Both the position numbers and the translations under genes were made by a program. The notes beneath the pieces were generated by a model, which saw only the letters and a program-made list of their open reading frames with translations, was not told the DNA's origin and searched no databases. DNA of 63,484 nucleotides, counting the filler, from Licmophora abbreviata (taxonomy: Eukaryota), in NCBI GenBank assembly GCA_900291995.1. It is 9 parts of 9 records of this genome, joined end to end, with 100 filler letters (N's around TTAATTAATTAA, not from the genome) between each part and the next. Parts side by side here need not be neighbours in the genome. Positions count along the whole stretch, not along the records: positions 1 to 12,953 come from OLMU01004827.1; 8 more parts are not named here. One strand, given 5' to 3'. This document shows, in pieces, positions 1 to 63,484 of this stretch (positions are counted from its first letter, which is position 1; each line of letters starts with the position of its first letter).

Positions 1-499
1 GGCGGAGCATCGTCGAGGGAAAAGAGCCCGCAGTTAGGGAAAATACCTCAGCGTTTTCAAGCCACGAGGGACGACGCACTTATCAGATCAACCAAGAATT
101 CAGCCGGAGAGGCCAAGTCGCCAACGACTACCGTCGAAGAAATAACAAAGCGCGCAGATACACCATCTAAAGCTCCAACCTTGCGGGAATGGAAGGTAAA
201 CAAGAATAGAACTCTTCAGGGGGTAGTAGAGGGGTCACGCATTTACGAGAACGGAACTGATGTGTCAACATCGCCGTTGGCGGCCGGTGAAGAAGCTGAA
301 GAAGGGTCTGTAGTGACGACAACGACTGGATCCAAGTGAGTTGTTCACATTTTTATCTTGCTGCGATTTCTACGTAAGACTAGTGCAGTGCGTTGACGAT
401 TCCTAACTCTTTGTGCGTTTCTTGCGCAATCACAGGTACTTCCTGGGCAGGAAGACACCTCCAGCAGGTCTCACTTGGCTGTTCAATCTTTTTGATTGA
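1..499 (+). CDS. 3' end of a hypothetical protein with a ~55-aa repeat domain; paralog of the gene at 675..2407
   Basis: Translates ...PTLREWKVNKNRTLQGVVEGSRIYENGTDVSTSPLAAGEEAEEGSVVTTTTGSK, then a GT-AG intron at 336..435, then YFLGRKTPPAGLTWLFNLFD* (TGA 497-499). The 5' end lies outside the window. Confidence 0.8.
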
Positions 500-674
500 T
501 TGGAAACCTTAAATGCTACAGATGGCAGTAGGGAGTACACAAACGTAAACGGGGTTTAACTTTTTGAGTGTTCATTAGTGTAGTTGCATTTGCTTGTTCT
601 TCAAGTTGTCTGGGCAGGTTTACGCTCTATGTGTCCGTGTGTAATTGCCTCCTCATTGACCAATTATGGTCTGT

Positions 675-2407
675 CTAGTTTTTAAATGCTGAAAACGACG
701 TCCCAAATAAGCCGAACAGGCCTCCGTCTCCTTTCTTGTCATCTAGGTAGTACCTGAAGATGATTCAACGCGCAAACGAATGATTGTTTCAGAATCTCAA
801 GGAAGAGAAGCTGAAACCCGCGCCAGACTATGCACACCATCGAATGCTTACCGTGATCCTGTCTCGGTCGTCACAATAGCCTTCACGATAGCCTTGCCAG
901 TGATTGGCGAGGTAGTCACGGCTTCGCCTTCCTCGAAATTGGAGGATCCCGTTATCAAACCGGATACAGATCCATCCGTGTTTTGCTTCCACTTTGTAAG
1001 AATGGGGAGTCCTCGGGGAGGCGACGAAACGGGCTCCGGAGGCTTCGGTTTTCCTCTTGATGCAGCACCGAACCCAGACGCTCCGCCGAGAAGGGCGGCC
1101 AAGCTGAACGTAGCACGCGGCTTTGCCTCCTTTAGACTATCCATCGCCTCCCGAGCACGTTTGGCTGCTTCCCGCATTTTTTCTGCCTCTTCACGTTTCT
1201 CCTCGGCTGCCGGCACCGATTTGCTCTCTTTCTTAGGATTGCGCGGTGGTGTGACTGTTTTTCCATCTGTGATTCCTCCGAAAAGCATCCCCAGTAGATC
1301 CAGGACGGGTGCCTTCTCTGGGGCTCTTGCTCCAAGATAGTACCTCGTTCCCGAAGCCGTTTCAATCATCCCACCTTCAATTGCTTCTTGTCGAACTACT
1401 GCCGTGGTTACTGTCTCTCCGTTTTCAAACTTATCGTTCATGTTTCCTGCTATCATGCCGGTGACACTACCGTTCGCATTCTGCCGCCAGTTCTCCAAAG
1501 TGGGAATGTCAGAAACACCACGCTTCGCCGAGTCCAATAGCTTGCTGGGAAGGTCGACAATGTCCTTGACTTTCCGTTGCGCGGCTTCGGAAAGCTTGGC
1601 AGGGAGACCAACAATCTCATTGGCGGTTTCCTTCGCTTTCTGCTGTGCCGTCTCGCCAATTTTCGATGGCATGCCCTTGACATCGTCTACAGTCGTTTCC
1701 ACTTGTCGCGATACCACGACCTTGGCACTGTTGACACTTCCTTCTAGAATTTCTGATAAGGCTCCTCCTAAAGACCTCATCCCCTTTTCAACAACTTCGT
1801 TGACTCCTTCCAAAGCCGCTTCCTTCCGCCGACGCGCTTCTTCTTCCTTCTCCAATCGCGCCACCATCGCATCAACCTCAGCCTTGACAGAATCTTCCTC
1901 GCGCTGTCTCGATATGTCTGCTTCCTCTGCTTCGGATTCATTCACTACTTCCACGGCCGATTCCTTACTACGACGCGCTTCTTCCCTCGCCTCCCGCCTG
2001 GCGTCTCGTTCGGCCTGCCGTTCAGCTTGCCGTTCTCGGGCCAACCTGGCATCCACCTCGGCCTTCACATCTTCCTCGCGTCGCTGGGGAGGTTCTTCTA
2101 AATCAGCAACGAGCGGTTGTACATCCACAGGATCGCTCTCTGGCGCTTCCACTGGCTCTACGGTCGGCTCCTCAGACGCTTCAGCATCCTTCCCCTTGCT
2201 CAGTGCTTCCTCTGCTACTCGTAGCGCTTCATCCGCCTCTGCCAGAATGTCATCAATGTTGAACTCCTTCTCTTCGATGCGCTTGGCTGCCTGAAGCGGG
2301 TCGACACGAGCACCCCGTGGTAGCACCGAGGCACGTGGACGCTGCAGAAAGGCGTCAACGACTAGCAAATTGATAAGCAGTAGTACGGCAACGGATCCGA
2401 ATTTCAT
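675..2407 (-). CDS. Probable plastid-targeted protein: coiled-coil/LEA-like N-half plus two copies of a ~55-aa repeat domain
   Basis: Starts MKFGSVAVLLLINLLVVDAF (signal peptide + AF). Charged helical region, then repeats PTLENWRQNANGSVTG...ETASGTRYYLG and PILTKWKQNTDGSVSG...TTETGSR/YYL. Intron 754..851; last exon ends FKN* at 675. Confidence 0.8.
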
Positions 2408-2966
2408 CGGCGACATGATCGAAAGTGAAGCGTTTCTCGCGAACCGGGGTGGCTGCTGTTCCAAAATGGGATCACTGGCGACTACAAGAGGCAGTCTGAA
2501 AGACACAAATGCGACGTAGGTCTACAGGAACGAAACACACAAGATCGCTTTGCCCAAACTTCAAACCTTGAACTTCCTCGCAAGACACGACTCCCCCGCG
2601 GGTCGGTCAATCCTATTTCATACTTGTGCGCATCTTTTGGTCTACACAAATTCAATGGAACAGATGGGGAGTTTTGATGTCAACAAGATATTAGAGACGA
2701 TTTGAATCCGTACTGAGGTAAGTCTACACCGTTGTCACCTGCTTGCTAGACTGCCCGACTGTAGACCAACAGTAATCGACACGTCTCAGCGGGGACGGTA
2801 ACATCAATGCGTCGCTCGCCGCCAGACTAGATAAGATGCTCGAACCTGGTATGCGAATTTCATACCGTGTGTAGATTGCTAATCCTACACTAAATTTTCG
2901 CTATCGAATTACTCCAGTATGAGGCAGTATGACAAACCGGTACTACCAAATGGAAAGTGATCGCAA

Positions 2967-4178
2967 TCATGTGCAGTTGGGTGCCGTGTATTCCGTTGCA
3001 TCAATTGGCACTACTTTCACCGAGATTGTTCTTCTTCCGTAGTCCCAGCAGGAGTTCCTGTATCTTCGCCTGTTGACAAGCTTCCTTCGCATCCAGTACT
3101 CCATGTAATACCGGGTCGCCTCGAGAACAAACTCGCTGTCGTGCTTAATGAACTCGGGCATTTCCTTTTCTCCGTTCATTTCGATCTCCTCGATTTCCTT
3201 CTCGAGTTCTGTCTTCGTGTTTTCGATACTCTGTCGCGCGTTCAGCTGAATCTGATGGATTTCGGCTCTCTTGAGAGCCATCTCATCTCTGAACTTCTGC
3301 TGCTTAGTAGCGAGTTCAGTTTTCTTCTTCGCTGCCTCCACATCCTTCTTTGCGTCATCGTCAAGCTCCTTTGCGATTTCACCTTTCTGTTTTACCTCCA
3401 GTTCATCCACTTCCTTCATCGACTTCGTGTCGTCTCTAGCAAGCTTCGCCATCTCCTTGCCCAATTGGGCTTGCAGGCGTCTCAAATCCACTTTCCTTGT
3501 CTTCTTTTCAGTAGTAAGCTTCGCATTGAGTTTCACTGTCTCAAGCTTCAACTCTCGTTCAAGCAGCTCGACATCTTGTTGAAGTTGAAAGTTCTCCATG
3601 TCGTGATCCTCAATGAGCTGGGCAATTTTCTGTTTGATGGATTCCAACTTTTCCTTCTCAGCAGTGCCGGCTCCAACGGAGTTGGCGGGGTTTGTAACTT
3701 CGTCGGACTCGATGTAGCAGAGACGTAGGTCCCCACCAGCCTTGACCACGATTTGAGAGTCTGCGACTGACCCGCACACATCGCTACTGGCATCGGCCCC
3801 TTTGGCATCGAACCCACTATCGCCCACTTCGTTGTTTGCGTACCATTCAGAGGTACTGGCGAGGGCGCCGAGGTACCGTTGTGCTGTGCTCCTGATCTCG
3901 TCGATTTTATAACCCTGACAATACTGAGTCGTTGGAAAGTCTACATCGATCCTGTAGTAAACATCGGCCGCAAAGGCTTTGGCCGCCTCGCCGTATCCTT
4001 TCTCTCGCAAGAGTGTTTCACAGTTCACCGAGGTGCCAAGGAAGCGCGTATGCGTCTCTTCTAGGATGCTAGCTGGAGGACCTTCTTCAGCGCCTCGCAA
4101 GGTGGCGGAGACCGTCCAGCTACCCACTGTGCATAAGATGATGGTCAAAAGAAGGGACGGCTGGGACCTTTTCGTCAT
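2967..4178 (-). CDS. Secreted six-Cys/coiled-coil protein, paralog A
   Basis: 403-aa intronless ORF with signal peptide, RFL motif, YYRIDVD motif, LCY, a long E/K-rich coiled coil and C-terminal C..VKVVPID..C. Confidence 0.8.
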   Translation of the reverse strand: MTKRSQPSLLLTIILCTVGSWTVSATLRGAEEGPPASILEETHTRFLGTSVNCETLLREKGYGEAAKAFAADVYYRIDVDFPTTQYCQGYKIDEIRSTAQRYLGALASTSEWYANNEVGDSGFDAKGADASSDVCGSVADSQIVVKAGGDLRLCYIESDEVTNPANSVGAGTAEKEKLESIKQKIAQLIEDHDMENFQLQQDVELLERELKLETVKLNAKLTTEKKTRKVDLRRLQAQLGKEMAKLARDDTKSMKEVDELEVKQKGEIAKELDDDAKKDVEAAKKKTELATKQQKFRDEMALKRAEIHQIQLNARQSIENTKTELEKEIEEIEMNGEKEMPEFIKHDSEFVLEATRYYMEYWMRRKLVNRRRYRNSCWDYGRRTISVKVVPIDATEYTAPNCT

Positions 4179-4478
4179 CGTGATCAGGCAACAATCGTTC
4201 GAGAATTGACGTGAATTGTGAGGTCATTCGTGAACACTTTCGTTTGTTGGGCCATGTATTTATTGTAGGGCATATTTAAGCCAATGACTATAATATATTT
4301 ATATGATCTGGGCAGAATTGATCTGAATATGTACAGTCTTTACTATGCCAGTCATAGATCAGAGCATAATGACCACATGATTTATGCCCGCATTCACGCT
4401 TTGATTCTCTATAATTTTGGGCTGGTTGTCAAGGCCCAAAAGAGCGAAAAGGTCAAAATACCGTTTCGAATATTAACC

Positions 4479-5636
4479 ATGACGAAAGTCCTTCTCTTTC
4501 TCCTGACCCTCTTGTCCTATCGCCTCCCCTCACACGTCGAAGCCTTCAATGAGGTGGCATTCGATGAGAAATGTGAGGGCAATGAAGAGGCTGAAGGCTT
4601 CTTCTACAAGGCGCAGATAGACATCGATGTGGTCGGTTCATGCTCCAACATGAATCATCTTCTTTCCATGTTCAAGGCAGTGTACGAAGCCATTGGACGC
4701 TCCACCGAGGAGACAGCGGCTCTTACTTCGGACGATGTCACGATCTACGCTGACAAGGTAACGCTGGACCCTGCGTTTTGTAGTGAGCCGGTTATCGACG
4801 GTGGTGAACGTCGCCGTCTGAGTCCAGCCACCACGGCATCTAAATGGAGCTTTCAGGGTGGCGGCGAAGGTGTGCTCTGCTACCCCAAGGTGACTATTTC
4901 AGATATCCCCAACTATGAGGAGCGGGCCGCGGCGCTAGAAAAGGAAATCGAGGAAGCCCAAGAGGCCCAATCTCAATCACGTCGGCTACTTCATCTTCAG
5001 CAAGGTGAAGTTGTCACCGAAATGGATCTTGAAGAGGACGATATCCAAGCAAAGATTGATATCGAGCGTCTTGACTTCGAAGTTGAAAAAGAAGAGATGG
5101 ACTTGAAGATATTTATGGCACTGAGGAAAGCGCATAGGGACCATGGCCGCAACTTGCCCAAGGAGGTCAAAGAGCAGCTAGAAGAAGATGAAACAAGCTG
5201 GAAAAGTGAACTCGAAGCTCAGCAAGAAGAAATGAATGAGCGACACCGAAAGTGGCGGAGGGCCCTTAGACAGTTGCTTGCAAACCAGAACGCGCCAGTG
5301 GAAAACGAGACGGAAGAATTCGAGAGTGATTGGCTGGAGAAGGTTCACTACTTTGATATCACTCGTGCCAAGCTTCAATTTGACCATTTGCAGGCGCAGC
5401 TTCTGATGAAGGACGAAAACTTGGCCAAGGAGCAACTAGCCTTAGCCAATGTGGACTTCTATTGGATACTGAACGCCTACCGAAAAAGCATCCTCCAAAA
5501 GGTGAACGAAGATCTATCGAATCTATGGACGCAATACGGCGGAGAGTGTTTCGATGAAAAGCCGACAGTAATGGAGCTCAAGTTGACTCCGGTCCCAACT
5601 GTAGACGAAGCAAAGCCAGCATGCGATGGCATTTGA
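4479..5636 (+). CDS. Secreted six-Cys/coiled-coil protein, paralog B
   Basis: Likely start MTKVLLFLLTLLS at 4479 (signal peptide). Motifs FYKAQIDIDVVGSC, RRRL, WSFQGGG..LCYP, coiled coil, C..KPTVMELKLTPV..EAKPAC. Confidence 0.82.
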   Translation: MTKVLLFLLTLLSYRLPSHVEAFNEVAFDEKCEGNEEAEGFFYKAQIDIDVVGSCSNMNHLLSMFKAVYEAIGRSTEETAALTSDDVTIYADKVTLDPAFCSEPVIDGGERRRLSPATTASKWSFQGGGEGVLCYPKVTISDIPNYEERAAALEKEIEEAQEAQSQSRRLLHLQQGEVVTEMDLEEDDIQAKIDIERLDFEVEKEEMDLKIFMALRKAHRDHGRNLPKEVKEQLEEDETSWKSELEAQQEEMNERHRKWRRALRQLLANQNAPVENETEEFESDWLEKVHYFDITRAKLQFDHLQAQLLMKDENLAKEQLALANVDFYWILNAYRKSILQKVNEDLSNLWTQYGGECFDEKPTVMELKLTPVPTVDEAKPACDGI

Positions 5637-6739
5637 TCGGGTGCCCTTTTTCGGGGAAAATAGAACAGGTGCATGTACCTTCGGGTCCTTGGAACCTCGC
5701 TTTCGCAACTCCCGCACTCTGCCTCTGCAACCAAGAGTAGCAGTGAGTAGTTAATCTGGTAGGTAGCTTTTTTAAGTTGACCAACATAGGGCACGTTCAA
5801 CGAGGAAGTAGTTCTTTTCAGTAGATGATCACACCGAACTTGCACGCAAACACTGTCTGCTGCTATGTCGTCGAACGGTTGTAGACTACTGGTACCAGAG
5901 GCGAAACCGATTCTAACATCTGCCAGATAACTTGTACCAGTACAGTTGCGAAGACGAAACCCAGACATTCAGGCGCGTAATGGGGCTAACGCCGTGATGA
6001 GAGCTCTACCCGAAATGACTGATTCAAGACTCAGTCTAGAGTCCCATCGCGCTCTCAGTGCCATAAACCTACAGTAGTCTAATATCACCGATATTCCGAG
6101 TCCTTTCACGGCCACAACTAATGAGTCCCCACGAGCCAGTGTGATACCTCTAGCTACCATTACATAGTTTTAAGAGGGTCGTTCTACATTCAACACACAT
6201 CGCTACTACATGTACCTCAAATCACCTTTCATCCTCATTGAAATAAGCGCACAGGTTCCACTGAGCTGCGAGCACATACTGCTCATTCTTCAATACAGTG
6301 TTTGCAATAGCGTCCTTCTCCTCTTTACTGAAATCATTTTCGCCTCTATGTTTCAAGTACTCGACCACAACAATCTTACGGGCGAAATTGGCAATGCCTT
6401 CCTCTTCTTACTCTGCTGTCATCATGAATTCCTTTACAAAAGCCAATCCTTAAGGATTCCGATTGGGGATGTCTTCTACAAATTGAACAAACCAATCCAG
6501 ATAAAAATCAGGTCTGCCGGTTTTCTTCCTCCTGTCCAGCCATGCAACAAAGACCCAGACGTACGCAAGAGCTGGTAGCTTCGAAGTCTTGTAATAAAGG
6601 GCTATTGCCAGATCCAAGGCACTCGCAGTTTCAAGATAAGACGCCGCAAGCTCCTGGGTCACCTTTTGTGGGTCTCGGTGTTTGTGGCGGTAGGTATTGT
6701 ATCTATTCGGCATAGTGGGAGCGCTTGTCTGATTTGCCC

Positions 6740-7775
6740 CGTACTTCTTTTTCCAGTAGCAAATCATTCTCACTTCGATTGACTGTCGCGGCTTGGCATT
6801 GCCGCTTGCATCCGGATCGAACACACCTGCATGAAATGCAGACCTCGAGACTTTGGAAAAGTCGCTATCATACATTTTGATGAGAAGTGCTTCCTCTTTC
6901 TCCATCTTTGGAAAGTAGTATCACTTGTAGTTACTCGCGTGGCGAGCTGACAATGCAATGTGCTCGATGCTCTTGCCTTCTTTTGTAATCAAGTCTCATA
7001 AGACATAATCGTCGGGCTTTACAGTGGAGCTATCATCAAGCACCGCCAAATGGTTGTTTTCGATTGGGTCATCGACAAAATATTCCGCCAGAGATTGAAA
7101 GACAGGTACGTCGAGTGGACCATTGGCGTACTTGATCGCTTCTCCATCGGCAGTCGCAGGTGATCGGTCAATTTGTGGGTTTCCCAATATGTAGTCGTCC
7201 ACTCCCGGTTGAGTGTCGTCTCTCGCCTGATTTCGCACGACAGGAGGAGCGAAAGTGACTACGTCGTCGCATCCAAGTTTTCTCTCAAGTTTTCTCTTGA
7301 CGAATGACTCTGACTCCACCTCTTCCTGGTACCTGGATGTCAAATTGGAATCTCCCTCTGCCAGCTTGAAGAATTCTTCCGTCGATAGGTTTGTAGGAAC
7401 GGAAGGAACGAGTTCAAAGCCAGCCTCGTCCAGAGTGAGTTCCGGATTTCCGCGGCCGTTGCAGACGGGCGTCGGAGCAACGGCCCCCGCGTCGACCCGA
7501 TTGTCCATAAGGATGGATTTCTGGCGTTCAACCTCGGATCGCGGACGTTCGTAGAGATAGTGGCGCGTCAAATCATTGACTAGATAACGCATACGGACAT
7601 CAATACAGTCCTCGGCGCATTCCTTGTCGTGTCCGCTGGCAGCATCCTTACCAACAGACTCGGATGCCACATCATCAGTCAACGAGAAGAGAAGCAGGAT
7701 AACGAAGACGACGAGAGAGATATGACAGCATGGTGTCTTGACCTTCGGCAGCTTCCTCAAGACGGACCTTTTCAT
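6740..7775 (-). pseudogene. Disrupted AsaB/CmcJ-NvfI-like Fe(II)/2-oxoglutarate oxygenase
   Basis: Family motifs NGR..LTLDEAGFELV, YYFPKMEKEEALLIKMYDS and AFHAGVFDP..PRQSIEVR. In-frame TGA at 6996-6998 and 6921-6923 (K*YY in place of KWYY). YLSFNLWRNI sits in a shifted frame near 7075-7110. The expected HxD reads PQID. The 3' boundary is approximate. Confidence 0.8.
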
Positions 7776-8384
7776 GGCTGTTGGTGCACTCTGATGAAAC
7801 CAAAAAGGATACCTGGTACCGGTACACACATCAGTGAAGTACCGGTACCGGTAGTCTATGATACTGATGATGACTGAAGAAGCACTCGCATCGGCGGCAA
7901 ATGATGTTTTGTGCAGTCGTTTTCGCTTTGTACCAACTGTATGTACCTGGTAAATTGGCGGGGTCCTCTGATGAGTTAGATTGAGGAAGCCAACCGGAAA
8001 AGCCGGAAAAGAGTGCCGCGAGCCGCGAGAGCGAATCTTGAAATCGGGAGAGCGAGAAAAAGAATACGTAGAGTACTAGTACGTTGTACTTCGTATACAT
8101 TTATTTAGAATGGTTTATCTACATATACGTGAGTAAAAATACATATTTTAAATTTTGACACTGCAGTACAATAGCACGCAAACAGCCCAGTCTTGGTTCA
8201 GCATATATCATGATAGAAGTAATTATCGGTAGATGACTAATGACTCCTTCAATGTCCTGAGGCTTAAACAGTTGTCGAAAAGGGCATAAACACGAACAAG
8301 GTAACAAAGGCCCTTGGAATCGTGAATTTATATCGCCGCGGTCCAGTCACAAAATCACAGCTTTTTGAGTTTTTGTTCACCACG

Positions 8385-10046
8385 ATGGTCCGAAAGCTGG
8401 TCTTCCTTGCACTGTTGCTCTTTCTTGGATGTCGTCCAGGCGCTTGCTTATACTTGAGACGACACCTGAGTTCTGATAGCTCGGGGAGTTCCGGAAGTGG
8501 CTCTGGGAGCTCCGAGAGCAGCTCGGGGAGTTCCGGAAGCGGTTCTGGGAGCAGTGAGGGCTCTGGAAGTTACGAAGACTCTGGGAGTAACGAGGTCTCT
8601 GGAACTTACGAGGACGCTGAGAGCGTTGAGGATCTCGAAGGCTCGGATGGGGGAGCTGGGACTGTGGAAAGCCCAGGCTCCCCTGATAACGGTACCCCTG
8701 ACAACGGTACCCCTGAAAAAGGCACCCCTGACAAAGGTACCCCTGACAACGGTACCCCTGAAAAAGGTACCCCTGACAAAGGTACCCCTGACAACGGTAC
8801 CCCTGACAACGGTACCTCTGACAACAACACTCCTGCAATCGAGACCCCTGACAACAGCAGCAGCGACAAAGAGGACGGTGAGGCACTTAACTTCAATCTT
8901 TACAACGCTTTCTGCAAAGATGACGAGATGCAAGAGCAGCATTACTTCAAAGTTGATATTGATGTCGATCTTCGTGGTACATGCGGTCGAAGTTCCGAGA
9001 CTGAATGGGTTAGAGATATGCTTCAAAGTACTTTCCGAAGTTTGGCTTTCCAAACGGCGTTTGGATGGGTTCTCTACGGCCAAGGTCTTCAGGCAAGGAA
9101 TGTGCAGTTGGGTACTGAGATCTGCGAGGCACCTCTCGAACTGAATAACCGACGAGATCTGTGGTGGAGAAAAAAGTGGGCAGCACCCAGTGAGACCTTC
9201 ACAAACGGGGTGACAAACCCAGTAGACAAATTTTGGACATTCCAAGGCAGCGGAATGAATTTATTCTGCTATCCAGAGTTCAAGAAGCAGAACCAGGCTG
9301 TTGAACACAATGACCGACCTGACTTTGAGTCGAAGCTTACTCGAATGGATGAAGTCATCTCGCAGATTTTGGCGCAACATGAGGAAAAGCAACGTAAGAT
9401 GACGACGAAGCACGACGAATTCACTGCGGCATTGAAGTTTGAGATGGACGCGCTGATGGTCACGATCAAGAACGATGCTGCCCTCGAAACCGTTGCAGCA
9501 CAGAATCTAGAGTCAGCGATTGAACAAGAGCGCGTTGCACTTCGGGCAGTTCATGGTCAATCTCTTCCATCGGGCGTTCAGCAAGTCTTAGAGGCCGAAG
9601 AGAGTAAGCTACGGGCCGATTTTGAACTGGAACGGACCCAGAGGAAAGAGGTGCATGAACAATGGGTGTCGGAGTTGAGACGCCAGCAACGAGGAACATT
9701 AAGTGGACTAGAGACGGAAGCCAAGGACCTTCAGAGGGAGCTTGAAAATCAGAGTCGCCTTCTTGACATCCAGAGGGGTAAGCTGCAAACCGAACGGGAT
9801 CAATGGGAATATCTAAGGGATCAAAAGAATCGAGACAATGAGGAACGACAAATCTCCCATGAAGACTTTTACTTGGCTCTAGATAAGCTCGAGAGAGATG
9901 CCAAGGAAAAGGCTGAGCGGGAGATTGGAAAAGTGTGGGACGCGTACAGAGAGGTTGGATTGTGTGCGGACGACGAACCAGTCATAAGCCGCATAGATCT
10001 GACTCCCGTCCAGAGCGCAGAAGAGGCCAATAGGATATGTGGATAA
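8385..10046 (+). CDS. Secreted six-Cys/coiled-coil protein, paralog C, with Ser/Gly-rich and PDNGT-repeat N-terminal extension
   Basis: Starts MVRKLVFLALLLFLG. RRHL, SG-rich tract, pentapeptide repeats, YFKVDIDVDLRGTC, RRDL, WTFQGSG..FCYP, coiled coil, C..EPVISRIDLTPV..EEANRIC. Confidence 0.85.
   Translation: MVRKLVFLALLLFLGCRPGACLYLRRHLSSDSSGSSGSGSGSSESSSGSSGSGSGSSEGSGSYEDSGSNEVSGTYEDAESVEDLEGSDGGAGTVESPGSPDNGTPDNGTPEKGTPDKGTPDNGTPEKGTPDKGTPDNGTPDNGTSDNNTPAIETPDNSSSDKEDGEALNFNLYNAFCKDDEMQEQHYFKVDIDVDLRGTCGRSSETEWVRDMLQSTFRSLAFQTAFGWVLYGQGLQARNVQLGTEICEAPLELNNRRDLWWRKKWAAPSETFTNGVTNPVDKFWTFQGSGMNLFCYPEFKKQNQAVEHNDRPDFESKLTRMDEVISQILAQHEEKQRKMTTKHDEFTAALKFEMDALMVTIKNDAALETVAAQNLESAIEQERVALRAVHGQSLPSGVQQVLEAEESKLRADFELERTQRKEVHEQWVSELRRQQRGTLSGLETEAKDLQRELENQSRLLDIQRGKLQTERDQWEYLRDQKNRDNEERQISHEDFYLALDKLERDAKEKAEREIGKVWDAYREVGLCADDEPVISRIDLTPVQSAEEANRICG
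8682..8861 (+). repeat. Coding 15-bp minisatellite (consensus CCTGACAACGGTACC; PDNGT/PEKGT/PDKGT)
   Basis: Nine near-perfect units at 8682..8816 followed by three degenerate units. Confidence 0.95.
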
Positions 10047-10637
10047 TTAGTACGAAACTCGCTATTTTTCAAGCAATTAGTGAACCAATGTATTGTACCA
10101 GCCGCCATCGTGATGTAGACTGGTGGCCGTGTTGAGAACTATATTGAAGGTGGATCATAGTAGCTAGCTGTACCTCGATGGTCGTCGAGGCCCAAGCCCG
10201 AGTGCGGAAGCAAAGTCACTTCATTAGGATCCACCCAGCCTTTCAACTTTGGGTCTAGAAACCCATGAAGCGAACGGGGTGAGAACGGTACACGGGCTTT
10301 GGGGAGTCATGGATTCATCTAGTAGAGGGTTATGACCTAGCGAAATGGATGGAGGGAACAGATGCCAGTTCTTCTATAGTACATGGCAGAGTTGGGCATT
10401 GAGTAACAGTAATGGTCGAATGAGTCGTGTCAGTCACAATTTGTTTTAGATAAATATATATGTGCTGTAGTAACGGTATCATAATGTAGGTATAGAAAGG
10501 ATGACCCTTTCGATGACTGCCCACATTCTGACATAAATGCGTAACAGAATGTCTGTAACCCCATGCAACTTCGATCTCATCTGACCAACGAAAGAGCATA
10601 CTATTCTAAGCTATCACTGTCAAAGAAGAGTCAATCA

Positions 10638-12953
10638 ATGGAATCGCCCCCATCCCCCTCAAGGACCACCCCAGCTATCGATGCAGTTCCTAGTGGACGT
10701 GACGAGGAGGGAGGAGCCGACGAAGTGAGCATCGCCTCCTCCACATTCTCAGAACCTTTCCCTGTCGCATCGGCCCTAGCGTCTACATCCGACGATGAAG
10801 TCGGGGCAAACACTGAAGCAGCGGACGCGCAGATGACGGTTGGTCAGGCGCGCTGGGCTCACTATGCCTCTTCGAACCCGAACGGATCGGAGGGCGACGA
10901 CGACGATGACTTCAGCGCGGTCGACTCTGTGGCATCAACGTTCTCCACCCCAACGGTAGCAGCTTCTCAGTCGAATGACCTCCCATTGAAGCTCAGTCGT
11001 CGCAATCCTGGACAGGGTCAGCGGTCTGTCGGATCCTTGCGACCAATTGACGAGGATAACGTCGCGGCGACGCCTGGAGCCCACCCAGAGGCGAGTTCCA
11101 ATGTCCAGCAGATGCTGGAGCGAAAGTTTGGAGTACCTGAAACGGAAGAAAGTAGCAATCAAGAAGACGAGGCAGTGCCCCGTGATCTGCAAAGCCTACT
11201 TGAGCGCAAGTTTGAAGAGTTTGACGACGTTGAAGAGTCTAAGCACGACGACGATGATAACTCGGCCGCCACCGAGCAAGTCTCCAACACACGTCCGAGC
11301 GTGGCGTCAACTGCTCAGCCAGTTTCCTCCCGCTCGTTCCAGAGCACCAACTCGTCTGCAGGTGAATCTGTTGAGTCGTCAGAGCGCTCTGGGTACCTCC
11401 AAGAGAACCGTGCCCCTATTGCTCTTACTCGTACAAATCGACGTCGCTCTACGCACGCCATTCTAGGGAACCAAGCCTTGGACGACCAGGGCCGTACGCT
11501 TTCCCCGACTGAGCTCAAGGAACTCTGGGCCAAGACAGGCATGTGTACCGAATGCGGTCGTGTCAAGACACACGAGAAGGTTAAGGTTGGCCTCTTCTGG
11601 GCATTTCGTAGGATGGTACCACTGACGACTCGAGGACAAGCATACAAGGGATACTGTCTTTTCTGCTACGACGTTGAAGACTTGAGGCGTCTCTTGAATG
11701 AGCCTGGTCTCAAAGAAGAGGACGTTCCTCGCGCAGCTACAGCGATGATGCTTTTGCGCAACACGTCCGTGCGCAACCTCAACACAGGCGGTGGCGGCAC
11801 CGCCGCACTTCAAACACGCCGTGCTTCCAATGTGGCTCTTCGAAGGCAATCTATTCAAGACGTGCAAGAGGCCTCCGTTGCCGTGGCATCACTAGATACT
11901 GATCCCTCCGAGCAAGACAAGTCTTTCCGGTCCCTGCTAACTAACTGGAAAATTCTCCTTGGTCTCGGCATCTTTCTGATGCTTCTTATTGGCGTAGTAA
12001 TTGGGGCCGTGCTGGTTCTCGGGGGAGGTGACAGTCAACCAGCGACGAACCCTCCTGGGACCCGACCGCCCACTTTCCCTCCGACACCAGCCCCCACCCC
12101 ACCGCCCATCGCATCTTCTCTATTCTGGCAACAGACGGGTGCTGATATTGCTGGAGTGGCTGAGAGCTTTGGTCACATTTTATCGCTCTCCCAGTATGGC
12201 AAACGAATGGCGGTCTCGTCGCCAAATGCTGTCGGCGGTGGCCGAGTCGACGTCTACGAGCAAACCACCGTTGATGAGCGCGAAGAGTGGCTGCCTCTGG
12301 GCGATCCCATTTTTGGGTGGCAGATGGAGAGCTGGCTGGATTTGGAATGGCCCTGTCGTCAGATGGAACTACACTTATCGTGGGATATCCCGGGTCCGAA
12401 AGAGGACATGTGCGTGTCTTTCGCTTCTCCGAGGCTAGTCTCTCCTGGCTCCCGTTGGGCGAAACACTCTACGGTCTGGTTTACGATAGTGAATTTGGCT
12501 ATTCTGTCGATCTCAATTACGATGGCAGTGTCATTGCCATCGGAGCCCCCAAGCATATTGACGACAGCAATCCCTTCGACATCACCACTCCCGGCATGGT
12601 CCAAACCTTCCGACTTCATGCCGAAGATTTAGTGTACGTTCGCCAAGGCCAGGAGTACCTCATTGGTGAGGGCGATGGAGACATGTTCGGCGCATCGGTC
12701 AAGATTGACAACAATGGGAACTTCATGGCAGTTGGAGCCCCTGGTAGCGACGAACGGCTCGAGGACGGTGGCCAAGTGCACTTGTGGACGTATATTCCCG
12801 ACGAGTGGCTCGAGCCCTTGAACTTTCCGCTCGTCGGCAGGAACACGGGTGATCGGCTTGGCACCAGTGTCTCACTGGATGGCGCTGGATATACAGTGGT
12901 GTCCAGTGCCGTCGATGCCGAAGTCTATGGCGTTCCAGGAGCCGGCGACATAT
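10638..12953 (+). CDS. Type II membrane protein with cytosolic Cys/His motif and extracellular FG-GAP (integrin-alpha-like) propeller; frameshifted and cut off at the gap
   Basis: Acidic disordered N-terminus, CTECGRVKTH...YKGYCLFC, TM helix (ILLGLGIFLMLLIGVVIGAVLVLG), Pro-rich linker, then repeats FGHILSLS..GKRMAV, FGMALSSDG..LIVGYP, FGYSVDL..IAIGAP, FGASV..MAVGAP. Frame changes at ~12315. Confidence 0.75.
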
Positions 12954-13053
12954 NNNNNNNNNNNNNNNNNNNNNNNNNNNNNNNNNNNNNNNNNNNNTTA
13001 ATTAATTAANNNNNNNNNNNNNNNNNNNNNNNNNNNNNNNNNNNNNNNNNNNN
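12954..13053. other. Artificial assembly spacer
   Basis: 44 N + TTAATTAATTAA (stop codons in all six frames) + 44 N. Confidence 0.98.
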
Positions 13054-13494
13054 TAGCAATGGATCCGGAAACCATAAAGCTGATGATTCGGACCAGCGAT
13101 TGAAGCAGATGACGTGTCCAGACGCCGCGATCTCCCAGAGCCACAAAAATCTTGTCACAAGCCGATCACCACAAGGTAAAGCTCTGCTTCAAGGAAGCCT
13201 CATCAGTATCGCCATCTCGCTTCAAGTGAACGGAAAGAGGTTGAGAGTTTATCAACCAGAGCCCGATAAGAGTCTAGAGTCTTCTTGAAGTTTTTGGCTA
13301 GTGCAGATTGGCCTGTTTGGGGAGATAGGTGAGAAAAGGCACACGACAACAGAGTTCGCCTACCAGGTATTTTGTTTCAGATTTCAATCCAGAAGATGTC
13401 AGTTTTGAGTTTTGGCTCACACATGTTTTTACGCCGAACCCGATGGAAACGTTCCAGACTTCATTCCTCTGTCTTCATTGTACTCGCTGAGAGA

Positions 13495-15690
13495 ATGAAA
13501 TTTGTTGTCGAAGCCGCGTGGTTTGTCGCAGTGGGCTTGTTGGGCTGTTCTCTGTCGCACGTGTCAGCCTTTGCATCGACGGCACGAGCTTTTCGCTCTA
13601 CTGCTGGCATCAGCAGTACGCCTCTCTTTGTCAGCACTGGCAACATTGGATTGGGACCTGCCGAGGACCAGAGCATAGAGAAAGCGCAGCTCGTGGAAGG
13701 AGTAGACTATGAAATTCCCAATCACGAAGAATATCGTACCTCACGCCGTAGTAAGGTGGACGAACAGTGCGATCGGTGGTTTGGGACACTCCTGGGCACC
13801 GACGAGGATGGTGTTATGGTGCTCGGAGGACTAGCAACCGAGGCTCTGGACAAGTTGTTGACTCCTGTTAAACTTAAGAATGAGGTGAGAGAGGGAGTGC
13901 CGGTCGGAGTGATGGAGTGCCCGTGTGAACGTTCCTTACCTGATTCACCCTTCTACCGTAGGAAATGTTGCCGCGCGACGACGAGGAATGGACCCCCTAT
14001 GTCAGTACCAAGCTTCCCTGGACGCCATTGGTACCCGCCTTTGGACTAGAGGAATACGGGCTACCCATTCCGCGACGAAACGCAGAAACATGGCGAAACT
14101 TTGATGTGATCGGCATGGTGGAAACAGATTATTCGGGATCGCCACAGGCAGTCGGTGAGTCTCGGACATAGCATCGGCGCCATTGCCTCGCTATGAGTGC
14201 TACGAACAACCTGACCAATCTTTGAAATTCTTTTATCCGAAGAATCGGACTTAGAACTCAGCGCTGAAAGGGTGGAAAAGTACTCGCAGAGCTTGAAAGA
14301 CAATGGCGGATGGTTGGACGATGATGCGTGCACCGCGCGCTTAGTTTATGTCAATGGTCGCTTCAGTCCCCAGCTATCGAAAACTACCGAACAGGCTCGT
14401 AATGTGCGAGATATTGAGGCCGAATCAGACGAATTCCGAGCGTGTTTGGCGAGACTGCCCGATGGATTTACCGACGAGCTGGCGGCACCGGTGCCGAGTG
14501 GAGATGACGAGTTTCTAACATCATACGAGAATTTGAGCGGTCCCGATCACAACGTAGGAGACCCAACAAGCCAGTTTGCAATCAATGGACAGCTCGGAAC
14601 GGCCTGTTTTGCTGCACTCAATACGATTCGCACAGGAGGCGTTGCATATGTTCACCAGCTTGCGGGAACAGACGCTATGACAAAGCCTGTGCTTGTGGTA
14701 AATGCCGTGACGAAGGATGGAGGTGCGGACTCCTCACTAGGCTCGTCCACGGGTGTCGCGTACCACCCACGCACACTTGCAATTGCAGATGAAAACTCAA
14801 CGTTGTCCATTGTCCAGTCCATGGTGGACCTTGACGAGGAGGGGGACCACCGCGCGAAACTGTGCAATGGATACACTCAGATGTTCATCAAAGGAGGAGC
14901 AAACGTGACTCATTCCTTTCTAGAAGAAAGTGGTGGCATGCCGACATCTGGGACAGAGGTAAATGACGAGGACTTAGAAGAAGGAGTGACACCACCTCGT
15001 GAAATCGAGGCAGAGCGCAAGGAGCTGCAGGATACCGTTTTGGAAGCACTGGACGTATATGTGACTGGGGATGACGGTAGCTACAAGGGGAGCCTCATGG
15101 CGACTGGGGGCAGTGGACGTGTCCGTGTAGGCATGTCAGTCTGCCTACTTCGTCCAGGCTCGGACGCGTCCGTCAATGGCTTCTCTCTTGTCGGTGGGGC
15201 ACAACGATGCGATATGAAGACGTGCATTCATCATGTGGCCCAGGGCACAACAAGTCGACAAGACCAAAGAAACATGATTGGCGGGCGTGCAACAGGAGCA
15301 TTCCGTGGGCGTATTCGAGTAGAACAGAGCGCCCAGCAGACAGACAGCGAGCAATTGTCGCGTACAATCTTGTTGAGCGACAGGTCGCGCGCATGGGCAG
15401 TGCCTTCACTCGAGATTATTGCCGACGATGTCCAGTGCGCGCACGGAGCGACCGTATCTGATCTTTCGGAGGAAGAGCTGTTTTACCTTCGGTCTCGTGG
15501 CATAGATCGTGCGCTTTCACGGAACTTGCTCATGTACGCGTTTGCGGGAGACATAACAAGACACGTTGAGCCGAGGATGATGGGTGCTGTCGATAGCGAC
15601 GTGGGATTGCAAAAACGAGTCATCAAACGGCTCGAAAATCTTGTGCCTCAGGGCGAACGAGCTATCAGAGGCGAGTTCCAGAGCGTCTAA
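13495..15690 (+). CDS. sufD: Plastid SUF Fe-S cluster assembly protein SufD
   Basis: Bipartite presequence (..VSAFAS). Introns 13885..13961 and 14155..14242 join the three ORFs in frame. Motifs FRGRIRVEQSAQQTDSEQL and PSLEIIADDVQCAHGATVSDLSEEELFYLRSRGI. Confidence 0.93.
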
Positions 15691-15862
15691 CAAATAAAAG
15701 AAAAAGGAAACTATGCGCAAGATAGTCCCAAGACGATCGTGGACAAGTTGAGCAAGGTTTTGTAAGCTTTATCGTTTACTTCAAATAGAGTAGGGCAGCG
15801 ATCGGCTCTTTTGCTCGGATCCAGATGACGCATGAGCAGCCTTTCGTGCGTCTCGAACATCA

Positions 15863-16819
15863 TCACCATGGCTCGTCCACTGTGGTGTCTGGAGTCACGG
15901 TCGATACAAATGAGCTCGCGTATGTGGTGGGTGCATGGTGTCGACAGCGATTCTGGTGAACACTGCATGGGCGTGTCTCGACAGTAGATGATATCTTGCA
16001 GAGCATCATGGCAGCAAACACGTCTTCGCGATCACAAGGAACCGCCCGTGGGCGAACCACTGACGCCGTAGCTCTTGACGATGGTGCTACCTGCGTGATG
16101 GGCTTGAAGCTATGCCGTACGGCAAACGAATTCGGTGCACCAAATTCAGCTTGAAAGATAACCTCGGAGGGTTTAGATGGGGGCATGAGGGAGGAAGGGC
16201 CTGTTCCGTCGAGAGGCTCGCGTGGCTTGGAGAGTGTGCAGCTGGCATTTCGTCGAGACTGTGCAAAAAGCGCATCGTTTTCCTTCTTAGAGGTGTCCGT
16301 GGAACGAAAGGTAACACCCTTCGCTGGCACTGACGCGTTCTTCAAAGCTCGCTTGGAGTTGTGGGGAATCGAGAGAGTAAAGACATCTTCTCCTGCTGCT
16401 TGGCGCGCCATCACTTTCTGTGCGTGGCTCTTGATCTGCGTGCGTGATCTATAGAAACAAGAACGGTGAAGAATCGCACCATGAGCAACGATTAGCGAAC
16501 ACATAGGTCCCACGGCACTGTTTCAAGCACTTCTATCGTTCTTTCTGTGCACATAGAGGGAAGCGTCCTCTGTCCGTGCCTGTGGCTGCTTTGACTAGCC
16601 GCCACTACAGAAGCTCACTAGCAGTCGTACGTACCGGGTCGTGAGAACCGAGCCGATCTTCTTCCACTTGCCACGGCCATATTGGCGGAAGCCTATGAGA
16701 AAGAGTCTCTTTTCCTCATCGCTCCATGTGCCTTTGTTGTAGAAGCTCTCGTTCTGTTGATCGCGGAGGTGCTTGCCGTTGGGTAACATCGTGGGATGCC
16801 CTGCTGTCATTGGTGACAT
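15863..16819 (-). CDS. Single-repeat Myb/SANT transcription factor (SHAQKYF class)
   Basis: GTWSDEEKRLFLIGFRQYGRGKWKKI..TR, intron 16449..16634, then SRTQIKSHAQK. Confidence 0.88.
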
Positions 16820-17429
16820 CTCGCGGAGTTTGACAGCTAGCGGCGTGGTGCAGTGTGTGGGATGAAAGAACCAAACATAGGCGAGAGCAAAGATGCTGCG
16901 GAGGGATGACTCGAACCATGCCGCTTCAAAAAGTGGGGCAGTCCTACTACGATCATCTCTAAGTACCACGAAGGTACTTAGGAGGCGGCATCCATGTTCA
17001 AATCTTTGGCGGGAACTTTGGCGCGCCAGAAAATTTCGACTCCCTCTCAACGTGCGAACACATCACTTTGCGCGGTGGCCAACTATGCTGACTGGTATCG
17101 CAGTCCGCGGTTCGCTTGAGAGAGAACGAGATGGCAGCGGAGAGAGAGCTCATCGTCGCCGAGCCATCACTGATGCATCAGGGGCGATTTTTGCTGCGAT
17201 CTGCGATGCCATCGATCGCGTGAGACGTGTGTGAGCTCCTATTGTTCGAGCTCGAACGCTTATAGCCTATTTCAGGGCACGAAAGGTGTTGCTTGGGAGC
17301 TACCGGCATACACTGCTACAACCTTTACAGTTTATTCGTAGCACAACCTTCTCTCTATCACATACGACATCCTTCTCGTTCAGCTGTCCAGACAACCAAG
17401 ACTACCGGTACTCCTGTGCCTACACGCCC

Positions 17430-19020
17430 TTACTTCTTTTTGGCGGCCGTCACATTGTGCATAAAAACGACAATGTCTCCCTCTTGCATGACGTACGTCT
17501 TTCCTTCTTGTCGATACTTTCCGGCTTCTTTTACTTTCGCCATACTCGCCTGTCCTTGATGGACAGCCTTAAAGTCGTCAAAGTTGCATACTTCCGCCTT
17601 GATGAAACCACGTTCAAAGTCAGTATGAATTACTCCAGCTGCTTGTGGTGCAAGAGTGCCCTTTTGAATAGTCCACGCGCGCACTTCCTTAGGACCGGCC
17701 GTATAGAAACTCTGCAGACACAACGCAGAACGACCCGAACGAATGATGCGCGGAATCATGGACTTGACTTCAGCCTGCGGTCCCTTGAGACCAAGTCCCT
17801 TGGCTTCGTCAGTACATTGCTGCAGGAAGGCTGTTTGATTGGCGGGATGGAAGCAGTGACGAGTGAGTCCAGCTCTAGTCACAGCAGATTTCGCTTTCAC
17901 TCCTATTAGGTGTTCTTACCCTTCTGCTGCTCGGGGTCTTCCTTCAGGTCGTACAAGCTTTGTTCGAATTCACAGGAGCTAGGAATGATCTGTCCACCTC
18001 CATGCTCCTTGACCCACTCGCTAATCTTCGGTAGCCACTTGCTTCCCTTGCGAATAAAGTTCTTTTGGCTCATATTGACAATGTAAATTTGTGGTTTGGT
18101 TGTAATGAGTCCCCAATCCCGGATCAAATCCACTTCTCCCGAGGTGAATTCTCCGCTTTGGACGGGAGTGATCTTGTCCAATAGATCCTTGCACTTCTTA
18201 TAGGCACTTTGAAATATTTCCGAGAGTGGGACTTCCTCTTTTGCGCGAGAGAGTCCTTTTTCTTTCCGAACGCGTTCCTTTTCACGCTCCAACACCTTGC
18301 CCATCGTCTCCTGATCCTTCAAACAGAGCTCACTAGTGATGGTTTCCATGTCCCGAATCGGATCGACACTGTCATCGACGTGGATGACTTCATCGCTATC
18401 AAAGGCACGCACCAAATGATAAATACCATCGACACTGGCAATGTGTGATAAGAAAGCATTGCCGAGACCCGCTCCTTCGCTGGCACCTCGAATTAGTCCG
18501 GCAATGTCCACCACCTTGAGGACAGCAGGGACGACACTGGGTGGCTTCCAGCAGTCTGACAGATATCGGAACTTTTGATCGGGGACTACACATTGCGTGA
18601 TATTAGGATCAATTGTACAAAACTGAGAAACGAGGAAGAGAGAGGAATGAGGTCAATGCTTGCCGAACTCAGGCGCAGGGCGGCGGGTTGACTTTTAATG
18701 ATACTTCGTACGAGTATGACACAAAATTATTCGTACTTACGGGGTAGTTGGCGGCGTCCGCGTGCATGTTGCCGGCAATCAAGTTTGTCAGCGTACTCTT
18801 TCCGACCTAAAAAAGGAGCACAGAAAGAGGTCAATCAGTGAGCATCCCAGGGACAATAAGGTGATTGACTTCTACTGCACTCTAGTAGCCCCAGGACGCC
18901 GCTTACATTTGGTAGTCCAACAAAACCCATTCGGAGGTCATTCTTCACGCGGCCAAAACGAGCCGCACGCATCGCGCCCAGATCTTCGGACTCATCCTTA
19001 TTCTTCTTCTTGGGAGGCAT
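17430..19020 (-). CDS. OLA1: Obg-like ATPase OLA1/YchF (multi-exon)
   Basis: MGFVGLPNV/GKST, DIAGLIRGASEGAGLGNAFLSHI, TGS-region APQAAGVIHTDFERGFIKAEV and GKYRQEGKTYVMQEGDI; several GT-AG introns. Confidence 0.95.
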
Positions 19021-19503
19021 GGTGTTGAGAGATGGGGACTAGAGAAGAGTAGCTGTATTTGAAACAACAAACTGCTCGTTGCCGATGTCCCGCAAAAGAT
19101 CGATCACGACAACAACACGCTTGAAATGTGAAATGGCATTCGAGTTCCAAATTTCGCGGCAGTAGAAAAGTAGCGTAGACTTGAGCGGCAGAAAATGATG
19201 GGCTGTCATTGCTTCTTAGGAAAGGTGTCGACGGAAGGACGCCACCAAGGCGATGAAAGGTTGAGTCGAGTGAGTCGACGTCATGGTTATTTTTGAGTCA
19301 TAGAAGTCGATCTCCATCTCGCACGTGCCGTACAAAACATACCATGTCAACACGCACGTGTTTCCTGTTGCGTGTGTTACGCTTGTCCCGGACGACCGCG
19401 CAAACTGCTCTCACTTTTTCTCGTTCGTTGCAATGCTATTGTCGTTGTTTCTGTGACTATTGTTGTCTTCCTTTGATTCTCAATCTATCTATCCTGATCC
19501 ACG

Positions 19504-20996
19504 ATGACTGCGTCCAACGGCCCTTCGAATCCGGATCCCAAGATTATCGATCTTCTGAACCAGCCGTCTCCGAACGGCTCTCCCTACCTCTCGTTGGAGT
19601 ACTTTCCTCCCAAGACCGATGAGGGAGTCAAGGTGCGTGTGTGTCGTCTCGGATCATTCCATGAATGTCAGATTGATGCGTTCTGACGAGTCCTATCATA
19701 CTGACCTATTTACTGCTCTACCTCCACTGCCCCTTTCAGAACCTCCATTCGCGCATGGACCGCATGCTCGAAGCCTGCACGCCTCTCTTTACCGACATGA
19801 CGTGGGGTGCCGGTGGTTCCACGGCCGACTTGAGTCTACAGCTTGCCTTGTACGCTCACAATCACGGACACGTCAGCAACATGCATCTTACCTGCACCAA
19901 CATGGATCACCCCTCCGGTGACGCAAAAATGGCTGTCCACGAGGCTCTCACGTCTGCTCACAATGGAGGCATTCGCAACATTGTCGCCTTGCGGGGTGAC
20001 CCTCCGGCTGGAGAGGAGGAGTGGAAGGCCACGGAGGGTGGATTTACGTGTGCCTTAGATCTTGTTGCGTACATTCGAGAGCACTTTGGCCAGGATTTTG
20101 GAATCTCGGTTGCGGGGTACCCGGAAGGACATCCCAATGCCATTAGTGAAGTGCAAGAAGGGGAAGAGCTCACCCCGAGTGAGCAGGCGCGTGCAAGTCA
20201 GTTTGACGGGAAAACCTATGTCTGCAAGGATGAGGATTACAAGAAGGAGATGGACTACTTGAAGAAGAAAATTGATGCAGGAGCAGGTGAGGCTCAGTGT
20301 GCGATGTCTTTGTTGCATGGCCTGGGTCGCACACACTATTGGTTTGTATCGCTCCCGGTACTCGAACTCACGCACGCTCTCTTTCTCTGAACCTCCAATC
20401 GCTTCTTATTTTTTGAATCAGATTTTATCATTACCCAAATGTTCTTTGACGTCGGAGTGTTCAACACGTTCGTATCACAGTGTCGAGCATGGGGAATCGA
20501 CGTCCCCATTGTACCTGGACTTATGTGCATTAACGGCTATGGTGGCTTTCGAAAGATGACCAAGTTTTGCAAAACGCGCGTCCCCGACTGGTTGGATGTC
20601 AAGATGGAAAGCATCAAGGACGATGCAGCTGCCGTCAAGGCCTATGGGATTGAGTTCGGGGCCAAGGTGTGTCGGGAGTTGGGTGAGAGCGGAGTCAAGG
20701 TCTTACACTTTTACACCCTCAACTTGGAAAAGGTCGTGTACGGAGTTATGGATGCTCTTGGATTGAGTTCCGAATCGCTCTTGGATAAGGCCAACGAGAA
20801 AGATGCGAGTAGCATGGTTGCCAAGGGAAGTGCGTGGGCGCGTGTGGGAGACAGCGTCACTAGTGTGTATGGAACGGGCGTGGTGTCGGACATTCGGACG
20901 GATGGAACGCATGTCGTCGTCATGGATAAGTGGGAGCTGGCGGGTGGACAAAAGCCAACGCTCTATCTGCAAAAGGGCCAGTTTGCAAAAGCGTAA
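19504..20996 (+). CDS. MTHFR: Methylenetetrahydrofolate reductase (catalytic domain plus short C-terminal extension)
   Basis: SLEYFPPKT, DMTWGAGGST, MHLTCTN, NIVALRGDPP, VAGYPEGHP, FIITQMFFD, HFYTLNLE; introns 19633..19739 and 20287..20421. Confidence 0.95.
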
Positions 20997-21190
20997 GCAG
21001 CACCCTTTTTCTTGCGATGAGCGTTATTGATGATGACGACATGGCGACCACGTTTCTAAGCGAAGAGACGGAGTGAAATAGTGAGCTACCTTTACCATGA
21101 GAGCTACGATTTTAATGTTACGACCAATCATCCACTATGATATATACAAGCACGTGTCATCTTGTTTGCTTTTGTTGATTTCAGAAAAAG

Positions 21191-21916
21191 TCAGTACCCC
21201 ACAGATACGGCCGCACATACCACAACCATGTCATCATTTGTATCCCCCAATGCATCAATCGCAATACCACTCGGTGCTACCATGCCTCCATCTTGAATCG
21301 TGAAGTGCACTTTGCCGTAAGGAAATACATCTTGGACTTGGATCAAATCAAGAGAGGCTTGGTATTGCTTGGGGACGGCCAGGATGACACTTAGCTTGAG
21401 ACCATCGTATCCGCCCGGAACAATCTTGGCCATGCTTGGAATGGAATTGAATTCAATAGCGTTCCGACAGGCTCGTATGGCAGCCTTGGTGGCGTTCTGG
21501 CCATGAGAGTCGTTGCCAAAGCCTTAAATTCGTAATGATGTGTAGAGTGTACCGGGAGTTGTCGTTTTGTTAAATTCCGAGTTTGCCATTACACTAAGAG
21601 AAAACGCAAGAGCACGAACAGCTTACGCACCACATTCTACAAAGAGAACTGTTGAAAGGAAGGAGGGATCTGTTTCGTCCGTATTCTTGCTGGCGGAAAG
21701 CGACGAGGACGACATGTGGATGGGCAGTCGGAGAAGAAGCGGCACGGATGATGATAGAGCAGGTGCTGCTGGACGCCTAACACAGGCAGCTAGACTGCGA
21801 CAGAAGAGTTGAGAATAGGGGATGACGATGAGGCAGATCAAAAGTCGAAAAATCAATCTCGTGTGGTGATGAGGAAAAAGAACAAGATATGGTCGCCGGC
21901 GCTGGTGTGTCACCAT
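21191..21916 (-). CDS. Lin0512-family protein
   Basis: LFVECG, intron, then FGNDSHGQNATKAAIRACRNAIEFNSIP...GGMVAPSG...MVVVCAAVSVGY. The start codon is uncertain. Confidence 0.8.
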
Positions 21917-22042
21917 GGTCGCGATGAATCGTCGGCACTGTTGGAAGAGTTAGTTTTGACCTAGGGCAGACTGGTACCAGCGGACAGACCAAGAAACATC
22001 AAGAGAACGTTCCTCCCAAAATAGTAAGTGGTAACGCAATCG

Positions 22043-22142
22043 NNNNNNNNNNNNNNNNNNNNNNNNNNNNNNNNNNNNNNNNNNNNTTAATTAATTAANN
22101 NNNNNNNNNNNNNNNNNNNNNNNNNNNNNNNNNNNNNNNNNN
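22043..22142. other. Artificial assembly spacer
   Basis: 44 N + TTAATTAATTAA + 44 N. Confidence 0.98.
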
Positions 22143-22161
22143 CTGTCTTCGGCTTGCAATC

Positions 22162-23004
22162 GTGATCCTTGCGGTCTTTCACCATGCATCAGCTATAGCA
22201 GATATCATGGAGGGTGCACAACGACAGAGGCATGGCACGGGGCATGATGTGTCAGTCGGGCGCCAGCTCCTGGGGGCATCACCACGACGAGGGCGACACT
22301 CTCGTTGTTGTGAAGCTGCTAATCTTTCCTTACGAGCATCGTCTACTCTGCTGGCTTTTGCATCACCGTTAACAGAACAGCTTTCGACGCTTTTTGTCAA
22401 CATCGACCCACTCTTCGTCTGGGGCTTGAGACTCACGTCGGCACTCGTCGGCTATGTCGGCTGTCTCTCGTACCTCGATCGACCTCGCGGTCAATTGATG
22501 CAAGATGCAGACTCTCTCCTTGAGATCAAACAATCCACGGTCCAGGGTGCTGGTCTGGGTCTCTTTGTGGGGAGTGCTACCAGTATCCCCAAAAACACAG
22601 TGCTGGGGACCTATCCCGGTGTACTGTTACCACTCCAACAGAATTTACCCAAGCTATCGGAGCACCCCTCCTGCGAGACCTATATTTGGCGGTTTAGTGA
22701 CAGTCGGTATATTTTGGATCCAACCGACGACTGTGGAGAACTGCAACCAGATTGTACGGGTGGAAGTCGCTACTCCTTGCCGCTGAGCATGGCACTGTGC
22801 AAGATATTAACCAAGCCAAAGCCCACCATGTTGTGTCGCGTCAATGAACCGCCGTTGGGGCGTGATGTGAACGTTTTCACCACGGAAGACTTAGATTCTC
22901 GCACTGTCACGTTTGTGCTAGAACGAGATGTGTATCCTGGAGAAGAACTGTTCATGGACTATGGAGTAACGTATGATCGAAGTCAATATGGTGGTACAAG
23001 CTAG
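22162..23004 (+). CDS. SET domain protein
   Basis: STVQGAGLGLF, LGTYPG, RVNEPP, RDVYPGEELFMDYG. The start is uncertain because it is next to a gap. Confidence 0.82.
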   Translation: MILAVFHHASAIADIMEGAQRQRHGTGHDVSVGRQLLGASPRRGRHSRCCEAANLSLRASSTLLAFASPLTEQLSTLFVNIDPLFVWGLRLTSALVGYVGCLSYLDRPRGQLMQDADSLLEIKQSTVQGAGLGLFVGSATSIPKNTVLGTYPGVLLPLQQNLPKLSEHPSCETYIWRFSDSRYILDPTDDCGELQPDCTGGSRYSLPLSMALCKILTKPKPTMLCRVNEPPLGRDVNVFTTEDLDSRTVTFVLERDVYPGEELFMDYGVTYDRSQYGGTS

Positions 23005-23181
23005 TAGCATCAGAAAAGTTGTAGTCTGGCCTGACGAAGTAGAAGTCGTGCTGCTTTGTTATCTCAATAGCTGCTGCAATCAACCAACAGTACCAGTAAC
23101 AGTACTTATTACTATGTCATTTTATCGTGTTATGAAGCCCATGCGATGGAGTATTTGTGATTTGCAGATGCTATCCCGTTG

Positions 23182-25545
23182 TCATATGATTTCATTTCCC
23201 CACACGTCGTCGACACTTCCTAGCAAGGAAGAGGACGCACCTGCAGGGCTGCCCCTTTTGACCTTTTGGCGTGGACCATCCAGACCGTCGCCCAGCCCTC
23301 GGGTGGAACGATCTTGCCAGGTACTATTGTAAGCATCTACCAGTCCGTCGTAATTCCCTGTTGCTGACGGTGATGATGATGCTGTCAGTCCCTCCAGTTC
23401 ATCATAGTTTCCTTCTTCGCCATGGTCCAGGCCGCCAATAACAAATGGATCGGGTGGGCTGGTACTACCGCTTCCACCCAAGCTGGGCGTTTCGTAGTCG
23501 TCCATGAACAGTGTATCTTGTACAACCGTGTTGGACATGCGATCGACTGTCACGTCACCTGGGAACGCCCGACGACTGTCCAACGGATAATTCATATAAG
23601 TGCCGTGCCACCCGCCAGTCGCGCTGTGTTTCAAGTCCACTTCCACGTCGTCGAAGCCTTTCAGATATTCCACAATGTGATCGCTGTCGGCGGGATAGTA
23701 GAGTTTCTTGTTGTTCCTGGCGCGGCGGTGTGCTGCAAAAATGGCAACGGCAATGGCGCCAAAGAGCAAAACGACGGCAGCTGCCAAACCACCTTTTTTG
23801 CCACCACCGGAAGGATTGCTGTTTTCGCTGTTGTCGAGCGGTGGCGGGGGAACAACGTCGTCGATGGTTGTCGGAGCTCCGACGGGAGGGTTGATGTCGT
23901 CGCCTGGGCCTCCATCAGAATTTCCTGACGAAGCTGTCGGTGGTGAAGTCGGGGGCGTCCCTTCGCCCTGCTGCTCTACAGGAATCGTGTAGTCACCATT
24001 CTCCAACGACACGGAGAAGAGGAACACGTCCATCTTGCTGGACATGCCTTCGTCTGAAGTTTTGGCTCGCATCAAACTTCCTCCTGTACTTCCGTACACG
24101 AGCGCATTGCCCTCGGCGTCGGTCGCAACGGAAGTGACGATATCATCTGAGCTCGTCCCAATCTGTCGCCCGTAGATGATTTCACCATCCTCGGGGCTGG
24201 CGGAAATCAACACAACATCAGTCCCTCCGAACGACTTGTGTCCCTGTCGGTTCAGTACTGCACCCTTGAGTGCTCGAGCTGCCACGTACAAGCCTTCGCC
24301 ATCGGGCGTGACGGCGCACGCTACTCCCACCAGCGCTGCATCACTTCCTTCTGAAAGCGGTCCGGCGATCGCATCGATGTCTTTCGTCCACAGCACTTGA
24401 AACGTATCCAATGAAATCTTGGCCCAGAAAGCCCTTTGTTGACCTTCTTCACCGGCTGTGTCAAAGCTTCCAGTCGTCGCGCCAACTACGAACATTTCAG
24501 TATCTTCTCCCTCGTCTCTGCATACTCCCAGGATCCGATCGTCCTGTCCTGCTTGAGATTGGATGCGTAGTTTTCGTCCTGTGAGTGTCCCCAGAGAGGC
24601 ATCAATTTCCACCAGAAACCCATCTTCGTCCACTCGACCACTGTCTGGATCGGGAAAGACAATCGAATTGCCCGCCGTCGTTCCGGCCAAGTACAGTCGT
24701 GAGCCGGCATGAATCAAACCACCGACATGTACGGACATTTCATTCCCATTGCCAATCGGCAAGTCCCAGTCACGCGCAAGTGTCTCTTGCAGCGAGTCAC
24801 TGTCCGGTGAAGCAGATCCAAATGTCAGTCGTTCAAGATACACCCGAAAATTGCTTCCGTATGGATAGGAGAGTGGTTCTGGGTGATTGGGGTTGAAATT
24901 GGGGTTCTCCGTCTTGTCGTCTGATAGCAATGTAGCCACATAGATGCCCGTTTCACTAGCATCCGTCACTACTGAGACGGGATAGTGAATATTACCCAGA
25001 CGCATCAAGCGGCCACCTTGTAAAGTGAACGACTGAATGGGATCACTGTTTGGCAAGTCGACGTCCAGTATCGTTCCAAACAAGAGTGGTCGTACTTCTC
25101 CACCAGGAGGTTTCAAGGGGGACAACAGCCCACCATTCGGGGAGTGGCTGTTGCCGCCCAAGAAAAGCTTTTCGTTTGTGCGAACCATGCCAAAACAGGA
25201 TTCACTGCTGTTGGACGTTCCATAGGAAGCGTGCTGTGTAAATTGCAGTGCATCGGCAGGCGACTCGTCCAAGGGGAGATCTAGGGAAGCCACAAAACAG
25301 CGAAACGTGTCTTCTTGGGGGGAGTTGTCGGGTGAGTCCTCAAAGAAACTTCCAGACGTACTTCCGGAGAGATAAATTTTGTTTTGAAGCAAGTCGTAGG
25401 CAATGCCGCTGGCCCAAGAGATGGCGCTGCCGCCAAAGGCAGATGCACTGGGCTCCGGACCAGACTGAATTCCAAAGTGACTCAAAACTGAGCCAATTTG
25501 AAATGAAATCAAATTCAAAATCACTAAACTCCAATGCATGGTCAT
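23182..25545 (-). CDS. Type I membrane protein with beta-propeller-like ectodomain (SBBP-like repeats)
   Basis: Signal peptide; repeated 'IYLSGSTSG / LYLAGTTAG / MFVVGATTG / ALVYGSTGG' blades; Pro-rich stalk; TM helix LAAAVVLLFGAIAVAIFAA followed by a basic cluster; ~180-aa cytosolic tail. Confidence 0.8.
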   Translation of the reverse strand: MTMHWSLVILNLISFQIGSVLSHFGIQSGPEPSASAFGGSAISWASGIAYDLLQNKIYLSGSTSGSFFEDSPDNSPQEDTFRCFVASLDLPLDESPADALQFTQHASYGTSNSSESCFGMVRTNEKLFLGGNSHSPNGGLLSPLKPPGGEVRPLLFGTILDVDLPNSDPIQSFTLQGGRLMRLGNIHYPVSVVTDASETGIYVATLLSDDKTENPNFNPNHPEPLSYPYGSNFRVYLERLTFGSASPDSDSLQETLARDWDLPIGNGNEMSVHVGGLIHAGSRLYLAGTTAGNSIVFPDPDSGRVDEDGFLVEIDASLGTLTGRKLRIQSQAGQDDRILGVCRDEGEDTEMFVVGATTGSFDTAGEEGQQRAFWAKISLDTFQVLWTKDIDAIAGPLSEGSDAALVGVACAVTPDGEGLYVAARALKGAVLNRQGHKSFGGTDVVLISASPEDGEIIYGRQIGTSSDDIVTSVATDAEGNALVYGSTGGSLMRAKTSDEGMSSKMDVFLFSVSLENGDYTIPVEQQGEGTPPTSPPTASSGNSDGGPGDDINPPVGAPTTIDDVVPPPPLDNSENSNPSGGGKKGGLAAAVVLLFGAIAVAIFAAHRRARNNKKLYYPADSDHIVEYLKGFDDVEVDLKHSATGGWHGTYMNYPLDSRRAFPGDVTVDRMSNTVVQDTLFMDDYETPSLGGSGSTSPPDPFVIGGLDHGEEGNYDELEGLTASSSPSATGNYDGLVDAYNSTWQDRSTRGLGDGLDGPRQKVKRGSPAGASSSLLGSVDDVWGNEII

Positions 25546-26522
25546 AGATAGATGAAGTCAAGCAAGGGAGAGTGACACACGGGCCGATGAGTCTGATGAA
25601 AGCGGCGTGTGCTTTTGTTCACTGCAATGCCATGATGTTGTGCCGCGTCTCAAATTTTTGGAGGGTCTCCCCGGTTGCAAACGAGTCATTCTGAAGAGGT
25701 TTGTACTGAAGACAACGTACACTCTACGTGCATAAGTTCCTAAATGACTGTATATGAATGTATTCATGCATTCACCTTATCTTAATGCTACAAAATGTCC
25801 TTCCAGTCTTTTTGCCTCAGCAGGAACCCGGACATGTGCCATCACAGCGTCGTCATCGTTTCAAACGAGATTGAAGATGCTCGCACGCGCTTTTTCTGTG
25901 TGCTTGCGTTCAAACAAAAAAGAATTCAACAGCGAGGAAAGAACCTGAACACATCACAGCCCGTGTCTCATCGATTGAGGCTTGTTCAGTGGTCTTTTGC
26001 TTATATTTGCCTCGTTTCTTTCAAAGGTGAGACGAGGGAAGAAAGAAAAGAGAGAAAATGATTCATTTCAAAGCGCCTTATGGAGCAGCCGTTTCTTGAA
26101 ATCGGTCGATCGGGCACACGGGAGTCTGGAGATCGGAGACATCGTAGAGGCATTTCTGGCCCATTTTCGCTGCCTTTTTTGTCCTCTGTGTTTCCTTTGA
26201 TGCATTAGAGGCGCTGAGTGTACCGCTCGTCTTTCCATAGCTTCCGAAACGACCCAAGGAGACTTCAGTTGTCCCTCGCATGGTCGTCACCTGGCACCGC
26301 CTGACTGACTCGCTTGCTGCGATATTTTACTTATCGGAAAAGACATGATTTGTGTCGCATGATGACGTGTCAACAGAAAGGCCTTTTCGTTCGTTTTGAA
26401 ACAGTCGACGCCGATGACTATCGATTTCCATTCATCGTCGCTTCGCTTCGTCTCACTCGTCTTTGGTGCGGCTCTCATCGTCTCAATATCCTCCTGTACA
26501 GCTCAGTATCTTAAGCAGCATA

Positions 26523-27833
26523 ATGCAGCGAGGAACGCGGTCACAGCCATCCGCGCCCTTGGTGGCTCAGCTGTCGCCGCCGCCGGCTCACGCTGCAGCA
26601 GCGGGTGCCGCGGTGTTTGACGCCCGAAACACGAGCATTCGTGATTATTTTCAATCCACGGAAGCCTCCTACGCCAGTTCGCCTGCTGACCCTCGTCGGG
26701 CCGCTGGTGCTCGGTCGTCTCGGATAGTGGCTGCCGAAGCTCCCGTCACCAAGTCTTCACCCGCTTCTGTTGCAGCACAAGACAATGACGCACCTGCTGT
26801 CTCCTTGTCGTTTGACTCGGAACCAGCCATGCCGCGTCGTAGTCGCCGTCGGGGGGCACAGGAAGCTGTAGGTGCGACGGTGCCCTCGCCTACCGCAAGA
26901 CGCAAACGCAAGTCGCCGCCCTGTCCCGGAGACGCCAAGCCTGCAGCGCGGTTGAAGACGGATCCCACTTCTTCGCCGCAGGATACTACCTGCTGTATCT
27001 GCATGACGGAAACGAAGGCCCAAGACGTGGCCAAGATTGATGGATGTAAGCATCTGTTTTGTTTTGAATGCATTGCAAAATGGGCGGATCATGAGAACAA
27101 GTGCCCTCTTTGCAAGGAACGATTTCACAAGATTGAGCGGCTCGTCAAGCCCAAGCGTGGAAAGGGCAAGAGTCCTACCAAGAGTAGCAAGAAGGTCAAG
27201 AACAGAGATCAGCAGTCGGAAACGCAAATCGCTCTTGGAAGCTTGTTTGGTGAGTTCAAGTCGAGTCGTACTTTCGTCTGGATTTTTGTATTTGAAGACG
27301 GCACTCATTGGACCTCCTTGTCATGTTTTGTCCATCGCGCAGAAGACTTGCTCAGTGCCCGAGCTGGCTTCCCCCAACACCATTTTGCCAGACTCCTCTT
27401 CTCCAGCATTGGAGCGGGGTCATCCGGGTTTTCGATTTCCGCCATGCCTACCTCCGTCCGCCGCAATGAGTTGTCGGACCCAAGTCGACAAGCTCGCCCC
27501 ATAAGAACTGCGTCGGCGACAATTCGCTCCAGCCGACAGGCTGTGCCCTCCGGCCCCATTGACCTTTCGCCTCTCATGTCCTCATCGGACGAAGTGGATG
27601 AAGATTACGAAGACGAGGGATTTGGAAGTTTTGTCACCCAGCTTCGACACGGCGGTGTTGGTCATTCGCGAGTGTTTGAGTACTTTACGACGGTCACGAC
27701 GACGCCAGTGCCTCCGGCGCGGTCGTATGCCAACAACTCAAGTGATCGGAGCGCCGGTCGGTCGGCGAATAATGCCTTGTTTATTGACGACAGCGACTCG
27801 GATGAAGTGGAAGTGCTGGAAATGGCAGATTGA
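26523..27833 (+). CDS. RING-finger (C3HC4) protein, probable E3 ligase
   Basis: CCIC...CKHLFCFECI..W...NKCPLCK. Probable intron from 27250 to ~27342. C-terminal SIM-like segments (ALFIDDSDSDEVEVL). Confidence 0.85.
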   Translation: MQRGTRSQPSAPLVAQLSPPPAHAAAAGAAVFDARNTSIRDYFQSTEASYASSPADPRRAAGARSSRIVAAEAPVTKSSPASVAAQDNDAPAVSLSFDSEPAMPRRSRRRGAQEAVGATVPSPTARRKRKSPPCPGDAKPAARLKTDPTSSPQDTTCCICMTETKAQDVAKIDGCKHLFCFECIAKWADHENKCPLCKERFHKIERLVKPKRGKGKSPTKSSKKVKNRDQQSETQIALGSLFGEFKSSRTFVWIFVFEDGTHWTSLSCFVHRAEDLLSARAGFPQHHFARLLFSSIGAGSSGFSISAMPTSVRRNELSDPSRQARPIRTASATIRSSRQAVPSGPIDLSPLMSSSDEVDEDYEDEGFGSFVTQLRHGGVGHSRVFEYFTTVTTTPVPPARSYANNSSDRSAGRSANNALFIDDSDSDEVEVLEMAD

Positions 27834-28054
27834 GAGGTATGGATATTAAGATGAGACTAACTCGTGTGGCTGTGGGAAGTCAGTGTAAAATCATAGAGAA
27901 TCTACTTCGAGTCTTCAATAATTGCAGTGCAGTAGTTGCTGATCAAAGGGTTACGTGATGCTAGTAGAATCATTAGTGGGACCCAAGTCAAACGCATGCA
28001 TACCAGGGTACGCAGTTTTCAATTTCATCCACTGCGACATCCCTGGCTCTACTC

Positions 28055-30023
28055 CTATCCCAGCATGGCCATGAACTCCTGTTCCGTCTTGCTCCACTCC
28101 TCGGCGAATACGCCATCCGCACCTTGCTGAGACATGACTTGTCCACGACGCAATAGAGCATGCACACACTCCATTCGAGCTGTCGACGACAGTGCCGGAG
28201 CTGCCCCGGCCTCTTGGACCTTTCGAACACACTCCATCAGACACGACCCCTGCATACTTGGCAGACTTGTCACAACCGAGGCCAAGGCACGAAACACACG
28301 CATATCGCTCGGCGACTGGGGTTGCTGCTTTGGATTGGACAGCATGACTTGTAGCGCTGCGGGCATCAATGTCTGAACGGCATTCGGAGGCAGCAAGGCC
28401 TGTTCCAACATGCGTGACAACAAGGTTTGACCCTTGGGTAACTTGAGCAAATATCCCAACGCATCTTGACTGACCACTTCGTAGGTACCTGGTGGTGATG
28501 CCATCTTCTTTATTCCCAAGCACTTGAGCAACTTTAACAGATGCGGTTGGACTTGAGGCGGGACGGTTCCAGGGGGCGCCGCCTGCCAGCACTCCACAAC
28601 ACTGTGGTAGGCTTGGTAGCACTGATCGACGTAGAGTCGTGCCTTCCACAGGGCCGCACGTTCCTTGGACGATTCGTCCTGCTCTTCCTTCCTTTTGAGC
28701 GTCGGCGTTGCGAGTAGGGCACGTGGACGAGTGACATCAGCCTTGGCAACATGTCCCAGAGTACCATGTTTTTCTTGCCATTCTTTTGTCTTGACTTGAC
28801 GAGACGTCATTTCCTTCTGCATGGCGTACCCTTTTTTCTTTCTATCTTTACTCAGCCGCTGGCCCTGTCGTTTCTGTAGCAACATCATGTCGTAATCATG
28901 CCGAGATGAACCGGCCATCAAGACAGGTTTGAGCATGGAATGCAAGACATAAGTAATGTCGCGTGACTTCATCAATGACGACTCGAGCGCCGCAGCTGGA
29001 ATAGGTGGAGCGGAAGGGTGTGACTGACAGTACACCGGAGACACAGGAGGTGGAATCGACATGGACGCAGGTGGAACGAGCTGTGAAGGCGGTGGTCCCT
29101 GCCAGGCTGGCATGGACACCGCCTGCTGCCATGCCGCAGTGGGAGGTGGAGCCGAAGGTTGAGGAGCTGTTGTCTCCGGTCCCTTGGGGGGCTCGACGGG
29201 AGGCGCCGTTGCCACTGGAGAGGGAGATGTTTCGTCCTCATCATCCAGTACTCCCGAGTTCTGCGGGGTCGCAGGCACACTCCGCTTGGGCGCGATTTGC
29301 GCCGTCTCGTCCGGCAGGACAGGCAAGGCTGCTTCCCGAGCAAGCGGGGCAGCAACAGACTTCTTCGGAGACGGGGAAGGCATGCCCGGGGGGCGTGCCG
29401 GTGCACTCCATCCCGGTGGCGGCGAAGCCAGCTGTGGTGCCTCGGCTACATTGTAGTCTTCGGCGGCCGCCAAGATGGATGGGTCAGGAACAACGGACGG
29501 CGCCGCTCCCTTGCGAGCCGAGTCGGCCGCCAAAAAGTCTTGCTCTAGCGAGAGAGCCGTGAACTTTTCCAACGATTGACTCCAGGCATCCGCCGCGGAT
29601 GCGGTCGGAGTAGTGAACGGAGCCGCTGGCTGCTGCCAGTGAGCTTGTTCTTGCTGCGATGATACGACCAGCGATGCCGCCGACAAAAGTCCCGGAGCAG
29701 CCGCGCTGCGGTCCATCATTGAAAGACCGCCTGATGGCTGCTCGTCGTCCAAGTGAGCCGACAGTTCTTTCTCAAGCTGATCCAAAGACCATCCCATATC
29801 ATCGTCATTGCTGTCTTCTCCAATCTGGAGATCCGCCCACAGGTCCTTCATGAGGGATCCTCCAAGACTGCAAGGAATTAGCATCGGAAGGGCAACAAAT
29901 AGTCGTGAGACTTCGCCATACAAGAATTGAATCAAGGCCGTCTTCACTGAGATAAAGGAGAAGACCCTTGCTTTGATACTCCTACCTTGCAAAAAGCTCA
30001 TCCGTGCTTGGGTCTGACGCCAT
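28055..30023 (-). CDS. PAT1: PAT1-like mRNA decapping activator
   Basis: Exon 1 MASDPSTDELFA, intron 29868..29985, Pro-rich region, then LMKSRDITYVL and LGHVAKADVTRPRALL resembling the Pat1 middle domain, and a helical C-terminal domain. Confidence 0.7.
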
Positions 30024-30593
30024 GTTGACAGCTTTTGTAAACCAGTTGCGGGTACCGTGTTTCAACGACTCCAGACTCGACTCGACTCGACACTCAAACC
30101 TCGCGTTGCTCTCTTCCTTTCTTCTTTTTATATGTACTCTAGTCCGATGAGCCACAGTTCAGCACAACGAAAGACAATGACGGTGGTCGCTGCTGCTGTT
30201 ATATGATATAACCGGTACTGCTTGCTATCCGCCGCGATGTTCAATGTGTTGTCGGCAAGATCTCATGGTCGTCATCAGCGCGGTACACAGACAAGCGCAG
30301 CCTTCTCCGGACGTCCGTGCGTCGTGCGAACGAGGCGTTGAACTTCTACGAGTATGATACGAGAGAGGAGCATTCGTAGTTTTCCAGGTAGTCTAGCTAA
30401 ACTTGTAGAGAACACATCCCAATAGCAACGGCACTTGGTCTCTCCATCTCCATGTGTCCCCTCGCTCATAGAGAATGGCTCACTCAAGTCCTATCTATGA
30501 ATTATAAAACACGCGTGCCAACCGCATCGTTCTCCTACGCTCACAAACACCAAAATCATCCTGCATGCACTCTCTCTCAAATAATAGACAAGT

Positions 30594-31184
30594 TCATTCT
30601 TTCTTTTCTTCTTGTTCTTTCATTATCTGCTTCGCTTGCTGATACATGGGTGCCAGAGTCCAATCGACATTGCTGGAGCCGGCATATCCGATAAATATGA
30701 GGAGTGTGGCAAACTGGGCTCCGACACGGGCCCGCATCATCTTTTGGCTTCGGACGGCATCGCGCTGATAGAACGACCGCATGCCGCTGGTCAAGTAGTA
30801 GGCCGTCACTAAACAACCAATGGGAATGAGAGGTTCCGTTGTGAACTGGACAGTGTGGCATATAGATATACACATATATGAACGAGATGGTATGGGTGGA
30901 CAGACAGTGCATGGATGCATGGTGAGCGGTACTAGTACAGAACTGGGAACGAATAAGTAGCCTATACAGCGCCACACAGCACAGTCCGTTCTCGTTCTTC
31001 CTCAGAGAGTCAATGAACACACCTTGCGGTATAGCTTTTCATCAAAGGTTTCGAGACGCCGCATCGTGGGCGGGCCTTTGTCTGTAGCGTCCATCTGTCT
31101 GGACATGGAGGCGGATGGCGGTACCGATGTCCCCTCCGTCAGACTAGGTTTCACTTCTGCTTGATGACTCTGCGATGCTCCCAT
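30594..31184 (-). CDS. HIG1 domain protein (Rcf1/HIGD-like)
   Basis: ETFDEKLYRK, intron, then FTTEPLIPIGCLVT...SQKMMRARVGAQFAT. Confidence 0.9.
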
Positions 31185-31486
31185 GGTAGTGACTCTACTT
31201 TTGTGAGCAGTAAGACTGGCAGTGAAAGTTGGGATCACAGAAGCAACAGAATCAACACACTGTGCTGTCTCAGCCCAGTTTATTTTTTTAGTTTCTTCAT
31301 CGTCTTGTGTGTCAACGGTGTCGTGTCGTCACTGTGACTCAGGGTTCGCACACTGCGAGCTTCGAAATTGAAAGTAATTCTCGGCACGACCGAGACGACA
31401 CTGCACAAAGCTCAAAGCTCGAGACAGACGCACATTCATCATTGTGAATCACATCGCTTGATTACAGCGGCAACGGCTCTACTACC

Positions 31487-32470
31487 ATGCCCGTTACAAC
31501 CAGGAGCGCCTCGAAAAAGGCAAGGGAATCTTTCGTGAGACACGCTCCTCCTCCCTGGCATTCGGTCGCTGTGTTTGGACTCATGATGGCCATCTTTACG
31601 AAATTGCTTCCAACTTTGGACTCTCTGGACCACATTGCGACCACCGAGACCTTTACGAAGCGCTTGTTTCCCGATTTGATCTCTCTGCGCACGCTAGTCT
31701 ACATCCGAGCTCTTTTCTTTGTGGGCATGCTGGTACTTCAGCTGCATACAGTCTTCATCGGCGTTGGCTGGGTTCAAATCACCACCTACATGGAAACCAG
31801 CAAGCTCAAGCGTCACGTGTCTCTCACCATGACGGGCATCCGAACCATGATGCCCTTTACATCGTGGGCTTGGAATCTACTCATGACTAGCTTTGGAGTC
31901 TCCGCCTGGATCAGCTGGAAGGCACTCCAACCAGAAGGCGCCCTTGTTCCGCAATATGTACTTCGCGCCGGTGTCTTACTCTTTGAAATGAGTGCTCCCA
32001 CCGCCTTGCTCGTAGCCTTCGTGGTGCGGTACGGAATTTGGCCGCAAGTTTTAAAGAGCGGCAAGGGAGATAATCCCACGGAGGCTCTCAAACAATCTCG
32101 TACCTTGGCGTGGCATAACTTGAACGTGGTCATGGCCCTGTGTGAACTCGCACTACTGGGAGGTCTGCCTGTTCGGTACATGGATTTAAGCATGTCTGCG
32201 TTCTTTGGCATGGCCTATATTTTGTTCACGTGGGCAACCATGCACTATTGGAGTCCGTTGGAAGGTCCTCACTTCTTGTACTTTTTCTTCGATACGACCT
32301 TGGGAAAGACTACGACAATTGCGTTGTTGGTCCTGCTGCTTGTGTTGCTGGTGTTTTACGGTCTGTTTTGTGTGTTGCATCAAATTTTGGATCATCTGGG
32401 TGGTGGGCCGGTGGTACATGGACTAGCAGTAGTACTCATTTCGAGTGCGGTGTGCCGATTTCGAGACTAG
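31487..32470 (+). CDS. Multi-pass membrane protein, FAR-17a/AIG1- or rolling-stone-like; paralog 1
   Basis: Multiple hydrophobic segments; PFTSWAW, WHNLN, FLYFFFD; strong similarity to 50096..51091. Confidence 0.7.
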   Translation: MPVTTRSASKKARESFVRHAPPPWHSVAVFGLMMAIFTKLLPTLDSLDHIATTETFTKRLFPDLISLRTLVYIRALFFVGMLVLQLHTVFIGVGWVQITTYMETSKLKRHVSLTMTGIRTMMPFTSWAWNLLMTSFGVSAWISWKALQPEGALVPQYVLRAGVLLFEMSAPTALLVAFVVRYGIWPQVLKSGKGDNPTEALKQSRTLAWHNLNVVMALCELALLGGLPVRYMDLSMSAFFGMAYILFTWATMHYWSPLEGPHFLYFFFDTTLGKTTTIALLVLLLVLLVFYGLFCVLHQILDHLGGGPVVHGLAVVLISSAVCRFRD

Positions 32471-32499
32471 CTACACAGGTGGAGTTAACAAATAGTATT

Positions 32500-33702
32500 T
32501 CACTTCCACACGATCTGATTTCGCTTTAATTGATCGCGATTCAGATTCGTGTAGTGACAGGCAATGCTTCTGTAGTGACGTTGGAGGTACTGGTTCCCTT
32601 TGACCATGGCTCGGTCTCGTTTCTTTTTCTTCTCGGGCGATGCCATGGTTCCATGCCCTCCCACGCCGTGCGTGTAGTTCGAGTAAAACAATCCCACCTG
32701 CCAGCCATTCGCCCATGCGCGAGCACTGTATTCCATATCGAACATAACGCCAGGGTCCCCCGGTTGGGTGTAGAGCTCACTCAGAGGACCAATGTCATGG
32801 TAGCACTCTTTCCTCACCACCATCGGAGAAGAGGCGATTCCCATGACGAACTGAAAGGGAGCTCCACTGCATGTATGACGAACCTTGGTCTTGCTGCCTT
32901 CATTGTAAGATGGCTCTTCCACATACAGTTCCTTCAAATACTCTTGTCCCCTTAGTACACTACGACCGTTGTAGTGATACCACCCAATGTAGCCACCCAA
33001 TACGCAGAGTCTCGGAAACTGCTCGAAGAGTTGAATGGCACGCAGTGCCCATGGATCATTTACGTCATTGAGCACGTCGTCGTCCTGCATCAGAGCATAG
33101 TATTGAATCTCAGGATGGTCACGACTCAGCTGTTCCATCCCGAAATTGTAGTTTCGAATCTCGTGATTGTCAGGAGAAGAATACAAACTTCCGGCAATGG
33201 AGTTCTGGTAGTGTCGGAATGCGTCCAGAAAGGTCTGTTGACTTCCATCGGTGGATGCATCATCGTAAACAAGAACCTGCTGTATAGCTGGTGCCTGTGT
33301 GGCTAGACTTCCAATAACACTAAACGCAACAGACTGATGGTTGTAGCTCTGGACAATTGCTCCCATGCTCCCTTCATGACCAATCGCGTCCAAAAGGGGT
33401 GGCTTGGAACATGCCTTTGCAATTGTGTCCTTGTGGACATAGGCCCTGCTATTTGTACTGTTGGACAATACGATTTCACAAGTGAAGCTCTTGCTTCCAG
33501 TTGTATAGGTCGCCGTGCTCTTGAGCTGACGATGCGTCCGAGCGTTGGAATCGAAAGGTCGGGTATGCGACGCATCATTCGAAATGAGGCTCCTTTTTGC
33601 CGTCACCGCGAACAAGAAGACCAGACAGATGGCCAGAAAGGCACCCAGTGCTACCCAGGAGCGTTCAAAGGCCATCGTAGAGGGGAAACCCAACGAAAAC
33701 AC
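32500..33702 (-). CDS. GT2-family (GT-A fold) glycosyltransferase, type II membrane; paralog 1
   Basis: N-terminal TM helix, RQL, AIVQSYNH, VYDDASTDGS, ALMQDDD, DMEYSARAW. Confidence 0.85.
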   Translation of the reverse strand: MFSLGFPSTMAFERSWVALGAFLAICLVFLFAVTAKRSLISNDASHTRPFDSNARTHRQLKSTATYTTGSKSFTCEIVLSNSTNSRAYVHKDTIAKACSKPPLLDAIGHEGSMGAIVQSYNHQSVAFSVIGSLATQAPAIQQVLVYDDASTDGSQQTFLDAFRHYQNSIAGSLYSSPDNHEIRNYNFGMEQLSRDHPEIQYYALMQDDDVLNDVNDPWALRAIQLFEQFPRLCVLGGYIGWYHYNGRSVLRGQEYLKELYVEEPSYNEGSKTKVRHTCSGAPFQFVMGIASSPMVVRKECYHDIGPLSELYTQPGDPGVMFDMEYSARAWANGWQVGLFYSNYTHGVGGHGTMASPEKKKKRDRAMVKGNQYLQRHYRSIACHYTNLNRDQLKRNQIVWK

Positions 33703-33781
33703 AAAGGGCAGTAATGACCGCGCCGGATCGACGGGTCTCGTATTTTTTTGTCTTTCAAGTCTCTGGAGATGACTTCCTGCT

Positions 33782-33881
33782 NNNNNNNNNNNNNNNNNNN
33801 NNNNNNNNNNNNNNNNNNNNNNNNNTTAATTAATTAANNNNNNNNNNNNNNNNNNNNNNNNNNNNNNNNNNNNNNNNNNNN
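33782..33881. other. Artificial assembly spacer
   Basis: 44 N + TTAATTAATTAA + 44 N. Confidence 0.98.
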
Positions 33882-34084
33882 AGGGAGTAACTGACATTTC
33901 CATATCAGATGCCATCTGAAAGTTTTCGACATTCGTGCAATCCCAAATTTCAAATTGAAAATGACCTTCTGGTCATCATGTAAAATTTGGCCCTGCCTTT
34001 CGGACACTCAGTTGTTGCACTCTGTATTCTGTCGAAGCCTTTCGGTTTGACGGTACAAGATTGATTTTCAGCCTAAGGACGACC

Positions 34085-35472
34085 ATGCACGTCTTTTTAG
34101 CCTAACATTGTCCCTCCTTGGCCTTTCCGTGAGCTATATTCTCGTTCGACTCACGGATCTTGGGTCTTGGACACCTTCTGCTAGAGGGCGGGTTCTGAGC
34201 AACCCTATGCCCTCCGATACCGGCTCCATTGTAGCTCCATTGCACATATCTCGCCAGCTCGAAACGAACGTGCCTGTGGAAAGCCTACGCTACTTGGTTC
34301 TTGGCACCAGCGACTCGTGGGGAGCGGGAATTCTGCGCGATCGTCTGTCCAAGCGTTACTCGTCGCTTTTGGGGAGCCGTTTCGTCAAGAACCTTGCCGA
34401 GCGCTCAAGTGCGCCCACCTTTCCCTCACTATGCTTGCAAAGCATGGTGCACGATGAAGTCTTCGATGTTGTCATAATTGAGCACATGGAGTTGGCCCAG
34501 CAAGGATTGGATGCATTGGCCAGGCGAGTCCGACAGCGGTTTCCGAATGCCAAAATCGTCTTTTTGGATCTCTGGTGGCCAAATATACTAAATGTGAAAC
34601 TGAGAGATGGATCTACGATATTCTTTACAGACTGGATGAAGAGTGTAGATGTCCGTAACTTACACACGGATGAGTCTCTTCAAACTGTCGAGAAAGAGTT
34701 GAGAAATCCGCACATTCAACTCGTACCGGCACCCTTGTCAGAACAGGCAGAGCTTCAACGCCGTGTCGCACGAGAGGTCGAGGGATACATTTGGACTATG
34801 CCATTTCCGCCGCAACAAAACATCAAAGGAGAGTTTCTAAAAGTCCTCAGACACTACGGAGACGGGCGACACCTTTCCGAGGCAGGTCATGCGTATGTTG
34901 CACATGGCTTGTCGCGTCTCATTCGAACCATTCCCTACCGTGGTCCAACGACAACCCCGAGCGACACAGCGGCGTGGGCCTCAGGTGACACGTGTAGCGA
35001 CTGGCTCATGTCTCCAAATCAGTGTCCGCATCAGCTGGGAGCTGGAGCCCAAATGGCCCCTTTTCCCACAGGCAAGCATGCAATTGAAATATCTCAGCAA
35101 GGTGGAAGCATTGTCATTGAGAATCCGTTTCCAACAAGCGAGGCTACACTCTACTTGACATATATGCTGACAGCTCCAAAGGCGCTCTATCCCAACACGA
35201 ACGTACACATAGGCACTCCGGAGTCTCAAGAAAACGTCGTAGAACTCATCCCAACCAGTGGTAGTACCGCTCCACTTCACATCTCCAAGACGCAGCGAGT
35301 TGGGAGGCTATCTCCTGGCATGAATACGATCTGGTTCCAGCCCCTAGAAGAAGGTAAAAAGCTTCCGTTTCGTTTGATCGGGACCACTATTGTAGAGCAT
35401 GAGGATGCTCTTCCGGCGTCTAGTGCTTCCGGTAGCTTCTTTAGTGGCCATCAAGTAATGGGGTTCAACTAG
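34085..35472 (+). CDS. SGNH/GDSL-like esterase-fold protein with N-terminal anchor
   Basis: Block I YLVLGTSDSWGAG, DVVIIE, C-terminal DGRHLSEAGHAYVA (DxxH), RQL motif. The ATG at 34085 is one base out of frame with the ORF. Confidence 0.7.
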
Positions 35473-35645
35473 TCGGCGATCTGAAGTATTCAGTATTCTT
35501 AGCACTCCTCTGTTCCACTAGCTACGAGCTCCACAAGCCCAGTTGAGACACGACGTGGGCTAGTATGCCACGACCGGTCGTTTAGAATCTATCATGATAA
35601 GTTATGAGTATTGTCAATCCTAAGTAATATCCCGAGTTGGTAGCA

Positions 35646-36869
35646 CTAGTCGCCACGTCCCAAGACAAGTGGGAGCTGATCTGAGTCCTTCTTCATGACC
35701 AGTGTTGGTTGGTACTTCCAATTGTCTGGATCCACGTGAATGGAAGAACGTTGTACTTTGTATCGGTCTGCCAGCTCCTGGGTGGCCGGCTTGATCTCTT
35801 CGATCTTTGTGAAGCCGGTGCTGAGGGCCTTGATTCGCTCCGGGCTGTACATACGGTGATCGTTTCGTTCGATCCGGCCTCGATTCGGGCCTGCGAGTGG
35901 CACACCAACTATCACTATACCATGAGGATTGAGTAGTGTGTGGAACTCGGCCATCGCTGCCAAATCACCTTCGGGGTTCAGAGGATCTCCATAACGACCC
36001 AAGCCGTCGTGTTCGATAGAACTGAAGGAGATGATGATATCGAAGAGCTCGCGAGGACGCTGCTTGGAGAGCTCTGGCATGAGGAGACATTCGATTCTCG
36101 GATCTCCGATCTCCACTTCTTGCCAGTCCACCACCCACACCTTATGAGCTCCCGTGACCGCAAGGACAATGGCTTCCACCCAAGGACTGATCGATCCTGC
36201 GACGAGGATTCTAGGGCTGGTGAATTTACCAACGACGAAGTCCTCGAGGGCTTGGCGAATCTGGAGGGCGCTTCCAGGGTAGTCTGGAGGAGAAATATCA
36301 CCTCCATCGCGAACAGTCGAGACGAGCCTTTCGATCAGACTCGATGACCATTCCTTGATCCAGCCCCCACCATCAGCAGTGCGTTGCATGAGACCCTCCT
36401 GAGCGACAATCGCCGGGACCTGCATGACGCTGGACTTGCCACCAGTACCATCCAGGAACTGACCTGAGTTGCGCAGAGGGACATTAAACTCTCCAAATCT
36501 GTCTTGCTCTAACCTGCTTAGACTACCAAGAGACATTGGTCCGGCGATATGAGCTGTGTTTCTCGCCTTGAGCATGTTGACTTGGTATTGAAGGTCTTGA
36601 ATGGCGGCAAGTTCCTGATGATGACGTTCGATGAGCTTGGTGACCTGCTCCTGTGTTCCAAGCGACACAATCTGAGCTTCGAAGCTCTCGCCAGTAAGTG
36701 GAAGTTTACTGTTGACTGTCTTGGGGTCCGCGAAGATTGGTGCAGCTTGTAGGCGACGACCTTCCGGGGTGTCGAGGCGTTCATTGGTGCGCCCTGTGAA
36801 CACGGTCAAAAGGAACAAGAGCATGGCCACGGCAACGGCTGCGACGGAGCCAAGTGAAAGACGCGGCAT
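35646..36869 (-). CDS. DUF268-family SAM-dependent methyltransferase-like protein, type II membrane
   Basis: N-terminal TM helix, GRRLQ, LVAGSISPWVE, SFSSIEHDGLGRYGDPLNPEGDLAAM, HRMYS. Confidence 0.85.
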   Translation of the reverse strand: MPRLSLGSVAAVAVAMLLFLLTVFTGRTNERLDTPEGRRLQAAPIFADPKTVNSKLPLTGESFEAQIVSLGTQEQVTKLIERHHQELAAIQDLQYQVNMLKARNTAHIAGPMSLGSLSRLEQDRFGEFNVPLRNSGQFLDGTGGKSSVMQVPAIVAQEGLMQRTADGGGWIKEWSSSLIERLVSTVRDGGDISPPDYPGSALQIRQALEDFVVGKFTSPRILVAGSISPWVEAIVLAVTGAHKVWVVDWQEVEIGDPRIECLLMPELSKQRPRELFDIIISFSSIEHDGLGRYGDPLNPEGDLAAMAEFHTLLNPHGIVIVGVPLAGPNRGRIERNDHRMYSPERIKALSTGFTKIEEIKPATQELADRYKVQRSSIHVDPDNWKYQPTLVMKKDSDQLPLVLGRGD

Positions 36870-37190
36870 GGTTCTGTACGATGCTTGGTGACGATAATAG
36901 TGTCAGTAGAGTCATTGCCCAATACATCAGGCAGAAAAGTCGGAGCGAAACTCGAGTCTTTTCTAGTATCATATTTTGTTTTGTTGGGGACGGGTCTTTC
37001 TCGAGAACTCAAATGACTTTTCAATAAATTGAAAATAGTGAAAACGTCAAGAGTAGGACCAAACCACTTTTCTATGGTACGTATCGCGCCGGCGTCGAGA
37101 TGTCGTTAAGCTCAAGCAAAAAGAACAAGCATGATACTGATAACCCCTCTATGTATGATACTTCACTGATATAAAATAGAGACTCAATTC

Positions 37191-38356
37191 TTAGAAGAAG
37201 TTTTCTAGCTGATCTAGATCCATGTTTGTGTAATGACAAGCAAGGCTTTTGAAGTGATCCTTGACATACTTGTTCCCCCTGTGCGCGGCCCGAATTCGTG
37301 CCTTTCGTTTCTCAGGCGATGACATTGTTCCGTGCCCACCAACGCCGTGTGTGTAGTTCGAATAAAACAATCCCACTTGCCAGCCGCTCCCCCAAGCGCG
37401 GGTGCTGTATTCAATATCAAACATGATTCCAGGCTCTCCTGGCTCTGTATACATCTCACTCAAGGGACCAATGTCTTCATAGCAAGCTTTTCGGATAATC
37501 ATGGGAGACGATGCGACTCCCATGGTGAACTGAAAGGGCATCCCGTGGCAGGTATTGTGAACCTTGGAGTGGTTGGCGCGATTGTATGACTTTTCTTCCA
37601 CGTAGTTTTCATGCAAACTTAGCCGCCCCTCGCTGATGTGTTGCCATCCAATGTAACCGCCAAGCACACAGAGCTTGGGGAACTCTTCAAATAGCTGGAT
37701 CGCTCGGAGAGCCCACGGGTCGCCTCCTTCTCGCAAGATATCGTCATCCTGCATCAGAGCATAGTACTGAACATTTGGCTTTTCTCGATAGAGACGTTCC
37801 ATTCCCAGATTGTAGTTTCGAATCTCGTGAATGTTGGGCGACGGAAACAAGCGTCCGTCGATGGTGTCCTTGTGAAATTGGAAAGCTTGTTGAAAGGTTC
37901 GTCTACTTCCATCCGTTGATCCGTCGTCATAAGTCAGAACATCCCGTAATGCCGGTGACTGTGTTGCCAGACTCGAAACCACTTGAAATGCCACGCTCTG
38001 GTGATTGAAACTTTGAATAATTGCCGCCATGACTCCGTTACGTCCTGCCCCACCATCCAAAAGTGGCGGTCGGGAACATGCCTCAGCGATTTCGCTCTTG
38101 TCGATAAAGGCTCGCTGACCGTGTCGTTTGCGAATCTCACCTCACAAGTGTAACTCTTTTCTCTACTACCATGAATGGGCTCGCCGTCAGCTTTGAAGAC
38201 GAATTGAAGCGCACGGGAGGCGGACTCTGCTGGATCGAATCTGGAGGAAAGCATGCCACCGTAGGTCTTGGTTTTCGCAAGGCCCACAAAAGCCACTCCG
38301 AAGAGAGCAAGTAGTAGAGGCAGACTAATGCGTCTTATGCGTTGATGTGCATTCAT
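37191..38356 (-). CDS. GT2-family glycosyltransferase paralog 2 (one-base frameshift at ~38115)
   Basis: Starts MNAHQRIRRISLPLLLALFG. After the frameshift, RAFIDKSEIAEACSRPPLLD aligns to RAYVHKDTIAKACSKPPLLD of paralog 1. TYDDGSTDGS and ALMQDDD present. Confidence 0.82.
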
Positions 38357-39174
38357 AGTAAAAATGTTGGAGCTCAGATCTATGCAGGGCATAAAGCGAT
38401 TGTCTTCGAGAGACGCTCTTCCCAAAGTCTGGGAAATGAATGACCCTGGGCGGTGAGAATGACCAATTTCGCGTGCCTGCGAGAAAAGCAAAAAAGTGAG
38501 AGGCAAAGATCCAAGATCGAGTCGGTTCCTGGCCATAAGTATCACACTTCAACAAAGCGACGTCATCATTTATGATATGATATATTCGTAATTGATACAC
38601 CCTGAACTGCGAGTGTCGTATCATTCAAGTATGTACGTGTCAATTAAATTGATTAAATCGTATTCGAGAGCGAACATAGAGTCATAATTGACGTGTTTTT
38701 GAGCCACGTGACGTATTTAAAGGCGATCACCCTGTACTTAAAGAAGTGCGAGGTTTTTAGTTGACAAGACTGGTATGGTCTGTACCACGGTGTACACATC
38801 TGTACGAGCGGGCCTGGCTGCCGGGATTCAATGGGAAGACGTGCGATGTTGAACGGCGATGTGGCACAGTTTGACAGGCCAAGCGTTCTTCCTCCTTGGT
38901 CGGAGTGGAAGCTAGTGGCACAAGGCACAAAAGCACCAAGCCATCACGTTGCGACCCCAAACGATCGCTAAAAGCCACACAAGAGACCTCCATTGCACCT
39001 CTCAGGCGCTCTATTCTAGTCCTCTGTCTCGTTGACCCTCCTGAAACGACAATCGAAGCGTCGAAGAGGTTTCGGGCGCCAAGATTCAAAAAAGATCCGG
39101 TAGTCTCCAAAACACGTACTTCGCCTAAAAAGCGGGAACAATTATAGACAGTGCCTACCAGCTTCAACGACGTC

Positions 39175-40290
39175 ATGAACAGAGCTTCCGTCACCGCAGA
39201 CGAACCTGCTCAAGTCATGTCTCGTGGAGGCGTCGCTGTGCCGTTCCCATTCAAGCTTCACGAGCTGCTGGAACGAGCCAACCACGATGAATCTCTCGCC
39301 CAAATTCTATCGTGGCAGCCCCACGGTCGCTGCTTTGTCGTTCACAAGCCCTCCCTCTTTGTGGACTACGTCATGACATCGCACTTTACGCAGACCAAGT
39401 TCGCCTCCTTTCAGCGCCAGCTTAATCTTTACGGCTTTGTCCGCCTCGCGACAGGCCGCGACAAGAATGGATACTACCACGAACACTTTTTGCGCGGACA
39501 TCCCGAGCTCGTGTCCAAGCTTACGCGGCAGAAAATCAAAGGAACCAAGGTTCGCAAGGCAGTCACACCTGGCATGGAACCCAGCTTCTACGGCATGCCC
39601 TTCTTGCCCGTTCCCGACCTCAAGCCTGGGGAGCCCGAGGGTGATCCTGAACTCCGCGCTGTGGTGAGCTCGGCAAGTCTCTCGCAGCTTGCTCCGTCGG
39701 CGAGGCATTCCATGCGTGCCTCCGTCAGCATGTCTTCCTTGTCGGCGGCCACACCCTTCGTGCACTCCGTTCCGAGCGTAATCAGTCACGCGTCGTCGTC
39801 GTCGTCCATGGTGGGATCTGCGGCGGGGGTGCGCCACACAACTCCTCCTCCGTTCAACGTCGACTCCGACGAACCACCTGCCGTGACCCCACCGGCTCCT
39901 CCTCAAATCGTTGACTTCGGCTGGTCCGCGACGCACGCTTTGGGCAGTAGTACAATAAGCACCGTCCCTACCAAACTGCAGAAGTCCGTTTCAAATCCAA
40001 CTTTGCCTTCGTTCCATTCGACCGGAGACTTGCTGTTCTTTGAGGGCAAGCCCTTTCACTACATTGATCGTGAGGTCATGATGAAGATTCGTAAGCCTCT
40101 TGCGTCTCGTCCTGTCTCTCAGGAACAACATCCGCTTGCTCATATGGACATTCCATCGCCTGTGGAAATCAGCTCACCTCAGGAAGAACAAGACGTTGGG
40201 CTCAACATGGACAATTTGTGGAGTCCCACCAAGGAAGACAATCCTCATGACGTCTTTACGGCCAAGGATATTGAGTGGATGTTCTCTTAA
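39175..40290 (+). CDS. Heat shock transcription factor (HSF DNA-binding domain)
   Basis: PFPFKLHELL...SWQPHGRCFVVH...FASFQRQLNLYGF..YYHEHFLRGHP; late FFEGKPFHY motif of the kind seen in diatom HSFs. Confidence 0.93.
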   Translation: MNRASVTADEPAQVMSRGGVAVPFPFKLHELLERANHDESLAQILSWQPHGRCFVVHKPSLFVDYVMTSHFTQTKFASFQRQLNLYGFVRLATGRDKNGYYHEHFLRGHPELVSKLTRQKIKGTKVRKAVTPGMEPSFYGMPFLPVPDLKPGEPEGDPELRAVVSSASLSQLAPSARHSMRASVSMSSLSAATPFVHSVPSVISHASSSSSMVGSAAGVRHTTPPPFNVDSDEPPAVTPPAPPQIVDFGWSATHALGSSTISTVPTKLQKSVSNPTLPSFHSTGDLLFFEGKPFHYIDREVMMKIRKPLASRPVSQEQHPLAHMDIPSPVEISSPQEEQDVGLNMDNLWSPTKEDNPHDVFTAKDIEWMFS

Positions 40291-40610
40291 GAGAAAACAA
40301 GACCACACACAGAGTCCAGGTGTATCCCTTGGTGGTGCATCTCGCAATCAGTTCTACAGACATTAGATCCCTGTACGCAGGGGCCTTGCCCAGCAGGAGG
40401 AAGCAAGGAACATACACGACGATACAAGACAATAAACATCGATAGATACAACAACATAGACAAACCAATACATTTCAATATTCTATGGTACAAGCAGTTT
40501 ACTGTAGTACGACGCAGCGGGTACTTCCCAGCACAAGGAATGTGGTCCTCGCCGTGATTCGTGCGACAGTGCTGAAGCGTGCAGAGGGATCCAATCCGTG
40601 TTAACGCCAG

Positions 40611-41666
40611 CTACAAAGATGTCATTTGTTCGGCCTGCTCTTCATGCTCAGCATCTGCGATGCCAAAAGTATGCCGCTTCGACGCTTCGATAGCTTGCCG
40701 GAGTAAAACATCATCGTGCTCCTCGATCCGCACTTCCATTGTTGATCGGGCAAGGACCATGTCCAATTCATGCTGTTCTTGTTCAAGGGTTTTCTCGCGT
40801 TCCCACTGCGATGAGGATAACACGCACCCTAGCGGATCATCAAGTTCCTGCTGGTGTCGTTTCGATTGTTCCAGTGCCCGTTCGAGTGACTCTTCCTCCT
40901 GCCGTTGCAACTCCTGCTCGTGTAGAGCTGATTCCGACAAGGCCCGACGCCATACTTTGTTGTCCTCGTTCTCCGCTTTAAGGAATCGACGCTGGTACTC
41001 CAAACTATCCAGTCTGGCACGTTCCAACTGCGCATCGTCGGCTGCCACCTCGGCTGGGCGCGGATCATGTCTGGATGCCGCCAGAGCATCGAGTTTCACA
41101 TGTGAGGTAGCATCATTCGTCTTGCTGGGAGCGGATTTGCTTTGACCTTTCTGGACTCTTCGAAACTGAGCCATCTCGTTGTCTGCTGTCTGAGCATTTC
41201 GTTCTTTGATCACTACTTTAGTATCCGTCGGCAGTGGGGGCTTGACCAACTGAATCCCTGAGAACAGATTCACAGTGATGCTTCCCTTGCCGCGATTCAG
41301 GAAAAAGACCATTTGTCTTCTTTGCAGTAAACTCTGCACTGCATCCCTCAGTACAGGGCCTGCAAAGTAGGAGTCTGAGTGTGAGTTCCTGACAACGCTC
41401 TATGTTCCATCGATTTCTCCGCGACTGTTCCGTCCTTGCGCATGCATACCTTGCTGGCTGTGCTTTCCCGATCCTGTAATAATGGAGACCCAAATTTCAC
41501 GTTGGCCTTTCGATTTTCGAGATTTTCGTTGTTGCTCTTCCAGGAACATGGTTACCAATCGAATCGCATGGTCGCGCTTGCAAAAGTGCAAGTCCAGAGA
41601 TGGCAACTCGCAGTGGGCGACACACGCTGCAGAAGCGGAATTTCGACGCGGCGCCGAGGAGGACAT
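40611..41666 (-). CDS. Smr (small MutS-related) domain protein with C-terminal UIM-like repeats
   Basis: SLDLHFC..HAI..IITGSGKHSQQG, intron, PVLRDAVQSLL..NRGKGSITV; then LERARLDS, WRRALSES, LERALEQS, LDMVLARS, LRQAIEAS. The start is uncertain. Confidence 0.8.
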
Positions 41667-42047
41667 GCTCGATGTTATACCGAGTTCAGACTTTTTCAAT
41701 AATGTATCGGTTTACAACCAGACCTGCTGCATTCGACGTCCGATCGCATCGTCGGGGAAGTCGTCCGGCTGCTGTGCCATCATGTTGACTACTTGTGTCG
41801 ACATGAATGCGATGTTTACGATGTGGCTTGCCATGGTTGCGGGCAGGCAAAGGGTTAAGGTTATACAATAGGCAAATTGTTGTTGAAACTTCAAACTCCC
41901 TCCAGTCCGGATTCCACTCCCTGCTTGTGGCCACCGATCTGTCTTCCACGCGGGAAAGTCAGTGACACGGCGACGACATCTGAAACGGATGACGATGGTG
42001 CTGGTCATCTTCAATGTTGGTGTTTTCTTCGGGTCTTCTGGTGCAGC

Positions 42048-43373
42048 ATGACGCCTTCTCTCTCCGATAAGAGTCCATCTGAATCACTTCCCGTTCACCT
42101 GGGATTCTCGGAGCCCCTCCCTGCTGACAGTGTCGCCGTCCAGACGCACGAGTCTCCTGATTGGAACCAGTGGGACGGTGGTCAGATTGGAGGGCGGATT
42201 TCGTGGCTGGATCCTCAGAATCTACCTCGCAAGTACCTCGAGTGTCGAACGTGCGAAAGACCGCTGCTCTACTTGTGTCAGTTGTACGCTCCGGCCGATA
42301 CTGTCAATCCAGCCGCCTTTCATAGAACGCTCTACGTCTTCTGTTGTCCAAACTGCTGCGCGAGCAATTCCACGGAGACGGAAGACTGTGTGAGGATACT
42401 GCGAGGCCAGCTCCCCGAGCACAATCCCTTTTATCCCGAGGCGTCGGAGTCATCATGTGATTCCTGGAAGCGTCATACTCCACAGCATTGGAATGTGGAC
42501 ACGTGCGTCGTTTGTGGACAGAGGAGTCGCGGCAACTGTCCCAAACAAAATTTGCCCTTTTGTGGAAATCATCATCAAAAGGAGCACTATCGAGTGCATG
42601 GCAAGCAACATAAGACTGCTAGTTGTGGTGCTGGGGGTGTGTTGCCATCTGTCTTTTGTAGATCGGAACTGGTAGTAGAGGAAGAGCCTCCAGCCGACGA
42701 GCACGAATCGAATGACGACATGCCCGAAACCATGTTTGCGTCGCAAGACAACGACGACTCGGATCAGGATTTGACGCAAGAAGACTTGAACACAATGATT
42801 GGAGCAACGAATAAACTCAAAACGAACAATCACAGTGACGATCCCTTGACGAGTGCGTTCCGAGCGCGAGTGAATGATCGACCCCAAGTGCAACAGCAAG
42901 TGGTACGGTACCAGCAGTGGCCAGGCGGTAGTAAGGATGGCCCGATGTGGATTCGATCAGATCACGTGCCACCATCAGACGATGTTCCGCCGCCGTGCGG
43001 TTGCTGCGGCGGACCACGCAAGTTTGAGTTTCAGCTCATGCCGCAGCTCTTGCACTACCTGTGGCAGGATCGGACAAAGTCAGAGTTTACGAGCGAGCAG
43101 TCTCTTGTAACTCCTGAAGCCAGACAGACATTGTTGGCTGCTTCCGAGGTGGATGTATCGACGGCGCCAGAAAATTTTGAGGAGACACACAAAGAAGCAC
43201 TGCGCAGCATCCAGCATCGTCTGTTGCACCAGGACGAACAAATCGATTGGGGTGTGGTAGCAGTGTATACATGCACTGGAAGCTGTGGAAATGAAGGCGA
43301 ACTTAACGGTGCTGATGAAGACCTGGGTTCGTATCGCGAAGAGTATGCCTGGCGTCAGCCGCCATTGGGTTAA
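42048..43373 (+). CDS. PDCD2: Programmed cell death protein 2 (PDCD2/Tsr4-like uS5 chaperone)
   Basis: IGGRISWL, CRTC..LCQLYAP..FHRTLYVFCC, MYND-like CVVC..C..FC..HQKEH, QVVRY, CGCCGGPRKFEFQLMPQLL, DWGVVAVYTC. Confidence 0.92.
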   Translation: MTPSLSDKSPSESLPVHLGFSEPLPADSVAVQTHESPDWNQWDGGQIGGRISWLDPQNLPRKYLECRTCERPLLYLCQLYAPADTVNPAAFHRTLYVFCCPNCCASNSTETEDCVRILRGQLPEHNPFYPEASESSCDSWKRHTPQHWNVDTCVVCGQRSRGNCPKQNLPFCGNHHQKEHYRVHGKQHKTASCGAGGVLPSVFCRSELVVEEEPPADEHESNDDMPETMFASQDNDDSDQDLTQEDLNTMIGATNKLKTNNHSDDPLTSAFRARVNDRPQVQQQVVRYQQWPGGSKDGPMWIRSDHVPPSDDVPPPCGCCGGPRKFEFQLMPQLLHYLWQDRTKSEFTSEQSLVTPEARQTLLAASEVDVSTAPENFEETHKEALRSIQHRLLHQDEQIDWGVVAVYTCTGSCGNEGELNGADEDLGSYREEYAWRQPPLG

Positions 43374-43887
43374 CTGCACATGCCGTGTGACAGCTTCCAA
43401 AGCTTGCTGTGATGGCTATGTTTCAACTTCGCGTGGCGGACTGGCTTTCGACCACGAAAATGGTACGACGATAAGGCACAGCCCGCAGGATGAGTCCGGG
43501 CCACTGCCTGGAGGGAGCTTCGTATCCTGTGCCGGTCTGGCAATCTAGTCTACTAGAGAGGGTCCAATGACGCACGGCGCCGGCAACTACGAGGACAAGA
43601 CGTTCGACATGCCACTGCGTATTCATTGTTGCCAGTGCTACGGCCTGTAGCTTCAGAACAACATGTACCCTAGGGTGAATCAAAACAGGGCTCATCAAAA
43701 CAGGGCTCTCCGCGGGTTGCCTGCGAAACGTCTGCACTCTAGTTTATGTCGAGCATATGGACGATTCGAAGGACTTGCATCATCGAAACAGATCGAGCTC
43801 ATAACCTAAATAAATTGTCGAGTATCCGTCTCGCATTTTCCGTGGGTGCGGTCCTCATGAGAGAGTAGTTCTAGCTTAGCCTCTGTT

Positions 43888-44142
43888 TTACTCTTCCTTC
43901 GATGCAGGCGCTGGTGCAGGCGCAGCCGCGGGTTCCGGTTCGGAAGGTCCGAAATCTCCCATGTGTTCCGCAATAACCTGACGAGTCAATTCCAGATCTT
44001 CGTCCGCGCTCTTCGCCGGCTTTCCTTTTGAACCAGTCACAACATTCAGCGCTGTACCTCTGTGTCCAAAGACAGGTCGGGAGGCAGTGAAGGCAGCCGA
44101 GAGGGCGGGAATTGCCAAGAGGACGGCGAATGAGAGCTTCAT
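43888..44142 (-). CDS. Small (84 aa) plastid-targeted hypothetical protein
   Basis: MKLSFAVLLAIPALSAAFTAS (signal + AF), transit peptide ending TALN, mature part VVTGSKGKPAKSADEDLELTRQVIAEHM, Pro/Ala tail. Confidence 0.75.
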   Translation of the reverse strand: MKLSFAVLLAIPALSAAFTASRPVFGHRGTALNVVTGSKGKPAKSADEDLELTRQVIAEHMGDFGPSEPEPAAAPAPAPASKEE

Positions 44143-44487
44143 GGTGTCGGGCGAGATCTTTGTAAGACACTGCATCAAGTTGGCACCCGTAGATTCAGTA
44201 CGAATCCTACGGGACATCGCTTACGCACTTGTTCGTGGATAATTAGTACAGACAGTGTTCGTGTCTTCATAACAGATTCAAACGTGCTGCGAAAACCCGC
44301 TTAGCACGGCGAGTTCCCGTACACACAGACAAACTCAAACCTGGCTTCGTGCAGCCGTCTGCACAACAGCAACCAACAAAGAGTGTCTGACGATCAGCAA
44401 ATCACACCGATCTAGAAATGCTAACGCGGAATTATAAGAAGAGGCATTGTCTAATATGTATTTTGCTCTTCTGGCTATGCAGTGGCG

Positions 44488-47400
44488 CTAGTTCAAGCAG
44501 CCGGTACAGCATCCTTCGGTGGCACACATGTCGCAGTTAGCGTAGAGCTGCAGCCCGTCGTTTATTGTTCGAGCGCATAGGTCCTCGGAAATAGTACCTT
44601 GCAAATCGTTTCCAGCGATAGTAAAGAAATCTGGTAGGCAGCATGCCGNNNNNNNNNNNNNNNNNNNNNNNNNNNNNNNNNNNNNNNNNNNNTTAATTAA
44701 TTAANNNNNNNNNNNNNNNNNNNNNNNNNNNNNNNNNNNNNNNNNNNNAATTTACACCGGGACAGGAAACTTACGAAGATTTGAAAGACTGGCCACTTCC
44801 ACCGGAATGGATCCTGTCAGATAGTTAAAGTCGAGCTGTACAAGAAATAGGTCACTCATCAGACCAATCTTGCTTGAAATGGTTCCACTCAAGTAGTTTG
44901 AGTCCAGGTCGATACTCCTTAGTGTCGCAATATTGTACAAGCTTTGTGGTATAGATCCCTGAAGCTTGTTCTCGTCGAGATCCAGAAATTGAAGATTTGT
45001 CAATCTTCCAATCGTCCAGGGAATTGCCCCAGTCAGCACATTTTTATCCAAGCCAAGTTCCACGAGTGAACTCAATGCCCCGATCTCGAACGGAATTTGT
45101 CCAAACAAGTTGCTCTTATCTTCGGAGTGAACGGATTTGAAAGGTTTAGAAAGATGCAAGAAGTAAATAGATGAGGAGCTCGCCAGACTCAAGACGTACC
45201 AATATTGATCTTCGTAACTTGTCCTTGTGGTCCGCAGGAGATGCCTCCCCATTGACACTCACTAGTTCCACTTAGAAAGGAATCGCCGGAGCAAGTTGTG
45301 TTTCCGGTTCGAGAGCATTCAGTCCATTGGTCGCCCTGAGTCTCAAAATAAAGTAGCCCAAGAACATATCTCTGGAGGACATTAGAATCGCCGGGGCACA
45401 CTTGCAGCAGATCAGTGTCCAGAATCCAATGAAGCGCTTTGGCCCGCGTACTTTCCACATCATCAAGCATTCCGTCTCCAGATAACTCCGATATTTCCAT
45501 GAAAAGACCTACCGCTCGTTCTACCACTGTGAGACCATCACAGACAAGTGGCCGAGTTGGACTAGGCGTCGGCGAGGGGGTTGGAAGAGACGGAGGTCCA
45601 CCTGGCGTTTGACCAGACACAGCCATTGCGGTCGGCGACGCCGTCAATGTTCCTCGAGCACTCGGACTACTGGACGGAATCGCGACAACAACTGGAGAGG
45701 TGGTAGGCGCACTCGATCTGGCGTCACTAGGAGAGGCGCTAGGTACACGACTCGTAGTCTGAGTATCGCTGGACTGTGATGATGGTGACAAGCTCGGCGA
45801 GGTACTCGGTGCAGAGGTACCATTGCTCTCAGGACTCATACTCGGCAGAGCGCTCGGAGCTTGGACTATGGTCGGTGACGCGCTGGGAAGTTTACTCGGA
45901 ACTGAAGAGGTAGATATAGGATTCGGACTGGGCAAACCGCTCGGAGCCTGACTCGCGGCAGGTGATACGTCCGACGTGTCGCTGGGAACTGCAGTACTGG
46001 AAGCTGGGCTATGACTCGGTGATTCACTCTGAGCTGGGCTGATCGCAGTCGGATTCACACTGAATGATTCGCTTGGAACCGGGGTGCTATCATTTGGGCT
46101 CAGTTTGCCTGTAGGGGATATGGTCGGGTCCGAGCTGTTCGCTGAGCTCGGCTTTTGTGACGCGCTGGGAAATTTACTCGGAGAGAAAGTGCTAGATACA
46201 GGATTCAGGCTGGGAGAGACGCTCGGAGCTTGACTCGCTTTAGGTGATGCGTTGAAACTGTCGCTGGGAGCTGCAGTGCTTGAAGCCGGGCTGCGAGTCG
46301 GTAATGCACTAGGAACCGGGCTGCTCGCAGTCGGATTTTCAGTGTTCCTATCGTTTGGATTCGTATTTCCTGCAGTGGGCACGTCCGGCTCCGAAGTGTT
46401 TGCCGAGGTTGGCTCAGTTGACACGCTGGGAAATTTAGTCGGAGCTGGAGTGCTGGATACAGGATTCAGAGTAGGCAAAGTGCTCGGAGCTCGACTCGAA
46501 GTGTCGCTGGGAGCTGCAGTGTTGGAAGCCGGGCTGCGAGTCGGTGATTCACTCAGAACTGGGCTGATTACAGTCGGGTTCTCGCTAGATAAATCGCTTG
46601 GAGCAGGGGTGCTTACAGTTGGGCTAAGATTTCCTGTCGGGGGCACGGTCGGTGCCGGAATCTTCGCTGAGGTCGCCTCCGCACTGTTTGCTGAAGTTGG
46701 CTCCAAGCTGTTAGCTGAGTTCGGCTCCGGTGACGCGCTGGGAAATTTACTCGGAGCTGAAGTGCTAGAGACAGAATTCAGACTAGGTACAGTACTCGGA
46801 GCTTGACTGGCGGTAGGTGATACTTTGACATTGTCGCTGGGAGCTGCGGTGCTTGAAGCCGGGCTGCGTGTCGGTGATTTACTCGGAACCGAGCTGCTTG
46901 CAGTCGGACTCTCACTAGATGATTCGCTTGGAGCAGCGGTAATTTCATCTGGACTCGCATTTCCTGTAAAGGATACTGTAGGTTCCAAACTGGTTGCTAA
47001 GGTTGGCTCCGAACTATTTGGTGTGATTGGCTCCTCACTGGGTGATTTACTTTGAATTGCACTGGGTATCGAGCTTGGTTGATGGGACGTTGACTGCGTT
47101 GGTGCTGACGATGACGGCGGTGGGCTGGGACTTTGAGTGATAACCTCATATGTGGGCTTTAAAGAATCCTGGGCTGTGGGTAGCGAAGACGGAGTATGAG
47201 AAGTGTCGATCGTGGGCGACAGTGTTGTGCTCGATGTGGGCGCAGATGAAGCAGGTTGTGACGGGGTGGAGGAGCCGTCTTTCGACGGTGAACCTGAAAG
47301 TGCCGTTGGGGACGATGTTGGTGACAAACTTGGTGAGGAGCTTGTCGGCAAGTAGGTGATGTCTGCTGTCTCGGAAAATGTTGGTGTCGGAGTTGGTAAG

Positions 47401-47711
47401 AGTGATGGAATGGATGAGGGAAACGACGATGTTGTCGGTCCAATCGTGGGCGAGTCGCTTGGCATTGCTGAAGGGAGAAACGTGGGCCCAGGAGCAGGAA
47501 GAGGGTCTTCTACCAAACCTCCTGTCTCCGTCTTGGTTCCATTTTTGCACTTTAGTACGGGCACCAGGCTGCCGACGACATCGTCAGGGTTTTCGTAGCT
47601 TCTACTGAAACTAAGCCTGCATGGTTCGTTGTCGTCATGGTCGTCGCGAGCTGTCACACTTAAGATGCCTGCAAAGCTGAAGAGGAAAACTAGCTTGAGT
47701 ATCCTCGTCAT
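44488..47711 (-). CDS. Secreted mucin-like (PTS-rich) leucine-rich-repeat protein
   Basis: Signal peptide, long S/P/T tract, diatom LRR N-cap (ALHWILDTD..VLQRYVLGLLYFET..W..C..ECQWGGISC), plant-type LRRs (LDLDENKLQGSIP). The last exon past the spacer ends CDMCATEGCCTGCLN*. Confidence 0.85.
44649..44748. other. Artificial assembly spacer (inside an intron of the LRR gene)
   Basis: 44 N + TTAATTAATTAA + 44 N. Confidence 0.98.
45870..46960 (-). repeat. Four imperfect coding repeats, ~80-110 aa period
   Basis: Recurring SPTRSPASSTAAPSD..SQAPS..PSLNPVSST.APSKFPSAS; the DNA anchor gtcgctggga[g/a]ctgc recurs at about 45978, 46260, 46503 and 46832. Confidence 0.85.
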
Positions 47712-48336
47712 GGTGGTGAGGGAGAATGAATCGAATGACGCAATACAAGGAGAGAGTGTGTTGTGGAGGGAGGTGCACAACAAACTTGCGTGTTTTGGCG
47801 AAAAGTCGACCCCATTTTGTGAGGCGGAGGGTGAGAAACGGCCGTCCAGGCTACGCTTGCAACGAATTGTAAATAAATAAAAAATGTCTGGATACTTTTA
47901 CTTGAATTTATGTATTAATACGTTAATACGTATCATATCGTTTCAGACAACAGTCGCGCATTCCACAACAAGGCAACAACGGAGAGTGAACCTCCTCATT
48001 TTCCGATAAATTCATCAAGATCTGCATACCTGTACCCGCTATCATACCCACAAACGATTGAGCGCTGGTTTGAGCTGCCAGGAGGAAGAGAAACCATGAG
48101 CAGCAAAGAAGACGACAGCAATGAACTCATCAGACGTCTACCTGTCGACTTCGTTGTTGGGCGTCCTTGTACACGAGCATCTTAAACCACGTTTTGTAAA
48201 TATGCGAATGACTGAATGCAAGAGGCTGTCACAAAAAATGCAAAAAAACATTGGGCATCATTGAGTCACGGGCAACACATTTTGAACTTCTTCAAGCATT
48301 CTCCTCTCCACTATTATAGGCGCAAGTTCGTCCTAC

Positions 48337-49891
48337 ATGGCGGATGCCGGTGATACCCATACGGCATCGCTTCCCACTAGAATGCTGCTGGCAAAGGTGC
48401 AGGTGCCAAGGCAGCGGCGACGACGACAGGCTGCTCGTCGCCTTGGTATCGTCATCTCAATAGCGTCCCTTCTTCTTTCGACGATAGTCTCACTTTTCAC
48501 TTTCAAGCCAGTAGAGAATGTCATTCACTCTTATATTTCCCTTGGAGTGGTGGAATTTGTGTCTGACAACAATCGCTGGTTCAAGAGCGAGGAATCTGGC
48601 ATACTTCGTAGGGAACTTGAGACCCGGCGCGCTGAAAGGAGCCTTGCCATCGACAAAAAGCTGAACCACACAACAGAAAACTCAACAGATGTATGCGTAC
48701 CGTGGAGCATGAACACGGACAAATGGTGGGGACAAAATCCCGAATGGGACGTTTACAAGACCACAGCTGAGAGCATCTGCTTTTTCAAGGAGGATACGTC
48801 GAAAACGCGTTTCTTTCGCGAGCTGTATGAGCTTCAAAATGGGGATTGCTCNNNNNNNNNNNNNNNNNNNNNNNNNNNNNNNNNNNNNNNNNNNNTTAAT
48901 TAATTAANNNNNNNNNNNNNNNNNNNNNNNNNNNNNNNNNNNNNNNNNNNNAAAAGGGACGTACAGCGTTCTCATCTTTCTCGTTCTCGCAATTGTCGTA
49001 AGCAGGTGGGACAGTGGTTTCAACGCAGACATGCATAACGTCATGGATGGCTTGGCGTATGGGCTGGAGCAGAGGAGGCCGTTTCAGATCGATTTTGAAC
49101 CGACACATTCTACGGTGTGGCACTATGCGGCACTTAAGGATGGCAGCAAACCAGTTTGTCAAACAAAGGATATGTTTTGCTTCTTTCTCCCTCTTGGCCA
49201 GTGCGAGCCCGGAACCATTGACAAGGAGGCGTTCCGTTCAGAGACGTTGGATAGAAACGGATTGCAGAGGAGACGTTGGCTCGTCGACTATGTAGCTAGA
49301 CCGCAGCAATGGTTGCGTCGTCGCGTTTACGAGTATTTGAGAGACAAGGCACCATCGATTGGCCAGTCAACCGTTGTGATGCACGTCCGTCGCAGTGACG
49401 TCGTCCTGCATCTCGACTGGTCACGAAAGTACTATGCTATCGAGGATTATTTGACACGTCTCCGCGAAGAGAATATCCATGCAAAGAGCATCTTCCTTCT
49501 CACTGATGATGCGAATGCAATCGACGAAGCTTTGGAATTCCATCCTGAGTACAATTGGCTATTCTTGAATAGGACACGACATCGCGGGGCAGAAGGTGGT
49601 TGGGAGAATCAGCTTCCGTCGAAGGATCCTATTCAAGAAATGGTGACTCTGCTGGCTACATTCAGTCTTGTCAAGCAGTGCGACACGATCGTTCATGGGG
49701 AGAGTGGTTTTGCAGACACCTTGTTGTTTCATATGGAAGCCACTGGAAAGAAAATTACGAATCTTCGTGTCGAAGAGAACATGGATCTGGACGAAGTGCT
49801 GAGCAAGAACAACACCGAATCCGTGGAAGCATTAGCACAAAGGTTGGAGGAGCGACGAAAAGCAAAGACAGAAGCGAAAGCAGCACAATAG
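48337..49891 (+). CDS. GT23-like (alpha-1,6-fucosyltransferase-like, GT-B) glycosyltransferase; paralog 1, spans a gap
   Basis: TM helix, CVPWSMNTDKWW..PEW, then after the gap SGFNAD, MHVRRSDVV and IFLLTDD, resembling the FUT8/NodZ HxRRxD and xxTDD motifs. Confidence 0.75.
48852..48951. other. Artificial assembly spacer (inside the GT23-like gene)
   Basis: 44 N + TTAATTAATTAA + 44 N. Confidence 0.98.
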
Positions 49892-50095
49892 ACCTTTAAA
49901 TGACGCCTGAACAGCAATGGATCGACAAAGATTGATAGTCCACTATTTCGGGAAGAGTCGATACACCTGTAAACTCTAAGATAATGCAATATTGTTCTAC
50001 ACACTAGAAAGCTCATTCCTTCCCATCCAAGTCAGTATGCCACACACCTTGACGGCGTGTAAGACCACATGTCCGGTTTGAATGCTGTTAGCTCT

Positions 50096-51091
50096 CTAGT
50101 CTCGAACTCGGCATACTGTACTCGAAATGAGCACTACCGCCAGTGCATGTACAGCTGGCCCACCACCTAGATGATCTAGAATCTGATGAATAGCGCAGAA
50201 GAGGCCGTAAAAGGAAATCAAGACGATCAACAGCACTACGAGGGCAATCGACGTTGTCCAGCCCAAAGTAGTATCAAAAAAGAAATACAAGAACTGCGGT
50301 CCTTCTGGGGGTGGCGCCCAGCAGTGCATAAAAGCCCAGGTAAACAAGATGTAAATCAAGCCATACAATGCCGACACGCTCAAGTCAACATATCGAACGG
50401 GCAAGCCTCCCAAAAGACTGACTTCGGTGAGCGCAAAAATGCAATTGGCGTTGTGCCATAGCAAGGCGCGAGGCGTCTTCAGTGCAGAAGTAGGATTTTC
50501 TTTGTCTCCTTTACCACTTGCTAGCACTTGCGGCCAAATACCATAGCGTACGACAAAAGCAACCAGAAGTGCGGTTGGAGCAGACGCTTCAAACAGCAGA
50601 ATGCCTGCTCGTAGAAGCCAGTTCGGTACCTCCTGTGACACGAGTGCCTTATAACCAATCAACGCGTTCACTCCAAAGCTCGTCGAGAGCAAACTCCAAG
50701 CCCAAGAGGTAAATGGTAAGAGTATCCGAAATCCTGACAAGGAAACCTTGACGTTTCGTTTCAGTTTGGATTGAGGCAAATAAGCAGGAACGACAGGCGG
50801 TCGATCCGTGTCACAGATTGCATAAACCTGTGTTCCCACCATGAAAACGAAAACAAGTGCACGAACATATACAAGAGTGCGCAGCGAGATCAAGTGGGGA
50901 AACAGACGGTTTGTAAAGCTCTCAAGCGTAGCGACATGGTCCAGGGACTCAACGCGTGGGAGGGAATTTGTAAACGCAGCAGTCATGATGCCCACGAGAG
51001 CGATTGCATGCCATGGTGGAGGAGCGTACTTGACATGTTGCAGTTTTTGCTCTGCATGCTTTCTGGTGGAACTCCTTGTGGTAACAGCCAT
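50096..51091 (-). CDS. Multi-pass membrane protein, FAR-17a/AIG1- or rolling-stone-like; paralog 2
   Basis: Colinear with 31487..32470: VTTRS, APPPWH, PFTSWAW, LLVAFVVRYGIWPQVL, WHNAN, FLYFFFDTTLG, CR.RD. Confidence 0.7.
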   Translation of the reverse strand: MAVTTRSSTRKHAEQKLQHVKYAPPPWHAIALVGIMTAAFTNSLPRVESLDHVATLESFTNRLFPHLISLRTLVYVRALVFVFMVGTQVYAICDTDRPPVVPAYLPQSKLKRNVKVSLSGFRILLPFTSWAWSLLSTSFGVNALIGYKALVSQEVPNWLLRAGILLFEASAPTALLVAFVVRYGIWPQVLASGKGDKENPTSALKTPRALLWHNANCIFALTEVSLLGGLPVRYVDLSVSALYGLIYILFTWAFMHCWAPPPEGPQFLYFFFDTTLGWTTSIALVVLLIVLISFYGLFCAIHQILDHLGGGPAVHALAVVLISSTVCRVRD

Positions 51092-51511
51092 GTGATCTCT
51101 CTAGGGTCGAAGGGATGTAAACGAGTTTCAAGTCGTCGCCGCACACACGGTCGCCGGCGCTTTGGTTTCAGCAGGTTTACCGGTACCGGTCACTTTCAAG
51201 TCTTTTTATGCGTTGGGAACCGGTACCTTGTACGTACTAAGAAACGTATTCAGTCATCAATATATTTCCGTAAATTTGTTTAGTAATAAATACACTTAAT
51301 GTCTGTATATTGCTTCATATGTGTTTTGAATGTCTCTTTGTGCGGATAATCCCTCTTTTTCATCGATGCATGTGGGACATTATATTCGAAGTTCTTTCTT
51401 CATGCGTTGTGGCCACATCGAACGTATCGCGTAAGAGAAGTGGTCTCGGTCTTATCATTCACTGTCCCTGTCTTGTCTGTTTGCTTGATCCCAACTGCTC
51501 GTAAAGACACA

Positions 51512-53111
51512 ATGATAGAGGAATCCTCTTCGAGCGCGCTTCCTGGGCCGCAGCAGCATCGTCGGTGCAGGGGTCATAGACTTACTATCAGTGTGGCCAG
51601 TGGCGCCGTGTTCCTTTTCTCGACTAGTTCCTTGTTCGTTCTTCGTCCTTCCAATTACTTATTGAAGCTATCGGACCTCAGTGTACCGGAGGTGAGGCGC
51701 TCCTTGAACAATCTCAGCTCTTTAGCGCAGACAGCGATTGCCCGCGACAGAGAACTTGACACGGTTCAAAACGATTGCGCACCCGGGTTGAATGACCCCA
51801 GACCGACTCACGCAAATGGTAACCGCGACCCTGTTCTGCAACCTATCGATGTATCTTCTCCGCTGAAGTACTTGGACCTGTTCAACCCGGCTCTGGAGAG
51901 TCTAGAAAGGTTCTGTGTCCCCTGGGCTCTCAACACAGACTCGTGGTGGACTCATCATCCCGAATGGATTGTAGAATCTGAAACAGAAGAAAATCTGTGT
52001 TTCGCCAAAGAAAAGTCGCATCGTACGAGGCTGTTCAAGAGGCTGTATGAAAACCAATTTATCACAGGAAATTGCTCGGAAGTACATACCAAGCATATGT
52101 AAGTGAGATTTTATTATGTTAGCTGCTCCTACAACCGTACCTCCTGGTATGTACCACGATTCTCGTTGTTGCCATGTCACTGACGACCCCTTTTCATTTG
52201 CAACTACCAGGTGGAGTTCTGGACTGGGCGCTGATTTAAATAATGTCATCGATGGCCTTCGGTACGGACTGAAGAACAAAAGGCCATTTCAGATAACCTT
52301 TCATCCCGACGATGATGTGGATCCCGGCAAAGCCTGGCATTATGCGGCGTTGAAAGATGGAAGCAGACCAGTATGTCCAAGCAAAGACATGTTTTGCTAC
52401 TTTCTTGATCTTTCTCCTTGCGAGCCGGGAGAGCCAACAGAGGTGGCGTTTGGAATGGATGTGGAGACACAGGGCATACTGGCGAGCTGGATGCTTGACT
52501 ATGTGATGCGGCCGCAGCAGTGGCTCAGACGCCGCGTCTTTGATTATATGAGGGATCAGACACCGACCATGACGGCACCCTGTGCCGCGATTCACATTCG
52601 ACGATCAGACGTTGTGCTTCATAATGAGTACAGTCGCAAATACTTTGCAGTGGAAGATTATCTGAAAGCTATGCGGGTGAAGAAGGTAAATCGCAAGAAT
52701 GTTCTTCTGCTCACCGACGATGCCAACGCCATCGAAGAAGCGTTGGAATTTCATAAGAACTACAACTGGACCTATCTTAATCGAAAGAGGCATCAAGGTG
52801 CAGAAGGGGGCTGGGAAAATCAGCTCCCATCCAACGATCCTTTGGAAGAGATGGTCGCCATCCTCGCAACGTTTCGAATGGTCCAGCAGTGCGACGTGAT
52901 TGTCCATGGGTACAGCTCTTTCAGCGACCTGCTATACTACAACATGATTCTAGCTGGAAACCCCGTTTCCCGTGTTCTGGTTGATGAAGGCAAGGAAGTG
53001 TTCGACCTGAACAATACAGCCTCTGTTGAGGCCCTGGAAGACAGGCTGAACAAAAAACGGGGCATTTCCTATCAGAAAACGAAAGGGAAGAGAAACCACC
53101 TGAGGCCATGA
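51512..53111 (+). CDS. GT23-like glycosyltransferase; paralog 2
   Basis: TM helix, CVPWALNTDSWW..PEW, intron 52099..52210, WSSGLGAD, IHIRRSDVV, VLLLTDD, GAEGGWENQLPS shared with paralog 1. Confidence 0.78.
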
Positions 53112-53280
53112 AAGGGTATAGCTTAGTTTTGAAAAACATCTTTGTAGTATCGGTACTACCATAAAAGTCCATGTTATCAAGATGGGAACCGCCGCATCCT
53201 CCATTCCTTGATACGCATAGTCTGACAGTACAGTCGTCGCAGCACCTCCAAAAAGATTCAGCATCAAGCTTCCAATCTTT

Positions 53281-54369
53281 CTACGCGTCTGCAACTTTGA
53301 TAACAACTTTGCCGTGTGCATGAATTGACTTCTGCAACGTCAAGGCTTGCCTCACTCCGTCTTCGGTAAAGGGAAAGGGAGAGGCTGGATCCAATATGAC
53401 CTTGATATGGTTTCCGTCTATATCTCGGAAAAGGCACGACAGATCGCCATCTTGCAAGGCAAGAGCTTCTGGTGTATGCCATGCTGGTACCCTCGGATTC
53501 AACCGTGAGTAGAGCAAGCGTCCAACAAACTCGAATCCGAGGCGGAGCATATCCAAGGTTCCGTGCACGACGATATCAGTTTCCACGCCAGTCATGAGCT
53601 GTACATAAACACCGTCGCGTTTGACGGCACGTCCCGAGCAGCCACCGTTCTGCCAGTTGTGACCATTTACCAAGTCTAGGACAACATCGAACCTGTCTTT
53701 GTCGCGATGAAACTCTTCAAGCTCCCACCAGTTTTCTTTTCGGTAGTCGATGACACGATCCACTCCTAGTGACTGCAACAATTCCGTTTGGGTGGAGGTG
53801 GCGGCAATATACGACGCTCCATAGAACTTAACATATTGACACAGAAATGTGCCAACGCCTCCGGATCCCCCCAGAATTAGGATTCGCGGTGCCTTCCTCT
53901 TCCAATCGCGGACGTATAGCTTTGCTAGCACCTTGGCCGCCATGGCGGAAGCCGGAAGTGTGCTTGCGTGAGTCGGGGAGAGCGTTTTGGGCGCAAGCTC
54001 TGTCAATGCTCGCTTGACTAGCCGATACTCTGCGACCCCTCCGGTGGGCTTTGGCTCGTCAAATCTGGATACTACGCGGTCGCCAACCTGGAACTTGCGT
54101 TCGCCGTGTGGAACCTCGGTTACTATGCCACACACATCACTGCCAATGACGTAGGGGTGACCAGACTCTGGCAGTTGCACGTGATCAGTCATACCAGAGA
54201 GCAGTCGAACGTCACCAGGGGCCAGCGCACAGGCCAGGACCCGAATCACGAGATGGTTGCAGCGCTCTTTCTCGCTGACGACATCCCGCAGCGTTGGTTT
54301 GGGCCAGTCGTTTCGAACGAAAATGTTTCGATCGATTTCACCAAAGCCAGTGGCAATCGCAGCTTTCAT
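53281..54369 (-). CDS. MDR-superfamily NAD(P)H quinone oxidoreductase-like protein (RTN4IP1-like)
   Basis: VIGSDVCGIV, FQVGDRV, ILILGGSGGVGTF, LGVDRVIDY, HAHGKVVI. Confidence 0.88.
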   Translation of the reverse strand: MKAAIATGFGEIDRNIFVRNDWPKPTLRDVVSEKERCNHLVIRVLACALAPGDVRLLSGMTDHVQLPESGHPYVIGSDVCGIVTEVPHGERKFQVGDRVVSRFDEPKPTGGVAEYRLVKRALTELAPKTLSPTHASTLPASAMAAKVLAKLYVRDWKRKAPRILILGGSGGVGTFLCQYVKFYGASYIAATSTQTELLQSLGVDRVIDYRKENWWELEEFHRDKDRFDVVLDLVNGHNWQNGGCSGRAVKRDGVYVQLMTGVETDIVVHGTLDMLRLGFEFVGRLLYSRLNPRVPAWHTPEALALQDGDLSCLFRDIDGNHIKVILDPASPFPFTEDGVRQALTLQKSIHAHGKVVIKVADA

Positions 54370-54484
54370 TGTAAGTGAGAATGAGAGAAAGAGCTAAAAG
54401 TGAGGCCCTCGTTGTCAGTAAGGACGCACACAAACGAGTGTTGCAGGTGGCATGTTCCTTCTAAATCTTGACATCGATGCTTGC

Positions 54485-54584
54485 NNNNNNNNNNNNNNNN
54501 NNNNNNNNNNNNNNNNNNNNNNNNNNNNTTAATTAATTAANNNNNNNNNNNNNNNNNNNNNNNNNNNNNNNNNNNNNNNNNNNN
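54485..54584. other. Artificial assembly spacer
   Basis: 44 N + TTAATTAATTAA + 44 N. Confidence 0.98.
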
Positions 54585-57153
54585 GCTTACCAGGCTGCGG
54601 AATTGACGGAGACAGGTACACTGCAAGCAGCCATGCAGACCTGGCTGCAGAACGGATAACAGGAACGGGCTTTACCGATGATCGGCGCTCCCCAGGATGC
54701 TCACATCCGCTCGGAGGAGACCACGTCTACTCGACGTTTTCATCAGTGACCCATGTGGAGGAATTGCTGGGATTTACCGGAACGACGCGCCTGTCCTATC
54801 ATGGAGGACTCGGCGTCGAAAAAGTTCGTACGAACGGCTTAGCACACTAAGTTAATCTTTGAGTTCTGGTGAACTGTTCCGGGCCTCCCTCGAACAGGCT
54901 CAGATGGAAGTGGGAATAGGCTGTCCGATCTTCCTCGCCTCATTTGACCAATGGGGTTTCCTGTTGACAGACTGTTGGATCAAACAACTTTGGCAATTCC
55001 TCTCCGACAATGCGATCCGGCTCACCGGGCCCCAATCTCTCCCCAAACTGCAGCGAACAGGCGACGCCTTCCTCATGGAGCTGGCTATGGCAACCCACAG
55101 TTTTTCCAACCGGGAACTCCTCTCGTTTAACCGATGCCGACTTTACTGGGAAGCAATGACACTGGCTGACGTGACAACCGGGGACGGGACCAGGCTCTTG
55201 ACGGACGCTATCCTTTTGCGCCAGGCCGACACGGCACGCCCGAGCATATGGGAATGGCCACGAGAGATGCCCTGCCAAGCGGACATCAACATCTGGCGAC
55301 GCACCTTGCGGCGAGTGACATCCGAATCGATGCGACTGCCAGCGTTGATGACCCTAGGCGCCTGGATTGCCGAGCCACACAAACAGTGGGATTGGTTCTA
55401 CTCCCCCGGCCGCCGGAGGCTGTTCCACCGGAAACACGGCGCCTGGTTTGAATATATTCCGACGAACAACCAAGGAGCCCGAACAACTTCATTCCGACGG
55501 ATTGGGACGCTTTCGGAGGACCCCCCTGAACCACTCCAGCGAGCGACAGTGCAACTACGACCGCACCTCAACCGAGTGATCCTGGAAGGGGCTGCTTCAA
55601 CCCAACTTCCCCACACGCCACCTCCGACATCGGTCAGACAGCTCTTGGACTCCTGGGACGACTCTTGGCCGTTGACGGAATGCCAATTTCCCGAGCACTG
55701 GGGCGCCATTGTGGAAGCGATTCACAACGGTACTGCGATAGGGGCATGCGACGGCTCCTACATGCCGACCTTGTGCGATTCCATGGGGACAGCAGCGTGG
55801 AGGATAGAGAACCCAGAGACCGGTACGCACACAAGAGGAGTGTGCCGCACCTCTGGCCACCCTACTGACGTTAATGCCTACCGATCTGAGCTCCAAGGCA
55901 TCCATGCCCTTTTGTTGTGTCTTAAGGCAGCGTGCGAGTTCCACGCGATCCAGCAGGGGAGCATCACGGTGGGATGTGACAACAAGGCAGGAGTTAATTA
56001 CGCGAACGGCGACTGGTTGAAACTGGGGATGCGGACCAAGCACGTGGATATCATCCGGGCAATTCGACATCTCAAAGCGGAGCTTCCGATCCGAGTCACC
56101 TTTCAACACGTGTACGGCCACCAAGACGATCTTCGGTGATATGAGGAGCTGCCACGCCTGTCGCAACTCAACGTCATGATGGATGAGGCGGCGAAACGAT
56201 ACTTACGACACTCATACACATTCCTCCGAGATATCCCGGTTCCCCAGAGCATACGACAGGAAGGCTGGAGCTGCTGGATTCAGGGCTGGAAATCTACGTC
56301 AACGCCGGAGGCCGTGGTCAAGAAAGCGGTCTGGGGAAAGCGTCTACGAGCTTACTTGGGGGAGAAGGGACGCCTACCGGAGCCTCTGTTCGACTGCGTG
56401 GATTGGGAAGCGTCCGGAACTGCTTTCGAGGGCCTTCCAACTTTGTTCCGTCTCTGGGCCACGAAATTCATTAGCGGCTTCTGCGGGACAGGGGTCATGC
56501 TAGAGCGTTGGGGAGAATGGGAGGAGAACCTGTGCCCACTCTGCCACACCGCACCGGAGGACACTGGCCACATATTATGCTGCTCGGATCAACGCGCACA
56601 GCAGACCTGGGAGGAGGCCATGGCTGGGCTGGACGCGTGGCTGGCCGAAATGGACACCCACCCCGATCTCCATCGTTGCCTCATCCGCGCGCTCCGGGAT
56701 AGAACAGCGGAGTCACGGTTCACGAGCCATTGCCCCCAGCCTACGGGCCCAGTCTACGAAGCAGCACTGGAACAGGACGGCATTGGTTGGCGCAACCTCC
56801 TAGAGGGGAAACTCTCGACCCGCTGGAGAGCCATCCAACATGAACACTACTTGGAGATTCACTCCAAACGAACGGCAAACAGGTGGACAGCAGGCCTCGT
56901 CACCCAGCTACTGACCGCTGTACACAAGCTGTGGACCAACCGCAACAATGTCGTACACGAAAGGGATGCTCATGGATTGAAGCTTGAGGAAGCGGAGGAG
57001 ATCGCTATGGTTATTGAGGAACAATTCGAATTGGGCACCGCGGACCTGTACAACCAGGACAAACACCTCCTTCTTCGGGGACGCGACTCCGTAGAGGCCA
57101 TGCCCGGTCAGGAGAAACGGACTTGGGTGGCCGCCATCACGCTGGCAAGGACG
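54585..57153 (+). mobile_element. Ambal-like non-LTR retrotransposon fragment (post-RT region, RNase H, CCHC-like knuckle), circularly permuted
   Basis: RNase H motifs ACDGSY, AYRSELQGI, GCDNKAG, HVYGHQD, NVMMDEAAK; CPLC..EDTGHILCC; one in-frame TGA at 56137. ORF C-terminus and 3' UTR sit at 54585..~54860; the truncated ORF restarts at ~54866. Confidence 0.8.
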
Positions 57154-57253
57154 NNNNNNNNNNNNNNNNNNNNNNNNNNNNNNNNNNNNNNNNNNNNTTA
57201 ATTAATTAANNNNNNNNNNNNNNNNNNNNNNNNNNNNNNNNNNNNNNNNNNNN
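57154..57253. other. Artificial assembly spacer
   Basis: 44 N + TTAATTAATTAA + 44 N. Confidence 0.98.
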
Positions 57254-57355
57254 CCGCTTTTGTAAATTTGAGGGCAAACGGACAGACTACCAACATGTGA
57301 CTGTCCAGTGGCGGGATGAAGTTTAACTTTTTCTCGACCGAGGCCATGACCGACC

Positions 57356-58669
57356 ATGACGGCGCAGCAGTTGAAGTTTCTGTTCGCTGTCTTATCGATT
57401 TTCCTCACAGATACAGTGAAATCTGTCGAAAGCAGGAAAGAGGAACTAGAACGATGGCAGCAGTGCGACGTGTTCTTGGCTCCTTCGGGATGGCAGAACG
57501 GAGGCTTCGGCGTCTTCGCGGCTCGTTCATTCGAGAAGGATGAGATTGTCGAACTAGCGCCCCTGTATCTTCCTTTTGATCTGGATTCTCCTGTCGTGAA
57601 GAACTCAGTGCTGCGCGATTATATTTATGGCTATCTCCGAGTCGACCCAGACGGCAGCAGCAACAAGCGAACTCAGGAGCTCGGTGCTGTCGTAACTGGC
57701 AACACGATGTTTCTCAATCATCATCCGACGGAGCCGAACCTCGCCTTTGGAAATTTTGGCCTCGAGCCTCCAGAAGGGAACACGCAAGGAGCTCAGAGTG
57801 TTGGCTTGGTTGCGACGAGAGACATTTTGCCTGGGGAAGAGCTGTTTTCTAAGTATGGGTCGGATGAGAGCGGGGAACAGTGGTTTCGCGACCGTGATCT
57901 CCCCCTGATGGAAGTGCCAAAAGAGGGATTGCGAATGGACGAAGCAGATCTTTCAGCGACCTCGCAACACTTTTGCTCCAAGATCTATGCAGGAATCGGG
58001 ATACCGACATGGAGAGACCGTGTCGCCCCATCGCAGTCAGCTGGCGGAACACCCTTTTCCGTCAATCCTGATCGTCTAGCTCCGTTCGATGCCGGTTTTC
58101 ACGACGCTGTGGCGAAAGTCAATGTTGCTTATGGGGACATTTTGGAAACAGTACCAGCGCTCGTGATTGCCAAGGAGACGGTCGATGGTACAGCCTTGGC
58201 GCCGCTTGTCTTCTCGTGGGAAGACTTACACCCCGCGCAACAATCCTTGCTGGAACAGTTTCGTATGACTGGAGATTTGGTCATGCAGCATCAAGGAGCT
58301 GACAATGACTGGAGGCGGGAGGACCAGTGGCAAGGATTCGATCAAGTCACTATATTTGCCGCGTCGGGGCACATGGCATCCTTACGACGCGTCGGGGGAC
58401 ACAATCCGAACTGTCGACTGGATATCTTGTCATCGGGCATGGAGGACGGAAACGCCGGGATCGTTCTACAGCTCGTAGCAACAGAAAGTGTCATGGCGGG
58501 AGAAGTATTGAAGCTAGATTTACCACCCACGAGTGCTTCCGAAGAGGAAATGGCGATGCTGAAGGCCGAACTGGTACGCACGGGGCAACCCCTGTCTGCT
58601 GATATCCGGACGCAGCAGGACTCAGCGACGGGCGGAAGTAACGTGGCCGGGACTTCGAATGAATTATAG
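57356..58669 (+). CDS. Signal-peptide-bearing SET domain protein
   Basis: Hydrophobic N-terminus; CDVFLAPS..GFGVFAARSF, FLNHH..PN, ATRDILPGEELFSKYG; a degenerate second SET-like half (NPNC..VATESVMAGEVL). Confidence 0.82.
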   Translation: MTAQQLKFLFAVLSIFLTDTVKSVESRKEELERWQQCDVFLAPSGWQNGGFGVFAARSFEKDEIVELAPLYLPFDLDSPVVKNSVLRDYIYGYLRVDPDGSSNKRTQELGAVVTGNTMFLNHHPTEPNLAFGNFGLEPPEGNTQGAQSVGLVATRDILPGEELFSKYGSDESGEQWFRDRDLPLMEVPKEGLRMDEADLSATSQHFCSKIYAGIGIPTWRDRVAPSQSAGGTPFSVNPDRLAPFDAGFHDAVAKVNVAYGDILETVPALVIAKETVDGTALAPLVFSWEDLHPAQQSLLEQFRMTGDLVMQHQGADNDWRREDQWQGFDQVTIFAASGHMASLRRVGGHNPNCRLDILSSGMEDGNAGIVLQLVATESVMAGEVLKLDLPPTSASEEEMAMLKAELVRTGQPLSADIRTQQDSATGGSNVAGTSNEL

Positions 58670-59049
58670 TAGCCACGACATACCGGTATGGCATAGAAGG
58701 CAACTTTAGGTTCCCTGGTACAAACAGGTAGGTATGACGTTTGGTGTATGAATCGAAGGTGGTTTCATTCTTCGCATCGATAGTATGAAGCTACGAAGCT
58801 GCGATACAACAGACTGTGACAGCATCGACTAGTAGACACGAATTGGTATTTCAACGATATCTAGACTCACTCCTACTCGATCGAATGTAGAGTGAACATA
58901 TACCTCAAACACAAACCCCGACTGACAGTTGCTTCTTGATCAGGCACTTTTGCGCTCGTCTGTCGCCACGCACCTCGTCCAACCGCGTGCACCTTGACAG
59001 CCCACGACCGTTCCGACGCAAAAAGGACCCTTTCTCGTTCCGTTCCAGA

Positions 59050-59900
59050 CTAGTACTTATCCTCTTGGTGTTGACCCTGACGCCGATTACGCCCTCCAAA
59101 GGACGAATAAGCTTCCGTCTGCGGTTCTTGCTCGTCATGCTGACGCCCATGCTCTTCGTCCAAGCGCTTCCTCCGTTCGGACGGACGCTCGAAGTGAGCA
59201 CGCTCCGCTTTCTCTTCCTTGTGCTTTTCTTCGTTTTCTGCCGTGTACTTTTCCATCAAGTCATGCAGTTCCTTACGTTTGGCTTCGGTCTTGAGCCGGA
59301 ATTCTTCTTCGGGCAGTTCATTTTCGTTGGCCTCCCTCAACGCTGTTTCCGCCTTGTTGAGTTCGTCCTGGACCGCTTCGATTTTCAAGCTTTGCTCCTG
59401 TAATTTCCAATGTACGCGCAAACAAAAAAGAGACGGCGTAAGACACGGCTAAATTGGAAAGAGAGACGTTCAGGGATCTTATTTTTGCTGACATACTCTC
59501 GAGAAGTGGACCGTCGTCGCCTTCTTTTGAATCCGAGCGTCTACAGCTTTGGCATCAATACCCTTGCTGGCGAGAACCTCTTCCCGCGGCTTGGCGGCTC
59601 CAAAGGGATTCGATTTGGCGCTGGAATGGGACTGCGACGACCCGTGAGGCTGGGCCGAGCGAGGCTTCAACTGTGTAATAGTAAAAAGGATGATAAGCGT
59701 GAGACGCTAGACGTTTGTGGTTCAGCGGCTAAGTACCGAATTTGGAAATTGAGCAGATGTCAATCGATTTCTCAGTTTTGCTTCTCTCCTCATACCTGTA
59801 GCTTCTTGCGCCGAGGGGGGCCACTCGAGACGACTTCTGGTGCTTTCTCGTGGTGGCTACTGCCTTCGGGTTCGTCGCTTTGATCAGCCCAAGAGCTCAT
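59050..59900 (-). CDS. eIF4B-like protein (plant/stramenopile type), three exons
   Basis: MSSWAD, PPRRKKLQ/LKPRS, KSNPFGAAKPREEVLASKG, followed by a coiled coil. Confidence 0.7.
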
Positions 59901-60348
59901 GGTCATACAGGGTGCCTCGTGGCTCGTGGGTAACGGCTGGATCTTTTTGTGGCTCCGCGTCGACGCTGTTTGTTGTCTTTTCGATAGTCGCGCGCGGTGT
60001 TGTGCTCTCATTCATTCGGCCCTCACCAAGTGAATGCGAAATATTTAGCAGCCTACTCTTCAAAATGGAGAAACAGATGTGAGTCTCCGGGTGATCGGTA
60101 TCTTTTCTTCTCTATCGACAAGAGATTAAAAGTCCACAGACGGAAGCGTAGGTCTAAAACGATAGACAGCTCGGGCAAAACGAAGGTTTCCCACATATGA
60201 CAACAGATCCACTGATTGGACTATGCTTCTGGATAGCAAGTACCGGTATGGCGTCGGTAGACATTTCGTAATCTCTTACAATAAAATACGACTACAGCAG
60301 GAGAGACCTCGTCAGCATAGTTCTACCACATGTTGTATAAGGCGTTTT

Positions 60349-61518
60349 CTATCTCACCGACACGAACTCCTCTGGACGACTGTCTGCTGCCTCCATCCTG
60401 CCGGTCGGGTTCACAATGTACATGGCAATGACCGTCCGTCCGTAGCGCCGATTCCGAACCCCGACCATGGCACCGCCATCCTCGCGGCTGTATACGTGCG
60501 GAAGACACCCCAGCTCGATCGGGTACTCGATAAGTACAATCGAATCGTCGCCCATAGCAGGTGAGTTTGCCACGGCATCGAGTAAGTCTCCATAGACAAC
60601 CTCCTCATAAGGCGGACACATGGTGACGATCTGGAACTGCGTTCCAATTGGAATGCCAGCGGAATAGGGATCTCGAAGGACAGTCAGAGCATCGTTGCAA
60701 AGGACGTCAGCTTTGCCTTGAAACTGACACCACTCAATGTTTCGGCGAACGGCATCACAACAATCCTGTGCTAGATCGACAAAGGTGCAGTGCGCGGCAC
60801 CTCGACTCAGCGACTCCAATCCGACGCTGCCGCTTCCTGCAAAAATGTCCAAGTGCTTGGTAATTTCCCCATCGTACAGTCCAAAGGAGGTGAATGTGCT
60901 ATACACAGCTTCTCTCACTTTTCCCATCATTGGTCGCAGATACACTTCAGGTGAGTCGAGCCGTCGTCCTTTCGCGCTCCCACCAATGATTTTCAACATG
61001 CTAGGGTTGTTGAGACCAGCCTCTCGCGCCTTGCCCTGCGATCGCAATCGCGGATTTGTTGAACCACCGGCTGAACGTGGAAATGGAGATGAGAGGGCTC
61101 AAACTATGCATGGAAAAAAATAAATTGCATGGATACAGCGCAATATCGACTCACCACCCTTCGTTCGGACAGCTTTCGGAACGACATGTCCCAGAGTGGC
61201 ACGTTTCGCTTTGACTTTTCGTTTCAGGTTCGCTGGAAGGTCCTTTCCCCCCTCTGGTGTACTGTCCACTCTGAATGTGTTGAATGAGTAAAAACCGTGA
61301 AATTTGGGTTAGCTGCGTAGTGCACAGTGGCGAGTCAGGGCGTCGGACATCAAATTGTTCCCTGGCAGCACGTACCGAACCAACGATCGCGGGTTCCGCT
61401 TGATTCGAGTATTCTGACCCCATCTTCTTGAGTCGAAATCATTGACAAATGATTCTATCGGTGTACACCACACAATTGTCGAGAGAAACGACAGAAATCG
61501 CACCACAATGCGTCCCAT
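60349..61518 (-). CDS. rsmD: RsmD-like 16S rRNA m2G966 methyltransferase (organellar)
   Basis: LKIIGGSAKGRRL..LRPMMGKVREAVY, LDIFAGSGSVGLESLSRGA, PPY, RRYGRT. Two upstream exons splice in frame (..RSLVR/VDSTPEGGKDLPANLKRKVK..). Confidence 0.88.
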
Positions 61519-61955
61519 CGTCGAGAGCGGCGTCAGCTGATGACAGTTCTACTGTCACTAGAAAAAAGTGATTTTCGTGGTGCTGAGTGAGTGCCAAACA
61601 CCTACTACGGTCCACGGCCAGACAAGGCTAAGATGGATGACCACACACAAGACGCCGTAGCGCGGGGTTGTTGTGCTGGTAGTGAAATACTGTTCGTCTA
61701 CATGATACCGGTACGACTACATAACATGTTACATTGCCGACCACTGACTTGCATCTTAGGATAAGTATCTTTTTGTTGCGATTCTACATGGCACTCGTCC
61801 TCCGAGACTCTATGGTCAACTTATCATGGTTGACACGTCCGTGGCTCCTCCTCTGTTCATTCGTTGGACTTGATTCACACGAAGTGTCTATCTGTTCGCC
61901 TGCCCTTGGCGCATTGCACTAATCGCATTTCAAGTTGCTTCGTTGTAGAAACTTA

Positions 61956-62129
61956 CTACTCTTCCCCATCCTTGTGCTCTGTCAAGTCATGTACTTCACC
62001 CTTGGAGGCCATGAGGTATCCGATATTCAGCAACATCGCGAACCATACGGTATGCAGAATAATCAATAGTGACATCAAACCGATAAAGACAACAAAGAGA
62101 TACTCGTAAAGAACACGCAGCAAGTGCAT
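61956..62129 (-). CDS. 3' fragment of a TLC-domain ceramide synthase (LAG1/LAC1-like)
   Basis: Reads ..VFIGLMSLLIILHTVWFAMLLNIGYLMASKGEVHDLTEHKDGEE, matching the LH.xW helix and D-rich tail of ceramide synthases. The 5' part is lost in the gap. Confidence 0.6.
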   Translation of the reverse strand: MHLLRVLYEYLFVVFIGLMSLLIILHTVWFAMLLNIGYLMASKGEVHDLTEHKDGEE

Positions 62130-62229
62130 NNNNNNNNNNNNNNNNNNNNNNNNNNNNNNNNNNNNNNNNNNNNTTAATTAATTAANNNNNNNNNNNNNNN
62201 NNNNNNNNNNNNNNNNNNNNNNNNNNNNN
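62130..62229. other. Artificial assembly spacer
   Basis: 44 N + TTAATTAATTAA + 44 N. Confidence 0.98.
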
Positions 62230-63090
62230 CCCAGTAGTTATTATGTACGTGAAGTCTCGAGGAAGAACGCAGACGAGAGACAAAAATGACGATTGGCTAG
62301 GTTGCTGCGACTCGCAGCAAGAAAGTACGGCGCTGTAAACAAGCGGTTGCTTACTCGATCAAGCGAACGCAAAGTTCCTGGAATAGACCGTTTGGGGTGG
62401 GAGAGTTGACGGCGCACAAGGAAAAGCTTTGCGACCAGGCAGGTGATGGGAAACTGCAACTCAAAGTAATAGCATAGACATTTAGATAGTGTATGATGGT
62501 CTTGAACATCAGCGATGAGCAAAATTACGGGACACTCTGGTACAGCAGCTCTCTTTCTCTCGCTGTACTGGTTACTTTAGGGAGAGAGTACCGAACGTCG
62601 TACGTGGTCCTACATGAGGTTTTACCGCTTCTGTGGTCTACATGTGAAGATCGACCGACACCCACCTGTGCTATAGCCCCGCAACCCGCAGATCCGGTCC
62701 ACAAGCATAGATACGAGCAGCCCCCCATGTAGAGCATACGAAGTTCCAGTACCAAATATCGATGACTCCGTTATGTCCTCATGACAGTCATGAAAGGCCC
62801 AAGAATTGCTGCGTTAGTCTTGGTGTTTATATATGACTTTTTGAGAGACTTATGCCTGAGGGTGCGAGAGTCATTCTTGTGATATGCCCTCTACTCAACT
62901 ATGCGCAGAGTGTACCAGCATAACTCACCGGCAAGCCAAAGTGGCATATGTGTTTGAAAATCCTCAGGGGCTTTTTCATCATCACATTTATAAACTGCCT
63001 CTCTCTCGCTTTCATTTTTCATCGCCAGTCAACGCAAGTCGAAGGAGCCTTGTTTTGTTGTTGTATCATACCGACAATTATTCCTGCGAT

Positions 63091-63484
63091 ATGCTGTTTC
63101 GCTGGCTTCTTTTTGTTGGGCTGTTTGCCCAAGGCAGGGCCTGTCGCAGTCATCAAGTCGTTCGACGCGTGCTAGTGGATGGCGAGACGCCGAGTTCCGA
63201 CAATCCTCAAATGTTCTTCCCAATTGATGACAATTCTCTTCCTGGAGCTGAGGGCAGATACTGCTCGTCCAAACATCCATCTGGGGACCAATTAGAGCGG
63301 GAGGCTGCCGAGATTCGGGTGTTCGAAAAGACTCAGGGGACTCGGAGGCTGGGCGAAGAGACGATTAGCATCGACGTACACTTCCACATTGTGGCCAACG
63401 TTCCGAGCATGTCGGGAAATATATATAATTGGCAAGTCAATGGCCAGATAGGGAAGCTCAACGAGGAGTTTTCCAAGACTCCTT
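63091..63484 (+). CDS. 5' part of a secreted M43 (pappalysin/ulilysin-like) metalloprotease
   Basis: Open frame from ATG 63091 to the window end, absent from the ORF track: signal peptide MLFRWLLFVGLFAQG, RYC (cysteine-switch-like), RRL, TISIDVHFHIV..GNI..QVNGQIGKLNEEF..TP. Confidence 0.7.
   Translation, partial: MLFRWLLFVGLFAQGRACRSHQVVRRVLVDGETPSSDNPQMFFPIDDNSLPGAEGRYCSSKHPSGDQLEREAAEIRVFEKTQGTRRLGEETISIDVHFHIVANVPSMSGNIYNWQVNGQIGKLNEEFSKTP

What the first reader, a model, noticed from the sequence alone, without database searches (positions are those of the whole stretch)
2967..10046. Cluster of three secreted paralogs: a six-cysteine domain split by a long inserted coiled coil, possibly an undescribed extracellular structural system
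Seen: three intronless genes within 7 kb (2967-4178 -, 4479-5636 +, 8385-10046 +); A and B are head-to-head 300 bp apart. Each has a signal peptide, RxL motif(s) and exactly six Cys in the mature part at equivalent positions. Four Cys precede the coiled coil (C1..(Y/F)xxxIDVD..C2..C3..[L/F]C4Y) and two follow it (C5..V..(L/V)(T/V)P(V/I)..C6 at the C-terminus). The coiled coil is ~160-200 aa, charged, and has no hydrophobic segment. B and C share a central helix break (HGRNLP / HGQSLP). Established: RxL sites are processing motifs in diatom wall proteins such as silaffins and silacidins. Inference: the N- and C-terminal halves fold into one disulfide-stapled domain (nested C1-C6, C2-C5, C3-C4) that projects an antiparallel helical hairpin. 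The three co-located, divergent chains may hetero-oligomerise into a fibre, adhesive or wall scaffold. I recognise no named family for this architecture.
Basis: partly seen in the sequence, partly recalled or inferred. Interest (0 to 1): 0.75.

Follow-up and report, generated by a model that had tools for sequence, protein, structure and literature searches.

The report
Diatom secreted fixed-length rod proteins
Three neighbouring diatom genes encode related secreted proteins of no named family, each predicted to be a small disulfide-bearing head carrying a helical rod of nearly constant length (about 11-12 nm), which looks like a building block or spacer outside the cell, although what it builds is not shown.

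Summary
Genes A, B and C are intact, signal-peptide-bearing ORFs with six mature cysteines each. B and C are clear paralogs (E 2e-31); A is a distant member (hhalign probability 93.7). No Pfam, NCBIfam or PDB-sequence family fits. A profile search of 1.84 billion representatives found only four relatives, with the same layout; one is a syntenic copy of C in a second diatom.

In two AlphaFold models of B the halves co-fold into one ferredoxin-like (SEA/S6-like) domain. A ~165-residue antiparallel hairpin is inserted after strand 3.

Two points are new. The Cys4-Cys5 spacing is 223-232 residues in 8 of 8 sequences, while identity falls to 12-36%. An RxL site sits in the strand 2-3 loop in 6 of 7 distinct proteins (A lacks it), the loop where animal SEA domains are cut.

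Hetero-oligomer, localisation and co-expression remain untested inferences. Best reading: a fast-evolving extracellular rod or spacer family whose fixed length reflects side-by-side assembly. An MRP1-like recognition role and a silica-wall scaffold role are the main rivals.

The parts
2967..4178 (-). Gene A, 403 aa; most divergent member; signal peptide, short pro-region, six Cys, rod; no RxL in the strand 2-3 loop (Cys3-Cys4 only 19 aa apart)
3717..4022 (-). A: N-terminal half of the head (Cys1 to Cys4)
   Evidence: Cys positions; N-half profile match
2973..3050 (-). A: C-terminal closing strand of the head (Cys5 to Cys6)
4179..4478 (.). 300-bp AT-rich (39% GC) divergent intergenic region shared by A and B; putative bidirectional promoter (inference)
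4479..5636 (+). Gene B, 385 aa; the member that was modelled
4479..4544 (+). B: predicted signal peptide (by hydropathy and by eye)
   Evidence: P0001 starts at the same place
4572..4880 (+). B: N-terminal half of the ferredoxin-like head (Cys1, strand 1, Cys2, helix 1, strand 2, Cys3, loop, strand 3, Cys4)
4809..4820 (+). B: RRRL in the strand 2-3 loop; candidate processing site
   Evidence: positional conservation
4914..5402 (+). B: antiparallel helical hairpin (77 + 81 residues, about 11-12 nm) with the HGRNLP turn at 5142-5159
   Evidence: (block pLDDT 85-95)
5412..5624 (+). B: return helix, Cys5, strand 4 and Cys6, closing the head
8385..10046 (+). Gene C, 553 aa; has a syntenic counterpart in a second diatom (L058:9418-10801)
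8460..8468 (+). C: N-terminal RxL just after the signal peptide, also present in the L058 counterpart
8472..8678 (+). C: acidic Ser/Gly-rich tract (38% S, 25% G, 20% D+E); absent from the L058 counterpart
8680..8855 (+). C: 11.7 copies of a 15-bp (5-aa) repeat carrying N-glycosylation sequons; absent from the L058 counterpart
8913..9269 (+). C: N-terminal half of the head (Cys1-Cys4), with RxL at 9153-9161 in the strand 2-3 loop
9963..10040 (+). C: closing strand of the head (Cys5-Cys6)

Best explanation
A, B and C are old, fast-diverging paralogs of a small diatom family of secretory-pathway proteins built as a head plus a rod. SHOWN IN SEQUENCE: signal peptide, six conserved Cys, a rod of constant length, and an RxL in a length-variable loop. 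SHOWN IN MODELS ONLY (B): the N-half (strand 1, helix 1, strands 2-3) and the C-tail (helix 2, strand 4) interleave into one ferredoxin-like, SEA/S6-like plate. A ~165-residue antiparallel helical hairpin about 11-12 nm long (77 residues at 1.5 A per residue, textbook rise) projects from the strand 3 to helix 2 connection. INFERRED: after export the RxL pro-peptide is removed and the strand 2-3 loop is nicked at RxL, the loop where MUC1, Notch-2 and GPR126 SEA domains are cut. The two pieces stay together through the interleaved sheet and disulfides that bridge the halves (Cys2-Cys5 is the best placed). INFERRED, weakest step: because the rod length is held while its sequence drifts, the rods pack side by side in register, as homo- or hetero-oligomers of A/B/C. 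They would form a bundle, ring or lattice that acts as a fixed-length spacer or scaffold in the extracellular matrix or wall. My odds: head-plus-hairpin architecture about 0.8; secreted about 0.85; loop processing about 0.55; structural spacer or scaffold role about 0.4; obligate A/B/C heteromer about 0.25.
Confidence: 0.4

Rival explanations
1. They are secreted recognition or signalling proteins of the sexual phase, working like Pseudo-nitzschia MRP1 (a secreted S6/SEA-like domain). The rod holds the head at a set distance or binds a receptor.
For: MRP1 is predicted S6-like/SEA-like (10.64898/2026.03.25.714164 passages), has a signal peptide and is under positive selection (PMC6261938 passages). 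The head here also aligns with S6. C diverges much faster than its neighbours.
Against: MRP1's reported element order differs and no long hairpin is described for it. No sequence comparison with MRP1 could be made. In the B/P0001 pair the head N-half is the most conserved part (72% against 36% in the rod), which is not the pattern of a rapidly diversifying recognition surface.
Confidence: 0.2
2. They are organic-matrix components of the silica deposition vesicle or frustule; RxL processing releases an acidic Ser-rich peptide from C, and the rods template nanoscale spacing.
For: Signal peptide + RXL + Ser-rich tract is the layout of SAPs and other biosilica proteins (PMC5647440, PMC5525289 passages). 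C has such a tract, 38% Ser.
Against: The tract is missing from A, B, P0001 and the syntenic copy of C. There is no transmembrane helix, which defines SAPs and Sin1. The rod is not silaffin-like in composition.
Confidence: 0.15
3. They are independently acting monomers or homo-oligomers; the cluster is only the trace of old local duplications and there is no three-gene system.
For: Local duplication explains clustering without function. An unrelated broken gene lies between B and C. Members are 12-36% identical in the rod. No further copies were found in the genome.
Against: All three frames are intact despite deep divergence; A and B share a 300-bp divergent region; rod lengths match across paralogs.
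Confidence: 0.2
4. They work like Wzz/Wzc polysaccharide co-polymerases: alpha/beta bases with long hairpins forming a bell that measures or guides secreted polysaccharide chains.
Against: High rmsd, E at least 0.04, 7-11% identity, and Z within the range the tool calls a common helical arrangement. The two flanking transmembrane helices of that family are absent.
Confidence: 0.06
5. They are membrane-active proteins whose hairpins form a channel, as in Tc-type or fusion-protein hairpins.
Against: The matches are long-helix superpositions with very high rmsd. There is no hydrophobic segment anywhere in the mature chains, the hairpin tip is polar, and the residues after the loop RxL are not a hydrophobic peptide.
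Confidence: 0.03

Closest known systems
SEA domain (MUC1, Notch-2 heterodimerisation domain, GPR126; Pfam PF01390, accession recalled)
   Same: Extracellular; ferredoxin-like alpha/beta plate; candidate protease site in the strand 2-3 loop, with the pieces expected to stay together (PMC6954182 passages).
   Different: No Pfam SEA hit; a ~165-residue hairpin is inserted after strand 3; six Cys bridge the halves; no membrane anchor. Works-like resemblance only.
Pseudo-nitzschia multistriata MRP1
   Same: Diatom, signal peptide, predicted S6/SEA-like fold, fast-evolving.
   Different: Different reported element order and no long hairpin described; homology could not be tested.
Wzz/Wzc polysaccharide co-polymerase periplasmic domain
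   Same: Alpha/beta base with a long inserted helical arm of about 10 nm.
   Different: Bacterial, two transmembrane helices, no such Cys set; superposition rmsd 8-23 A.
Diatom RXL-bearing biosilica proteins (silaffins, silacidins, SAPs, Sin1)
   Same: Signal peptide and RXL; Ser-rich acidic tract in C.
   Different: No transmembrane helix; Ser tract not conserved; folded head and coiled rod instead of random coil or NQ-rich domain.
Craspedostauros trail-protein DUF1/DUF2 and CaTrailin3 six-Cys repeats
   Same: Secreted diatom domains with six Cys (10.1101/2023.03.06.531300 passages and section 20).
   Different: They are repeats within giant PTS-rich or repeat proteins, and the main text never mentions a coiled coil (0 occurrences). 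Their sequences are in Table S6, which I did not see.
M20 peptidase dimerisation domain and ribosomal S6/S10
   Different: Intracellular, 4-14% identity; shared fold only.

Membership tests
SEA domain | Ferredoxin-like beta-alpha-beta-beta-alpha-beta plate | tested here: met
   Model element order and 41 of 50 rows spanning both halves; moderate model confidence
SEA domain | Match to the Pfam SEA profile | tested here: not met
   No SEA row for A, B, C at E<=1, for 6 N-halves at E<=10 or for P0001-P0004; divergent SEA domains can escape the profile (recalled)
SEA domain | Structural superposition on a solved SEA domain | tested here: inconclusive
   Only the top 50 rows are shown, and the head could not be folded alone
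SEA domain | Cleavage in the strand 2-3 loop with the pieces staying associated | not testable with these tools
   RxL is positioned there in 6 of 7 distinct proteins; cleavage itself needs experiment
MRP1 family | Sequence homology to MRP1 and mating-type-biased expression | not testable with these tools
   No tool supplied the MRP1 sequence; no expression data
Wzz/Wzc co-polymerases | Two transmembrane helices flanking the periplasmic domain | tested here: not met
   Best 19-residue hydropathy outside the signal peptide is at most 0.74
Wzz/Wzc co-polymerases | Alpha/beta base with a long helical arm | tested here: inconclusive
SAP / Sin1 silicalemma proteins | Transmembrane helix and cytosolic tail | tested here: not met
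   definitions
SAP / silacidin-type biosilica proteins | Signal peptide + RXL + Ser-rich tract | tested here: inconclusive
   Met in C only; tract absent in A, B, P0001 and the L058 copy
Diatom secreted GxCxxC SEA-like domain proteins (motif recalled; see also earlier finding e1-7503941) | Detectable homology of the head | tested here: inconclusive
   One candidate in the genome (L057) gave hhalign probability 0.1 against the N-half profile, as a single sequence; no profile of that family could be built
Trailin DUF1/DUF2 six-Cys domains | Sequence homology | not testable with these tools

The most novel reading that the evidence does not exclude
A, B and C are subunits of an undescribed diatom extracellular heteromer. 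SEA-like heads matured by RxL cleavage and locked by disulfides (possibly between chains, since three Cys fall at each end of the sheet) carry length-matched 11-12 nm hairpins that assemble into a ring or lattice. This would be a eukaryotic secreted molecular ruler that sets nanoscale spacing in wall, mucilage or a sexual-stage envelope.
Probability: 0.2. Interest if true: 0.78.

Novelty: new variant of a known kind. Interest (0 to 1): 0.5.

Why it matters
Diatom wall and mucilage proteins described in the papers I read are mostly disordered, repeat-rich or membrane-anchored. A folded secreted rod of fixed length would be a different kind of part and a candidate for setting nanometre distances. 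The position of RxL in the loop where animal SEA domains are cut also gives a compact, foldable substrate for finding the still unknown diatom RXL protease (PMC5525289 calls it 'yet unknown'). If the proteins turn out to be monomers of no linked function, the finding reduces to one more lineage-specific orphan family with an unusual domain insertion.

Tried and rejected
Family and sequence searches. Pfam and NCBIfam gave nothing near a curated cut-off for the family. The PDB sequence search gave only coiled or amphipathic helix noise, best E 0.064. Word-index searches: B gave 1 hit among 5588 candidates; A gave 0 among 8000 scored; the N-half profile against longer proteins returned 3 already known members among 8000 scored. 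ESM Atlas gave one weak 0.75 spondin cluster for B and nothing for the P0004 N-half; I rejected the spondin lead.

Structure searches. Foldseek against the PDB and viral models gave no match at E<=0.001. The wide VIA search was filled by helical bundles. No solved SEA domain was listed in the top 50 rows, which does not exclude one. Complex prediction of mature B with mature A returned no verdict (0.31, mark 0.34) and is not used either way.

Loci. Two metagenome scans found no confirmed locus (357 and 88 pattern matches), so the neighbourhood of P0001 is unknown. The genome holding L058 has no further family member, and L058 turns bacterial just upstream of the C-like gene, so A/B synteny could not be tested.

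Expression. No RNA holder was listed. One small-share run laid two short contigs on C and none on A or B, which is not evidence.

Short rod-less relatives in the own genome, sought with a recalled motif. Pattern 1 gave 67 matches against 44 control; 30 of 67 were fetched, and the 28 with an open motif scored at most 3.7 bits (two were read further and were chance frames). Pattern 2 gave 18 matches against 7 control; all 18 scored at most 1.3 bits on the N-half profiles. One (L057) looks like a real domain but shows no homology. A family-specific pattern found only B and C.

Tree. Only P0003+P0004 is supported.

Literature. Ten searches listed no paper describing this architecture; the library lacks most subscription papers. 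10.64898/2026.03.25.714157 (passages) held nothing relevant.

Earlier findings. Five of six look-ups were empty.

Rejected readings: pore-former (no hydrophobic segment); plastid protein (acidic post-signal region, conserved Cys); bacterial origin of P0002 (its contig is a bacterial-diatom join).
Full report
1. Observation. All lie on one contig, G000:C4827. Gene content (bipartite plastid-type leaders, recalled) points to a diatom. B's frame is open back to 4284, but homolog P0001 starts at the 4479 position and the extra stretch has non-coding-like GC. Each protein has a hydrophobic N-terminus, six mature Cys and no other hydrophobic segment. B and C are plain paralogs (E 2e-31). A is not significant pairwise against C and marginal against B. 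It is supported by hhalign (probability 93.7), by separate N-half and C-tail profiles (3 and 23 of 2000 global shuffles, 6 and 15 of 2000 local shuffles reach its scores; it is the best non-training frame among 477 window frames, tied for the C-tail) and by identical Cys spacing to B. Simple RxL counts are only modestly above chance.

2. The family. No Pfam, NCBIfam or PDB sequence family fits. An exhaustive profile search of 1.84 billion representatives returned four proteins, P0001-P0004; P0005 is a cluster mate of P0004. All keep the motifs around Cys2-Cys6 that their length covers, the rod and the turn. No further copy was found in the own genome, with the limits that tool states. P0002 was traced to locus L058. 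There a diatom segment carries a C-like gene with signal peptide, the same N-terminal RxL and all six Cys, followed by counterparts of the window's next four genes in the same order. The segment is joined to bacterial DNA just upstream of the start codon, so A and B cannot be checked. C is 29-33% identical to this copy, while the long matches of its neighbours are 57-87%: the family evolves fast. The tree supports only P0003+P0004.

4. First, the insert has a fixed length: Cys4-Cys5 is 223-232 in 8 of 8 sequences at 12-36% identity, whereas Cys3-Cys4 ranges from 19 to about 81 and the N-terminal extensions come and go. Second, the RxL that is conserved by position lies between strands 2 and 3 (B, C, P0001, P0003, P0004, L058 copy; A lacks it). 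That is the loop cut in MUC1, Notch-2 and GPR126 SEA domains, whose halves stay associated (PMC6954182, passages). RXL removal is reported for silaffins by an unknown protease (PMC5525289, passages), though PMC5647440 (passages) notes that the processing role remains to be proven in general.

5. Disulfides. In a ferredoxin-like sheet (order 2-3-1-4, textbook) Cys2, Cys3 and Cys5 fall at one end and Cys1, Cys4 and Cys6 at the other. Cys2-Cys5 and Cys1-Cys6 are plausible, but Cys3-Cys4 would join opposite ends of an antiparallel pair. Either a flexible terminal Cys crosses over (for example Cys1-Cys3 with Cys4-Cys6) or some bonds are between chains. This is inference from strand ranges; the tools gave no coordinates.

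6. How it most likely works. The protein is secreted, trimmed at the N-terminal RxL where present, nicked in the strand 2-3 loop, and held together by the interleaved sheet and disulfides. It presents a charged rod of about 11-12 nm whose hydrophobic period peaks at 3.54-3.68 in 12 of 14 segments (7 of 14 individually significant). Length conservation across very divergent paralogs, their clustering, the shared 300-bp divergent region and a weak excess of shared 7-mers upstream (32 against 14.9, not holding at k=9) are what in-register assembly would predict. I therefore favour a structural spacer or scaffold (0.4). None of this shows binding, place or time of expression, and a monomeric hairpin would also resist indels. 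Rivals: an MRP1-like recognition protein (MRP1 is predicted S6/SEA-like and is positively selected; passages; 0.2); unlinked duplicates (0.2); a silica-matrix protein (Ser-rich tract in C only; 0.15); a Wzz/Wzc-like ruler (similar base-plus-arm layout, rmsd 8-23 A, no membrane helices; 0.06); a pore former (0.03).

7. Comparison and novelty. It works like a SEA-type cleavable extracellular plate and is shaped like a Wzz protomer. It is not filed under either: the Pfam SEA profile and the transmembrane helices were tested and not met, and superposition on a solved SEA domain is inconclusive. An earlier, unchecked note of this scan (e1-7503941) describes another secreted diatom protein with SEA as closest known domain, so SEA-like heads may be a wider diatom theme. 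My attempts to link this family to such rod-less proteins in the own genome found no homology (only 30 of 67 matches of the first pattern were examined). Ten literature searches listed no description of this architecture. I read passages only, plus one section; I saw no supplements, and Table S6 of the trail-protein preprint (six-Cys DUFs) may bear on the novelty claim. Eukaryotic proteins may be thinly covered in the collections searched, so rarity is not established.

8. Verdict. A real, unnamed, fast-evolving diatom family with an unusual domain insertion, a length-conserved rod and a well-placed candidate processing site. It is a new variant of a known kind (extracellular ferredoxin/SEA-like domain protein). 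The system-level claim stays open. Interest 0.5; 0.78 if the length-matched heteromer (probability about 0.2) proves true.

Noticed in passing
L058:1-20798 (join near 9310-9410): The contig labelled as a Pirellulaceae genome is bacterial up to about 9310, ending in what looks like an integron integrase and cassette array (recognised from sequence, not tested). It then continues as about 11 kb of diatom genes in the same order as the window. Most likely an assembly chimera, so P0002 is not evidence of a bacterial member.
   Followed up: partly
L058:9418-10801: The C-like gene is in two reading frames, switching near 9945-9960 within a long Pro/Thr/Asp-rich loop; Cys3 and Cys4 are 244 nt apart. 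A sequencing indel or a real frameshift.
   Followed up: partly
window 6450-7775 (-): A CmcJ/NvfI-like oxidoreductase gene with an N-terminal hydrophobic stretch lies between B and C, interrupted by two in-frame stops; probably a pseudogene (NF041278 partial hit, E 1.4e-13, below cut-off).
   Followed up: partly
window 12954-13053 and seven further N gaps: The window is a scaffold of pieces separated by N runs, and only 1-12953 is on G000:C4827. L058 supports the order across the first gap: the genes I recognise as SufD-like, Myb-like and MTHFR (names recalled) follow in the same order.
   Followed up: partly
window 10563-12952 (+): The single-pass membrane protein gene downstream of C (repeats that look FG-GAP-like, name recalled) is in two frames here but one 850-aa ORF in L058: an intron or frameshift in this genome.
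   Followed up: no
L057:17-625 (-), G000:C7361: An ORF with a strand-helix-strand-strand-CxxC-helix-strand look, resembling the recalled diatom SEA-like domain; no Pfam hit above cut-off and no detectable homology to this family.
   Followed up: partly
P0003 N-terminus: It starts without a signal peptide, with an RxL followed by a Ser/Arg/Lys-rich tract; probably truncated at the 5' end. Its 1442-base contig and the 1475-1559-base contigs of P0004/P0005 are barely longer than the ORFs, as transcript assemblies would be (inference).
   Followed up: no
window 31487-32470 and 50096-51091; 32500-33675 and 37191-38030; 49031-49891 and 52116-53111: Three further pairs of apparent paralogs (membrane proteins and glycosyltransferase-like ORFs, by eye) lie elsewhere in the scaffold.
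   Followed up: no
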